DNA of 52,076 bases, taken from NCBI GenBank assembly GCA_002432545.1, contig DJFR01000040.1:20270-72345 (forward strand), read 5' to 3'. This document shows positions 1-52,076 of the stretch, one piece after another. The notes beneath the pieces are model-generated. The model ran no database searches. It saw only the letters and a program-made list of their open reading frames with translations, and was not told the origin of the DNA. Source of the DNA: Flammeovirgaceae bacterium UBA5867. Lineage in GTDB: Bacteria; Bacteroidota; Bacteroidia; Cytophagales; Cyclobacteriaceae. How positions within the stretch are numbered: the stretch's first letter is position 1; the number at the start of each line of letters is the position of its first letter. Both the position numbers and the translations under genes were made by a program.

Positions 1-570
1 CTCTCCAAACACTATGGCTGGCAGGCACTGCTTGAATCAGTAGAAGACAATCCATACCTGCGCGATTTTTATGGCGATATGCAACGCTGGTCGTTCCATG
101 TGCAAATGTATTTTTTGAACAGTCGCTTCAAGCAAATCAATAAAATTCGCGCAGCACAAAATAAAACTACCATTCAGGATCGCACCATCTATGAAGATGC
201 CTACATCTTTGCGACTAACCTGCATGACAGTGGTTTTATGTCAGAGCGTGACTTTCAAAGTTACCTGGATACATTTCATTCCATGATCAGCTTTGTGCAA
301 CCTCCGGATCTGCTTATTTACCTGCGGGCAGATATACCCAAACTGGTTCGACAGATAGAGAAGCGCGGTCGCGATTTCGAATATGCTATACGCATTGATT
401 ACCTGCGTAATCTCAACGAACATTACGAAAAGTGGATCGGCAGTTACAACCTTGGCAAGTTGCTGGTAATTGATGTTAACAATTTGGACTTTGTTGCCAG
501 CATTGATGACTTCTCATTCATTGTGAACAAGATTGATTTCGAGCTGAACAATCTTTTCAGTGATATATAG
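1..570 (+). CDS. Deoxynucleoside kinase family protein (5' end outside window)
   Basis: Frame 1 is open from base 1 (LSKHYGWQALLESVEDNPYLRDFYGDMQRW). Contains dNK-family segments IQDRTIYED, PDLLIYLRA and IEKRGRDFE. The P-loop would lie upstream of the window. Confidence 0.9.
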   Translation, partial: LSKHYGWQALLESVEDNPYLRDFYGDMQRWSFHVQMYFLNSRFKQINKIRAAQNKTTIQDRTIYEDAYIFATNLHDSGFMSERDFQSYLDTFHSMISFVQPPDLLIYLRADIPKLVRQIEKRGRDFEYAIRIDYLRNLNEHYEKWIGSYNLGKLLVIDVNNLDFVASIDDFSFIVNKIDFELNNLFSDI

Positions 571-598
571 TATACACCCGGTCTAAAACAACCTATAG

Positions 599-1351
599 TT
601 GATAACGCTTTTCTCTTTTCAATTCACTACGGCCGACTTACTCATCTTTTTGCTGGTTGCTGTATTTGTTGGCATGTCCAAAACAGGTGTACACGGCACC
701 GGTATGGTAGCCGTACCGTTGCTTGCTTCTGTTTTTGGTGGTCAGTTGTCCAGTGGCATTATGCTGCCGATGCTTTGCCTGGCCGATGTAATGGGCGTGT
801 GGTACTACCACAGACATGCATCGTGGCAACACCTTAAAAAACTTTTTCCGTGGGCAGTGATAGGCACTGTGCTCGGCACCATTGTAGGCGGCATGATCGA
901 TGACAATATTTTCAGAATGATCATGGCCGTGATTATTGTTGGCAGCGTCATTATTATGTTGTGGCTGGAGCGTGGCCACAAAGAAGATATACCAGACTAT
1001 AAATGGTTTGCAGGTTTAACAGGCACAGCCGGAGGTTTCACCTCAATGGTGGGAAACCTGGCCGGTTCTGTTATGGCAGTATATTTCCTGTCCATGCGTC
1101 TTCCTAAAAACTCATTTATAGGAACTACCGCCTGGTTCTTTATGGTGATGAACTGGTTTAAAGTTCCCTTTCATGTTTTTGCATGGCATACTATTTCGTG
1201 GAATACATTTCTACTTAACCTTTCCACGCTTCCACTCATTGCTGTGGGTGCACTTATCGGTATCGTAATCGTTAAAAATATACCGGAGAAATTATACCGC
1301 TGGTTTATTATTGGTATGACACTCGTTGCTGCCATTATGATGCTGGTATAG
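599..1351 (+). CDS. Sulfite exporter TauE/SafE family membrane protein
   Basis: 250 aa, about 8 hydrophobic segments, with the repeated family motifs GMSKTGVHGTG and GFTSMVGNLAG. Confidence 0.85.
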   Translation: MITLFSFQFTTADLLIFLLVAVFVGMSKTGVHGTGMVAVPLLASVFGGQLSSGIMLPMLCLADVMGVWYYHRHASWQHLKKLFPWAVIGTVLGTIVGGMIDDNIFRMIMAVIIVGSVIIMLWLERGHKEDIPDYKWFAGLTGTAGGFTSMVGNLAGSVMAVYFLSMRLPKNSFIGTTAWFFMVMNWFKVPFHVFAWHTISWNTFLLNLSTLPLIAVGALIGIVIVKNIPEKLYRWFIIGMTLVAAIMMLV

Positions 1352-1352
1352 A

Positions 1353-4300
1353 TCATTCGATCGCTACATTTTTCATTTCATCACGTCCATATATAACAGG
1401 GAAGTACATCCATTCAGCCTTCGCAGGGTTGAGGTGGTATTTACCTTTATACCTCGGTAGCAGGTCAATGGTATAATGATAAGTTCCGGCACGAAGGCGC
1501 TCGCAATAAATCCGGGTTTCGTGCAGATCATACTCACGATGTACTTCACCGCCCGACCAGTTTTGGTTTTTGCTGTTGTATGAGCAACCAGCCGGTATAG
1601 GTATATTGATCATAACATACTCGGCATCCTTCTTAACCTCCAGTGTTACTTCGAGCTTTACCGGTTTACCGGCTTTTAGTTTTTTACAATCATGCTGCCA
1701 CGCAGTATGGATAATAAAGTCTTTCTCTACTTTTTGCGGAGCCGCATTCCATTTTTCCTGATAGGCAGTAATATATACCGGGTCGTTTCCGGTTTTGTGA
1801 ATAGATATACTTTTGATGTTCGCATACTCTTTTTCAAAAGGGAATTTCGTTACCTTTTCCTGCTCATTAATAACAATCGCAGATTTCTGTTCATGCTGTT
1901 TTTGTTTTAGCAGATGAGGTAATAATACTTCAATGATGCGCGATGACAGGTATGTATTCGACCAGCTTCGTTTGCGCTTCTCCAGAAAGTAATTCTGCAA
2001 CTTCAACAAGTTGGGATCATTTGGGTTTCGATGCTCCATCATTTGAAAAACAACCAGTGTGTTATCAGTATCATTGTTCCAGAGTGAATATTTACTTTCG
2101 CCCCAGTACCAGTTTCCTTTCAATGTTTCGTGTCGTTGCTTGTCAATGGTGCTCCAGTTTATATCCATCTTCTGCAGTTGCTTGAGACGTTGTATTAAAA
2201 GCAGCTCGTGCTGCGAATACTTCTTACTGTTTTTATTTAATGAATCAAGAATACCTTGCATGGCGAGCGGCTCATGTAATTCGGAGAGAAATATCCATGA
2301 ATTCAGCTGCAACTCAATGTGCGTAGCGGTGGTTGTATTACCCATCAGGTAATTTTTTACTCCCTGCATATCGAAGCGAACCGTATAGCCGAGTTCGTCT
2401 GCCCATAATAGAGCTTTCGCAATATGGATTGTTATCCAAACACTTCCCGCCCCGTTGGCACCCCACCAGCCCCAACTTCCATCGGCATGCTGATTGGCAA
2501 TTAATCGCTTGATTGCCTTTTCAACCTGTTTGTCGTGATTGAATTCTTCTTTCTTATATAAGCAAATTGCTTTTTCAGCAAGCAACGCTTTCAGTTTAGA
2601 GGCGAGCTGCTCGTTGCAATCATACGGATATACCTTTAGCACATTGATCTCATCACGCAACACATCCGTCACATCGGCCTGTGCATATATAGTAATTTTA
2701 CCGGGCGAATCGAAAGTATAGGTTAAGGTTGTATCGCGCTTAAGCGGAGCAAAGAACCCGGAAGTTTCCAACGAGCCGATTGGCAACACCGGTATTTTGC
2801 GAAATTCACCGTCTTCATATTTCTTATAGGTAAGGCTATATTTCACAGCAAGACTATCGGTTGTAGCACTGCTAAGATCGATCGTATCAATCGCTGTATT
2901 TTTAATAGCCAGATCATCTTGCCGTATAGTCTTGCTGCCAACTTCTATGGAGCGTTTTATTTTCAGGCTATCACCACCATAATTTGTAATCTTCCCGATC
3001 GCCCATGCACTATCGCCTTGTATCAGGAAATTTGGTAATGCTAACTGCGCAGCCAATGGCTTGTAGGATTGAATTTTGCTCTGCGTCTGGCCGGTACGTT
3101 TTTTAGAAGCCATTCCCAGCACATATATATTCCACCCCGTTATATCATCCGGAAAGGTTACATTGAAAGATGCTTCTCCATTATTATCAGTATATAGTTT
3201 CGGTTGCCAGAATGCGTAGTCGCGGAAATTTTTTCGCAGCGATGATCCGGGGGCGGCATCTCCTGTTAACGCGAGCTGTGGTGTATCGGGTAATTTAGTT
3301 TTTAGCAGTTGAGACTTTGTCATGCCGGCTTTGGTAGAAATAAGGATCACACCATTGGCAGCACGCGCACCATATATAGCAACGGCCTCTTCAGATTTGA
3401 GTGCAACCATCGATGTAATTCTGTCGGGATCAATGTCGTCCATCGTTTTCGGTACGCCATCGATCACTACCAGTGGAGTATTGCTGTTTTCTATGGTTGA
3501 TACGCCTCGCAGTTGTATGCTAATTGAATCCGCTACGCCCGGTATACCTCTTCGCCTCGCAATAACACCTGCTACCTTTCCGCTAAGTATTGATGTAACG
3601 GAACTGGTTAAATTGCTTCTTTTAGATTCAGCATAACCCACCACAACTACCTCGCTCAGCATCTGTGTATCTTCTTCAAGATTTACATTTACTTGGTTAG
3701 CTGTGGAGGTATTAAGCTCCTGTGTTGTGTAGCCGATGAACGAAACAACCAGTATACCATTAGCCGGTACATATATACGATAGTTGCCATTTGTATCAGT
3801 AGCCGTACCGTTGGCTGTTCCTTTCAGAATTATGTTTATCCCTGGCAACCCTTCGCCAGAACTGTCGGTAACCCTGCCTGTTACCCAGCGACCTCCCGTA
3901 AACGATGCATTATAGGTTGACTCGCGATAGTATAGCGAACGCAGGTTTTGCATTTCGTGCATCCGGTTCTGATCTATATATACCGATTCGTTGGACCATT
4001 TTTTTATTCGCTCCATTACTTCAATGCTGAATGTATCGGCAGGTAATATTTTTTCATCAGCAAGTGTATAGAAAGTTCTGCCGTACGGTTTTATAGCAAC
4101 GGGTTCTGGTTTACTATACTGCCCGTCTTTATAGAGCATAATTACCTGGTATTTACCCGGCAGTAGAGGCGCAAAACTTGATTGGCGGCCTGGGAAAATA
4201 TAGTATTCATCCGGAAGATCGAGATTCAAAATGAAGGTTGCGAAATGTTGAGGCAAGCCACCCCGATTATCCTCAATAACGAGCGTACCTGTCTTTTTGG

Positions 4301-7169
4301 ACACAGGGTAATTGGTTGGATATTTTCGAATGGTATATTCTGTCTGTGGCTCTATTTCATTTTGCTTCCAGTATTCGAGAATACGTTTTTCAGTTTGTAC
4401 CTGATCTCGCAGTGATGGACTAAAGGAACGGTAATACAACGGGCTCCGGAAAAGATACCGTATATCATAACTTTCGCGGTCTACAAGTTTAGGCTCAATG
4501 GTTACGACTCTTCCGGGTTTAAAATCAAAACCAGTGCTGAACTGTGGCGTATGATACAATATACTGCCTGGCATAAAAGGACCGACAAGTTTTTGTGCAT
4601 CGTTTCCCCAGTTAAATGGAACCATGGCGTGAAAATTATTTCCTTGTTCTAGGTAGGCGAGTCGCTGCGTCATGTCACGATTCAGTAAGAGAAAATGTGG
4701 CCAGAGTTTGTTTATTTCATAGTCGCTAAACTTTGATTCTTCTTCGGTTACTTCAACATCCTTCGGCAGGTCATTGAGATCGGCACTCAGTATAAGCTTT
4801 TTGCCTTTCTCTGCGATCACATGATTGATCTGTATCAATTTATCACGAAGCCTTATGGTAAGATTGTGTCGGCCAGGTGAAGTGCGAAAGGAGTATGGCT
4901 CCAGGCTTTTTACTTCGTGGTAATACTTCAGTTCGTTGTCGATGTATATATAGTATATCGGCTGCAAGCGACCGTCACTTACGATAAACGGGGCTATTTG
5001 TGTAATGCTGTCTTCGCCTGTTGTATAATGTTTGTAGATATTTTTTTCAGGATAAAGAAAATGATAGTACTCAATGCTGTCCAAACCAAGCCTGCTCTTC
5101 CAGAAATGATAGTGCAAATCATTCTCGAATGATCGTGCTTGCTCTTTTTCGCTGAACTCGTTGAAGATCTTTCGGCTCTTGAATCTTTCGAAGTCCGGCA
5201 CCTCGGTGGATGATCCTTCTTTAAATTTCTTTGTAATGCTATAGGCTGTGAGGTCAGCGTTTTTTACCGGTTTGTCAAAGGCGTCCTTCACATTTATTTT
5301 TATAGCAACCTGTTGCCCGGGATATACCGCTGCCGGGTGATCGACTTCTATGTGCAGCGGTTTTTTGGCGAATGGCAGATCATAATTCTGATTACGTGAT
5401 TGGCCTGCCCAGATATACTGAATGGCGAAATAGTATCGTGCGTGGGGCGATGCTTTTCGTTTCGCTATATAATCATGGCTATAGCCCTGGTCGATGATGG
5501 TATTGTTTTTAAAAAGCTGATAGTGAAACGGCAGCTTACGCGGATTTTGTGTTATGATGAGCAGACTGTCTTTTGTATGTTCTGCACTAACCTGTAGGTC
5601 ATCGCCAATGGATTCAAGACTTATTTTCTTGACAAAAGTATCATGCTGCAACAACACATAACTCTGTATGTGCTGATCAATTTTTTGCCGGTACGGGAGC
5701 AATACTTCTCTCTGCTCAACAATTTCACCAGCTTTGTTTAGCGACTGTATTTTGAATTTACCAGTGCCTTCAGCAGTAAAGATTACTGAATCGTTCTTAA
5801 CCTTAATATCACCAGCTGGTGTTATATAGGTATATTTCAGGTTCAGCTCTTTAGTATGGCGCTCGTTATCAGTGTTGGTAAAGATTGCCGTTACATTATA
5901 GTCGAGTACGGCTTTCGGAAATATTGAATCAGGGAGTGATATACTGGTTTCACCAATCGGATCCAGCTTCAGGTTATGGCACCACAGCGTATCCCTTACA
6001 AAAATTGTCGGTCGTGTAAAATCATTGACACTTGCTGATTTTACAATAAGCTGAACGCGAACATCGTATAGCGGAAGATCATTGGCATCGGTACCTTTCA
6101 AAAATATAGTTGCCGACTTGTGTGATGGTGCATGGTTGCTGCGAATGGTAAATGTATTCTGCTGAAGTTCATATTGTTCATAACGAAAAGTAGCAGAAGG
6201 ATAGTCATGATCTCTTTTGTCCTGCAAGAGGATGTGGTAGCTCTTATCAAGTTTTAATTGCAAGCTATCGTGCAATACAAATTCATAGATATAGGCACCC
6301 GGTCTGTAAGGTGCAACTTCAGCCAGGGTCTTGGCTGGTACGTTACTACTATAATATTGATTAAGTCTAAAGGTGATTTTGTGCTTTGCCGGTTTACCTT
6401 TTGCGGTAACAATATAGGCCTTCAGTTTTACCGTGTCGCCCGGTTTATACTTTGGTTTGTTCAGAACAACGTAACCGCTATAGGGCTCTGTGTTAAAGAT
6501 TTTTCTTACTCTATAATATATACCTGGCGGCCGAATGCGCGTGTAATCGAACAAACTTCGTACAGATCGTGCCATGTAAAAGAATGGTGACGCAATATGA
6601 TTAAGGGGAAATGTTCCCAGTGCTCTTCGCGTTACACGTTTCGGCAAGTTGTTGTTGTACTTTCGCTGAATGTCGAAGAATGAGACATGGCCCTGGTATA
6701 AAACTTTGATCCAGCCTTGCCGGTTTGTTGTGGCGATGCGGTACGCATTGTTCTTTTTAGAGAACGGTATATTTCTGATGCCAATCCTTGGCCTAAGGGT
6801 GTTGACCAGTTTTCCGTTTACATCGTGAAATGATAACAGCAAGTCGCGGTGATTGTTAAGAATCACCATGTCCAGGTTATTTACCGATTCCATTTCTGCA
6901 TCCAGTGTTGCACCCCGGGATTTAATATAGAGGTAATGCCCAGTGGCAAGTTTCTTCCTGTAAACAGAATCCGATGGGTATAAATCTACCAATGTGTGAA
7001 AGAGACTATCGGAGAGAGGGCTATAACTTTTAGTATATAGCTTCTCAGCCTCTTTGTTGGTGATCTTGTAAATGAAAGTATAGTAACTCGATGTTCGCGA
7101 CTCAACCAGGTTTTGAGCGGAAGCATTTATACATACGAGTAACAGGCACGCGAGTAAAAATTTATTCAT
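1353..7169 (-). CDS. Alpha-2-macroglobulin-like thioester protein with inserted carboxypeptidase-regulatory-like and TonB plug domains
   Basis: Start placed at ATG 7169 (signal peptide MNKFLLACLLLVCINASAQ). MG2 motif NKPKYKPGDTVKL; A2M motif RKNFRDYAFWQP...FPDDITGW; thioester motif YPYDCNEQ (CNEQ at 2607-2618); TED-like QHADGSWGWW; C-terminal YVMINIPIPAG. SusC-like VTGRVTD...SFIGY...EVVVVGY and plug PLVVIDG...AIYGARAANGVILISTK. Confidence 0.85.
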   Translation of the reverse strand: MNKFLLACLLLVCINASAQNLVESRTSSYYTFIYKITNKEAEKLYTKSYSPLSDSLFHTLVDLYPSDSVYRKKLATGHYLYIKSRGATLDAEMESVNNLDMVILNNHRDLLLSFHDVNGKLVNTLRPRIGIRNIPFSKKNNAYRIATTNRQGWIKVLYQGHVSFFDIQRKYNNNLPKRVTRRALGTFPLNHIASPFFYMARSVRSLFDYTRIRPPGIYYRVRKIFNTEPYSGYVVLNKPKYKPGDTVKLKAYIVTAKGKPAKHKITFRLNQYYSSNVPAKTLAEVAPYRPGAYIYEFVLHDSLQLKLDKSYHILLQDKRDHDYPSATFRYEQYELQQNTFTIRSNHAPSHKSATIFLKGTDANDLPLYDVRVQLIVKSASVNDFTRPTIFVRDTLWCHNLKLDPIGETSISLPDSIFPKAVLDYNVTAIFTNTDNERHTKELNLKYTYITPAGDIKVKNDSVIFTAEGTGKFKIQSLNKAGEIVEQREVLLPYRQKIDQHIQSYVLLQHDTFVKKISLESIGDDLQVSAEHTKDSLLIITQNPRKLPFHYQLFKNNTIIDQGYSHDYIAKRKASPHARYYFAIQYIWAGQSRNQNYDLPFAKKPLHIEVDHPAAVYPGQQVAIKINVKDAFDKPVKNADLTAYSITKKFKEGSSTEVPDFERFKSRKIFNEFSEKEQARSFENDLHYHFWKSRLGLDSIEYYHFLYPEKNIYKHYTTGEDSITQIAPFIVSDGRLQPIYYIYIDNELKYYHEVKSLEPYSFRTSPGRHNLTIRLRDKLIQINHVIAEKGKKLILSADLNDLPKDVEVTEEESKFSDYEINKLWPHFLLLNRDMTQRLAYLEQGNNFHAMVPFNWGNDAQKLVGPFMPGSILYHTPQFSTGFDFKPGRVVTIEPKLVDRESYDIRYLFRSPLYYRSFSPSLRDQVQTEKRILEYWKQNEIEPQTEYTIRKYPTNYPVSKKTGTLVIEDNRGGLPQHFATFILNLDLPDEYYIFPGRQSSFAPLLPGKYQVIMLYKDGQYSKPEPVAIKPYGRTFYTLADEKILPADTFSIEVMERIKKWSNESVYIDQNRMHEMQNLRSLYYRESTYNASFTGGRWVTGRVTDSSGEGLPGINIILKGTANGTATDTNGNYRIYVPANGILVVSFIGYTTQELNTSTANQVNVNLEEDTQMLSEVVVVGYAESKRSNLTSSVTSILSGKVAGVIARRRGIPGVADSISIQLRGVSTIENSNTPLVVIDGVPKTMDDIDPDRITSMVALKSEEAVAIYGARAANGVILISTKAGMTKSQLLKTKLPDTPQLALTGDAAPGSSLRKNFRDYAFWQPKLYTDNNGEASFNVTFPDDITGWNIYVLGMASKKRTGQTQSKIQSYKPLAAQLALPNFLIQGDSAWAIGKITNYGGDSLKIKRSIEVGSKTIRQDDLAIKNTAIDTIDLSSATTDSLAVKYSLTYKKYEDGEFRKIPVLPIGSLETSGFFAPLKRDTTLTYTFDSPGKITIYAQADVTDVLRDEINVLKVYPYDCNEQLASKLKALLAEKAICLYKKEEFNHDKQVEKAIKRLIANQHADGSWGWWGANGAGSVWITIHIAKALLWADELGYTVRFDMQGVKNYLMGNTTTATHIELQLNSWIFLSELHEPLAMQGILDSLNKNSKKYSQHELLLIQRLKQLQKMDINWSTIDKQRHETLKGNWYWGESKYSLWNNDTDNTLVVFQMMEHRNPNDPNLLKLQNYFLEKRKRSWSNTYLSSRIIEVLLPHLLKQKQHEQKSAIVINEQEKVTKFPFEKEYANIKSISIHKTGNDPVYITAYQEKWNAAPQKVEKDFIIHTAWQHDCKKLKAGKPVKLEVTLEVKKDAEYVMINIPIPAGCSYNSKNQNWSGGEVHREYDLHETRIYCERLRAGTYHYTIDLLPRYKGKYHLNPAKAEWMYFPVIYGRDEMKNVAIE

Positions 7170-8082
7170 ATAGGTTCTGGTAAGAAGCAGCTCCTTGCAG
7201 CCCGCCTGTATGCAGGGCAAGTATCGTGGAGCCTCGCTTAAAAAAGCCTTTCTTTACCTCTTCCAACACCGCCCACATCAACTTGCCCGTATATACAGGG
7301 TCGAGCGGAAGGTTATGCTGCTGGTACATCTCACGTATAAAATTTTTCAGCACATCCGGTACCTTGGCATAGCCTCCGTGATGATAAGATGTAAGCACCT
7401 GCCATTTTCCATAAACCGGGGAAGAAATTTTTTTTTCTGCTGCAGAAGTTTTTAACAGGTTGGTTATTTCCTGTGTCAGAAAATCTCCTTTCAACACACT
7501 TATACCTACAACTTCTCTTTTGCCTGCAAACCCTTCAAGTATACCAGCCATTGTTCCGCCAGTACCACTTGCCAGGCAGAGGTAATCGAAGTCAAGGTTT
7601 AATAATGTCTCGGCAAATTCTGAACAACCTTTTAGTGCAAGCGAATTTGTGCCGCCTTCGGGTATACTATAAAAATCACCGAACGCACTATGAAGGTGCC
7701 GAATATAGTCTGCTTCATTTTTTTTTCTATAGTCTTCACGTGAAACATAGTGCAGCTCCATGCCATGTTCAGTTGCAAAACGCAACGTAGGGTTTAAGGG
7801 CAAAACTTCTTCACCGCGTATTATACCTATACTTTTAAAATTGCATTCCTCTGCAGCTGCCGCTACAGCATAGATGTGATTGGAGTATGCTCCGCCAAAT
7901 GTGAGCAAAGTTTTCTTGTTAAGTCTTCGTGCTTCCTCCAGGTTGTATTTCAACTTCCACCATTTGTTGCCGGAGATAAACGGATGATTGAGATCTTCAC
8001 GTTTAACCAACAATCGAACGCCCGCTTTTTCCAAAACAGCATGATGAAATTCCTGAACCGGAGTAGACTCGTAGTGTAGCAA
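7162..8082 (-). CDS. ACC deaminase/D-cysteine desulfhydrase family PLP enzyme
   Basis: TTG start; motifs KREDL, SGNKWWKL (PLP lysine), TFGGAYSNH, PEGG, LDPVYTGK, HTGG. Confidence 0.9.
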   Translation of the reverse strand: MLHYESTPVQEFHHAVLEKAGVRLLVKREDLNHPFISGNKWWKLKYNLEEARRLNKKTLLTFGGAYSNHIYAVAAAAEECNFKSIGIIRGEEVLPLNPTLRFATEHGMELHYVSREDYRKKNEADYIRHLHSAFGDFYSIPEGGTNSLALKGCSEFAETLLNLDFDYLCLASGTGGTMAGILEGFAGKREVVGISVLKGDFLTQEITNLLKTSAAEKKISSPVYGKWQVLTSYHHGGYAKVPDVLKNFIREMYQQHNLPLDPVYTGKLMWAVLEEVKKGFFKRGSTILALHTGGLQGAASYQNLYE

Positions 8083-8132
8083 AATTGAAGTTTTTGAGGG
8101 CTCAAAATACTTTAAAATTCAAATTTTAAATA

Positions 8133-8169
8133 ACTAATAATTTTAGTGAATACATCTAAAATTATTAGT
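8133..8169. promoter_or_regulatory. Two tandem CTAA-N5-TTAG palindromic boxes (probable Bacteroidota SOS operator)
   Basis: CTAA-TAATT-TTAG at 8134-8146 and CTAA-AATTA-TTAG at 8156-8168. Together they form a perfect 14-bp inverted repeat with a 9-bp spacer, upstream of a SplB-like radical SAM gene. Confidence 0.65.
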
Positions 8170-8201
8170 AACTATGTGTAGCGTTTAGTGAAGGAGTATT
8201 T

Positions 8202-9254
8202 ATGGAAGAGGAATATTTTAAGGGCAGAGGGGCGCAAATAAAAACAGCGAATAAATTTCTAAAGGCACAGTATGTTACTGACCATGTTGAAGGACTTGAT
8301 GAACCGTTGTTTTCAGCACCCACCACACAAATTTTTTATGAGACACCCAAGAAGATTGTTAATAAAGTAACGAGCCCGGATCTTCGGATGATGTACTCCA
8401 CCAATCCGTACCAGGGTTGCGAGCATGGATGTATATATTGTTATGCACGCAACTCGCACGAGTACTGGGGCTTTAATGCCGGCCTTGATTTTGAGAGCAA
8501 GATCATTGTGAAAAAAGACGCACCGAAGCTGTTGGAGAAATTTATACTTCACCCGGATTGGCAGCCGGTGCCTATATCGGTTTCCGGTAATACGGATTGT
8601 TATCAACCGCTTGAGCGTAAATTTGAGATCACGCGAAACATGCTGAAAGTGTTTGCAAGATATAGACATCCCGTTGGTATGATTACCAAAAACAGTCTGG
8701 TGTTGCGCGATATAGATTTACTCAAAGATCTGGCGCAGGATAATTTAGTGCATGTATATATCTCCATCACCACGCTGGATGAAGACTTGCGCAGGGCGAT
8801 GGAACCTCGCACAGCCAGCGCAGTAAAGCGACTAAAAACTGTAGAGGAATTATCGAAAGCCGGAGTGCCGGTGGGCATTATGAACGCACCAATTATACCC
8901 GGACTCAATCATCACGAAATTCCACAAATATTAAAAGCCGCGAGTGATCATGGGGCATTGGGAGCAGGCATGACCGTTGTTCGTTTGAATGGCTCTATCG
9001 GAAAAATTTTTGAAGACTGGCTGCGAAAGAATTTCCCGGATCGCTTTGATAAGGTATGGCACCAGATCTGCTCGCTGCACGGTGGCAACGTAAACGACTC
9101 CGAGTTTGGAAGACGCATGAGCGGTGAAGGTAATTTTGCAGAAATTATACATCAGCTCTTCACGATATCCAAAAAGAAATATTTTGGTAACAAAACATTG
9201 CCGGCTATCGATCTCACCAAATTCAGGAAGGGCGGAAACCTCAGCCTGTTTTAG
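8202..9254 (+). CDS. Radical SAM protein, PA0069/Rv2578c (SplB-like) family
   Basis: NPYQGCEHGCIYCYAR (CxxxCxxC), GLDFESKIIVK, NTDCYQP, MEPRTAS; preceded by AAGGAG. Confidence 0.9.
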   Translation: MEEEYFKGRGAQIKTANKFLKAQYVTDHVEGLDEPLFSAPTTQIFYETPKKIVNKVTSPDLRMMYSTNPYQGCEHGCIYCYARNSHEYWGFNAGLDFESKIIVKKDAPKLLEKFILHPDWQPVPISVSGNTDCYQPLERKFEITRNMLKVFARYRHPVGMITKNSLVLRDIDLLKDLAQDNLVHVYISITTLDEDLRRAMEPRTASAVKRLKTVEELSKAGVPVGIMNAPIIPGLNHHEIPQILKAASDHGALGAGMTVVRLNGSIGKIFEDWLRKNFPDRFDKVWHQICSLHGGNVNDSEFGRRMSGEGNFAEIIHQLFTISKKKYFGNKTLPAIDLTKFRKGGNLSLF

Positions 9255-9262
9255 CAAAACGA

Positions 9263-9292
9263 AAAAGACACGAGTTTTTGCTCGTGTCTTTT
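9263..9292. terminator. Probable bidirectional intrinsic terminator
   Basis: AAAAGACACGAG-TTTTTG-CTCGTGTCTTTT, a 12-bp perfect stem between convergent genes. Confidence 0.8.
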
Positions 9293-9320
9293 ATATACTG
9301 ACCGTATAAATATAGTATAT

Positions 9321-10679
9321 CTATTTCCTGGCAAAGTGCTTGTAGAAAGCAACAATGGTTTCTACACCTGCCAGAAAATTGTGCACACCGTAATGTTCAT
9401 TAGGAGAGTGGATGGCATCGCTATCCAAACCAAAGCCCATCAACACAGTATCAAGACCAAGTTCTTTTTTGAACAATGCAACGATAGGTATACTGCCTCC
9501 GTCACGGGTCGGTATTGGTGTTTTGCCGAATACTTCTTCGAAAGCTTTGCTTGCAGCTTTATAGGCATCCGAATCGGTTCGTGTAACAGCGGGCTCGCCA
9601 CCATGATGCGCCATTACTTTTACTTTTACATACGAAGGTGCTATAGATTGAAAGTGTTTGGTAAAGAGCTCCGTGATTTCGGAACTTACCTGGTTCGGAA
9701 CAAGTCGCATGGAAATTTTAGCATGCGCTTTGGATGGCAACACGGTTTTGGCACCTTCACCGGTATAGCCGCCCCACATACCATTTACATCCAGTGTGGG
9801 CCGCACACCGGTGCGCTCTAATGTAGTATATCCTTTCTCACCTTTTATTTCATCGATGCCTAGTTCTTTTTTATACTCGTTCAAATCGAAGGGTGCTTTG
9901 TTTAACGCCTCGCGCTCAGCAGCGGTGAGTTCGGCAACTTTATCGTAGAAACCAGGCACGGTAATTCTGCCGTTCTCATCGTGTAATGAATTAATCATAC
10001 TGCACAACACGTTGATCGGATTTGCTACAGCACCACCATATACACCAGAGTGCAGGTCGCGGTTCGGCCCTGTTACTTCTACTTCCATATAGCTTAGTCC
10101 GCGAAGACCTGTTGTAATGGAAGGATGCTCCAGCGAGATCAAAGCTGTATCAGAAATAAGAATGATGTCGGCTTTCAGCTTCGCTTTATTTTCTTTAACA
10201 AATGTTCCGAGGTTGTCTGACCCAACTTCTTCTTCACCTTCAACCATAAACTTCACGTTGCATGGCAGCAGGTTTAGTTTCATCATGGTTTCAAACGCCT
10301 TCACGTGCATATATACCTGGCCTTTGTCATCGCATGAACCACGCGCATATATCTTGTCATCTTTCACAACCGGTTCGAACGGAGGAGAGTCCCACAGATT
10401 TATAGGGTCAGCAGGTTGCACATCGTAGTGACCGTATACTAAAATAGTAGGTAATGACGCATTGATAATTTTTTCTGCATAAACGATCGGGTGACCTTTT
10501 GTTTCGCATATCTCAACGGTATCAACTCCGGCAGCGGCCAGTTTTTCTTTCAGGTATTCTGCTGCTTTACGAACATCACCTTTATTACGACTGTCTGCAC
10601 TGACAGACGGAATGCGAAGCCAATCAAAAAGTTCAGACAGGAAACGATCCTTGTTAGATGAAATGTATTCTTTAATCAT
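9321..10679 (-). CDS. M20 family dipeptidase (CNDP/ArgE-DapE-like)
   Basis: Metal ligand motifs GHYDVQP, RGSCDDKGQ, EGEEEVGS, HSPNE. Start placed at ATG 10679 (MIKEY). Confidence 0.9.
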   Translation of the reverse strand: MIKEYISSNKDRFLSELFDWLRIPSVSADSRNKGDVRKAAEYLKEKLAAAGVDTVEICETKGHPIVYAEKIINASLPTILVYGHYDVQPADPINLWDSPPFEPVVKDDKIYARGSCDDKGQVYMHVKAFETMMKLNLLPCNVKFMVEGEEEVGSDNLGTFVKENKAKLKADIILISDTALISLEHPSITTGLRGLSYMEVEVTGPNRDLHSGVYGGAVANPINVLCSMINSLHDENGRITVPGFYDKVAELTAAEREALNKAPFDLNEYKKELGIDEIKGEKGYTTLERTGVRPTLDVNGMWGGYTGEGAKTVLPSKAHAKISMRLVPNQVSSEITELFTKHFQSIAPSYVKVKVMAHHGGEPAVTRTDSDAYKAASKAFEEVFGKTPIPTRDGGSIPIVALFKKELGLDTVLMGFGLDSDAIHSPNEHYGVHNFLAGVETIVAFYKHFARK

Positions 10680-10739
10680 TGTTCCGGTTATTGAGTTTAA
10701 CGGCAAATTACAGTATCGATCCGATTGTTAAAGCATCGC

Positions 10740-11690
10740 TCATAACTTTATCTTCATGATGAAGGTTTGTTCCAGACTTGCCGTGTCTTTTATCCTTCCT
10801 TTGTTGCCTATGATCTGCAACAACTGGCTGTTGGCTATAAAGTAAAACTCATCACCAACAATAACACCGGTGGTAGGTGAATCAAATTTAGCATCGCCCT
10901 CACACTGAAAATCTATTCTCTCGGCACGATCACTACTCGCGTTTAATGTTACTTTTTGAATGGACTCCGGAAAGAACGTGTTCTGCACTCCGATCAGCGT
11001 ATTGTTGTATTGATAAAGACCATCATAGCCCATTACCATATAGCGATCGTTGGGAATAGCTGAGATATGTTTTGTAGCTATATCTACCCGCACAACACCT
11101 TGATCACCTCCTGTACTTACGATCAGAAATTTTTCATCAGGTGTTGCTGTAATACCGTTGGCGAAAGCAACGCTGCCATGCTTGGTAAATTCTTCCAGTG
11201 TTTTACTGTCCTTGCGAATTACCCATAGCATACCGGCATCTGTGTCGGTAACAAATACATCGCCTGCTTTGGTAATATATAGGTCGTTAAACAAATGGCG
11301 GTTGTCGTCTACCAGCTTGAAGCGTTTCACCATTTTTTTGGTGTGAAGATCATATACATGCACGTTGGAAATTTTTCGTACAGTATCATGTTCGGGTGTA
11401 TTGTTGCATGCCCACAATAAACCGCGTGCATCCACCTTCATGCCAAGCACCTGCTCAATCTCGTCCGTTCCCGATGCAATAAGGTCGCTCGTCTTACCAT
11501 CGGGTGTAATCTTTACTATTTTTCTTTTATATATACTGCCCAGGTAAAAAGCTTTTTCTGTAGGGTCGTATGCGATGCCTTCGGGTATAAGATCTCGTTC
11601 TTCCAGTATAAAGGCTGTTTCTGCTTTCTTCTGTGCGAAAACAAAATGACAGACGAGTAACATCGATACCAATAGTGTGTGTTTATTCAT
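10740..11690 (-). CDS. Secreted SMP-30/gluconolactonase-like beta-propeller protein
   Basis: Signal peptide MNKHTLLVSMLLVCHFVFAQ; propeller motifs PEGIAYD, FNDLYIT, ANGITATPD. Confidence 0.7.
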   Translation of the reverse strand: MNKHTLLVSMLLVCHFVFAQKKAETAFILEERDLIPEGIAYDPTEKAFYLGSIYKRKIVKITPDGKTSDLIASGTDEIEQVLGMKVDARGLLWACNNTPEHDTVRKISNVHVYDLHTKKMVKRFKLVDDNRHLFNDLYITKAGDVFVTDTDAGMLWVIRKDSKTLEEFTKHGSVAFANGITATPDEKFLIVSTGGDQGVVRVDIATKHISAIPNDRYMVMGYDGLYQYNNTLIGVQNTFFPESIQKVTLNASSDRAERIDFQCEGDAKFDSPTTGVIVGDEFYFIANSQLLQIIGNKGRIKDTASLEQTFIMKIKL

Positions 11691-11774
11691 AACAAGTTTA
11701 AGGGGATAGCCTTTTACAAAATGACGTTTACGAAATACAGCAGATATATATACTAACATGAAATATACTTCACA

Positions 11775-13145
11775 TCAGAACAATACAACTTCTGCGCCCC
11801 GCGGATTTGTAAGATACGAGTTAATAAGATTTTGAACGGTAGGTGTTTCGGTGCTGGAGCGCACATATGTGCGTGCCGATTCGAAATCAGCAATCGATAT
11901 ATCTTTACCAACATAGCCAAAGCCACAATACGTGCCTTTGTCAACCAGCACGAGCGATTGCTCATCAATGTTTCTTCCCTTACCAATAATAGCTGCTGAA
12001 CTGCCTGTACTTTTAAAAGTATCAATCGCTTTATGTATCCGCTTGTTATAGCGCTTAACGGTTTCAACACCTTCGCAGGCTCCATGGCATTCTCCGGTCT
12101 GATAATTAAAACATAATCCTTTGGCAACCTGGAGTCCGCATAACTTCGGACAAAGATCAAACTCGCGCACTTTCTCCCAGAGAAAATTCCACGCGTCACC
12201 TTTCGTACTGAAACGGACCAGCGGGTGCGAACCCTTCGTCACTATATTTACCGAGAACCGCAGGTAGCCATTGCGATCTTCATAATCAAAAATTCCCCAC
12301 TCTTCAACCCTATACTTTTGCGCCTGGTTATACTTCGGCCATAGTCTTCGTATTTCCTGCGATTCCAGAATTAATGCGATCAATTCATTACCGGTAAGTT
12401 CATGACTGATATGATGAATTTCATTTCTGATCTTGGAGCGACTCCACTCGCGTGCTTCACCCGTAAAATGACCTGCAATTCTTTTTTTAATGTTGATGGC
12501 TTTACCAACATAAATAACCTGACCGCGTGCGTTATGAAAATAATATACTCCCGGCAGTGAAGGCAGGCGATCGAATTCTTCTTTTGGAAGATTGGGTGGA
12601 AGAATTGTTTCTCCGGAATTTTTCTTCAGCGCCTTTGCTATATAATTATCGCGGTCGCGTCTTAATAACTGATCGAAGATTTTAACCGTAGCATGTGCAT
12701 CGCCACTCGCGCGGTGCCGGTTGGTAATTTGTATACCTAAACTTTCAGACAATGTTCCAAGACTATACGAACGCAACCCCGGAATAATTTTACGACTCAA
12801 CCGTACCGTGCATAATTTTTTTGCCTGCCAGTTAACACCTGTCAATTCGAACTCACGCTTTAAAAATGAATAATCGAAGTGAGCGTTGTGTGCTACAAAG
12901 ACTTTTCCATCGAGGAAACCGAAAATTTCTTCGGCAACTTCTTCAAAGGTCGGGGCATTGAGCACCATCTCGGTTGAGATTCCGGTAAGACCTGTAATGT
13001 AGTGTGGTATGTCTCTTCCGGGATTTATTAAGGTATGGTAGGTTTCCGTGATCTGGATTCCATCATGATGAAAAATAGCAATTTCTGTAATGCGATGGTT
13101 TGCCGCATAGCCTCCGGTAGTTTCAATGTCAACAATCGCGTACAT
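11775..13145 (-). CDS. DEDDh 3'-5' exonuclease (Pol III epsilon-like) fused to a GIY-YIG UvrC/Cho-like endonuclease
   Basis: AIVDIETTGG, VAHNAHFD, HRASGDA (ExoI-III), followed by GVYYF...IYVGKAINIKKRI. Confidence 0.9.
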   Translation of the reverse strand: MYAIVDIETTGGYAANHRITEIAIFHHDGIQITETYHTLINPGRDIPHYITGLTGISTEMVLNAPTFEEVAEEIFGFLDGKVFVAHNAHFDYSFLKREFELTGVNWQAKKLCTVRLSRKIIPGLRSYSLGTLSESLGIQITNRHRASGDAHATVKIFDQLLRRDRDNYIAKALKKNSGETILPPNLPKEEFDRLPSLPGVYYFHNARGQVIYVGKAINIKKRIAGHFTGEAREWSRSKIRNEIHHISHELTGNELIALILESQEIRRLWPKYNQAQKYRVEEWGIFDYEDRNGYLRFSVNIVTKGSHPLVRFSTKGDAWNFLWEKVREFDLCPKLCGLQVAKGLCFNYQTGECHGACEGVETVKRYNKRIHKAIDTFKSTGSSAAIIGKGRNIDEQSLVLVDKGTYCGFGYVGKDISIADFESARTYVRSSTETPTVQNLINSYLTNPRGAEVVLF

Positions 13146-13213
13146 GGTCGAAATTTAAAGTTTGACTTGTTAAGGTAAAAGCAGAAATTCAATCAAATTT
13201 TAATTCTTGTAAA

Positions 13214-13561
13214 ATGAACGGAATAGTCCGATTTCTCTTGTCTGGTGTCGCAGTATTATTAACGGCATACCTCATGAAAGGTGTACACGTAGAGCATTAT
13301 GGTTACGCATTGCTGGTGGCAGCGGTGCTGGCCCTGGCAAACATGATTGTAAAACCGGTGCTCATTATTTTCACCATTCCCATCACCATTTTCACACTCG
13401 GTTTATTTTTATTGGTGATCAACGCGCTGATCATTATGCTGGTGGATTACCTAGTGCCCGGTTTTCGTGTCGATGGTTTCTGGTGGGCACTTTTGTTCAG
13501 TGTTGTCCTGTCTATTTTCAACAGCCTGTTCACCGACATCTCGAAAGAAAAAGAGCGCTAG
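13214..13561 (+). CDS. YvlD/DUF360 '4-TMS phage holin' family membrane protein
   Basis: 115 aa, four hydrophobic segments, family motif PITIFTLGLFLLVINA. Confidence 0.85.
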   Translation: MNGIVRFLLSGVAVLLTAYLMKGVHVEHYGYALLVAAVLALANMIVKPVLIIFTIPITIFTLGLFLLVINALIIMLVDYLVPGFRVDGFWWALLFSVVLSIFNSLFTDISKEKER

Positions 13562-13599
13562 AAAAATTTCCATAACCACCGACCGAAAACCTCTACCTC

Positions 13600-16599
13600 A
13601 TGAACGTTACTATACGCACCCTTGTGGCTGTTGCATGGCTGTTGTTTGCAGCATGCTCAACAAAACAATCCAATCCCGAAGATCATACCCCTGAAGCTTC
13701 GCTGGCGGATCTGAAAGTATATACCGGACTCGAAGTGACATTGTTTGCTTCCGAGCCTATGTTCAGCAATCCGACCAACATGGATATAGATGCACGTGGA
13801 AGAGTGTGGGTTTGTGAAGCATACAACTATCGCAATCAATACAATCCTAAAAATCCGGTGAAGAAAGAAGGCGATCGCATCATGATCCTGGAAGATACCG
13901 ATGGCGATGGCAAGGCCGACAACAGTAAAGTATTTTATCAGGGCACAGATATAAATGCAGCGCTGGGTATATGTGTGCTGGGCAATAAAGTAATTGTATC
14001 GTGCAGCCCCAACGTTTTTGTTTTTACCGATGAAGATGGTGATGATGTGCCAGAGAAAAAAGAAATTCTCTTCCAGGGCATCAAAGGTGTTCAGCACGAT
14101 CATGCTATACATTCATTTCTGTTTGGGCCCGATGGTAAACTATATTTCACCATGGGTAACGAAGGTGTATTGCTCGTAGATGCAAAGGGCGATACCGTAC
14201 GCGATATCCATGGAAATAAAATTGTTGCTAACGGTAAACCCTATCGCGATGGCATGGCGTTGCGTTGCAACCCCGATGGTACCGGTGTGGAAGTGATTGG
14301 CAATAACTTTCGGAATAATTATGAGTTAACCGTTGATCCCTTCGGCACGGTGTGGCAATCGGATAACGATGATGATGGAAACAAAGCCACGCGCATCAAC
14401 TATGTTATGGAGCATGGTAACTTCGGGTATAAAGACGAGGTGACCGGAGCAAGCTGGTATAAAAGGCGCACGAACCTGGAAAAGGAAATTCCTTTTCGTC
14501 ACTGGCATTTGAATGACCCGGGTGTAGTGCCCAACCTGTTGCAGACCGGTGCAGGTTCGCCTACTGGTATAATGATGTATGAAGGTACTATGCTTCCGCA
14601 GATTTTTCAGGGGCAGCTCATTCACGCAGAGCCGGGTCATAATGTTATACGTTCCTATACCATAACGAATGATGGTGCCGGCTATAAAGCAGAGATAGTA
14701 AATATACTCGAAGGTCAGAAAGATCAATGGTTTCGTCCGGCAGATGTTACGGTGGCTCCGGATGGTTCGTTGTTCGTTGCTGATTGGTACGACCCCGGAG
14801 TTGGTGGCCACCAGGTGGGCGATGTAGATCGTGGCAGAATATACCGTATAGCGAAATCAAAAACAGGATATACTATATCTCCACCCGACCTCACCACTGC
14901 CAATGGTGCTGTACTAGCTTTAGTAAGTGGTAACGCGGCAACACGATATATAGGATGGAACGCTCTTGCCACGTTTGGCGAACGGGCAGAAAGTGCTTTG
15001 CTAAAACTATGGACTTCCGGCAACGTAAGACATCGCGCACAAGCACTCTGGCTGCTGACGAAACTTCAGGGTAAAGCAGATATATACCTGCAGCAGGCTG
15101 TTGCTGATAAAGAAAGTAACATTCGTATTGAAGCGATTCGTATCGCTAAACTTCTCAAAAAAGATATACTTCCCATTGCAGCTAAGCTTGCGAGCGACTC
15201 TTCGGCCCAGGTTAGAAGAGAGGTTGCTCTGGCGCTTCGCGGTAACGCAACAACAGAAGCTGCCGCTATATGGACACAACTGGCGTTGCAGTATAATGGC
15301 CGTGATCGCTGGTATCTGGAAGCCCTGGGAATTGGTGCTGCCGAAACGGAAGACCTATATTTCAACGCCTGGAAACAGAAGGTTGGCAACAACTGGAATA
15401 CACCCGCAAACAGCGATATAGTTTGGCGAAGTCGCAGTAAATATGCTATGCCGTTGCTAGCGGAACTAATCAAGTCTTCTGATGAACAGGAAATGTTACG
15501 ATACTATCGCGCATTCGATTTTTATAAAGATCCACTCAAGCAAACGGTGCTCGCGCAACTTGTACAGCAAGCACAAGGCGATAAAGTATTGTATGCGCTA
15601 AAGCACATGGATGCCTCCAAACTAAAAATGACGCCACCGGTTATGACAGCACTTAACAAAGTGCTGGATCAATATAGAGGTGAGCTTCAGTACGTGGAGC
15701 TTGTGTCGTTATTCAAACTGCAGAATCATGCTGATGAACTGCTGCAAATAGGTATACATTATCCGGATAGTGCAAAAGGTAAGGAAGCAATAAAAGCGTT
15801 GCTCGATTGGGATCGTACCGATCTGATCGATAAAGTTCTCAGTTCGCCCAACCGCGATGAAGGCCAGGCCATGATCAAAGCGTTGTGGCCCTATATGTAC
15901 GATAAGAAAACGATAGCCATTATGGAAGGTGTAATGATGGACACGTCCAAAGAGATGGAACTGCGCAAGCTTGCTGTAAAAACTTTTGGCGGCCCGTGGG
16001 AATCAGAAGATCGTTTACTCTTGCTGGCAAAAGAGAAGAAGATACCCATAACATTGCAGGCAGCGGCCGCGGGAGTTTTTCAAACTGCGTGGCGTGCTAC
16101 GTTGCGAGACGAGGCCGGCAAATATCTGAAGCTGCCAGGCAGTAAAGAAGGTACTTCGCTACCAACGGTATCGGTACTGGTCGATAAACAGGGTAATGTT
16201 GAGCAAGGCAAAAAAGTATTCAAGACTATATGCAGCAGTTGCCATCGCCTTAACAACGAAGGTGTAGATTTTGGACCAGACCTCAGTGAGATCGGTGATA
16301 AACTTCCGAAAGAAGCAATCTATACGGCTATACTTTATCCCGACCAGGGGATAAGTTTTGGTTACGAAGGCTGGCGTATAAAACTTCATGACGGCTCTTC
16401 TGCATTCGGGCGTATCATTTCAGAAACGGAAGATAAGATCGATGTACAGTATATGAACAATCAGCAAACAATTCTGAAAGAAAATATACTCTCGCGCACA
16501 AAGCTTGAAAGCTCGCTGATGCCATCGAACCTGCAAGCGACTATGACGGAGCAAGAGCTGGTAGACCTGGTGGAATACCTGAATACACTTCGGAAGTAG
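13600..16599 (+). CDS. PVC-type membrane-bound dehydrogenase-like lipoprotein (beta-propeller, HEAT repeats, C-terminal cytochrome c)
   Basis: Lipobox LLFAAC; propeller motifs FASEPMFSNPTNMDIDARGRVWV, GNNFRNNYE, FRPADVTVAPDG; HEAT repeats; heme motif CSSCH (16231-16245) followed by GPDLSEIG. Confidence 0.85.
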   Translation: MNVTIRTLVAVAWLLFAACSTKQSNPEDHTPEASLADLKVYTGLEVTLFASEPMFSNPTNMDIDARGRVWVCEAYNYRNQYNPKNPVKKEGDRIMILEDTDGDGKADNSKVFYQGTDINAALGICVLGNKVIVSCSPNVFVFTDEDGDDVPEKKEILFQGIKGVQHDHAIHSFLFGPDGKLYFTMGNEGVLLVDAKGDTVRDIHGNKIVANGKPYRDGMALRCNPDGTGVEVIGNNFRNNYELTVDPFGTVWQSDNDDDGNKATRINYVMEHGNFGYKDEVTGASWYKRRTNLEKEIPFRHWHLNDPGVVPNLLQTGAGSPTGIMMYEGTMLPQIFQGQLIHAEPGHNVIRSYTITNDGAGYKAEIVNILEGQKDQWFRPADVTVAPDGSLFVADWYDPGVGGHQVGDVDRGRIYRIAKSKTGYTISPPDLTTANGAVLALVSGNAATRYIGWNALATFGERAESALLKLWTSGNVRHRAQALWLLTKLQGKADIYLQQAVADKESNIRIEAIRIAKLLKKDILPIAAKLASDSSAQVRREVALALRGNATTEAAAIWTQLALQYNGRDRWYLEALGIGAAETEDLYFNAWKQKVGNNWNTPANSDIVWRSRSKYAMPLLAELIKSSDEQEMLRYYRAFDFYKDPLKQTVLAQLVQQAQGDKVLYALKHMDASKLKMTPPVMTALNKVLDQYRGELQYVELVSLFKLQNHADELLQIGIHYPDSAKGKEAIKALLDWDRTDLIDKVLSSPNRDEGQAMIKALWPYMYDKKTIAIMEGVMMDTSKEMELRKLAVKTFGGPWESEDRLLLLAKEKKIPITLQAAAAGVFQTAWRATLRDEAGKYLKLPGSKEGTSLPTVSVLVDKQGNVEQGKKVFKTICSSCHRLNNEGVDFGPDLSEIGDKLPKEAIYTAILYPDQGISFGYEGWRIKLHDGSSAFGRIISETEDKIDVQYMNNQQTILKENILSRTKLESSLMPSNLQATMTEQELVDLVEYLNTLRK

Positions 16600-16713
16600 A
16601 TCGGCTTGTATTATTTCCTATTAAACGATTCATCTACAGCCACTTGATGTTACACCAAGGGTTTGGCATTGCGTTTGCCTTACACGATACAGGTATTTAA
16701 AACACCTGCGATT

Positions 16714-17232
16714 ATGAAAACTAGATTAGGTTTACAGGTAACAATGGTATTGTTTTTACTGGCTGCAGTAACAACTGCAGAAGCACAGCACAGAGGCCGC
16801 GATCGTGATCATGATAATGGAAGAGACCGAGGCCGCGGACACAGCAATGGAAATGGAAACGGACGTGGAGACAGTAAGCATTATAGAGACCGTGATCATG
16901 ACCATCATCATCACAGCGATCATAAAAAAGTAGTGCATGTATACCATCATCGTCCGGCTCCGGTTGAACGCAGAGTAGTGGTACATCACCATCATCACAC
17001 ACGTCCTCGTTATGTATACTATCGTGATTATGACGTATACTATGATTGCGATCGCCAGGTGTTTATCTCGTTCTCGGGAAGAAACTGGGCAGTGAGTGTT
17101 GAGAGACCCATGCGTATGCATCGTGTAGATATATACCGCGCATCACGCGTAGACGTTGATTACTATAATGATGACTTTGCGGAATACCTGGAACAGAAGA
17201 GACCACACGGAAGAGTATATGCCGAATGGTAA
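16714..17232 (+). CDS. Secreted His/Arg/Asp-rich hypothetical protein
   Basis: Signal peptide MKTRLGLQVTMVLFLLAAVTTAEAQ, low-complexity RD/GN/H tract, aromatic-rich C-terminal region; followed by a terminator. Confidence 0.75.
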   Translation: MKTRLGLQVTMVLFLLAAVTTAEAQHRGRDRDHDNGRDRGRGHSNGNGNGRGDSKHYRDRDHDHHHHSDHKKVVHVYHHRPAPVERRVVVHHHHHTRPRYVYYRDYDVYYDCDRQVFISFSGRNWAVSVERPMRMHRVDIYRASRVDVDYYNDDFAEYLEQKRPHGRVYAEW

Positions 17233-17276
17233 TACCAATACGATAGATAGAGATGTAGTATATGGTGTTGAGTGTA

Positions 17277-17309
17277 GAATGTCAGGCGAAAGTCTGACAT
17301 TCTTGTTTT
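17277..17309. terminator. Intrinsic terminator
   Basis: GAATGTCAGGC-GAAA-GTCTGACATTC followed by TTGTTTT, between convergent genes. Confidence 0.75.
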
Positions 17310-17312
17310 ATA

Positions 17313-18338
17313 TCAATCTTTATAGATAAACGTTTTGCCTTCGCCCTTCTTCTGTATATGGCCCCTATACATGCCGGCCGTATTGAAGGTCATCGAAATG
17401 TTACCTTGACGATCGAGTGCTATAATACCTCCGTCACCACCGAGGTGTGGTACCTTCTTCATCACAACACTATCAGCCGCCTCCTGTAAGGAGAGGTCAG
17501 TATATTTGACGAGTGATGCTATATCATGTGCAACCGCTAACCGGATAAAATACTCGCCCCATCCTGTAGCAGATACACCGCACGATGCGTTGTCTGCATA
17601 AGTACCCGCACCGATGATAGGAGCGTCACCAACACGGCCGTATTTTTTATTCGTCATGCCACCGGTAGATGTACCTGCCGCTATATTTCCGTATTGATCA
17701 AGTGCGACAGCACCTACCGTTCCAAACTTTTTGTCTTTGGTATAGGGGTCGATCAGCAATGCTTCACGATCTGCTTCAGCTTCTTTTGCTTTGATCCATT
17801 GTTTGTAACGAAGTGAATCGAAGAAGTAGGAGGGATCTACGATTTCAAGATTTTGTTCGCGGGCAAATTTTTCAGCACCATCACCAATCATCATTACATG
17901 TTCAGATTTAGTCATTACTGCGTATGCTGCAGTGATTGGATTTTTGATCGTAGTAACTCCGGCAACAGCACCTGCCATTAAATTACTGCCGTCCATGATG
18001 GATGCATCGAGTTCGTTCCTGCCTTCGCTATTGAATACAGCTCCTTTACCGGCATTGAACAATGGAGAGTTTTCCATCACTTTTATAGCAGCAATAACAG
18101 CATCGAGACTTTTACCACCGCGCTCCAGCACGCTATAGCCACTGTCCAGCGCTTGTTGCAGCTTAGCGTGATATGCTTTCTCCCGTTCAGGAGTCATGTT
18201 CTCGCGCTTGATTGTACCGGCACCACCGTGTATAACCAGTGTTATAGGACCGGGAGATTTATCGGCTATTGCGTCTTCCTGCTTTTTACTGCACGAGCCG
18301 ACTATAACGAGTAAAGCAAAAAGTAAAAAAAATCTCAT
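17313..18338 (-). CDS. iaaA: Isoaspartyl peptidase/L-asparaginase (Ntn hydrolase), lipoprotein
   Basis: LVIHGGAG, FNAGKGAV, ELDASIMDG, GTVGAVA (nucleophile Thr), GRVGDAPIIGAG. Start placed at ATG 18338 with lipobox IVGSC. Confidence 0.9.
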   Translation of the reverse strand: MRFFLLFALLVIVGSCSKKQEDAIADKSPGPITLVIHGGAGTIKRENMTPEREKAYHAKLQQALDSGYSVLERGGKSLDAVIAAIKVMENSPLFNAGKGAVFNSEGRNELDASIMDGSNLMAGAVAGVTTIKNPITAAYAVMTKSEHVMMIGDGAEKFAREQNLEIVDPSYFFDSLRYKQWIKAKEAEADREALLIDPYTKDKKFGTVGAVALDQYGNIAAGTSTGGMTNKKYGRVGDAPIIGAGTYADNASCGVSATGWGEYFIRLAVAHDIASLVKYTDLSLQEAADSVVMKKVPHLGGDGGIIALDRQGNISMTFNTAGMYRGHIQKKGEGKTFIYKD

Positions 18339-18414
18339 AAAGGTTGGGTTAATGATTAGGAAAGGTAGGGAATTGCTATTATACTGCGATTCGGGAATTA
18401 ATTGTATAATATTT

Positions 18415-18444
18415 TTTGTTTTCGGGCGTGAGCGCATAATTTTG
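18415..18444 (+). promoter_or_regulatory. Bacteroidota housekeeping promoter for the dksA-like gene
   Basis: TTTG (18415-18418), 18-bp spacer, TAATTTTG (18437-18444); matches the -33/-7 consensus TTTG/TAnnTTTG. Confidence 0.6.
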
Positions 18445-18475
18445 CGCATCTTTTACCAAACGGGCAAACACCATT

Positions 18476-19270
18476 ATGGCTAAGAATAAAAAGACCAGCG
18501 CTAAACCAGCTAAAAAAGCTGCAAAAGCGAAACCTACAGCTAAAGTAAAGAAAGCGGCTCCCGCAAAAGCTAAGAAGGCACCAGCCAAAAAAGTTGTTGC
18601 TAAAAAAGCAGCTCCCAAAAAGGCAGCACCCGCTCCTAAAAAACCGGTGGCTGCAAAAAAGGAAGCTCCTAAAAAAGAGCCTGCTAAAAAATTAGCGGTG
18701 GCCCCGAAGAAAGAAGAACAAACTGTGAAGGTTGAAAAAACCGTAGCACCTAAGAAAGTGGAGAAAGCGGAAACCCCCGTTAAACCAACTCCGGTAGCTG
18801 CTAAACCTGCACCACCACAATTAAATATTTTTCCAGTGCCGAACCAGAGACCGATTGCTCACAAGCCTGCACAAGGTGTAGCATCTAGTGAAGAAAGAAC
18901 ACGCTATTCAGAAGAAGAGTTGAAGGAGTTTGAAGGACTAATCAACCGTAAACTTGATAAAGCGAAAGAAGAGTACAAGATTTTGAAAGATACTCTCAAT
19001 CGTAACAACGATGAGGGAACAGATGCCACTTCAGGTGGAAATACAAAAGTATTGGAAGATGGCGCTGAAACTGCAGAGAAAGAAAACCTGAGTCAGTTAG
19101 CTGCACGTCAACAGAAATATATAACGAACCTGGAGAATGCACTGGTGCGGATCAAAAACGGTACTTACGGAATATGTTCCGTAACCGGAAAGCTGATCCC
19201 GAAAGAAAGATTGATCGCGGTGCCCCACACAACGCAGTCGATCGAAGCGAAAATGATGCAACAGGATTAA
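18476..19270 (+). CDS. dksA: TraR/DksA family transcription factor with Lys/Ala/Pro-rich N-terminal extension
   Basis: Coiled coil followed by LENALVRIKNGTYGICSVTGKLIPKERLIAVPHT. Confidence 0.85.
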   Translation: MAKNKKTSAKPAKKAAKAKPTAKVKKAAPAKAKKAPAKKVVAKKAAPKKAAPAPKKPVAAKKEAPKKEPAKKLAVAPKKEEQTVKVEKTVAPKKVEKAETPVKPTPVAAKPAPPQLNIFPVPNQRPIAHKPAQGVASSEERTRYSEEELKEFEGLINRKLDKAKEEYKILKDTLNRNNDEGTDATSGGNTKVLEDGAETAEKENLSQLAARQQKYITNLENALVRIKNGTYGICSVTGKLIPKERLIAVPHTTQSIEAKMMQQD

Positions 19271-19278
19271 CAAAAGCT

Positions 19279-19304
19279 TCCCCTCAACACCAGAGGGGAT
19301 TTTT
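19279..19304 (+). terminator. Possible intrinsic terminator after dksA
   Basis: TCCCCTC-AACACCA-GAGGGGA followed by TTTTT. Confidence 0.5.
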
Positions 19305-19356
19305 GTCTCCGAACAATTTTTTTTTGGGTTATCTTTATTACCAAACACAGAACACC

Positions 19357-19956
19357 GTGGACTTCCTACAGAATCATATTGAGGCATTGATCTTTTGCTC
19401 GCCAAGCCCTATAAAAGTTATTGATATCAAGACCTGTCTTTCTGAAATGTTTAATGCCGATGTTCCGGATGAAGACATAGCAGGAGCACTTCAGCGTCTG
19501 GAAGAGAAATTTACTGCTGAAGAATATTCCTTTCAGCTATATAAAGCCGGAGGAGGATATCAATTTCTTACCAAGCCTGCATACCAGGCAAGTATTGGTA
19601 TCATGCTGAAACAACAATCGAAGAAAAGATTATCGACCTCAGCGATGGAAACACTCTCCATCATTGCCTATAAACAACCGATCTCGAAGACTGAGATTGA
19701 AAATATTCGCGGTGTGAACTGCGACTATGCCGTACAAAAATTACTTGATAAGAATCTTATCGAGATAACCGGCAAGGCCGATACCATTGGTCGTCCGATG
19801 CTATATGGCACTACACCTAAATTCATGGAATACTTCGGGATCAATGATCTTAATGAACTTCCCGTTCCAAAAGAATTTACAAGCGAAACCAGTACAAGCA
19901 CCATTGGTGAAAATATCGACTTAAAAGAATCAGATGCCCAACCGCAGCAAGAGTAA
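19357..19956 (+). CDS. scpB: SMC-Scp complex subunit ScpB
   Basis: GTG start at 19357 (VDFLQNHIEALIF); AGGGYQFLT, LSTSAMETLSIIAYKQPISKTEIENIRGVN, GRPMLYGTTPKF. Confidence 0.92.
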   Translation: MDFLQNHIEALIFCSPSPIKVIDIKTCLSEMFNADVPDEDIAGALQRLEEKFTAEEYSFQLYKAGGGYQFLTKPAYQASIGIMLKQQSKKRLSTSAMETLSIIAYKQPISKTEIENIRGVNCDYAVQKLLDKNLIEITGKADTIGRPMLYGTTPKFMEYFGINDLNELPVPKEFTSETSTSTIGENIDLKESDAQPQQE

Positions 19957-21541
19957 CTCATCCGGGAGATCAGGAGCCCGAACCAATACATCCAGACCTG
20001 GTAAAAATTTCAAGAGCGGTAGCGACAGTGCTCCTCGCGGAGGCTATAAGAAATCAGACAGAAGCGAATCTTCGGGCAAGTCGTTCCGAAAGTCAGGTGA
20101 TTCCTTTGAAGAAAGAAGCAGCAGACCCCGTAAGACATTCAAAAGCGATAGTTCGCCACGGGGAGGCTATGCTAAATCTGACAGAGGTGAGTCTTCCGGC
20201 AAGTCATTCCGTAAGTCGGGCGATTCCTTTGAAGAAAGAAGCAGCAGACCTCGCAGAACATTTAAGAGCGATAGCGACAGTTCGCCACGGGGAGGCTATA
20301 AGAAATCTGACAGAGGTGAGTCTTCTGGCAGGTCGTTCCGAAAGTCGAACGATTCGTTTGACGAAAGAGGCAGCAGACCTCGCAGAACGTTTAAGGGCGA
20401 TGGTGACAGTTCACCACGGGGAGGCTATACGAAATCTGACAGGGGTGAATCTTCCGACAGACCCTTTCGCAAATCGAATGAAGAGTTTGGAGAAAGACGC
20501 AGCAGATCGGGAAGTGCATTTTCAAAACCCGGTAAAAAGTTTTTCAAAAGCGCTGATAAATCATCAGACTCCAAACGTGACGATGATGCAGCTCCACGCA
20601 AAAGTTTTTCTGCACGTGCAGGAGGTAAATCATCTTCTGACAAACCAAGAAGAGAAGCACCATTTAAAAAGCGATATACGGAAGAAAGCTCTGACCGCCC
20701 GTTTAAAAATTCAGGATCAAAACGATCATTTGATGAATCGGATGAAAGCCCAAGAGGTTTTTCCAGCAAACGCAAAACTTCTGGTGGACGAAAAAGTTTT
20801 AACGAGGAAGAAGAACAGGCTCCGACACAAACGAGCAAAGTTCGTCTCAACCGTTTTATTGCAAACAGCGGTGTTTGCTCCAGACGTGAAGCAGATGAGC
20901 TTATCACAATGGGCCTCATTTCAGTTAATGGCAAAACCATTACCGAGTTAGGGTATAAAGTAAATCCCGGTGACGAAGTTCGTTATGAAAGTAAGGTGCT
21001 GCGTGCCGAGAAGCCGGTATATATCCTGATGAACAAACCGAAGGGATACCTGACCACTACGGCTGATCCGCAGGAGCGTAATACGGTTATGCACCTGATC
21101 GGTAATAAAATAAAGGAGCGCATATATCCGGTGGGCAGACTAGACCGAAATACAACGGGGTTGCTACTGCTTACCAACGATGGCGACCTGGCTGATAAAC
21201 TGATGCACCCTTCATATAATGTAAAGAAAATATATAAGGTTGAACTTGATCGCCCATTAACCAAAGCTGACTTTCAGAAAATAGCAGAAGGTATTCAGCT
21301 GGAAGAAGGTAGAGCTATGGTGGATGATGTAGCTATAATTTCTGAAGATGGAAGAACCGTTGGACTAGAGATTCATATAGGCTGGAACCGCGTAGTACGC
21401 AGAATATTTGAGTCGATGGAGTACCAGGTTATAAAGCTCGATCGTTCGGTATATGCCGGTCTGGATAAAAAAGATCTGGGTCGTGGTGAATGGCGTTTCC
21501 TCAAGAGCGAAGAGATTGTTCGCCTGAAACATTACAAATAG
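19934..21541 (+). CDS. rluB: Pseudouridine synthase, RluB/RsuA family, with repeat-containing disordered N-terminus
   Basis: S4 domain RLNRFIANSGVCSRREAD; MNKPKGY; catalytic motif PVGRLDRNTTGLLLLTNDG. Overlaps the scpB stop. Confidence 0.85.
   Translation: MPNRSKSNSSGRSGARTNTSRPGKNFKSGSDSAPRGGYKKSDRSESSGKSFRKSGDSFEERSSRPRKTFKSDSSPRGGYAKSDRGESSGKSFRKSGDSFEERSSRPRRTFKSDSDSSPRGGYKKSDRGESSGRSFRKSNDSFDERGSRPRRTFKGDGDSSPRGGYTKSDRGESSDRPFRKSNEEFGERRSRSGSAFSKPGKKFFKSADKSSDSKRDDDAAPRKSFSARAGGKSSSDKPRREAPFKKRYTEESSDRPFKNSGSKRSFDESDESPRGFSSKRKTSGGRKSFNEEEEQAPTQTSKVRLNRFIANSGVCSRREADELITMGLISVNGKTITELGYKVNPGDEVRYESKVLRAEKPVYILMNKPKGYLTTTADPQERNTVMHLIGNKIKERIYPVGRLDRNTTGLLLLTNDGDLADKLMHPSYNVKKIYKVELDRPLTKADFQKIAEGIQLEEGRAMVDDVAIISEDGRTVGLEIHIGWNRVVRRIFESMEYQVIKLDRSVYAGLDKKDLGRGEWRFLKSEEIVRLKHYK
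20033..20476 (+). repeat. In-frame tandem repeat, about 3.5 units of 123-129 bp
   Basis: Units begin at 20033, 20156, 20285 and 20414 (periods 123, 129, 129) and encode PRGGYxKSDRxESSGxSFRKSxDSFxERxSRPRxTFK. Confidence 0.95.
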
Positions 21542-21551
21542 AACTTCAGAG

Positions 21552-21588
21552 AAATGCGTAAGACTATATATCTATAGCTTACGCATTT
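21552..21588. terminator. Probable bidirectional terminator overlapping the kinase stop codon
   Basis: AAATGCGTAAG...CTTACGCATTT 11-bp stem, extended by CTATA/TATAG, between convergent rluB and the kinase gene. Confidence 0.7.
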
Positions 21589-22964
21589 TCCAATATAATC
21601 GTAAAGGTACTTCCCTTACCAAGTTCAGATACCACCTCTATTGTTCCGTGCACTTTACTGAGCGCCTCCCTTACTATATATAGCCCCAGCCCTGTTCCTT
21701 CGGTATCAAGCGATGCACGATAAAACATCTCGAAGATCTTCGGTAGATTTGCCTCTGCTATACCTTTACCATTGTCTTGAATGGCAATCTTCACCACATC
21801 GTTTTCACGTTGAAACAAAACCCGTATAAAAGGATTCGGCTGATCGAGGTTGTGATACTTGACTGCATTTGCCAGCAGATTATTCAACACGATCTTCATC
21901 TGGTTAAAATCAGATTGCAATACATGACTCGCATCATGTGTATAGTCAAGCGATATCGAAGAAGCTCCCTTGTTGAATTTTATATCCATAATGGAATTGT
22001 CGAGCAGATCTTTGAAGTTTATTTTCTCGAGCTTCACATCCATTTTTTTGCTGCGCGACAGGCTGAGTATGTCGCCGATGACCATATCAAGTTTTTTTAC
22101 CCGGGCTTCAATCATATCCATAAACGTCCGCGCCCGTTCTTCTTCAAACTCCATTTTTCCTAAATAGGTAAGGCCGAGTATAGATGCTATCGGTGCGCGC
22201 AGATCATGGGATGTACTATAGAGAAAACGATCAAGTTCTTTGTTTGCTTTATCGAGGCGCGTACGTTCATCTTCCAGCAACCACATAATCATACTCATGC
22301 CCATAATGGAGATAAGCAGCAGATCAACCACACCATAAAAATTGGGCACCAGCATTTCGGTAATAAATACGTTGATGATGACGATGAGGCAATAGTATAA
22401 CTGGTAGATACTATAGAGTATAAAAGTGATGGAGAGTATACGCTGTCCGAACCCTCTTGAGAACTTTTTGTTTTGCAGCACAACAACCCCGGCTATCAGA
22501 AAACCCGCTCCACTTACAAACGTGCGACTTCCCACCCGAAGTAAATATCGGAACATGGAATCTTCTACCGTTTGGCTGAAAGCAATGACGGATATGAGGG
22601 AAACGAAGAAGCAGATGATGAGTATCGCTTTAAACTTTCTTCGGTTAAAAGCTTTTTCAGTTACAAGCTCGTAGGCACCGCGCAGTATCCAGATGATCTG
22701 CAAAAAGCAACTCATTTGTGCGAGCGTACTGATAACAAGGCGCGTGGTAGACTGGCTCTGCATGAAGAATGCCGTTACAACGCAGGTTGCTGTAATATAT
22801 ATGGCAAAGGCCAGCCAGCTTAATGCCCAGGTATATAAAAACCTTCTTCGGTAAAGAATACCGAAGTAACGGAACACGAAAAAGAGTATAATGCCCAACG
22901 TGCACTCCGCTACATATAGATAAATTAATCGTAAAGCTGTTTCTGAGAAGTTCGTTATACCCAT
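21579..22964 (-). CDS. Membrane sensor histidine kinase (multi-TM N-terminus, HisKA, HATPase)
   Basis: About 7 hydrophobic segments; H-box SHDLRAP, N-box NNLLANAVKY, G1 DNGKGI, F-box KIFEMF, G2 GTGLGL. Confidence 0.92.
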   Translation of the reverse strand: MGITNFSETALRLIYLYVAECTLGIILFFVFRYFGILYRRRFLYTWALSWLAFAIYITATCVVTAFFMQSQSTTRLVISTLAQMSCFLQIIWILRGAYELVTEKAFNRRKFKAILIICFFVSLISVIAFSQTVEDSMFRYLLRVGSRTFVSGAGFLIAGVVVLQNKKFSRGFGQRILSITFILYSIYQLYYCLIVIINVFITEMLVPNFYGVVDLLLISIMGMSMIMWLLEDERTRLDKANKELDRFLYSTSHDLRAPIASILGLTYLGKMEFEEERARTFMDMIEARVKKLDMVIGDILSLSRSKKMDVKLEKINFKDLLDNSIMDIKFNKGASSISLDYTHDASHVLQSDFNQMKIVLNNLLANAVKYHNLDQPNPFIRVLFQRENDVVKIAIQDNGKGIAEANLPKIFEMFYRASLDTEGTGLGLYIVREALSKVHGTIEVVSELGKGSTFTIILENA

Positions 22965-23023
22965 AGCGGGTGATTAATGTGATAAAATAATCAGAACAGA
23001 TCGAGAAACAAAACATAATTTAT

Positions 23024-23731
23024 TTAGTGGCACCGGGCAATTACCTGCCAGCGAAATGCCCATCGCCAACCAATGGTGAAACTGGTTGCGGAATCGCGGA
23101 GTACTTCGATTAATTCTTTTTTGGTGAAAGCACGCAAAACCGAAAGTGGCGCATCGTATTTCACCATGGCAGACTTTGAAAACAATTTTGTTAACAGGCG
23201 TATGGAGTAGTATGCTAACGGATGGCGGTGAATATCATTGACGATGAAGCCGATGTTACATTGTTTACGAAGCTGATGGAAGAAGCAGCTTAGTTGTGTA
23301 TTACTGAAATGATGATAGAACAGCGTACCGATAACAACATCGAATTTCATGTTCCGGAAATCATCGGAGAAAATATCGAGTGCCAGAAATTCTATGGTGG
23401 GCAGATCCTTTATATTCTGTTGGGCAAAGCGAATGATGTTGGGGTTTGCATCTATACCGATGAGTTTCACTGGTATACTGTTACGTGCGGCCCAGTGGTA
23501 TATTAACCGAAGCATATCACCACCGCCACAACCTAAATCGGCAATGACAAACGGTTTGCTACGATCATGATTTTTGAGAATTTTTTTGAGCGCTTCGATC
23601 GTAACAGCATTACCCCCGAGCCACGTGTTGATGAATTCAAGTTCGCGTAATGTTTGATCGACCACATCACCGGCACAATCGAGATCGTCCATTATTTCAA
23701 GAGCTTCTGATCGTGTGGCGAAATCAGGCAT
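23024..23731 (-). CDS. SAM-dependent methyltransferase associated with type III PKS
   Basis: Motif I IADLGCGGGD, GIDAN, NDIHRHP, SVLRAF; its start overlaps the PKS stop. Confidence 0.85.
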   Translation of the reverse strand: MPDFATRSEALEIMDDLDCAGDVVDQTLRELEFINTWLGGNAVTIEALKKILKNHDRSKPFVIADLGCGGGDMLRLIYHWAARNSIPVKLIGIDANPNIIRFAQQNIKDLPTIEFLALDIFSDDFRNMKFDVVIGTLFYHHFSNTQLSCFFHQLRKQCNIGFIVNDIHRHPLAYYSIRLLTKLFSKSAMVKYDAPLSVLRAFTKKELIEVLRDSATSFTIGWRWAFRWQVIARCH

Positions 23732-24836
23732 GCGGAGTATCGATTTTTAGCAGCATACTTTCCAGTGTTAAACCCGGTCCGAATGCAAAACTAAGGATGC
23801 GGGCATTGTGATCATCAGATGCTATATTCTTAAAAATCTCGTTCAGTACAAACAAAACGGTAGGCGATGACATGTTGCCATAATTTTTCAGAACGCTGTA
23901 GGCAGCCTTGTTGTGCTCTTCGGTAATGTTGAGCTCCTGCTGTATAGCTTCCAGAATTTTTTTCCCTCCCGGATGTATAGCATAATAGCGTATACCCATA
24001 CCGTTGTCGCCTATCTTCTGCATCAGAAGATTGGTAAGCTCACGAATTCCTTTTTTAATAATATCAGGCACATAAGTAGACAAGCGCATTTCGAAACCAA
24101 GATCGCCTATACTCCAGGCCATATCACGTTTACCTTCCGGAGCCAGGTCGCTGTGAAATGCTTCCAGTTTTAAGGATGGTTTTGCATGATCTGTTTTACC
24201 TTCAATCAATATAGCGGCAGAGCCATCGGCAAAGAGTGCATTGGCCAGAAAGTTATCGTCACTTGCTTCCTTCTGAAAATGGAGACTGCATAACTCTGTA
24301 CATACAATTAGCACTTTTGCATTTTCATCAGCTTTACAAAAAGCATCGGCTACTTTTATAGCATTGAAGGCCGCATAGCAACCCATAAATGTTATACTGG
24401 TGCGTTGTACCGTGGTGGGTAAACCTAAATTTTGCACAAGCTCTATATCCAGGCCGGGGGCATACATACCGGTACAGCACACCACAATAAGATGAGTTGT
24501 TTGGTGTATGTTAAACTGCGGAGCACTGCTCTGTAAATTCTTAACTGCAGCTATACTAAGATTAAGCGCATGTTCCTGAAAAACCTGAAGTCGTTTTTGT
24601 GTGGAGGGAAACGGTTCATGTTCAGGGTCGTTGGGAAAGAATGAAAATGTATCTTCTTTTCCGTAATCTTCCAATACAGTATGCCTGTAATCAATGCCGC
24701 TTGCTTTGAAGATCGTGTGAAGTTTACGGCTGTTGTAAGAATCAAGACCCATGGTTTTTTCCATGAATCGTGCAATGGTTGACTGACTGATGCGATGTGG
24801 AGGATTAGCCGTTCCGATAGCAGTAATGAAGCTCAT
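23724..24836 (-). CDS. Type III polyketide synthase (chalcone/stilbene synthase family)
   Basis: Catalytic triad: FMGCYAA (Cys), AIHPGG (His), GNMSS (Asn); ALFADG, AFGPGLT. Confidence 0.93.
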   Translation of the reverse strand: MSFITAIGTANPPHRISQSTIARFMEKTMGLDSYNSRKLHTIFKASGIDYRHTVLEDYGKEDTFSFFPNDPEHEPFPSTQKRLQVFQEHALNLSIAAVKNLQSSAPQFNIHQTTHLIVVCCTGMYAPGLDIELVQNLGLPTTVQRTSITFMGCYAAFNAIKVADAFCKADENAKVLIVCTELCSLHFQKEASDDNFLANALFADGSAAILIEGKTDHAKPSLKLEAFHSDLAPEGKRDMAWSIGDLGFEMRLSTYVPDIIKKGIRELTNLLMQKIGDNGMGIRYYAIHPGGKKILEAIQQELNITEEHNKAAYSVLKNYGNMSSPTVLFVLNEIFKNIASDDHNARILSFAFGPGLTLESMLLKIDTPHA

Positions 24837-24935
24837 TCCCTTTCTGTGATATATATAATTAAAACCTTTTTACGACATAGGAGTTCTCTACCTGTTAAAA
24901 AACTATGTATGCAGTTAAAGGGAAGGTTTTCTACA

Positions 24936-24964
24936 AAAATAACAGGCTGCTTATTAGGCAGCCT
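24936..24964 (-). terminator. Intrinsic terminator after the DinB-family gene
   Basis: AGGCTGC-TTATTAG-GCAGCCT stem with A/T runs on both sides. Confidence 0.55.
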
Positions 24965-24973
24965 ATTTTTGAA

Positions 24974-25534
24974 TCAGAATAACTTTTCTCCGGGAGGAGT
25001 AATACCTTTCAGGCGAAGATAAACTGTAGTTTGTCCCCTATGATGGGTTTGATGTTCAAATGCTTTCTCGAGGGCGGTGCCTCTGTTCATATCAAAGTTG
25101 AAGATCTTTACCATTTCCTGCAGCTGCTGGTCGGTCATTGTTTTCATACCTGCGATAACAAAATCATAGCTTTCCATTACTGCTTTTGTTACTTCGGCTT
25201 TACTCTTGGTCTTGTCTGATTTTTCAAGTTGACCAAATGCTACCGGGCTTGCCTTGCCTACCGCGGTGGCTCCTATACCGTAGTTTGCTTCGGCAATGTG
25301 CATCATCTGCTGGCCGAAGCTGCGCATCTCTGCCGTTGGTTTGTAGTTGAATGTTTCTTCAGAGGCAGCATCCAGATACTCCTTTGTGTAGGCCTTTGCC
25401 CGCTCCCAGTTCGTTGTAAGCTGGCCTACAGTTGCTGTAGAGGTGCTGGCAGATTTTTCTTTTGACGTAAAAGCAACGAGGGCAACCATTGCCATAACCA
25501 GTACGGCAGCGGTAATCAGGGTGGATTTTCTCAT
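24974..25534 (-). CDS. DinB family protein with signal peptide
   Basis: Start at ATG 25534 (MRKSTLITAAVLV); YKPTAEMRSFGQQMMHIA and HQTHHRGQ metal-binding motif. Confidence 0.85.
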   Translation of the reverse strand: MRKSTLITAAVLVMAMVALVAFTSKEKSASTSTATVGQLTTNWERAKAYTKEYLDAASEETFNYKPTAEMRSFGQQMMHIAEANYGIGATAVGKASPVAFGQLEKSDKTKSKAEVTKAVMESYDFVIAGMKTMTDQQLQEMVKIFNFDMNRGTALEKAFEHQTHHRGQTTVYLRLKGITPPGEKLF

Positions 25535-25732
25535 GGTGTTAAAATGATTTAGTGGAGTATTGAAGTTAGCAAGAAAGCACGATGAAGATATCGATGCCGC
25601 TATATTTTTAAGCGAGGAAGCGTATATACAGTTCATCTGCGTTTTCAGACGATTCAATCACACTATATTCCGGGTGGTCAAAAAAATTTTTACCTGCTAC
25701 AACCTCTTTAATACCTTCGGTGTCTATAAAGC

Positions 25733-25840
25733 ATGACCCTTAGTATAATGTTTACGAAACGAAAAATTCTTTTGATTCTGGGAATCGTTGTGGCCATTGT
25801 TATCGGCTTGTACACAGGCTTGTTTGGAATGACTGTATAA
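25733..25840 (+). CDS. Putative small single-pass membrane protein (35 aa, or 30 aa from ATG 25748)
   Basis: Translated by hand: MTLSIMFTKRKILLILGIVVAIVIGLYTGLFGMTV*. Basic patch followed by one TM helix; below the ORF-track length cutoff. Confidence 0.5.
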   Translation: MTLSIMFTKRKILLILGIVVAIVIGLYTGLFGMTV

Positions 25841-25964
25841 AAATCAATCTTCCGTACCAACCGTAAAGCTATACCGTAGCATTTTATACGCTGTTACACC
25901 AGCTACATAACGAAAAATACCTGAACGCCTCTGTGCGTTAACACAGAGAGCCCGGCATACTATA

Positions 25965-28817
25965 TTACTTTTGCTGGTCGGCTAGCTTTTTCTTCAGAAA
26001 TTCGGCTGTATAACCTTTGCCTTTCTTCGCCATCTCTTCCGGAATACCTTCGAACATTAATGTGCCCCCCTTCTTCTCTCCACCTTCTGGGCCGAGGTCG
26101 ATAATCCAGTCTGCACATTTGATTACTTCCAGGTTGTGTTCAATAACTATAACGCTATGGCCCTGATCGACCAGTGCATTTATAGCCTTGAGTAACTTGG
26201 ATATATCATGGAAGTGAAGGCCTGTTGTAGGCTCGTCAAAGATAAAGAGTATATGTCCTTCCGTTGAGTTCTTGCCCAGGAACGAAGCAAGCTTAACACG
26301 TTGTGCTTCGCCACCGCTTAACGAGTTAGACGACTGCCCGAGCTTAACATAGCCAAGCCCTACATCATTGAGTGGAAGTATCTTATCATATACAGCCTTC
26401 TTGTCGCGGAAGAAGTTTAGTCCGTCTTCAACAGTCATATCGAGTATATCGGCAATGTTCTTACCATTATACTCTACTTCCAGTATCTCTTGCTTGAACC
26501 GTTTGCCATGGCAGCTTTCGCACTTCAGAAATATATCGGCCATGAACTGCATCTCTACACGGATCTCTCCTTCACCTTCGCAGGTTTCGCAGCGGCCGCC
26601 TTCTACGTTAAAAGAGAAGTGAGAAGGTTTATAGCCGCGTTGTTTCGACAGCGCCTGGTCTGCATACAGGTTGCGTATAGCATCGTAAGCCTTTACATAA
26701 CTTATAGGGTTGGAGCGCGAAGATTTACCGATCGGGTTCTGATCAACAAACTCCACTTGCGTAACTTTTTGAAAGTCGCCTTCCATTTTATCATACTTAC
26801 CCGGAGCTTCGGCAACCGAACCATTCAATCTTCCGACAGCTGGATATAGTATCTTTTTGATGAGTGTAGATTTACCGGAACCACTTACTCCGGTTACAAC
26901 CGTAAGCACGCCCATCGGGAATTTAACCGTAAGGTTCTTCAGGTTATTTTCACGCGCACCGAAAACAGTAATCGAGTCTTTCCACTTTCTTCGAAAAGAA
27001 GGTATAGCAATCTCTTCTCTGCCGGTGAGATAATCGGTTGTATGCGATTTTATTTTTCCGTTTACATCTTTGAGTGAACCCTGGAAAACAAGTTCACCTC
27101 CGTGGCTACCGGCATCCGGACCAATGTCGATGATCTGATCGGCAGCACGCATAATTTCTTCTTCGTGCTCAACTACAATTACCGTGTTGCCCAGATCGCG
27201 AAGTGTTTTTAATACACTCACCATGCGATCGGTATCTTTCGGATGCAAACCTATACTGGGTTCATCCAATATATACATTGACCCTACCAGTGCACTTCCT
27301 AACGATGTAGCGAGTTTGATACGCTGGTACTCGCCACCGGATAATGTAGAAGTAATTCTGTTCAGCGTAAGATATCCTAAACCTACACGCGTAAGGTACT
27401 CCAGTCGTGAACGTATTTCTGTTAAAATTCTTTCGGATACTTTCTGATCATGTACCGGTAATTTTAACTTTTCAAAAAATACCAGGCTCTCTTCTATAGG
27501 CAGAAGAACCAGGTCAGTGATTGATGTATCAGCAATCTTTACATACTGCGCATCTTTACGCAAACGGGTCCCTTTACAGTCAGGACAATTTGTTCTTCCG
27601 CGATAGCGCGAGAGCATTACCCTGTATTGGATCTTATGTGTTTTTGATTCGAGGTATTTGAAGAAACCATTTATACCATCGAAGTATTCATTGCCTGTCC
27701 ACAACAACTCTTGTTGCTTTGGAGTCAACTCATTATAAGGACGATGTATCGGAAAATCGAATTTTATACCATTCTTCAGCAGAGGCTTGGCCCACTCGCC
27801 CATGGTTTCGCTTCGCCATGGAGCAACAGCACCTTCGTAAACAGAAAGAGACTTGTCGGGTATAACAAGGTCTTCATCTATACCCAGTATTTTACCAAAG
27901 CCTTCGCACGTTTGGCAGGCACCGTATGGATTATTAAAGCTGAAGAAGTTAACAGAAGGTTCTGTAAACTTCATACCATCTAATTCGAAGCGATCAGAGA
28001 AATGTAATTTACTTTGACCCTCGGCATATACTATACAGTCACCTTCACCTTCAAAGAAAGAAGTTTGCACCGAGTCTGCTATACGGAAGGTTGTATCTTC
28101 ATCTTCCGGGTTTACACTCGCACGGTCAATCAGCACTTCAATATCGCCTTCAACCTTAACAGCTTTTTTCTTTTTAGCACCTTCTGCTTCTGTACCGACA
28201 AGTTCTTCAATGAATTTTACTTCACCGTTTACCAGTATCCTGGCAAAGCCTTTACTTAACAGCAGGTTTAATTCATCAGCAAGCTTGCGTCCTTTTTTTA
28301 TGTGCAGGGGCGAGGCAACCATAATGCGTGTACCGGCATCAAGTTTATTGATAGCATCTACTACACTTGTAACAGTATCGCGCTTTACTTCTTTGCCGCT
28401 AACAGGCGAGTATGTTTTACCGATGCGTGCAAAAAGTAATTTCAGGTAATCGTATATCTCGGTGGTGGTACCAACGGTTGAACGTGGATTGCGTGTGTTA
28501 ACTTTTTGTTCGATCGCGATTGCCGGTGAAACACCTTTGATGTAGTCTACCTCAGGTTTCTCCATGCGTCCGAGAAACTGTCGCGCATACGAGCTAAGAC
28601 TTTCTACATACATACGCTGACCTTCTGCGAAGAGCGTATCAAATGCGAGCGATGATTTTCCTGATCCTGAAAGTCCGGTAATAACCACAAGCTTATTGCG
28701 CGGAATAGCAACGCTCAGATTTTTGAGGTTGTTAACACGTGCACGTTTTATGATGATATACTCTTTGGGATTCAGTTCGTCCAGATATGTATCCTTAATC
28801 GTTAATGCCTGACTCAC
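25965..28817 (-). CDS. uvrA: Excinuclease ABC subunit A
   Basis: Two ABC ATPase modules ([18 protein letters not shown]), signature motifs LSGGEYQR and LSGGEAQR, zinc-finger motifs CQTCEG, CPDCKG, CETCEG, CESCHG. GTG start preceded by AAGGAG. Confidence 0.97.
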
Positions 28818-28910
28818 GGGGTGCTCCTTTTTATTTTATGAATTCAAAGTAAACAATCTTTCGTCTTTAAAAAATCTTTCCGCCCATGCGTGATGGCATG
28901 ATACAGTGAT

Positions 28911-28943
28911 AAAAAAGAAAACACCATCGTGAAGGATGGTGTT
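28911..28943 (-). terminator. Intrinsic terminator of the acidic hypothetical gene
   Basis: AACACCATC-GTGAAG-GATGGTGTT stem preceded by AAAAAAGAAA (U tract on the minus strand). Confidence 0.7.
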
Positions 28944-28969
28944 CATCTGTATGAAAATTTTTTTATCGA

Positions 28970-29359
28970 TTAACTATCGAAGTCAGGATCATAGCTGGCT
29001 TCACGACTACTCTTGCCACCTTCGTCATCGTAGTCGTCACCACCACTGCCACCACTTCCATAATCATCACCGGATGATGATTCGAAGTCGTCATCGCCAC
29101 CCGTATTATCGAACTCATCCTTGTTAGGAGTTGAGTCGAGGTCGTACTCGCCTTCGCTGTTTTTAGTAACAGGTACTTTTACGAGATACGTTGCATCTTC
29201 TGTTTCCAGCGGGAAAACGAAGATGGGCTCTTTTTTAGCATTGGTGATTCTGGTAATGCTACTTTCATAGCCATTCGGATACTGATCCTGCACCAATTCT
29301 TTTAAATCTTCTGAAAGATTTTCGAGACTCTTTATAACTTTTTTCTTGCTTGCGGCCAT
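28970..29359 (-). CDS. Hypothetical protein with acidic C-terminal tail
   Basis: 129 aa; folded-looking N-terminal ~65 aa (YPNGY...ETEDATYLVKV) and a D/E/G/S-rich tail. Confidence 0.8.
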   Translation of the reverse strand: MAASKKKVIKSLENLSEDLKELVQDQYPNGYESSITRITNAKKEPIFVFPLETEDATYLVKVPVTKNSEGEYDLDSTPNKDEFDNTGGDDDFESSSGDDYGSGGSGGDDYDDEGGKSSREASYDPDFDS

Positions 29360-29435
29360 ACTCGGGGTAACACAATTTTTCTGCGGGCAAATAGCTAAAG
29401 AATTTATGTGAGAGGCAAGAATTTTTAAAAATTTT

Positions 29436-29466
29436 TTTGCGCTGATCCGGAAACTTTCTATCTTTT
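29436..29466 (+). promoter_or_regulatory. Probable housekeeping promoter of the ECF sigma gene
   Basis: TTTG, 19-bp spacer, TATCTTTT (one mismatch to TAnnTTTG). Confidence 0.5.
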
Positions 29467-29535
29467 CAAACCAATTCTTGAAATAAACCCCTACAATATC
29501 GAATAGAGCTCTACGTTACCTAAATGTGAGACAGA

Positions 29536-30186
29536 ATGATTGACAGCAGATTCAGCGACAGCCAACTCGTGTCGCTCTATCAAAACGGTAACGAAGAAGC
29601 TTTCGAAACGCTCCTGCACCGACATAAGTCTAAAATTTACACAGCCATTTACCTTATCGTGAAGGATCGGTATACAGCTGAAGACTTGCTCCAGGAAACT
29701 TTTGTGAAAGCCATAAATACCATTCGTGGCGGACGGTATAATGAAGAAGGAAAATTTCTTCCATGGATCAGTCGCATTGCTCATAATCTTGCCATTGATC
29801 ATTTCCGAAAAGACAAGCGCTATCCGGAAGTGGTATTGGAAGATGGCAGCCGTGTGTTTAACTCGTTAGAGTTTGCAGAAGAGTCTATGGAAGACAAGCA
29901 GGTGTTTCGCGATACGCGATCCAAACTGCGTGACTATATAAAGGAATTGCCAACAGAGCAAAAACAAGTGCTGATTATGAGGCACTATTTGCAGATGAGC
30001 TTTCAGGAGATCGCCGATCGCACTGGTGTGAGTATTAATACTGCACTGGGAAGAATGCGATACGCGCTGATAAACCTGCGTAAGAAGATGATCAAATACA
30101 GAGCCTATGATAAAAACTTTTACGCAAACGGACTTGATCAGGTATTTATACCACGAGACTACGGAGAAGGAGACCAGGGAGATTGA
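29536..30186 (+). CDS. ECF-type RNA polymerase sigma-70 factor
   Basis: Region 2 EDLLQETFVK...WISRIAHNLAIDHFRK; region 4 MSFQEIADRTGVSINTALGRMRYA. Confidence 0.93.
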   Translation: MIDSRFSDSQLVSLYQNGNEEAFETLLHRHKSKIYTAIYLIVKDRYTAEDLLQETFVKAINTIRGGRYNEEGKFLPWISRIAHNLAIDHFRKDKRYPEVVLEDGSRVFNSLEFAEESMEDKQVFRDTRSKLRDYIKELPTEQKQVLIMRHYLQMSFQEIADRTGVSINTALGRMRYALINLRKKMIKYRAYDKNFYANGLDQVFIPRDYGEGDQGD

Positions 30187-30343
30187 CAGAGCCCTGCTAT
30201 GTGATGGGGAGTTAAAGGCACTCTACAATGAACTGTGCGAAATGGTTAATGCCATGGACGATGCACAGCTTCAGCCTGCTGCTACAACGGTGTTGAGTAT
30301 ATTAACATACTCGCGCCACCTGCAGGAAAAGAGAACGCACTAA
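30107..30343 (+). CDS. Small hypothetical protein overlapping the sigma gene (possible anti-sigma-like)
   Basis: 78 aa MIKTFTQTDLIRYLYHETTEKE...; overlaps the sigma 3' end by 80 bp. Confidence 0.7.
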   Translation: MIKTFTQTDLIRYLYHETTEKETREIDRALLCDGELKALYNELCEMVNAMDDAQLQPAATTVLSILTYSRHLQEKRTH

Positions 30344-30349
30344 ACGAGG

Positions 30350-30940
30350 TTACAACTCCTGTATCTGAATTAAACGCCAGCGAACTTTTACGCCTCCGCC
30401 ATCGTGGATCTGGAGGGAAATTTTGCCGGTGATGCCACCGATTTTTTCATCGGTCAGGGAGATCATCTGCTGACCGTTGAGAAATGTGGTAACATCGTTT
30501 CCTTTTACCCGAACAACCAGACGATTCCAGTCGCCTTCTTTCAGATATTTTTCTTTCTCAGACGAAGGTTTAATCAACCAGCCACGTCCATACGATTCAT
30601 ATATACCACCGGTATGTTTACCCGCAGGTGCTACCTCGGCCTGCCAGCCGCTGATCTTCGTGCCTTCTACCGATGAATGAAAAAATACACCACTGTTGCC
30701 GTTTGACTCCTGTTTGAATTCAACTGTCAATTCAAAGTCTTTATACGAATTGTCTGATACCAGATAACCATATTGTTTGTCCGGTCCGCTTTCGCATATC
30801 AACTCGCCCTTTTCAACGTACCATTTTTCTGTGCCGTGTACTTTCCAGCCGGTAAGATCTTTACCATTGAATAAACTAACGGACTGGCCCAGCGCACTGA
30901 TTGAACAAGCAAGAAGAAACAGTATGAAATAGTTTTTCAT
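30350..30940 (-). CDS. DUF1080 (3-keto-disaccharide hydrolase family) secreted protein
   Basis: Signal peptide; SLFNGKDLTGW, GNSGVFF, GDWN, ISLQIHDG. Confidence 0.88.
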   Translation of the reverse strand: MKNYFILFLLACSISALGQSVSLFNGKDLTGWKVHGTEKWYVEKGELICESGPDKQYGYLVSDNSYKDFELTVEFKQESNGNSGVFFHSSVEGTKISGWQAEVAPAGKHTGGIYESYGRGWLIKPSSEKEKYLKEGDWNRLVVRVKGNDVTTFLNGQQMISLTDEKIGGITGKISLQIHDGGGVKVRWRLIQIQEL

Positions 30941-30967
30941 GTTGATGGTTCGGGTTGTTGTATGATG

Positions 30968-31555
30968 TTATTTACTCTTCCACTCCAGTGTGTTGATCAT
31001 GTGTATGATATCTTTCTTCATATACTCAATAGCGGGAGCAAGCGAATCGTTGGCAACCTGCGTATTGAAATATAGCGCTCCGCGAAGGAAATTTTTAGAA
31101 GAGTCTGTTACTGTAAATTGAAACTGACTTGGTACTTCGCCTTCCAACTCTGCGATAACAGCAGTTTTACCGCTTGGTGTTTTGCTGATCACTTCATTAA
31201 TAGCATACGCTTTAATCTGATGCTTGGCGGTTAAGGTATACGAGTCGTCAAGGAATTCCTTTAATAATTTACTGTTGTTGTTAATGCTCTTATAGGTAAC
31301 ATGCACATTGGCTTTTATCTGTGGATAGTAAATTTCTATCCAGTAACGCTCGCGTATGTTGGAAGTATCCGGCAATAGCGTTGCATGTTTAGAATACTCA
31401 AAAGTATAAGGTAATGTATCGGGTAATGGCCGATAAACAGGCTCCGGTAATTCAAGCCGATTATAGCCCAAAGGCTTAGGCAAGTAATCGCGCGTGCAGG
31501 AAGCAGTTGCCAGCAGCATTACAATCAACGAAATATAGCAGCAAATACTTTTCAG
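30968..31555 (-). CDS. gldD: Gliding motility lipoprotein GldD (start codon uncertain)
   Basis: [54 protein letters not shown]. Start at CTG 31555 inferred from the signal peptide; alternatives are 31675, 31528 and 31519. Confidence 0.88.
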
Positions 31556-31706
31556 GAAAGTAAATTTTGGTTGTGTACGTTGTTCATATCGTACATCTAT
31601 AGTGTGCTCTATATTTTCAGATCTCAGTATATCTACTTCGTACGCTGCTCCTGGTGCCTTCCGCTTATCAATCATTACCCGATGTTAAAATCTAAATCAA
31701 TTCAAA

Positions 31707-32150
31707 TTAAAAAGGAAGATCATCTGTACTGTTATCTACCGGAGCACTGCGCATACTTTCAGAAGAACTTCTCTCCGGAGATGAAGCGTACTCCTGGTTC
31801 ATACCACCACCGCCACCGGTTTTAGGAGTAAGCATCGTCATGTTATCGCCTACAATCTCTGTTGTGTAACGCGTAACACCATCTTTCTCCCATGAGCGTG
31901 TGCGAAGTTTACCTTCGATAAAAACCATATCACCTTTGCGCAGATATTTTTGTGCTATTTCTGCAAGACCACGCCATAGCACAATGTTGTGCCACTCCGT
32001 TACTTCTTTCTTCTCACCTGTTGTTCTGTCTTTGTAACTCTCGGATGTAGCGATGCTGAAGTTAGCAACGACTGCACCGTTATCAAGATTTCTTACTTCC
32101 GGATCTTTGCCGAGACGGCCCACGAGGATTACTTTGTTTACACCTGACAT
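31707..32150 (-). CDS. ssb: Single-stranded DNA-binding protein
   Basis: [31 protein letters not shown], acidic tip DDLPF. Confidence 0.97.
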
Positions 32151-32342
32151 ATAGTTATTGTTTAATTTTTTCTGCTGGTAATTGACGGCTTTCTGTAACA
32201 GTCAATCAGAAAATAAATCTTCCGTAAACAGTCATCCACAAATTTTGCGCAAAGCTAAAAATGTAAATTCTCAGAAGAATTAAATTCTGAATTTTAAGTT
32301 ACCATTAAATGACATTTAAACAAAAATGGAATATGTAGTGCA

Positions 32343-33395
32343 TCATATAAGCTGGTGGTCTTCCAAAAAACGACTTATAAGCACAGGCTTGGGTAACTCC
32401 GTTATTTTTTTTGTTGAATAATATTTCAGATTTTCTGATTCACCTGCCAATGCATCTCCTTTTATAATAATGAAGGTTGCGTGAATGATCTGATGACTGA
32501 GTACATGTTTATATTTTTTGGAAACCACCTGTGCATTCTTCACAAATTTTTTTAGCCATGCATCTTCAGCCATTACCTTCAATGCATTTTGCGTTCGTGT
32601 TTTTTCTACGAGATGAAAATCGTACAGGCCATGCCATATATCTTTTTCTTCACGTTTTTTAAGCAGCATCGATTTGCCCTTCTGAAAAACAAAATAATAG
32701 AAGTAGCGGGCACGTGCTGTCTTCGCCTTTATTTTGACAGGAAGTTGAGCCTGTAAATTTTTTTGTGATGCAAAGCACGATGGTTGAAATATACACTGCT
32801 CGCAAACCGGACTAACCGGTGTGCAGTATAGCGCACCAAATTCCATCACTGCCTGATTATGTATATCCGGATTTTTTGGTGTGATGAGTTCGTTGGCAAT
32901 CTGCGTAAAATGTTTTTTGCCCTCCGGACTGTTAATTTCTTTTTCAATTCCGAAGATGCGTGCGAGTACGCGAAAAACATTTCCATCAACCACCGCTACT
33001 TTTTCCTGGTAAGCAATGGAGGCGATGGCAGCCGCAGTATAGTCGCCGATGCCGGGAAGTTTTTTTAATTCTTCAAATGTATCCGGAAAGGCTCCTTTAT
33101 ATTTTGTTACAACTTCTTTGGCGCACTTGTGCAGGTTTCGCGCACGCGTGTAATAGCCGAGTCCCTGCCAAAGCCGGAGCACATCCTGCTCGGAAGCGGA
33201 GGCCAGCGCCTGCACGGTCGGAAATTTTTCAACAAACTTTAAATAGTAAGGTAATCCCTGAATTACCCGCGTTTGCTGCAGGATAATTTCGGATAACCAT
33301 ATTTTATATGGATCGCGGGTGCTTCGCCAGGGCAGGTCACGTTTGTTAACTGCATACCATTCAACGACTTTATCAGAGAAATATCGCTTGTCCAT
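32343..33395 (-). CDS. mutY: A/G-specific adenine glycosylase
   Basis: WLSEIILQQT, WQGLGYYTRARN, HhH LPGIGDYTA, VVDGNVFRV, Fe-S motif CTPVSPVCEQCIFQPSC. Confidence 0.96.
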   Translation of the reverse strand: MDKRYFSDKVVEWYAVNKRDLPWRSTRDPYKIWLSEIILQQTRVIQGLPYYLKFVEKFPTVQALASASEQDVLRLWQGLGYYTRARNLHKCAKEVVTKYKGAFPDTFEELKKLPGIGDYTAAAIASIAYQEKVAVVDGNVFRVLARIFGIEKEINSPEGKKHFTQIANELITPKNPDIHNQAVMEFGALYCTPVSPVCEQCIFQPSCFASQKNLQAQLPVKIKAKTARARYFYYFVFQKGKSMLLKKREEKDIWHGLYDFHLVEKTRTQNALKVMAEDAWLKKFVKNAQVVSKKYKHVLSHQIIHATFIIIKGDALAGESENLKYYSTKKITELPKPVLISRFLEDHQLI

Positions 33396-33449
33396 CAGCC
33401 TGATTATCAGAATTTTTCAATATTCATTTTTAAATCTAAGAGCGGCATA

Positions 33450-33457
33450 TAAATTTG
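33450..33457 (+). promoter_or_regulatory. -7 promoter element upstream of the HU gene
   Basis: TAAATTTG matches TAnnTTTG, 36 bp before the GTG start. Confidence 0.5.
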
Positions 33458-33493
33458 CCAACCCAAAAAATTTCGACTTAAAAATATAACACA

Positions 33494-33835
33494 GTGACCA
33501 AAGCAGATATCATCAACGAAATCGCGGAAAAGACCGGAGTGGACAAAGCGGATGTGACAGCATCAGTAGAGGCATTTTTTAGCGTGGTTAAAAATTCAAT
33601 GTCGAACGGTAATAACATCTATATCCGTGGTTTTGGAAGTTTTATTAACAAGAAGCGCAAGAAGAAGATTGCGCGCAACATTTCACGTAATACTGCTTTA
33701 GTTATAGACGAGCACTACGTTCCTGCCTTTAAACCTGCCAAAATTTTTGTAAGCAAAATCAAAAACAGCGACAAAGTAAAACTGTTGGCTGAAAGCGCTG
33801 AAAAAATTCGCGAAGAAGAAGAGGATGTTGATTAA
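33494..33835 (+). CDS. HU/IHF family DNA-binding protein
   Basis: GTG start; TKADII, IRGFGSF, KIARNIS, VPAFKPAK; acidic C-terminal tail. Confidence 0.93.
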   Translation: MTKADIINEIAEKTGVDKADVTASVEAFFSVVKNSMSNGNNIYIRGFGSFINKKRKKKIARNISRNTALVIDEHYVPAFKPAKIFVSKIKNSDKVKLLAESAEKIREEEEDVD

Positions 33836-33874
33836 TAGATTGCCGCTGAGCGATATATCTTTTTCCTGAAGAGT

Positions 33875-34693
33875 ATGTTAAAGACAAGAATTATACTTGT
33901 AGTAGTCAGTGCTGTGCTGATTGTGATCATCTTTATGCTGCCCAAAGGTGTAGTAGAGAACGATGATCCGTTAACAGCAACGAATACAAAGCCCGCTGAC
34001 TCTATAGCTGAGAAAGTAGATGTACACGCCAGCGCTCCTAAACAGGTAGTAGAAAATATAGCACATCTCCGGACTCAAATTGAAAGAGGTACGGATAAAG
34101 AAAAAAATGCTATCTTTGCCGACTCTTTGGCAAACCTGTACCTGATTGCTGGAAAATTTGACAGCGCAGCATGGTTTGCAGAAGAAGCATCGAAGTTCTT
34201 TAACACGACTGAAAGCTGGATCAAGGCCGGTGATAATTATTACCAGGCGTTCACCTTTGCTACCGACCAGGCTAAACAAACAAGGTTAGCCGGTAAAGCA
34301 CAGGAAATTTACAAGCAGGTGTTGGACAAAAATCCAAAAGACCTGGATGTAAAAACGAAACTGGCAATGACCTATATCAGCTCACCAAGCCCTATGCAGG
34401 GTATAATGTTGCTGAGAGAAGTTATAGCTGAAGATCCAAAGAATGAATTAGCCTTATTCAATATGGGTATGCTTTCCATTCAGTCAGGCCAACATGATAA
34501 AGCTGTTGAACGACTGGAAGAATTAGTGAAAGTAAACCCTAATCACACGCAAGGTCAACTACTACTCGGCATTGCGTTGATGAATACAGGTGACAAGAAG
34601 CGTGCGAAAGAGCAGTTCGAAAAAGTGAAACAACTTGATAAGGATCCGTCTGTACAGGCTACAGTAGATTCTTATCTAAAGGATTTAAAATAA
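33875..34693 (+). CDS. TPR-repeat protein with N-terminal membrane anchor
   Basis: N-terminal TM helix; helical repeats such as ALFNMGMLSIQSGQHDKAVERLE and GQLLLGIALMNTGDKKRAKEQFE. Confidence 0.85.
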   Translation: MLKTRIILVVVSAVLIVIIFMLPKGVVENDDPLTATNTKPADSIAEKVDVHASAPKQVVENIAHLRTQIERGTDKEKNAIFADSLANLYLIAGKFDSAAWFAEEASKFFNTTESWIKAGDNYYQAFTFATDQAKQTRLAGKAQEIYKQVLDKNPKDLDVKTKLAMTYISSPSPMQGIMLLREVIAEDPKNELALFNMGMLSIQSGQHDKAVERLEELVKVNPNHTQGQLLLGIALMNTGDKKRAKEQFEKVKQLDKDPSVQATVDSYLKDLK

Positions 34694-34758
34694 TTGTTCA
34701 ACCCAATGTTACGCAGCTAAAATAAAACTCGTAACAGCGAAAATTTAAAAGCATTACT

Positions 34759-34848
34759 ATGCCAAGCGGAAAGAAAAGAAAGAAGCACAAAATGGCAACG
34801 CACAAGCGTAAGAAGCGTCTTAGAAAAAACAGACATAAGAAGAAGTAA
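34759..34848 (+). CDS. Small basic ribosomal protein, bS22/AURKAIP1-COX24-like
   Basis: Translated by hand: MPSGKKRKKHKMATHKRKKRLRKNRHKKK* (29 aa, 17 K/R). Not in the ORF track; lies directly upstream of the RNase E/G gene. Confidence 0.85.
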   Translation: MPSGKKRKKHKMATHKRKKRLRKNRHKKK

Positions 34849-34851
34849 TCA

Positions 34852-34890
34852 GTAACCGGGTCACCGGTTACGCTGCTTTACACGAGCAGC
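34852..34890 (+). promoter_or_regulatory. Twin abutting hairpins between bS22 and the RNase E/G gene
   Basis: GTAACCGG-GTCA-CCGGTTAC (34852-34871) followed immediately by GCTGCT-TTACACG-AGCAGC (34872-34890). Confidence 0.5.
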
Positions 34891-34933
34891 AATTTCTATA
34901 CACATCATTTTTTTACTTTAACCATTTTGTCTT

Positions 34934-36487
34934 TTGAGTAACGAACTAATAATTAGTGCAACTCAGGACGGATGTCGTATAGCCCTTCTTAAAGACAAGA
35001 CGCTGGTTGAATTCCACAACGAGGAAGAAGGCAGCAAGTTTTCGGTAGGAGACATTTATCTAGGCTCTGTAAAGAAAGTAGTACAGGGCCTTAACGCAGC
35101 ATTTATAGATGTTGGTTATGATAAAGATGCCTTCCTTCATTACCTCGATCTGGGCCCGCAGTTCAGTTCACTTTCGAAGTTTACAAAACTGGTACGTGCC
35201 AAAAAGATTAATGGTGGAAAGCTCGACAAGTTCAACACCGAACCGGATATTGATAAGCATGGGAAAATTACCCAGCAGCTGGCCAAAGGCCAATTGATAC
35301 CCGTTCAGGTTGTTAAAGAGCCAATCTCTACAAAAGGGCCTCGATTATCCTGCGAGTTATCATTAGCTGGTCGATACCTGGTATTGGTGCCATTCTCCAA
35401 TGCCGTAAGCGTATCTAAAAAGATTACCAGCAGCGAAGAGCGGAAACGTCTACTCCGCCTCATCCAATCTATCAAACCTGAAAATTTTGGCGTCATCATT
35501 CGCACTGTAGCGGAAGGAAGAGACGTAGCTGAACTTGACCGCGACCTGCGCAGCATGGTGAATACGTGGGAAGAGGGCATGGCTCGTCTTGTTACTGCGA
35601 ACCCGCGCGACAAAGTTATTGGGGAGATCAGCAAGACATCTTCATTGCTGCGCGACATGCTGAACGAATCGTTCGACAATGTGCATGTTGACGACAAGAA
35701 AATTTATGAAGATGTAAAGGCGTATGTTCACAGCATTGCTCCTGATAAGGAAAAGATCGTAAAGCTATATACTGGTAAAGCCAAGATCTTTGAACACTAC
35801 GGTATAGAGAAGCAGATCAAATCTGCATTTGGCCAGACCGTAAGTTTAAAGGGTGGAGGTTATCTCATCATCGAACACACCGAAGCATTGCACGTGATCG
35901 ATGTGAACAGCGGTAACAAATCAAACCGGGAAGAGAACCAGGAAACCACTGCACTCTCGGTAAACCTGGAGGCAGCAAAAGAAATTGCACGTCAGCTTCG
36001 TCTGCGTGATATGGGTGGAATTATCGTGATCGATTTTATCGACATGAGAAACCCTGATAACAAAAAGCTCATCTATAAAACCATGAAAGATGAGATGGCG
36101 GAAGACAAAGCAAAGTCTACAGTACTTCCGTTGTCGAAGTTCGGGTTAATGCAGATCACACGTGAACGTGTACGTCCGCAGATGAATATAGCTACCAAAG
36201 AAGTTTGTCCTACCTGTAACGGTACTGGTAAAATCACAGCTTCTATATTGGTATCCGATCTTGTTGAAAAAAATGTAGAGCATCTTCTCGTAAAACAAAA
36301 CGAGAAAGATTTAGTGCTGGCACTTCATCCATACCTGCACGCATACTTTACAAAAGGAATTATATCGCAACGCATGCGCTGGTATTTCAAGTATAAGCGC
36401 TGGGTTACATTAGTGATGGATTCATCGTTGGCTGTTACAGAATTTAAGTTTCTGAATAAAGAAGGAGAAGAGATACAGTTGTCGTAA
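34934..36487 (+). CDS. rng: Ribonuclease E/G family
   Basis: TTG start; S1 domain GDIYLG...AAFIDVG, KGPRLSCE, GGYLIIEHTEALHVIDVNSG, RLRDMGGIIVIDFIDM, zinc-link CPTCNGTG. Confidence 0.95.
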   Translation: MSNELIISATQDGCRIALLKDKTLVEFHNEEEGSKFSVGDIYLGSVKKVVQGLNAAFIDVGYDKDAFLHYLDLGPQFSSLSKFTKLVRAKKINGGKLDKFNTEPDIDKHGKITQQLAKGQLIPVQVVKEPISTKGPRLSCELSLAGRYLVLVPFSNAVSVSKKITSSEERKRLLRLIQSIKPENFGVIIRTVAEGRDVAELDRDLRSMVNTWEEGMARLVTANPRDKVIGEISKTSSLLRDMLNESFDNVHVDDKKIYEDVKAYVHSIAPDKEKIVKLYTGKAKIFEHYGIEKQIKSAFGQTVSLKGGGYLIIEHTEALHVIDVNSGNKSNREENQETTALSVNLEAAKEIARQLRLRDMGGIIVIDFIDMRNPDNKKLIYKTMKDEMAEDKAKSTVLPLSKFGLMQITRERVRPQMNIATKEVCPTCNGTGKITASILVSDLVEKNVEHLLVKQNEKDLVLALHPYLHAYFTKGIISQRMRWYFKYKRWVTLVMDSSLAVTEFKFLNKEGEEIQLS

Positions 36488-36526
36488 TTTACCCGCGAAC
36501 CCTAACTCTTTATCTGAAAAATAAAT

Positions 36527-38668
36527 ATGCGATTTAACTTATTGGTCCTGTTCGTACTGCTCAGTCAGTACGGATGGGCACAAAAGTCGTGGAAGACTTT
36601 TACCTCTGAAAAAGGCGCTTTCTCAGCCGAGTTTCCTGCCGATCCACAAGTAACATCTGTTAATCGTCCGTCACCGGAAGGCTATAACGTAAAGATAAAT
36701 TTACATATGGCTTCGGTGGAAGGTGGCGGTGCTGCTTATGTTATCTATAATGAGTTCCCCAGCGGATATACTATACAGGATGACTCGGTATACCTGCGCG
36801 AAGTTGCCAACGAAACGGTAGCTCGCATGAATCTGGATACTTCCAATATTCAGCAAATAACATTTGATGGATTTCCCGGACGAAAATTTTACTCGAAGAT
36901 AAAAGACGTTGTAACCGACATGCGTGTTATACTCCGAACCAATCGTACCTATATAATAGCCGGGGTTTTTCCGAATAAGCGGAAAGATGACCTGACCAGG
37001 TTCATGAGCGCTTTCAAGTTTACGCCCTATAAAAAGGCGGAGTGGACAAGACATCAATTTACGGAGTACTCTTTTTCAGCAGACTTTCCAGGTGAACCTA
37101 CACTGGACGAGAGCGAGGAGCTTGGGTTGAAAGTATACTCTGGAAATGACGCGAACAGCGGAAACAACTATGCGGTGTCTATTGAGGAATACTCCAAGTA
37201 TGATCAATATGAAAGTGATAGTGCACTGCTCGCTGTACGCGCACAGGCCTATATATCTGGATATGATTCCCTGATTCAGGAAAAAGATGTAGTTATAGAC
37301 GGACAACCTGCGAAGGAACTTATCTTATACCAGTCCAAGAGTCACACGCAAATGCGCGTGCTCACATTCGCCAGAGGATTGATAGGTTATGCCTTGTTTA
37401 CTTTTCTACCGCCTTCACAAATTCATGGTGCCGAGGCAAATCGTTTCTTCGAATCATTCAAATTTATAGGAAAGCCAACGTCTAATTTACTCAGCGATAA
37501 GTCGGCGCTCTTACTGAAAGATATAGCAAGTAAAGATACGGCTATATGGAAACCTGCAGCCGCAGCCTTTAGAGACTATGCTTTCAAAGAGAAAGATGTT
37601 GAAGCGATTCATAATCTCATCAAACAATCTTTTTCTGATGATCGCGAGCCGGAAGGCAGTCGCAAGACAATCATGTTTGAAGCGCTTGAAAATATAGCCT
37701 CGGAGAAATCAGTTACTTTTATTGAAAAGATATTCCCAACACTAAGTATAAATCCTTCCTTGGAGTTTGCTGCTCTTAAAGCACTCTCCGAAATAGGAAC
37801 CAAACCAAGCCTTGCAGCACTGGCTAAACTTTTAGCAAAGCATAAACCTATAGCAGGTGGTGAGTGGGACTATACCTTTATTTTTACTCCCTACCGGATA
37901 GACTCAGCCAGCCAGAAATTCTTTTTCCAGAACACAATAAAGTATCTGCCGGCCAAAGAGTATAAAGTAGGCCTATATATGCTTGCTGAACACCTGCTGG
38001 AAAACAAAACACTATCTATTGCTGAACTATCAGCACATAAGAAGCTGATTGTGCAGGATTTTCAAGCGGATAGTGAAGTATATCTCCGTGATTCTACCTA
38101 TCAGAGTTTATACTACCTTATAGAAATATTGGGCTACGAGCCACAGGCACCAGCTGAAATTGCAACGTTGAAAAAGCTTACGTACAGCTTTGATGAATAT
38201 CTTTCGGCAACAGCAGTAACAACACTCTTTCGTTTACAGCAAACTCCGGATGCAGCGCGTGTTACGGAGCTCGCACGTAATCTTACCACCCGCGTGAGTT
38301 TCTTCTCAGATCTTCATGAATATTCACTCGAACAGAAATTTCCAAAGCCATATGCTAACCAGGATAGTCTCGCGATTGGTGAATTTTATGATTACCTCGT
38401 AGGCGAATATGATGATGCCGGAGACTTCCATGTTGAGATTGCGTATAAAACGGAGTTAGTGTATGAAGGTGCAAAGAAGAAATTTTATGTTATGCGCTTC
38501 CACGATCCGTATGAGGATGCAACCTACTTGGGTATATGTGGTCCGTATACAACGGATAAACTCATGGTTTGGGGCGGCCTCACCAATTCTGATTTTGCAA
38601 AAGATACCGGTAAAGCTTACAAAGTATATCTTGATAACTACCTGAAGAGCCTGGAGGAGGTTGAATAA
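36527..38668 (+). CDS. Secreted hypothetical protein with two PsbP/DcrB-like domains and helical (HEAT-like) repeats
   Basis: Signal peptide ending WAQ; internal duplication WKTFTSEKGAFSAEFPADP and WTRHQFTEYSFSADFPGEP; helical C-terminal half. Confidence 0.65.
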   Translation: MRFNLLVLFVLLSQYGWAQKSWKTFTSEKGAFSAEFPADPQVTSVNRPSPEGYNVKINLHMASVEGGGAAYVIYNEFPSGYTIQDDSVYLREVANETVARMNLDTSNIQQITFDGFPGRKFYSKIKDVVTDMRVILRTNRTYIIAGVFPNKRKDDLTRFMSAFKFTPYKKAEWTRHQFTEYSFSADFPGEPTLDESEELGLKVYSGNDANSGNNYAVSIEEYSKYDQYESDSALLAVRAQAYISGYDSLIQEKDVVIDGQPAKELILYQSKSHTQMRVLTFARGLIGYALFTFLPPSQIHGAEANRFFESFKFIGKPTSNLLSDKSALLLKDIASKDTAIWKPAAAAFRDYAFKEKDVEAIHNLIKQSFSDDREPEGSRKTIMFEALENIASEKSVTFIEKIFPTLSINPSLEFAALKALSEIGTKPSLAALAKLLAKHKPIAGGEWDYTFIFTPYRIDSASQKFFFQNTIKYLPAKEYKVGLYMLAEHLLENKTLSIAELSAHKKLIVQDFQADSEVYLRDSTYQSLYYLIEILGYEPQAPAEIATLKKLTYSFDEYLSATAVTTLFRLQQTPDAARVTELARNLTTRVSFFSDLHEYSLEQKFPKPYANQDSLAIGEFYDYLVGEYDDAGDFHVEIAYKTELVYEGAKKKFYVMRFHDPYEDATYLGICGPYTTDKLMVWGGLTNSDFAKDTGKAYKVYLDNYLKSLEEVE

Positions 38669-38685
38669 GTAGCATTAATAAATAG

Positions 38686-38719
38686 CAAAAGCCAGGTATA
38701 GCTATATACCTGGCTTTTG
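38686..38719. terminator. Bidirectional intrinsic terminator
   Basis: Perfect 15-bp inverted repeat CAAAAGCCAGGTATA-GCTA-TATACCTGGCTTTTG between convergent genes. Confidence 0.88.
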
Positions 38720-38747
38720 TTTTCTTACTTCTTATTACTTCTGTTTC

Positions 38748-41714
38748 TCAATTCTTCTTCTTCTTCAACAACCCCTTAATCAGACTCTTCGCATCTTCAA
38801 CCTGTTTCTGCTGCTGCGTTTGTGTAGTATCTGATTTTGTTTTGCTGGTGTCTGATTTACCAAGTATAGAACCTACGATCTTCTCTGCTTCGGTTCCCTT
38901 CACAGCTTTTTCGATCGCTTTAGTGCCTTCTTCTTTGGCAACGGCAGTAGCTGCTTCTTTAACCTGCTGTTTCTGCTCATCCATAATAAGCTTGGGCGAT
39001 GGATTAGTAACAGAACCACCCAGACCTATTGTTACCGGTACATTTCCGTTCGGATCTGTTTTAGCGCCAGTCTTCTCAGCCAGGAAGCCGTTGAGTTGTG
39101 TGCCAAGTTTACCAGCCGGTACGTCCATCTTCAACGTATAGTCTATAGATTGATCGAGACCTGTGCTACCTGTGATTGTTGTTTTATAGCTACCGAATTT
39201 CACATCGAAAGGTTTTACACTTAGTCTTCCGTCTTTTATAGCGGCCGACATCAGTACATCTTTCATTGTTACTTCGTTGGCATCATTCAGTTTAGTAAGT
39301 GATGTGATACCAGAGATAAGTTTGGAATCTTTGAGCGCGGCTTGTGCAATCTTTATCAAACCACCGCCATTAACCGTAGCCATGTTCGGCATCATGTCTT
39401 TCAATAACTCTCCGCTGATCTTGAAGTCAGTGGAGAAGTTACCATTTACCATACCCGCTATAGGAGCATAGGTTGATACCAGTGATGACGCACTTGATGC
39501 TTCCTTCATGGAAACATTTTCGATCTTCAAACCAAGGTCATATTTAGGATGCGCTATATCTTTTGTGTTATAAGTACCGTCCACCACAAAACCGCCACCC
39601 AGCATGTTGAACTTCAGCCCGCTCAGGTTGGCAACACCATCTTTTACCAATACATCACCGGAAGCATTGGTCATGGTATAGTTCATAAGCTTAACGGTTT
39701 TAACATTAGACTTTAACAGGAAGTCTATATTTTGCGGTACAGGTATAACACTAAGTGCAGCGGTATCAGCAGCAGCGGCAGGCTCTTCTGTATCGCTCAT
39801 GAATTCATTAAGATCAAGCAACGTTGAGTTGAAATTTACTACACCCTTTATCGTTTCGTTCTTGCCGAATACATAGCCGAGGTAATTCAATACAGAACCA
39901 CTTACGTTGAAATCACTTTTACCAATAGTACCATTAACATTTTGCAGTTCGATTTTCTTCGGATCGAAAACCATTCCCGCCTGCGATAATGTTACGGTTG
40001 GCAGATCTTTGGTTACATACTTAAAATCTTTTAACGATGCCGTACCACTGGTTGGTAACTTGTCGTAACGCTCGGCCTGCACATCAGAATATTTACCTTT
40101 CGTCTCGATATCTGCTTTTACTTTACCGGCCAGCGTCATGCCTTCAACCGGGAAAAGTTTTGTCATCTTCTCCAGATCTATACCTCCTTTGGCTTTCAGG
40201 TCCCAGGTATAGTCATCCAGGTTTTGCAGTAACAGATCAGCACTGAATTTTTCGCCATCCATCAATACGCTGAAATCCTTAACCGTAATATAGGTCTCCG
40301 CCAGTTTACCGGAAGTGTTTTTAACCGTTGATGTAAAGTGCATGTCCTGCAGTGGCAACGGGAATTCTGCTGATTTAACATAGCCGCTGGCAAGCGACAT
40401 CGCTGCATCAATAGCCGGTATAGTTTTCTTCAGACTATCATATATACCTTTTGCATTCAGATTTATAGCATAGCTTCCTTTCATTTCCAATCCTTCCATC
40501 GGGAACATTTTGCTCAGCTCGGCAAGATTTAGTTTAGCAGCTACGGTCGCATCTACATTGGTAGGATACATCTTAGTGATCAGTGCTTTTGCATCTACCG
40601 GGTTTGATCCGAAATCAAGGTGAAGTTTTTTCAGATCGATAACTGTGTTATCAGTCACGCCATCTTTATTATCAACCAGCAGGTCTACATTTATATTGTT
40701 AACCGGAGTTGGAAGCTCAGGATATTTGAACATCGCATCTTTTACCAGCAGGTTCAGATTGAATGCCGGCATCTGCTTTTCACTATAAGTTCCTTTCACA
40801 AAACCATTAAAAGCAAGTTCTCCTTTTGTCTCAATGTCGTTAAAGCTTTCGGTATACATACCGGGAACAAGCGAGAGTATACTCTTGAAAGAATTCTCCG
40901 GACTCTTGAATGCTATATCCATACCGAAGTCGTTCTCGTTCATTTTAAACCAGCCGTCAAAGCTCATCGCAAAGTCGTTGAGCTTCGCAGTGTTTTCCTT
41001 AAAGGTATATTTAGTGTATTCTTCACTGATCGAGATTGTTGCATCGATCTCGGCACGCTTGTTACTCAGGTACTCAGTACCATCAAATACAACGGTAACG
41101 GTATCCGCCACAGTTTTGGTTTGCAGATCGAATACATCCTGGGTAAAGTCTCCGGAGCCACTATGATTTAAACCTTTCAGATTTAGCAGAAAAGGAAGTG
41201 ATTGATCATCGTATGAAACATCACCATCCACAATTTCCCAATGGTCTATACCGAATGAGAAGTTGCTCGGCTCTTCGGTAGTGGTTACTGTATCTTCAGA
41301 AGGAACAGCAATGTCGTAGTTAGCCCGGCCGTCTTTCAATACTTTTACATTGATGATAGGGCGGATGAGCGATATACCTTTTACGCGAAGTTGATCACCA
41401 AAAAGAATTTCCTTCAGGTTAACTTCTACTTCAAAACTTTCGGTAGCAAACAGAACTTCACCTTCAAACGGTGCGCGGTTAATTACACCCAGGTCGCGCA
41501 TCTCGGCTGTTATGTTCGGAAAGTTTCTGAAGAGTGTGAGATCAAATTTTTCAACATCGTATACAACGTCTGCATTTACCGACTTGTTGATTTGTTTATT
41601 GATCGCGGCTACGATGTCATCTTTAAAAACTATAGGGATGATAAAAGCGGCAGCCAGAAGAAGTACAATTAACCCACCCACAATGATAAGGGTCCATTTC
41701 AAAGCTTTTTTCAT
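38748..41714 (-). CDS. AsmA-like bridge lipid-transfer family protein
   Basis: 988 aa; N-terminal TM anchor, KDGRANYDI motif, repeating beta-groove segments, AsmA_C-like IKDGRLSVKPFDVK...GSTGLDQSIDY. Confidence 0.85.
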   Translation of the reverse strand: MKKALKWTLIIVGGLIVLLLAAAFIIPIVFKDDIVAAINKQINKSVNADVVYDVEKFDLTLFRNFPNITAEMRDLGVINRAPFEGEVLFATESFEVEVNLKEILFGDQLRVKGISLIRPIINVKVLKDGRANYDIAVPSEDTVTTTEEPSNFSFGIDHWEIVDGDVSYDDQSLPFLLNLKGLNHSGSGDFTQDVFDLQTKTVADTVTVVFDGTEYLSNKRAEIDATISISEEYTKYTFKENTAKLNDFAMSFDGWFKMNENDFGMDIAFKSPENSFKSILSLVPGMYTESFNDIETKGELAFNGFVKGTYSEKQMPAFNLNLLVKDAMFKYPELPTPVNNINVDLLVDNKDGVTDNTVIDLKKLHLDFGSNPVDAKALITKMYPTNVDATVAAKLNLAELSKMFPMEGLEMKGSYAINLNAKGIYDSLKKTIPAIDAAMSLASGYVKSAEFPLPLQDMHFTSTVKNTSGKLAETYITVKDFSVLMDGEKFSADLLLQNLDDYTWDLKAKGGIDLEKMTKLFPVEGMTLAGKVKADIETKGKYSDVQAERYDKLPTSGTASLKDFKYVTKDLPTVTLSQAGMVFDPKKIELQNVNGTIGKSDFNVSGSVLNYLGYVFGKNETIKGVVNFNSTLLDLNEFMSDTEEPAAAADTAALSVIPVPQNIDFLLKSNVKTVKLMNYTMTNASGDVLVKDGVANLSGLKFNMLGGGFVVDGTYNTKDIAHPKYDLGLKIENVSMKEASSASSLVSTYAPIAGMVNGNFSTDFKISGELLKDMMPNMATVNGGGLIKIAQAALKDSKLISGITSLTKLNDANEVTMKDVLMSAAIKDGRLSVKPFDVKFGSYKTTITGSTGLDQSIDYTLKMDVPAGKLGTQLNGFLAEKTGAKTDPNGNVPVTIGLGGSVTNPSPKLIMDEQKQQVKEAATAVAKEEGTKAIEKAVKGTEAEKIVGSILGKSDTSKTKSDTTQTQQQKQVEDAKSLIKGLLKKKKN

Positions 41715-41754
41715 ATAAAAAATTTAGACTTGGTAAGTTTCCTATTTAAAACGT

Positions 41755-41762
41755 CAAACATA
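41755..41762 (-). promoter_or_regulatory. -7 promoter element upstream of the AsmA-like gene
   Basis: Minus strand reads TATGTTTG (TAnnTTTG), 40 bp before the ATG. Confidence 0.45.
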
Positions 41763-41955
41763 TAGTTGAATGTGTACGATGTGTGTCGTGTGAATAAAGT
41801 TTTATGCCATCCATAGTTTTAGTGCGCTATGAATTCTGAACTCAAATTTAGTAAACTGACTCTTGTGTTTTTTGGTATTTAGACGAAAGCTTCTTTTAAA
41901 AGCACGTTTGCAACGTTGGGCGGGATAGGCGTGGCCGTAAAGGGAAAGTAACGTG

Positions 41956-43389
41956 TTAGAAAAGCTTTAAAAACCAGTCCATTAGCTTCCTGGAAAGGTT
42001 GGTATACGGTGGATAGAAAGCCTGAATAGATGTGAAACCTCCTTTTTGTTTCATAACCGGTTTGTTATGTGAAAAAGCAAGGAACCCATAGTAGCCGTGC
42101 GAGCTGCCTATACCGCTGTTGTTAACACCCCCGAAGGGAAGATTATGCTGAAGGAAATGCACTGCACAATCGTTAATACAAACGGCCCCGGAAGAAGTCT
42201 CCTGAATAATTTTTCTTCGATCTTTTTTACTCCGGGTAAATATATAGAGCGCCAATGCTTTCGGTTTGGTGTTAATGATCCGGATCACTTCATCTATATC
42301 GCTATAGGAAATAACAGGAAGTATAGGACCGAAAATCTCTTCTTCCATCAGGCGCGCATCCATCGGCACCTGCGTTAGTAGTACGGGATGTATAAATCGG
42401 GTTGCTTCATCAATGCTTCCGCCGAATTCAAGTTTGGCTCCGCGATATAGTGTATCTTTTAACAACTCGTTGATCCGTGCAAAATGTTTTTCATTTACAA
42501 TACGGCAATAACTTGCAGATGTGTCAAAGGCTTCACTACCGGCTGCGAAATGTTTACGGATATATACTTTCAGTTCTTCGATCAGCGGTTGCTTTACGGC
42601 ATCGTCAACCAATATATAGTCTGGTGCAACGCAGGTTTGGCCATTGTTGATAAACTTGGCGACAGCAATACGTTGTGCTGCTTCTTTGATGTTAGCGGAA
42701 GCTGTAACAATGGTAGGCGACTTTCCACCGAGCTCAAGTGTAACAGAAGAAAGATTTTCAGCAGCAGCTTTCATTACCACTTTGCCGATGGCAGGACTAC
42801 CTGTAAAGAATATATGATCGAACGGAAGTTTCAACAGGTGCTGCGATACTTCCGGGCCGCCTTCAAATACAGATACTCGGTGACTCGGAAACACTTCTTT
42901 TACCATGCGACTCAGCACAGCCGATACATGCGGTGTTAACTCCGATGGTTTAAGTATAACACTGTTGCCTGCAGCGATTGCCGATACCAACGGACCTGCT
43001 GCAAGACTAAACGGATAATTCCATGGGGATATAATGAGACATATACCGCGTGCTTCAGGTTGAGTATACGATCGTGTGCCCAGCATGGTGATGGGTGCGT
43101 CAACCTTGTGTGGCTGTGCCCATGTTTCCAAAGAGGAAACAGCAAGCCTGATTTCACTGAGTACATGAAAGATCTCGGTGCCATCAACTTCAACAGCGGG
43201 CTTTCTGAAATCAGCATAGGCAGCTTCATGAATGTGCGTACGGTTGGCGTGAATCCAGTCGCGAAGCTTTTTAAGGTACATCTTCCGCTGCGATAGTGAT
43301 TCGGTTCTGAGTGTATGCAGGTTTTCGCGATGAAGCCTGAATGCTTCGCGGATCACGTCTTTCACATCTGTTTCTGCGATTGCCTGCAT
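41956..43389 (-). CDS. Aldehyde dehydrogenase (ALDH3-like)
   Basis: ISPWNYP, LKPSE, FTGSPAIG, LELGGKSP, GQTCVAPDY (catalytic Cys), EEIFGP, LPFGGVNNSG. Start placed at ATG 43389. Confidence 0.95.
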   Translation of the reverse strand: MQAIAETDVKDVIREAFRLHRENLHTLRTESLSQRKMYLKKLRDWIHANRTHIHEAAYADFRKPAVEVDGTEIFHVLSEIRLAVSSLETWAQPHKVDAPITMLGTRSYTQPEARGICLIISPWNYPFSLAAGPLVSAIAAGNSVILKPSELTPHVSAVLSRMVKEVFPSHRVSVFEGGPEVSQHLLKLPFDHIFFTGSPAIGKVVMKAAAENLSSVTLELGGKSPTIVTASANIKEAAQRIAVAKFINNGQTCVAPDYILVDDAVKQPLIEELKVYIRKHFAAGSEAFDTSASYCRIVNEKHFARINELLKDTLYRGAKLEFGGSIDEATRFIHPVLLTQVPMDARLMEEEIFGPILPVISYSDIDEVIRIINTKPKALALYIFTRSKKDRRKIIQETSSGAVCINDCAVHFLQHNLPFGGVNNSGIGSSHGYYGFLAFSHNKPVMKQKGGFTSIQAFYPPYTNLSRKLMDWFLKLF

Positions 43390-43472
43390 AACTAAATGTA
43401 AGTCAAAATTCGGGGCAGTCAAAATCACGTAATCAACGGTCAAATATTACTCAAAGGTTAACGAATACTTGC

Positions 43473-43508
43473 TTACTGTTACTTTTATATTAAATTTGAT
43501 AACAGTAA
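43473..43508. promoter_or_regulatory. 9-bp inverted repeat flanking a -7 promoter element
   Basis: TTACTGTTA (43473-43481) and TAACAGTAA (43500-43508) enclose TAAATTTG (43491-43498). Confidence 0.4.
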
Positions 43509-43525
43509 ATTAACATTGGCGTAAC

Positions 43526-44371
43526 ATGAAGGGACTGGTGTTGATATTTTTTCTGCCAATACTTGCATTCGCACAAGACGTCAGATTTGCGTCTCAGCCA
43601 ACCTCTTCACTTCATCATTACCTCGAACTTTACAGCACTACCGATACACAGATTGTAGCAACTGATAAGCTGCTGACTTTTGTTGACAAGCTTACAGCGA
43701 AGAAGGACGACTTTAAAACCGACAAAGCGTTTCTGAATTACCTCTTCACAAAAACACATCAACGTTTTCTGCGGAACTATAAAGAGTATTCATCATTCAA
43801 TGACTTGCTGGATAAAGGATACTATAATTGTCTTACCGGCACTGCCCTATATGCTTTACTTCTCGATCACTTCGAGCTGCCATATCGTATCATCGAAACA
43901 AACTATCACATCTTTCTGATGGTGGAAACATCGGCTGGCGAAGTTCTGCTCGAAACAACAGACCCTGCCAACGGCTTTACAGATAGTAAATCGGAAATAG
44001 AGAAACGTATACATGTATACCGCCGGAATGAAATTCAAAAAGCGAATACCGATAAACGTTACTATCGTTTTTCGTTTGACTTGTATAACGAAGTGAGTCT
44101 TGATGAAATGCTCGGCCTGCTATATTACAATCAGGCTATAAAAGCATACAACGATCATCAATGGGTAAATTCTATAGCCTATCTGGAGAAAGCATCGTCA
44201 CGATATAAGTCACCACGACTGGAAGAATTCTCGCGCATCATTTTACTTTCACTGGCGGAGAGTAAACTTGATCCATCGCTGAAGGAAAACTATATACGCA
44301 AAATCCAGAGCGTGCGTAAGCACCGGCTGGCCGACATGCAGGCTAATGCCAGTGCTGGCGACAGCTTCTGA
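43526..44371 (+). CDS. Secreted hypothetical protein, possible transglutaminase-like (Cys-His-acid) fold with TPR-like C-terminus
   Basis: Signal peptide ending FAQ; YNCLTGTALY...YHIFL...LLETTD spacing; LYYNQAIKAY helical repeat. Confidence 0.6.
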   Translation: MKGLVLIFFLPILAFAQDVRFASQPTSSLHHYLELYSTTDTQIVATDKLLTFVDKLTAKKDDFKTDKAFLNYLFTKTHQRFLRNYKEYSSFNDLLDKGYYNCLTGTALYALLLDHFELPYRIIETNYHIFLMVETSAGEVLLETTDPANGFTDSKSEIEKRIHVYRRNEIQKANTDKRYYRFSFDLYNEVSLDEMLGLLYYNQAIKAYNDHQWVNSIAYLEKASSRYKSPRLEEFSRIILLSLAESKLDPSLKENYIRKIQSVRKHRLADMQANASAGDSF

Positions 44372-44399
44372 TCAATTTCTTCCTGAAATATATTCCTGA

Positions 44400-45107
44400 T
44401 TAATTCTGAAGAATTCGAAGTTCAACCCGGCGGTTAAGTCTGTGTGCTTCCGGAGTATCATCGCGTGAGAGCGGCTGGGTTCCGCCAAATGCTTTTGTCT
44501 TTACGCGACTTTTGTTGATGTTCTTCGATACGATATAGCCTTTTACAGACTCTACACGAGCCTTGGAAAGTTTCATGTTTTCTTTTGCATCGCCCAGGTA
44601 ATCGGTATGGCCTTCGAGCTGAATTACCATTGTGGCATTCTCTCTCATCATCTTCACGACTACATCCAGTTCTGAATAGGAGTCTTCACTGATCTTTGAC
44701 CGCCCCACCTGAAAGATTACATTGTCAAGACGCATTACGTGCCCTACAGAATGTTTACTGGCACTGGCAGGAGCACCTGTAGTGAGCTCTATATCTTTCA
44801 GTACTTTATTACCATTCGCTTCGGCAGGGTCTATCAAATACTTGGCAGTAGTATAGCCCGGTGCCTCTACTATGATAGAGTATTTTTCATTATCGAAAAG
44901 AGGAAAAGAGTAACGGTTGTTATTGAGCGTGCCCATCTTGTTTCCATATGGAAGACTTTGATAGGTGATGCGGGCCGTTACAGGTTCTTTGGTAGCTGCG
45001 TTAATAATATTTCCCTCTGCATATATCAATGAATCAGGAGCCTGACCAAACGCCAGGCCGATGCTAAGTAAACATGCAATGGAGAATGTAAAAAACGTAT
45101 GAACCAT
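44400..45107 (-). CDS. OmpA family protein (carboxypeptidase-regulatory-like domain plus OmpA_C)
   Basis: LDNVIFQVG, IQLEGHTD, NMKLSKARVESV, NRRVELRI. Confidence 0.9.
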   Translation of the reverse strand: MVHTFFTFSIACLLSIGLAFGQAPDSLIYAEGNIINAATKEPVTARITYQSLPYGNKMGTLNNNRYSFPLFDNEKYSIIVEAPGYTTAKYLIDPAEANGNKVLKDIELTTGAPASASKHSVGHVMRLDNVIFQVGRSKISEDSYSELDVVVKMMRENATMVIQLEGHTDYLGDAKENMKLSKARVESVKGYIVSKNINKSRVKTKAFGGTQPLSRDDTPEAHRLNRRVELRILQN

Positions 45108-45118
45108 TGGTTATGAAA

Positions 45119-47152
45119 TTACAATTTCAAAATCCTGAATTCTACCCTGCGATTCTTCTTCCTTCCTTCCTTCGTATCGTTGGTATCAGTAGGTTTACTT
45201 TCACCAAAGAACTCTGTTGTTATGCGATCATTCGCGATACCTTTTTCAACCAGGTATTGCATAACCGCTTTTGCTCTGCGCTCTGATAGACCGAGGTTAT
45301 ATTGTTCAGGACCGGTAGCATCGGTGTGACCGGATATAGTGATCTGCATGCCACTCTTTTCCTTCATCAACTCGCTTATACGGTTAAGCTCCGGAAATGA
45401 TTCAGGCTTCAGTATAGCTTTGTCGAAATCAAAGAATACGTTGTTCAGTACAATCGTTACATTCTCTTTCACCGTAGTTACCTCGATAGGCGACAGGTTG
45501 AAGTTTTCGCCTTCAATCACTTTATCAGTAGTTATGTTACGGAGGTCGAGGTTTTGGCTTTCAGAAATTTTACCATCGGCTTCTGCACGTATACCATATT
45601 GATGGCCGGCCGGCAAACGGATTTCGTACTCACCGGTTTCAGGGTTAGATTGTGCTATACCTATATCTTTACCTTCCGGCAATCTTTCATAAATGATCTT
45701 GGCCCCTAAAGGATCGCCCGTTGTTTTGTCAACAATCTTACCTTTAACTGTAACCCACGGCTCGGGGTTCTTCACGATCGGAAGTTTCACTCGGAATATA
45801 TCGGTGTTGGTTTCCGTAACACCGCGTGAATAGTAAGCAAAGTCACTGTTAGCAGGAATGTTGAAGAAGAGATCTTCCAGTGGTGAGTTGATTTCTGGTC
45901 CGAGATTTTCAGGCTCTGACCATTTCGTCCAAGTATCATCGAGTCTGCGCGATACATATATATCTGTACCACCATAACCACTGAAGCCGTTTGATGAGAA
46001 GTATAAAGTCTTATCGTCTGATGCAAGGAAGGGAGCAGACTCTTCACCGGCAGTATTAATAATATCACCCAGGTTGAGCGGCTGCGACCATGAGCTGTCG
46101 TTGTTCATGAAGCTTACATACAGGTCGCGATCGCCCTGCGAGTCTTCACGCTCTACTGACATCAATAATGTTTTACGGTTGTTGGTAAGGAAGTAGTTGG
46201 CCTTCTCGTTAAAGTTATAGTCGTTGGCAATGTTAAGAGCCACAGGTTTGCTCCAGGAGCCGCCAACATTGGAACTGATAGACACACCGGCACGCATCTT
46301 ACCGTTGTCGAGGTACTTGTTACCCAACACCATGATGGCCGACCTGCCGTCTGGCGTAACAGATTGTATTGTATTTACAAAATTAGGTCCTTCATTGTTG
46401 AAGGGAGCACCCATGTTCTTGGCAAGCTGCCAGCGGCCGGCAGAGTCAAGTTCAGAGTACCATATATCTTCCTTGTCGCTTACACCCCCTATATTTTCAG
46501 GGTGATTTCTACGGCTGAAGTATAGTGTCTTGCCATCAGGCGAGAGCAGCGGGTTGAGTTCGCTGTACTCACTGTTTACATTTTTATCAAGTGCTTCAAT
46601 GAGTATACCGGAGGCGAGCAACTGCATTTTCGGAATGTCTGCAATGATAGGATAGTTTGAGTCAGAGATAGCCACAGCATCTATACCGAAGTATCCGGGA
46701 ACGGCAGCACCATCAAACTCTATTTTTACAGCAGCAACTTTATAGGTAGTAAGGTCGAGAAATACGTTCAGCATCCTTCCCTTCAGCGGCACGGCCATCG
46801 GGTTTAGGGTGTTTACAACATATTCTTTTCCGGCTTCGTCATATACCAGCACACGGAAGATAGCACTCGGGTTATGCGATTCTGCTATAGCGATCTGGCG
46901 TATACTGATCGGATTGGCAAAACCCAATTTCAAAAATTCTTTCCGGTTTGGTTTGTCGGGAGCCCATGCGTTAGGACTCTGCCCACCCGCCGGGAGTACA
47001 TTTGGTTTGCCTAACGCTTGCTGCGCAGAGTACTGCACAGGCGTGAGCTCCGATGAAAACTCTACAACCTTGGAGGCCCACTGCACAACCTGTGCACTGG
47101 ATATAAGAGTAAATGAGATTGATACTGCGAGGGTAAGTAAAATCCGCTTCAT
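45119..47152 (-). CDS. OmpA family protein with PD40 propeller (PorE-like architecture)
   Basis: Start ATG 47152 with signal peptide; PD40 repeats (PLLSPDGKTLYFSR, PFLASDDKTLYFSSNG); VTVKGKIVD; LNNVFFDFDK, ISGHTD, LSERRA, NRRVEFRI. Confidence 0.9.
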   Translation of the reverse strand: MKRILLTLAVSISFTLISSAQVVQWASKVVEFSSELTPVQYSAQQALGKPNVLPAGGQSPNAWAPDKPNRKEFLKLGFANPISIRQIAIAESHNPSAIFRVLVYDEAGKEYVVNTLNPMAVPLKGRMLNVFLDLTTYKVAAVKIEFDGAAVPGYFGIDAVAISDSNYPIIADIPKMQLLASGILIEALDKNVNSEYSELNPLLSPDGKTLYFSRRNHPENIGGVSDKEDIWYSELDSAGRWQLAKNMGAPFNNEGPNFVNTIQSVTPDGRSAIMVLGNKYLDNGKMRAGVSISSNVGGSWSKPVALNIANDYNFNEKANYFLTNNRKTLLMSVEREDSQGDRDLYVSFMNNDSSWSQPLNLGDIINTAGEESAPFLASDDKTLYFSSNGFSGYGGTDIYVSRRLDDTWTKWSEPENLGPEINSPLEDLFFNIPANSDFAYYSRGVTETNTDIFRVKLPIVKNPEPWVTVKGKIVDKTTGDPLGAKIIYERLPEGKDIGIAQSNPETGEYEIRLPAGHQYGIRAEADGKISESQNLDLRNITTDKVIEGENFNLSPIEVTTVKENVTIVLNNVFFDFDKAILKPESFPELNRISELMKEKSGMQITISGHTDATGPEQYNLGLSERRAKAVMQYLVEKGIANDRITTEFFGESKPTDTNDTKEGRKKNRRVEFRILKL

Positions 47153-47268
47153 GCCAGAGCGCCTGTTAAATTGAACTTTAAACATAGCTAAAAATTTTAT
47201 AATGAAGTCGAAACGACAAGTAAAAAGACGAATGAGTGATAACGAAAGGTAAATGAACAGCTAAACGC

Positions 47269-49572
47269 TTACTCCAACGAGTGACGATTGTACAACAAGA
47301 ACCCCACATGTAGCAGTACACCAAGCTGGTTCTCATTATCGTCATAATAGTTAACACTTAGACTTACCGGTCCTATAGGAGCGTGGTATACAAAGCCGGC
47401 CGACCCGGTAAAGAATAATGATTTTATATCGCGACTTATATAGGCTTCCTGGTTGCTGCCCTCCTTGATATAATCAAAAGGTTTAAACAAGTATCCTTCC
47501 AGTCGGAAGTCTACACGGGTGCGCAGTGTAAAAATATTCCGTATACCTCCGGCTACATAATTGAATGACCTGAAGTTTTCAAGAATTAATGTTCGGCTAT
47601 CCTGCAGTGGCAGAAAGGCCGGGGTGTTGATGATGGTACCAAAATAATTACGGAAGAACGGCTGATTGGAGAAGACAGCTTCGGCTATATACCCCGTGTG
47701 AAACCACCCGGCATTAAAATACTGCTCGGCACAGGCACGCACGCGAAACCATTTGTGATAGAACTTCATCTTGCCCGAGTGAATAGAAGTATTGCCGGGA
47801 GTATAAGACTCCGACAGGTTGAAGTAATCGCCCGCCAATGAGTAGGCTTTACCACTGGATGCATACTGCTTCCGGTTCAGGGTGTTGGCCGAAAACGCGA
47901 AGCCTGCCTTGAAGCCTTTGATGCGCTCTACATCTAACGTATCGGTACTGATAAATATATCTCCGTTTACATAGCGGTCTATGTTGTTAAACCCTTCTAT
48001 GCCAATAGTACATTTAAAAAATTCGCGGATCGGCATACCTATATGTATACCATATTTTCGGTTAATACGTGTGAGCACGGTTGGTGTTGTGGTAGAAGAC
48101 ACATCTTTCAGCAGATCACCATTCTCAAAGTAATTCCAGTTGTTATACTCCACAAAGGGTTCAATATATAGCTGGTTGGGGTAATCAATGCGTACTTCGG
48201 CAACACCGGATTTATAAAAACTTCCGGTTTGAAAAGCAGTATAGTAATGTTTTAGCGTACGCCCGAAGTGATAGTAATTCAACCCGAGAAATATATTGCT
48301 GATATCGCGCGAAGCTATAACGCCACCAAAGTCAACCTGGAAATTTTGCTGGGGTCTCCTGGAAAGCTGAAAGCTGAATTTGTGTTTACTACTATCGTAT
48401 AGTATACCGGGATATACATTCGAAAAGTAATCTTCGGCTACCAGTTTAAAATATCCCTTTTTTATATCGCTATAGTATAGCGGTTTGTTTGCTCCCGGAT
48501 GTATTTTGAACAGCCTGCGGATATAGGCACGCTGCGATGAGTTGAAACCTTTAAAGGCGAGCCCATTAAATTCTATGGGAACACTCCTGTTGTTAAAGGC
48601 ATTTCGTTTTTGGGCTACAGCTTCGCAGGTATTCCGGCTGGCAATTTTACTTTTCAGTTCGTCAATCTGTCGCAGGGTTTGTGTATACCCGCTATCGATA
48701 AGATTTTTGGCTTTGGCAAAATCAAAGGAAGTAAATCCTTTCAGGTTGGGTTGAATAAAAATACCACTGTCTCCGATCATAGACGGATCAGATTTGTCCA
48801 TCAACATAAATAGTAACGAACGCGAGATCAGCTTGTCGTCATTATCGTACGGATATTCATCAAAGATCTTGGTAGAGACATTTACCCCTATAATTACATC
48901 GGGTTTGAAATCGCGCTGGGCTACATCTACCGGGAAGTTATTATATACACCTCCGTCAAAAAGATATTTGCCATCTACCCGTATCGGGTTGTAAAAGAAA
49001 GGAACAGTTTGCGTGGCACGAAGCGCATCACTTAGCGAACCTTTGGAGAGCACCACTTCATTTTGTGTGAAGATGTCGGCAGCAACAACACGCAACGGTA
49101 CAAAGAGACTGTCAAAGTTATTCTGAGATATAGCCGAAGCTTGTGCCATACGATCGGCAAGTGCAAAGTTCAGCGATACATCTTTCGCAAGACTGGTGTT
49201 GAATTGAAAGTTAAGTGTAGAGTCAAGGTCAAGCGTAAGCCTCAAGAATGTAGGCGTAACGTCATTCTTGTAGTAGAAGTAGTTGAAGCCTTGTTCGGGA
49301 GAACCATTCACCCAGCCGAGAAACTCGGGCGAAAGTATCATGTGTTCGATCTGCTCGGGACTCATACCTCCTGCATAGCAACCCCCGATGATACCTCCCA
49401 TGGAAGTGCCTACAATGTAGTCGATTGGAATTTCGTTTTCTTCCAGTGCCTTTAGAACACCAACGTGAGCTATACCTTTGGCGCCACCTCCGCTCAATAC
49501 AAGCCCTACCTTCTGCGCAAATGTAAGGCAGGAGGGTAGGAGTAAAAGGAGTATAAAAAAACAACGCTTCAT
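47269..49572 (-). CDS. Patatin-like phospholipase with C-terminal POTRA/barrel-like region (PlpD-like)
   Basis: Signal peptide from ATG 49572; SGGGAKG, GTSMG (catalytic Ser), FDGG (catalytic Asp); beta-rich C-terminal half. Confidence 0.88.
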   Translation of the reverse strand: MKRCFFILLLLLPSCLTFAQKVGLVLSGGGAKGIAHVGVLKALEENEIPIDYIVGTSMGGIIGGCYAGGMSPEQIEHMILSPEFLGWVNGSPEQGFNYFYYKNDVTPTFLRLTLDLDSTLNFQFNTSLAKDVSLNFALADRMAQASAISQNNFDSLFVPLRVVAADIFTQNEVVLSKGSLSDALRATQTVPFFYNPIRVDGKYLFDGGVYNNFPVDVAQRDFKPDVIIGVNVSTKIFDEYPYDNDDKLISRSLLFMLMDKSDPSMIGDSGIFIQPNLKGFTSFDFAKAKNLIDSGYTQTLRQIDELKSKIASRNTCEAVAQKRNAFNNRSVPIEFNGLAFKGFNSSQRAYIRRLFKIHPGANKPLYYSDIKKGYFKLVAEDYFSNVYPGILYDSSKHKFSFQLSRRPQQNFQVDFGGVIASRDISNIFLGLNYYHFGRTLKHYYTAFQTGSFYKSGVAEVRIDYPNQLYIEPFVEYNNWNYFENGDLLKDVSSTTTPTVLTRINRKYGIHIGMPIREFFKCTIGIEGFNNIDRYVNGDIFISTDTLDVERIKGFKAGFAFSANTLNRKQYASSGKAYSLAGDYFNLSESYTPGNTSIHSGKMKFYHKWFRVRACAEQYFNAGWFHTGYIAEAVFSNQPFFRNYFGTIINTPAFLPLQDSRTLILENFRSFNYVAGGIRNIFTLRTRVDFRLEGYLFKPFDYIKEGSNQEAYISRDIKSLFFTGSAGFVYHAPIGPVSLSVNYYDDNENQLGVLLHVGFLLYNRHSLE

Positions 49573-49646
49573 TGAAGATGAGGGATTGCTCCGCTTCTCT
49601 GACAAAAAAAGTCAGAGAAAACTACATCTTCAACGAAAGCGTTGAA
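49562..49646 (-). promoter_or_regulatory. Structured leader that can sequester the patatin start codon
   Basis: 49562-49580 and 49625-49644 are inverted repeats (18/19 matches, one gap). They enclose a perfect 9-bp hairpin (49595-49619) and compete with a 7-bp hairpin (49629-49646). Confidence 0.5.
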
Positions 49647-49665
49647 TAAGATTATTAAATATAAG

Positions 49666-50949
49666 TTAAATGGATGCGATAGGATCCTGGCGTTGCTCCG
49701 GGAAAGCTATGCTATCAAGTTTCTTGGTCAGGTCGCCTTTAACAGTTTCGAATGCCGGCATGTGGCTTTTCTGAATAGGCTCTGATGGAGGCAGGTCTGC
49801 TTTCAGCGCATCTACCTGAACACCATTCTTCCAGAAGCGGTAGCAAAGGTGCGGACCAGTAGCCAATCCGGTACTTCCTACATAACCAATGGTTTGGCCT
49901 TGACGTACACGCGTACCGGCACGAACGCCATCCGCTATGCGCGACATGTGAAGATACTGTGTAGTATAGGTACCGTTGTGACGGATCTTTACGTAATTAC
50001 CGTTGTTGGATTTATACTGTGCTTCTTCTACTGTACCATCGCCCACAGAGCGTATAGGGGTACCGGTAGGAGCTGCGAAGTCTGTGCCCAGGTGAGCTTT
50101 CCATCTCTTTTGTACCGGGTGGAAACGGCTCATGGTATAACGTGAGCTGATGCGTGTAAATTCGATCGGGTATTTCAACAACGCTTTCCGCAAGCTTTTA
50201 CCTTCAGCATCGTAGTAGTTCATGCCTTCGCCCTGATCGAACGGGAATGCATAGTACGGACTGCTGAAATGTTCGAAGTATATAGCTTTGATCTGGTTGA
50301 TGCTTACAGTAACGCCTTCTACCTGGCTCTCTTCGTAGATCAGTTTGAACTTGTCACCTTTTTGCAGACGCTGGAAATCTACCTGCCAGCCGAAGATATC
50401 AACGAATTTGTTAGTAAGCTCGTGCGATATACCGAGTTCTTCAATAGTTTCGGAAAGGTTGGAACGAATTTCACCGGCAATGCTTTTCTCAACGGTGATA
50501 ACATCGCGCTTGCAAACATCTACGGTAAGTGAATCGTCAAAACGGAAAATGATATAATCGATTGGGTTCGGTTCGTATACCAGCGCTTTGGCTGTCTTCA
50601 GGGAATCCTGATCGCAGATCAAAGTATATTTTTTGTTAGTAGCTACTTTGCGCGCATCGAAGACGTTGCGTGAAAGTTGTGATACCTGGTTGATAAGTTT
50701 AGCAGGTACGTTGTATGCTTCGAGGATATCACCAAGACGCTCATTGCGTTTAATCTTGTCTTCAATCACCAGGAAGTCATCTACCACCATGCCATACAGC
50801 ACACTTGGTTCTTTGATTTTGATATCGAAGCTTGCGGAGTCAGTGGAAGCTTCTTGTTCCGTGAGAGAGGGGAGATAGTAGCGGTTCACGAATACTACTG
50901 CTACGATCATCATGGCGATGCCAAAAAAACTTAACCAGCGTCTTTGCAT
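49666..50949 (-). CDS. M23 family peptidoglycan endopeptidase (MepM-like)
   Basis: N-terminal TM helix; HLGTDFAAP (HxxxD), YLHMS, GSTGLATGPHLCY (HxH). Confidence 0.93.
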   Translation of the reverse strand: MQRRWLSFFGIAMMIVAVVFVNRYYLPSLTEQEASTDSASFDIKIKEPSVLYGMVVDDFLVIEDKIKRNERLGDILEAYNVPAKLINQVSQLSRNVFDARKVATNKKYTLICDQDSLKTAKALVYEPNPIDYIIFRFDDSLTVDVCKRDVITVEKSIAGEIRSNLSETIEELGISHELTNKFVDIFGWQVDFQRLQKGDKFKLIYEESQVEGVTVSINQIKAIYFEHFSSPYYAFPFDQGEGMNYYDAEGKSLRKALLKYPIEFTRISSRYTMSRFHPVQKRWKAHLGTDFAAPTGTPIRSVGDGTVEEAQYKSNNGNYVKIRHNGTYTTQYLHMSRIADGVRAGTRVRQGQTIGYVGSTGLATGPHLCYRFWKNGVQVDALKADLPPSEPIQKSHMPAFETVKGDLTKKLDSIAFPEQRQDPIASI

Positions 50950-50997
50950 GTTTTAATCATTTTTTGCCCGAGGGCGTGGGTTAAAAAATATGAGCGG

Positions 50998-51005
50998 CAA
51001 AGATA
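50998..51005 (-). promoter_or_regulatory. -7 promoter element for the M23 gene
   Basis: Minus strand reads TATCTTTG(C), the canonical TAnnTTTG. Confidence 0.55.
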
Positions 51006-51190
51006 ATCAGTTAAAAAAATTTTGGTCTATAAGACCCTTCTGAACCGCGTTAGGGTGTAAATATAAGACGTCAGATTTAAAAACAAAACCTATCAATTAC
51101 CGAATTGTGGCGTTAAAGCGCTTAATACACGTTACTACATGCCTGTAAATTTGAACTCGATCGGGCTGATAGATTATGTTTTGAGACACT

Positions 51191-51238
51191 AAAAAGAAGG
51201 AATGTCGAAAAAGTAAATATTTCTTACTTCGACATTCC
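51191..51238 (-). terminator. Intrinsic terminator after the S9 peptidase gene
   Basis: GGAATGTCGAA...TTCGACATTCC 11-bp stem preceded by AAAAAGAA (U tract on the minus strand). Confidence 0.7.
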
Positions 51239-51260
51239 CGATTATGAAATTGAATATTTT

Positions 51261-52076
51261 TTACTTCAGTAAATTCTGCTGCAGGAACATAACAACGCTC
51301 CATTGCATATAGTCAACGTTCGGTTTTTTACGGAAGCCATGTCCTTCATCTTTCGCGAGCATATACCATACGTTGCGACCTTTATTTCGCATGTTCTGTT
51401 TCATTTGTTCAGACTCTGAAGCCGGCACACGCGGGTCGTTCAGACCTTGTATAATAAACAGAGGCTTCGTGATCTTGTCAACATTATTGGCCGGTGAGAT
51501 CTTGAGCAGGTACTCTTTCATTTTCGGATCGCGCTCATCGCCATACTCCACTCTGCGCAAATCTTTTCTGTAATCTTCCGTGTTCTGCAGAAATGTTACA
51601 AAGTTACTGATGCCCACAACATCAATACCGCACTTGATGCGATCGTTGAAGTTGGTCATCGATGCCAGCACCATATACCCTCCGTACGATCCGCCCCACA
51701 CAGCTACACGCGATGCATCGAGCTCCGGTTGTTTCGCGATCCAGTCAAGTAAGGCTCCAATATCCTTAACAGATTCTTCGCGCTTGAAACCATTGTCTAG
51801 TTTTAAAAATGTTTTGCCATAGCCGGAAGACCCGCGCACGTTTGGTGAGAGCACAGCAATGCCCAACTCATTCGTAAGGTAACTTATAAACGGACTGAAC
51901 ACCGGCACAGACTGCCCTTCCGGACCACCATGTATATTGATGATCACCGGAATTTTACCCGAAGTACTTTGCGGCTTGTAATAGAAGGCTGGTATCTTTC
52001 GCGGCTTACCATTCACCTGGTCGAATGTTTCATACTCAACCAGCGATGGCACAATGAAAGTGCTTGTATTTAATCC
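51261..52076 (-). CDS. S9 family prolyl oligopeptidase/acylaminoacyl peptidase (5' end outside window)
   Basis: IHGGPE, RGSSGYG, WGGSYGG (Ser), GLNDPRV (Asp), EGHGF (His); frame open to the window edge. Confidence 0.93.
   Translation of the reverse strand, partial: GLNTSTFIVPSLVEYETFDQVNGKPRKIPAFYYKPQSTSGKIPVIINIHGGPEGQSVPVFSPFISYLTNELGIAVLSPNVRGSSGYGKTFLKLDNGFKREESVKDIGALLDWIAKQPELDASRVAVWGGSYGGYMVLASMTNFNDRIKCGIDVVGISNFVTFLQNTEDYRKDLRRVEYGDERDPKMKEYLLKISPANNVDKITKPLFIIQGLNDPRVPASESEQMKQNMRNKGRNVWYMLAKDEGHGFRKKPNVDYMQWSVVMFLQQNLLK

Follow-up and report, generated by a model that had tools for sequence, protein, structure and literature searches.

Bacterial type I (thioester) alpha-2-macroglobulins (A2Ms) such as E. 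coli YfhM/ECAM and Salmonella SaA2M (5a42, 4ziq, 4rtd, and 4u48) are inner-membrane lipoproteins linked to pbpC, and their bait region is a short stretch within MG8. In complement C3, C4, and C5, the anaphylatoxin, an MG6 insert, forms a folded module directly upstream of the alpha'NT segment of a split MG domain, and a convertase-type partner acts with the protein. The periplasmic A2M homologues of the Pseudomonas MagD type (type II) depart from the ECAM pattern; type II macroglobulins lack the thioester and sit in the mag operon. The SusC/RagA proteins (TIGR04056), including Bt1763, BT2264, and RagA, carry an NTE, a TonB box, and a plug ahead of a 22-strand barrel and have a SusD neighbor. 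The TonB box of Bt1763 (82-DEVVVTG-88) is required for function.

The window examined here, a stretch of DNA of 52,076 nucleotides, encodes a protein that resembles each of these systems in part (Table 1). With ECAM and SaA2M it shares the MG/CUB/TED/C-terminal MG scaffold, a predicted periplasmic location, and the YxYxCxEQ thioester and ExMY lock motifs, but where the short bait would be, 665 aa are inserted that comprise folded domains and the front end of a SusC, and it has neither a lipid anchor nor pbpC. Over the NTE, TonB box, and plug, the SusC module is ∼45% identical to SusC/RagA proteins and conserves the same columns, but it is internal to another protein, and neither barrel nor SusD neighbor is present here. 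A folded module probably lies directly upstream of an alpha'NT-like segment in a split MG domain, an arrangement that would recall complement; however, what is inserted here has no relation to the anaphylatoxin and greatly exceeds it in size, the product is bacterial and predicted to be periplasmic, and no convertase-type partner is known for it. Unlike the MagD-type proteins, it retains CNEQ and stands alone. No paper on an A2M-plug fusion was found in the literature searches, although annotated look-alikes do exist, which the sequence-only reading had held possible while knowing of no functional description.

Table 1. Features of the macroglobulin gene and its product (window positions, strand, and residue numbers)
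Feature	Position	Strand	Residues	Remarks
Intact gene	1353-7169	-	1938 aa	Likely ATG start at 7169 (MNKFLLACLLLVCINASAQ...)
Signal peptide, SPI type	7113..7169	-	1-19	MNKFLLACLLLVCINASAQ; mature N-terminus ~Q19/N20
N-terminal region: conserved N-domain and MG-type beta domains	5355..7112	-	20-605	Gap-free across 49 homologues
Putative first half of split MG domain, 3 strands	5232..5354	-	606-646	VYPGQQVAIKINVKD...DLTAYS
Insert loop, variable, partly disordered	5112..5231	-	647-686	pLDDT 48-75, below 50 at 673-682
Family-specific insert domains	3918..5111	-	687-1084	pLDDT mostly above 90 (AF2)
SusC-type NTE (CarboxypepD_reg-like)	3666..3890	-	1094-1168	Aligns to NTE structures 6ytc, 9hfj
TonB box EVVVVGYA	3630..3653	-	1173-1180	Aligned to DEVVVVGYG of 8aa4
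Plug core	3300..3629	-	1181-1290	Plug HMM positions 1-131 of 132
Linker, disordered	3237..3299	-	1291-1311	TKLPDTPQLALTGDAAPGSSL; precedes RKNFRDYAFW
Putative second half of split MG domain and next MG domain (PF00207)	2760..3236	-	1312-1470	
CUB and thioester domain	1770..2759	-	1471-1800	TED helical in AF2 model
Thioester motif CNEQ	2607..2618	-	C1518-Q1521	Y-P-Y-D directly before
C-terminal MG domain (bMG10)	1356..1769	-	1801-1938	ExMY lock motif = EWMY

The gene lies in a single open frame spanning positions 1353 to 7220 of the minus strand. A type I signal peptide and the absence of an adjacent pbpC had both been proposed from the sequence, and both were upheld: the lipobox was missing in 104 of 105 full-length homologues, the family consensus around the cleavage site was ...AQ/DLxxSRxSSYYT (the slash marking cleavage), and pbpC was found neither beside the gene nor in any of 80 related loci. 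The genes next to it in this window code for TauE and a PLP enzyme.

The thioester machinery was readily recognized. The motif CNEQ was intact where it had been predicted, within the stretch KVYPYDCNEQ reported at residues 1509 to 1521, and YPY[DE]CNEQ aligned to the ECAM thioester motif YPYGCLEQ; CxEQ was kept in 119 of 120 sequences scanned. The ExMY lock motif, aligned to ESMY of ECAM, was present in 94 of the 105 full-length homologues, whereas no clear counterpart of RDDR was recognized. In a sequence search of the PDB, residues 1508 to 1601 matched the TED of YfhM/ECAM and SaA2M, and the best Foldseek matches were SaA2M and ECAM (4u48, 5a42, and 4ziq; E values of 1e-31 to 1e-34). A Pfam scan, as the sequence-only reading had suggested, gave clear matches to A2M (PF00207, residues 1319 to 1404, E = 1e-17) and bMG10 (residues 1826 to 1924, E = 3e-14), while the expected MG2 was matched only weakly, at residues 232 to 277. 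In the profile alignment, TEP1 89 to 236 aligned with family-profile positions 228 to 372. The scaffold as a whole departs from the “standard” bacterial A2M that had been described: with hhalign, the sole confident match to ECAM covered the C-terminal 610 residues (1328 to 1937 on ECAM 978 to 1650, probability 98.3), and this genome's canonical A2M aligned significantly by BLASTP in the TED alone, with 29% identity. The product is a member of the A2M superfamily, predicted to be soluble, periplasmic, and thioester competent, and is placed on a deep branch specific to the Bacteroidota.

The topology around the insert was derived from secondary structure, pLDDT behavior, and alignments, and the models suggest that one MG domain is split, three strands plus four, around residues 647 to 1311. 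In the AF2 model, the DSSP strands of the first half were 606 to 610, 620 to 628, and 639 to 646, with pLDDT above 90. Four strands between residues 1318 and 1368 make up the second half, followed by a seven-stranded MG domain, and the pLDDT of the second half rose from ∼60 to ∼90 only when residues 580 to 739 were included in the model. By BLASTP, the first half matched the canonical paralogue weakly, at the end of its A2M_BRD (E = 0.12), and local hhalign matches of the first half to ECAM were all below 4% probability. Because this support was weak, the placement of the first half was taken from the models.

[quoted passage not shown] Human A2M 724 to 829 aligned with family-profile positions 1308 to 1413, so that the alignment begins at the end of the human bait region (about 690 to 728). 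Similarly, C5 761 to 856 aligned with positions 1311 to 1409, starting ten residues past the C5a/C5b cut at 751/752. By linear offset, the ECAM bait (the disordered stretch 923 to 942) corresponds to residues ∼1273 to 1315, and the linker sits at the linear position of both the ECAM and the human bait. The conserved RKNFRDYAFW directly follows the linker, and the segment PGSSLRKNFRDYAFW is taken as equivalent to alpha'NT, the “plug-in-channel” segment. The earlier proposal that the SusC module occupies the bait position was supported, since the module ends where the human A2M bait and the C5 activation site align and the AF2 model points the same way; the landmarks given for the interval, DLTAYS starting at 5255 and RKNF starting at 3236, were accurate as well.

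An insert of ∼660 aa ending in a SusC front end had been predicted, and its terminal module was confirmed and a similar length suggested by the AF2 model, but ∼440 aa of it is not SusC-like and consists of family-specific domains. Most of the insertion is predicted to be folded, with disorder limited to spacers and the terminal linker. At its N-terminal boundary, no significant sequence support was obtained (hhalign local matches of <4%). The insert loop was comparatively variable, with 72% identity to the closest orthologue over residues 651 to 686 versus 81 to 94% for most other segments. Residues 687 to 1084, modeled as beta-sandwiches at ∼711 to 810, 827 to 900, and 961 to 1035 and a helical hairpin at 1046 to 1084, were conserved and gap-free across the family. 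This region had no Pfam match, and Foldseek searches with both models returned whole-chain A2M/TEP matches only.

The remainder of the insert was assigned to the SusC family by several searches. Pfam CarbopepD_reg_2 matched residues 1096 to 1176 (E = 1e-18), an NTE HMM built here matched over positions 2 to 79 of 79, and the NCBIfam SusC/RagA model TIGR04056 matched over positions 3 to 209 of 981 (residues 1096 to 1285, E = 7e-62), with a separate NCBIfam match to the SusC signature at residues 1251 to 1280. In the PDB search, residues 1094 to 1286 aligned to the SusC homologues 8aa4 and 5t3r and to RagA 6sli, with the NTE, TonB box, and plug all covered. The plug was described initially as lacking a barrel, and this was correct: the TIGR04056 score was 210 against a cut-off of 368, and a SusC barrel HMM had no match on the open reading frame. 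The first half of the plug (to ∼1228) is variable and disordered in AF2, in contrast to a conserved second half, where the SusC signature ...AIYGARAANGVILISTKAG is found. The pLDDT was below 50 for residues 1168 to 1228, which contain the TonB box, and 75 to 82 for 1229 to 1294. Residues 1169 to 1228 showed 59% identity to the nearest orthologue, compared with 72 to 100% for other segments (81 to 100% when the 651 to 686 loop is set aside). The linker, like the spacers, varied in length, and its sequence also differed between distant members; pLDDT was below 50 at 1293 to 1319.

Despite the variability around it, the TonB box was conserved among the A2M modules (E, 1.00; V, 0.94 at three positions; G, 0.90) at values equal to or above those of SusC proteins, across members only 34 to 40% identical. 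This pattern bears on whether the module might serve only as a folding aid or spacer in the trigger region, with no link to TonB or transporters. That AF2 was moderately confident for the NTE and second plug half, and that no Ton or barrel genes are linked, would fit such a role. The TonB box is a short strand that lacks structure and has no known folding role; it is nevertheless as conserved as in functional SusCs, and AF2 leaves it disordered rather than packed, so that a purely structural function appears rather improbable. Conservation also extended beyond the TonB box. Of the columns conserved in 82 SusC modules, nearly all, the IRG arginine among them, were just as well kept in 50 A2M modules; the exceptions included the SusC positions D-I-E-S and LKDA, which were lost in the A2M modules. 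Such conservation of the plug core exceeds what a bait or tether would need, and there may be another partner or a role that depends on the fold.

The same likeness raises the possibility of a decoy, the interpretation offered by the sequence-only reading, in which the front end would mimic genuine SusCs and proteases, imported toxins, or phage proteins attacking it would be trapped covalently. In a tree, the module of one family member (P0076) nested within a SusC clade (SH-aLRT 99), which fits occasional recopying from real SusCs, and in a syntenic block compared with O. koreensis the gene was the fastest evolving, with 65% identity versus 72 to 93% for its neighbors. Most A2M modules, however, formed two clades of their own that did not track the SusCs of their genome, and the loss of D-I-E-S and LKDA is not what mimicry would favor. 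No positive selection was seen, with pairwise dN/dS of ∼0.08 over the gene and ≤0.24 in every segment. We know of no periplasmic agent that cleaves SusC plugs or TonB boxes, and a decoy is considered unlikely.

The family is a large one that spans four orders of Bacteroidota: clustering at 50% identity gave no fewer than 268 groups, and the number of species was 557 or more. Its distribution is probably patchy: a query with the insert (residues 641 to 1100) had matches at E ≤1e-10 in 4 of 401 Bacteroidota genomes and in 0 of 12 from the same family, figures that are not an estimate of prevalence because sensitivity at 26 to 30% identity is low. No conserved neighbor emerged at the related loci, where the best cluster of open reading frames occurred in 15 of 80 and reflected lineage-specific synteny, and no linked TonB or ExbBD gene was found there.

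The conserved plug-core motifs could also point to a split transporter, in which a SusC-type barrel lacking a plug would receive that of the macroglobulin in trans, so that a channel in the outer membrane would be joined to the thioester protein. In TonB-dependent transporters, a conserved plug arginine forms salt bridges to barrel glutamates. We presume the IRG arginine retained here to be that residue in the A2M modules as well. A barrel to receive the plug was nonetheless not found. Searches with our own HMM and phmmer of all open reading frames of ≥150 aa in this genome, which is 90.8% complete, gave no clean plug-less barrel, SusC or non-SusC, the apparent ones either being artifacts (caused by N runs, broken frames, or the edges of contigs) or having a plug of their own. 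Three TIGR04056 barrel candidates were rejected on such grounds, since N runs, interrupted frames, or a plug that had diverged but was there accounted for all of them. Among the 80 related loci, a SusC barrel lay within 8 kb in only 3, each with its own NTE and plug, and there was no conserved neighbor to supply one. The suggestion that the protein docks on a barrel partner thus found no candidate in the genome or in the related loci of the subfamily, and a split transporter is regarded as very unlikely.

The explanation tentatively preferred, although with somewhat less than even confidence, is a thioester trap that uses a TonB-dockable SusC module as its trigger region. In the native state, the thioester would be shielded by the lock between the TED and the C-terminal MG domain. 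A protease would then cut an exposed disordered stretch in or after the barrel-less plug (∼1181 to 1216 or 1291 to 1311), and the resulting discontinuity would free the alpha'NT-like segment, collapse the cage, and expose the thioester, which could bond covalently to the protease. Two published observations are compatible with such a trigger: the FepA plug, when isolated, behaves as though unfolded, and A2M tolerates any bait sequence provided that cleavage brings discontinuity. Binding of TonB to the module, as predicted from sequence, would hold the trap, which has no anchor of its own, at the Ton complex and so at the inner membrane, a tether that would do the job of the lipid anchor in E. 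coli YfhM. The NTE and TonB box would then be kept because TonB binds the module.

A more active part for TonB can also be considered. If the macroglobulin took part in the workings of the Ton system, with the TonB box engaged and proton-motive force, or docking on an outer-membrane barrel encoded elsewhere, coupling an envelope-spanning machine to the trap, it would be more than a tethered protein, but this appears quite improbable. Still less probable, and judged highly so, is a trigger by force, in which a pull by TonB would unfold the plug and expose the thioester without proteolysis. TonB is reported to be able to unfold the first ∼50 residues after a TonB box, and the same stretch is both disordered and variable here. 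Against this, a human A2M bait elongated but unbroken does not switch, discontinuity being required. Moreover, a pull from the N-terminal side would be expected to hold the alpha'NT-like segment in its channel, and TonB would find nothing fixed to pull against in a protein that is soluble.

Parts of thioester protease traps and of TonB-dependent transport, both among the best-studied systems of the envelope, meet here in one polypeptide, which is conserved in four orders of Bacteroidota or more. Should it bind TonB, the protein would be the first TonB-box client known to us that is neither an outer-membrane barrel nor an imported toxin, and an immune-like protein of the periplasm would be anchored or armed in a new way. 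Were TonB to actuate or position the trap, the result would be a bacterial “complement-like” device. The family also offers a natural experiment in how much can be fitted at the bait/anaphylatoxin position of an A2M and in how a plug behaves without its barrel. The same genome encodes five TonB_C proteins, and its canonical A2M-PbpC locus lies on a separate contig, C46.

The A2M gene formed a single uninterrupted frame at window positions 1353-7220 (-). The ATG at 7169, a choice that fits the signal peptide and the homologues, gives a 1938-aa protein with the N-terminus MNKFLLACLLLVCINASAQ. This start overlaps by 8 nt (7162-7169) the end of the upstream gene for a PLP-dependent enzyme (7162-8082), and the two are therefore probably cotranscribed; their adjacency was retained in only 12/80 related loci. 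The remaining neighbors were housekeeping genes (deoxynucleoside kinase, TauE, radical SAM, M20 peptidase, SGL, and an RNase T/GIY-YIG protein). Window 13600-16599 (+) encodes a 999-aa protein in which a DUF7133/glucose-sorbosone dehydrogenase-like beta-propeller and HEAT repeats are joined to a cytochrome c domain at the C-terminus.

The insert at residues 647 to 1311 contained a SusC module, comprising the NTE, TonB box, and plug. The NCBIfam model TIGR04056 (SusC/RagA) matched residues 1096 to 1285 over positions 3 to 209 of 981 (E 7e-62), with a score of 210 that, for lack of the barrel, stayed under the cut-off of 368, and the SusC signature was matched on residues 1251 to 1280. In alignments with PDB sequences, residues 1094 to 1286 corresponded to the NTE, TonB box, and plug of the SusC homologues 8aa4 and 5t3r and of RagA, with SEVVVVGYA pairing with DEVVVVGYG of a SusC homologue. 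The TonB box of Bt1763 (82-DEVVVTG-88) and its NTE are both required for growth on levan (PMC7782687). A plug HMM built from 15 SusCs of the same genome, running from the TonB box to TTKRGKxG (132 positions), matched over positions 1 to 131, and a corresponding NTE HMM over positions 2 to 79 of 79, while the SusC barrel HMM found no match on the protein. All coordinates proposed by the sequence-only reading were borne out.

Features of the A2M protein (residues) and of the canonical A2M locus L003 (contig C46, 15001-35000; locus coordinates)
Feature	Position	Source or remark
MG2	232-277	Pfam, weak
Variable loop	647-686	
Three beta-sandwich domains and helical hairpin	687-1084	AF2, confident; family-specific; no Pfam match
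NTE	1094-1168	
CarbopepD_reg_2	1096-1176	Pfam
TonB box	1173-1180	
Plug	1181-1290	
Linker	1291-1311	
A2M (PF00207)	1319-1404	Pfam
bMG10	1826-1924	Pfam
Canonical A2M	10527-16121 (-)	
DUF5117/DUF4953 Met-zincin	7668-10142 (-)	
pbpC	5239-7556 (-)	

To position the module in the scaffold, a profile of 73 family members was used. Its positions 1308 to 1413 aligned with human A2M 724 to 829, where the bait region is about 690 to 728, and positions 1311 to 1409 aligned with C5 761 to 856, the C5a/C5b cut being at 751/752. The bait of the E. coli protein YfhM (ECAM) is the disordered stretch 923 to 942 (PMC4498604), which lies 36 to 55 residues ahead of ECAM 978 and so falls at about residues 1273 to 1315 of the A2M protein. 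By these alignments and this offset, A2M sequence appears to pick up exactly past the bait/anaphylatoxin position, which would be held by the SusC module and its linker, as the sequence-only reading had proposed. AF2 model 2 (residues 580 to 1480, pLDDT 81) had three strands at 606 to 646 and four at 1318 to 1368, followed by a seven-strand MG domain. Segment 1310 to 1375 was strandless, with pLDDT of about 60, when residues 580 to 739 were left out (model 1), and reached 78 to 94 when they were included. MG6 is split in a similar manner in the C3 structure. The modeled topology of an MG domain split three plus four strands around the insert is well supported, if not proven; the N-terminal boundary of the insert found no significant sequence support against the canonical paralogue or in profile-profile comparison with canonical A2Ms and ECAM.

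The best structural matches of AF2 model 1 (residues 740 to 1938, pLDDT 80) were SaA2M and ECAM (E about 1e-34), followed by eukaryotic A2M, CD109, TEP1, and C3/C5. Compared profile to profile with 27 canonical Bacteroidota A2Ms and ECAM, residues 1328 to 1937 aligned with ECAM 978 to 1650 (probability 98.3), placing KVYPYDCNEQLAS opposite ECAM KAYPYGCLEQTAS and EWMY opposite ESMY, which belongs to the C-terminal MG motifs that keep the TED locked in its native state (PMC4498604). Residues 1508 to 1601 aligned with the TEDs of ECAM and SaA2M (PDB sequences). CxEQ was present in 119/120 sequences scanned and ExMY in 94/105 full-length homologues. Despite these shared thioester and lock motifs, the protein is far from canonical A2Ms: against the paralogue encoded on contig C46 of the same genome, the TED alone aligned (29% identity), so that the earlier description as a standard bacterial A2M scaffold did not hold.

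That paralogue, with 1864 aa, a thioester, and the domains bMG3, MG2, bMG5, bMG6, A2M_BRD, A2M, TED, and bMG10, differs in its locus from the E. coli arrangement by a secreted-type zincin between A2M and PbpC. Its pbpC consists of two overlapping ORFs (Transgly; TP plus BiPBP_C). Since the canonical type occurs in the same genome and in 38/61 sampled genomes of the class, the fusion does not replace it but is a separate, further A2M type. Its architecture was shared by more than 100 full-length proteins (1900 to 2050 aa), and the family alignment was almost gap-free over the full length. At E 1e-30 or better, the plug-A2M junction (1230 to 1420) matched 268 representatives of 50%-identity clusters; in almost all of them the match was a single stretch lying at roughly the same position. 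Relatives were encoded in at least 557 species genomes. The best 80 of these all covered residues 740 to 1938 and came from Cytophagales (Ohtaekwangia, Chryseolinea, Cyclobacteriaceae, Flammeovirgaceae, Marivirga, and Pontibacter), Sphingobacteriales (Mucilaginibacter, Pedobacter, and Solitalea), Chitinophagales, and Bacteroidales/Marinilabiliales. No neighbor was conserved across the 80 related loci (top cluster, 15/80) and none encoded PbpC, while 104/105 members had no lipobox, in agreement with the earlier view of a nonlipoprotein unlinked to pbpC. The architecture is abundant in databases under automatic names ("carboxypeptidase-like regulatory domain-containing protein," "alpha-2-macroglobulin family protein," and "TonB-dependent SusC/RagA receptor"); a literature search found no paper on it.

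A split transporter, in which the macroglobulin plug would serve a plug-less SusC-type barrel in trans, was not supported for this subfamily. A SusC barrel lay within 8 kb in only 3/80 related loci, each with its own plug, and no clean plug-less barrel was found among the barrel ORFs of the UBA5867 genome (90.8% complete). The candidates on C14, C23, C265, and C183 were broken by a run of N or a frame break, their NTE and plug lying immediately upstream, those on C13, C77, and C90 carried their own divergent plugs, and further ones were truncated at contig ends. N runs and frame breaks in this draft genome (loci L084 and L085) split SusC genes into an "NTE+plug" and a "barrel" ORF; such genes mimic plug-less barrels in quick scans, which calls for caution in split-transporter tests on draft genomes.

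Of the columns with at least 75% conservation among 82 SusC modules, all but D-I-E-S, LKDA, and TT showed about the same conservation among 50 A2M modules. D-I-E-S and LKDA (window 3384-3428, residues 1248 to 1262) were lost, falling from frequencies of 0.78-0.84 to 0.02-0.34, and TT became ST. The TonB box (E 1.00, V 0.94 at three positions, G 0.90), the NTE glycines, GRxAGV, the IRG arginine (0.98), DG, and YG.RAANGV were kept. By this comparison, the plug motifs of A2M modules are not free to vary. Length and sequence did vary in the linker and in the spacers that follow the TonB box or precede IRG, the usual look of bait regions. AF2 predicted disorder (pLDDT below 50) at 1168 to 1228, where the TonB box and the first half of the plug lie, and at 1293 to 1319, in the linker. 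Against an 84%-identical orthologue, dN/dS was 0.08 overall; segment 1169 to 1228 was the most diverged (59% identity, omega 0.24), with 72 to 100% identity elsewhere, or 81 to 100% excluding the 651 to 686 loop.

The A2M bait sequence is wholly replaceable, and the switch is triggered when a chain break lets the alpha'NT segment retract from the central channel; elongation of the bait alone does not trigger it (PMC9352918). On its own, the FepA plug behaves like an unfolded protein, and TonB can extract the first 50 or so residues past the TonB box (PMC11658791). Taken together, these facts suggest a cleavage-fired trap: a plug sitting at the bait position without a barrel would expose protease-sensitive stretches, and a cut there or in the linker would release the conserved PGSSLRKNFRDYAFW segment and fire the trap. 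It is less likely that TonB fires the trap by mechanical force alone, because the switch needs a discontinuity rather than elongation. TonB binding would best account for the invariant TonB box and NTE, and could tether the protein, which, unlike YfhM, has no lipid anchor. It is also possible that the SusC front end is displayed as a decoy to catch agents attacking TonB-dependent receptors, for which no positive evidence was found.

In the module tree, two large A2M-module groups stood apart from the SusCs. The NTE+plug module of the A2M-type protein P0076 grouped with an ordinary SusC of the UBA5867 genome (contig C276) within a SusC clade (SH-aLRT 99), indicating at least one replacement of an A2M module by a real SusC front end. 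Window 79-13145 was syntenic with Ohtaekwangia koreensis (dNK-TauE-A2M-PLP enzyme-radical SAM-M20-SGL-RNase T), and A2M had diverged more than any other gene of the block (65% versus 72 to 93%). In the same block of the nearest MAG, A2M had 84% identity, compared to 88 to 97% for the other genes.

Follow-up and report, generated by a model that had tools for sequence, protein, structure and literature searches.

What do two short palindromes do that lie side by side between a radical SAM (rSAM) gene and a divergent gene for a PLP-dependent enzyme in an uncultured Ohtaekwangia? The stretch of DNA that we analysed, called the window below, is 52 kb long and corresponds to C47:20270-72345 of a 6.8-Mb draft genome of this genus (280 contigs, 90.8% complete). 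The two genes are separated by a divergent gap of 119 bp (8083-8201), which is bounded by a TTG start codon at 8082 on the minus strand and an ATG at 8202 on the plus strand. The letters at 8133-8169 read ACTAATAATTTTAG-TGAATACAT-CTAAAATTATTAGT and contain two perfect copies of the dyad CTAA-N5-TTAG. The start-to-start distance from box 1 to box 2 is 22 bp, and the boxes begin 68 nt (box 1) and 46 nt (box 2) upstream of the ATG of the rSAM gene. The left part, ACTAATAATTTTAG (8133-8146), and the right part, CTAAAATTATTAGT (8156-8169), match each other exactly as reverse complements, over 14 bp and no further. An earlier note on this DNA had described two perfect palindromes 22 bp apart, a perfect 14-bp inverted repeat and a divergent intergenic region of 119 bp; we confirmed all three. 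The coordinates of these and other features are collected in Table 1.

Table 1. Features of the window (positions without prefix) and of the rest of the genome (positions or contigs with prefix C)
Feature	Position	Strand	Remark
Box 1, distal (probable) SOS box CTAATAATTTTAG	8134-8146	.	Perfect CTAA-N5-TTAG palindrome
Box 2, promoter-proximal (probable) SOS box CTAAAATTATTAG	8156-8168	.	Perfect CTAA-N5-TTAG palindrome
Putative -7 element TAACTATG of the rSAM gene	8169-8176	+	One mismatch to TAnnTTTG; abuts box 2
CAAAATA block (TATTTTG on the minus strand), possible leftward -7-like element	8103-8109	-	Seen by eye in most congeners
PA0069-family radical SAM gene (COG1533, 'SplB-like')	8202-9254	+	350 aa; Pfam Radical_SAM 3.6e-20; NF033668
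PLP-dependent enzyme gene (ACC deaminase / D-cysteine desulfhydrase family)	7162-8082	-	Divergent neighbour, same intergenic region
Alpha-2-macroglobulin-like protein gene	1353-7220	-	1955 aa (A2M, MG2, bMG10); after the PLP-enzyme gene
Perfect pair	C47		Before the PA0069 rSAM gene of the window
Perfect pair	C44		Before imuA-imuB-dnaE2
Perfect pair	C28		Before the TIGR03916 radical SAM / TIGR03915 (rSAM-UDG) operon
Perfect pairs	C35, C77, C224 (contig end)		Three loci of one protein family without known function
recA	C51:13521-14621		Two boxes with one mismatch each
Small gene on C35	C35:2140-2478		112 aa; 2061-2478 including the site
Small gene on C77	C77:32302-32988		228 aa, apparently two domain copies; 32302-33037 including the site
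Duplicate of the C35 site	C224:9902-9946
HTH_3 protein gene on C7	C7:16994-17680	-	228 aa

The number of boxes is in itself unremarkable. CTAATAATTTTAG and CTAAAATTATTAG are the only perfect matches to CTAA-N5-TTAG in the window, and two matches against 1.03 expected is not significant (at least two were present in 27 of 100 shuffles). Copies with one mismatch were below chance (17 versus 25.9 expected); none of these was paired and none preceded a repair gene. This agrees with the earlier note, in which no box had been seen at the other repair genes of the window. The feature that departs from chance is the pairing of the boxes, not their count.

The motif itself has a published history. Sanchez-Osuna et al. 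(2021, Nucleic Acids Res, PMC8565304) identified CTAA-N5-TTAG in front of genes for error-prone polymerases in Bacteroidetes and reported, using EMSA, that it is bound by an S24 repressor with a CI-like helix-turn-helix (HTH), which was named non-canonical LexA. In the same work, splB (COG1533) is a core member of the regulon of this repressor. The earlier note had named both the motif of the CI-like S24 LexA proteins of Bacteroidetes and SplB-like genes as SOS targets, and both statements proved accurate. The locus in the window shares with the published boxes the identical dyad, the spacer length and the target family (splB/COG1533, PA0069), and the companions are also the same (recA, imuA-imuB-dnaE2 and the COG4277-COG1573 rSAM-UDG genes); it differs in its host, Ohtaekwangia being absent from the text of PMC8565304 and from the part of its supplementary files covered here. 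Supplementary file 21 of that paper gives three double sites for Chryseolinea soli KIS68-18, spaced 22 bp at a 'PA0069 family radical SAM protein', 33 bp at DNA polymerase IV and 21 bp at ImuA. Since the orthologous double operator is listed there, a precedent from the sister genus is on record: motif, target family and two-box layout are already published, and the finding is correct and ordinary. The pairing of boxes by exact helical turns is not discussed in the main text of 2021, where a term search found no mention of paired sites or of cooperativity. A literature search on the motif returned PMC8565304 as the sole match.

We then asked how the boxes are distributed over the genome to which the window belongs. 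Perfect boxes are scarce, with 44 copies against approximately 160 expected from base composition. Nevertheless, 12 of the 44 form six pairs with spacings of 21, 22 or 32 bp, and all six pairs are intergenic. The two imperfect boxes at recA are 33 bp apart. With this motif, recA, imuA-imuB-dnaE2 and the rSAM-UDG operon, all with paired boxes, represent the canonical SOS set. The genome-wide scan proposed in the earlier note had been expected to return repair genes as well as the gene of the repressor itself. The first part of this expectation was borne out, by the pairs at imuA-imuB-dnaE2 and the rSAM-UDG operon and by the recA pair, each box of which has one mismatch; as to the second part, the repressor gene is missing from the assembly, and its counterparts in congeners do have paired boxes.

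The small genes on C35 and C77 each lie directly behind a perfect pair with a spacing of 32 bp, and their products are homologous (31% identity, E 2e-8). The sequence between the two boxes of the C35-type site recurs almost unchanged in at least six congeners, and that of the C77-type site in at least one. The proteins of this family had no match in Pfam, NCBIfam or PHROG. Judged by their upstream sites, they are candidate new members of the SOS regulon. Two other arrangements were rejected as operators. A pair on C53 with one mismatch per box lies inside an ORF. The pair at C111:41831-41904, likewise with one mismatch per box, belongs to a set of three AAA(A/T)GTTAGC-type units approximately 30 bp apart, located just downstream of ssb; one unit is a perfect CTAA-N5-TTAG, and the arrangement resembles a short repeat rather than an operator.

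Which protein would bind the boxes? A search of the assembly with PF00717 gave 0 matches to the S24 domain, and tblastn of three congener regulators against the genome yielded matches to the HTH domain only (on C7 and C68). A match to PF00717 was obtained in 17 of the 18 congeners searched, and the surrounding ORF was 261-278 aa long in 16. Five of the congener regulators were read out; they have 259-267 aa and consist of HTH_3 and Peptidase_S24. Upstream of the regulator gene, paired CTAA-N5-TTAG motifs 32-33 bp apart were present in five of the five congener loci examined. The flank of lexA in the nearest relative (G005) matches contig C178 with 90% identity as far as position 4699 out of 4702, at the contig end, so that the assembly breaks where lexA would follow. 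At this end of the 4.7-kb contig (C178:4046-4702), synteny stops beside short repeats that are common to many contigs. On C118, which matches the neighbour of the lexA gene of L007, no lexA-like gene follows. Twelve perfect boxes are unlikely to persist without a repressor, and the missing gene seems to reflect an assembly gap.

The protein encoded on C7 has an HTH_3 domain and a C-terminal 'NRSM' that is reminiscent of the 'GDSM' of S24 proteins, and it may be a degenerate CI/LexA-like regulator. It had no Pfam S24 match, and CTAA-N5-TTAG does not occur upstream of its gene. We rejected it as the cognate repressor, given a tail without recognised domain and the lack of an upstream box.

To follow the boxes through related genomes, we used 78 orthologous rSAM loci from Ohtaekwangia, Chryseolinea, Dawidia, Chryseosolibacter, Pedobacter and others. 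In the 250 bp before the gene, 67 of the 78 loci carry one or more perfect boxes and 35 carry two. The commonest spacing was 21-22 bp, and 32 of 47 spacings between adjacent sites fell between 18 and 23 bp. In Pedobacter, one box is present, at about -43. Nor is the position with respect to the promoter constant, since the boxes of some Chryseolinea loci are no more than 20 nt away from the inferred start codon. When 10 congener loci from across the genus were aligned, the only invariant upstream columns were those of the CTAA and TTAG arms, in box 1 as well as in box 2, together with a near-invariant TAAYTATG after box 2; the spacers are variable and the flanks have diverged.

The spacing of the pairs was surveyed in 20 genomes of the genus (G000-G018 and G031). 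The 75 perfect pairs listed, from 19 of the 20 genomes, fell into two classes, 31 pairs being spaced by 20-24 bp and 44 pairs by 31-34 bp, and no other spacing was found among them even though 14-43 bp was allowed. A control pattern, the motif read backwards, gave no pair in 19 of the 20 genomes and one pair in G002. The two classes correspond to two or three turns of the helix. At the rSAM loci, the outer sides of the pair prefer CTAAT in box 1 and ATTAG in box 2, which gives the composite site a two-fold symmetry. Of 28 orthologous pairs, only 5 had fully complementary spacers. On this comparison of sequences, the window's perfect inverted repeat of 14 bp is an example of a tendency to symmetry and is not itself conserved.

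In Bacteroidetes, the consensus of the -7 promoter element is TAnnTTTG. The octamer TAACTATG is the putative -7 element of the rSAM gene, and the same placement recurs: a TAnnTTTG-like element abuts or overlaps the proximal box at imuA (TAACTTTG), at the rSAM-UDG operon (TAGTTTTG) and at recA. Reading by eye, we found TAnnTTTG between the two boxes at the small gene on C77 and a version with one mismatch at that on C35. A clear -33 TTTG was not seen under box 1.

From the paired sites at the SOS set, their conservation at orthologous genes and their position next to a putative -7 element, we consider it highly probable that the boxes are a composite operator of the non-canonical LexA of Bacteroidetes at the rSAM promoter. 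The repressor would consist of an HTH_3 (CI-like) DNA-binding domain and a self-cleaving S24 domain, and one dimer would occupy each 13-bp palindrome. With box 2 directly next to the -7 element and box 1 over the site where the -33 is expected, bound repressor would occlude RNA polymerase. Since the boxes are two helical turns apart, the dimers probably sit on the same face of the DNA and could help each other to bind. Upon DNA damage, self-cleavage of the repressor, stimulated by RecA, would free the rSAM promoter. The strict spacing of pairs by two or three turns across the genus favours cooperative repression. A more general proposal, to which we give an even chance, is that the LexA of Ohtaekwangia and Chryseolinea acts as a cooperative pair of dimers in the manner of lambda CI, at boxes that are exactly two or three turns apart and bracket the -7 and -33 elements, on a symmetric composite operator with the stronger half-sites outside (CTAAT...ATTAG), and that the C35/C77 family represents new SOS genes.

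The comparison with CI of phage lambda at OR1-OR2 and OL1-OL2 has two sides. Both repressors would combine an all-helical HTH domain at the N terminus with an S24 domain at the C terminus, and in both cases a promoter is covered by two neighbouring palindromes at a distance of about two helical turns. The lambda operator arrangement supports pairwise cooperative binding. The lambda operators are 17 bp long, whereas the palindrome here is the 13-bp CTAA-N5-TTAG; lambda CI governs the switch between lysis and lysogeny, whereas chromosomal repair genes would be controlled here. The phased spacing of the boxes is in keeping with a cooperative mode of the lambda kind, which is a proposal for the protein of Bacteroidetes. 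The canonical LexA box of Escherichia coli is CTGT-N8-ACAG, and two or three boxes are present at some promoters, such as those of lexA and recN. Canonical LexA likewise uses a palindromic operator over the core promoter of damage-inducible genes and is inactivated by RecA-stimulated self-cleavage; it differs in motif and in fold, having a winged HTH (PF01726) where the repressor of Bacteroidetes has HTH_3 (PF01381).

Do the boxes control the leftward genes as well? A bidirectional operator would also repress the PLP-enzyme and A2M genes and make them damage-inducible, as had been suggested in the earlier note for the deaminase/A2M operon. The boxes are 52-86 bp from the TTG at 8082, inside the region shared by both genes, and the divergent PLP-enzyme/rSAM adjacency is kept at about 42 loci within the Ohtaekwangia/Chryseolinea clade. 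By eye, the recurring CAAAATA block would set a leftward -33 beside box 1 (expected near 8128-8135); in the alignment of 10 congeners, the block is out of register. When PLP-enzyme orthologues of Cytophagales that are not beside the rSAM gene were inspected, 28 of 28 lacked a perfect box within 250 bp upstream, and the same was true of two loci in which the PLP-enzyme gene is located elsewhere in the rSAM neighbourhood. Since orthologues away from the rSAM gene are boxless, the boxes belong to the rSAM gene, and it is from its start that their distance is roughly fixed, not from the PLP-enzyme gene. In addition, COG2515 is absent from the portion of the supplementary files of PMC8565304 considered here. 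The suggestion of a damage-inducible deaminase/A2M operon thus finds no support in the separate orthologues, and we regard operation in both directions, or an incidental effect of the boxes on the leftward promoter in this clade, as unlikely.

The missing repressor leaves room for another reading, namely that the boxes bind a regulator unrelated to DNA damage, such as the HTH_3 protein with the 'NRSM' tail, which is present in the assembly, and that their likeness to SOS boxes is coincidental. This would have to account for the paired motif before recA, imuA-imuB-dnaE2 and the rSAM-UDG operon, which is the classical SOS set. The congeners do possess the canonical regulator, whose gene is itself preceded by the motif; by synteny, the assembly is interrupted at the lexA locus, and the C7 gene carries no box. 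We therefore judge a regulator of this kind very improbable. Still less credible is that the palindromes arose by chance in AT-rich intergenic DNA or that the 14-bp repeat forms a hairpin (a terminator or cruciform), even though the count in the window is not significant and the inverted repeat is perfect. The motif is under-represented in the genome and yet paired six times, the control pattern is almost never paired, and between genera it is the arms that stay the same and the spacers that change. The stem consists almost entirely of A and T, lacks a T-run and is located upstream of both genes. A 14-bp hairpin under selection was rejected, since so few of the orthologous pairs have complementary spacers.

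With the composite LexA operator as the preferred reading, the nature of its target becomes of interest. The rSAM protein scored 488.8 bits against NF033668 (cut-off 360, 7.9e-147), residues 7-343 aligning with positions 1-337 of the 348 of the model. Against TIGR04070, the model of true spore photoproduct lyase, it scored 20.1 bits, far under the cut-off of 400. The protein resembles spore photoproduct lyase SplB in being a radical SAM enzyme with the COG1533 label 'SplB / DNA repair photolyase', and it differs in belonging to the PA0069 family instead. 'SplB-like' is thus a COG1533 label for the rSAM protein of the window, and the activity of the PA0069 family is only putative. The best matches came from Ohtaekwangia, with 96% identity of the rSAM protein to that of O. 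kribbensis. A literature search for PA0069 together with 'radical SAM' gave no match.

The PA0069 rSAM gene joins a small SOS regulon that comprises recA, imuA-imuB-dnaE2 and the rSAM-UDG operon, and this placement adds weight to the putative role of the enzyme family in the repair of DNA damage. It also provides an uncultured Ohtaekwangia genome with a regulatory annotation that we regard as reliable. For the SOS response of Bacteroidetes, the phased two-box layout and the box-associated protein family without known function are modest leads, and the repressor gene missing at a contig break is a further one.

Some minor observations concern the surroundings of the boxes. The A2M-like protein contains a CarboxypepD_reg domain in an insert that resembles the N-terminal region of SusC (residues 1113-1302), and the longest ORF of its gene shares 59 bp with the PLP-enzyme gene upstream of it. 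Elsewhere in the genome, a single perfect box at C44:16054 (within C44:16041-16090) lies 12 bp upstream of a gene that, by eye, is MarR-like and adjoins genes resembling a PEP-utilising (rifampin-phosphotransferase-like) enzyme. This box is part of a different palindrome, ATCTTAGTTACTAAGAT, which is likely the MarR-like regulator's own operator.
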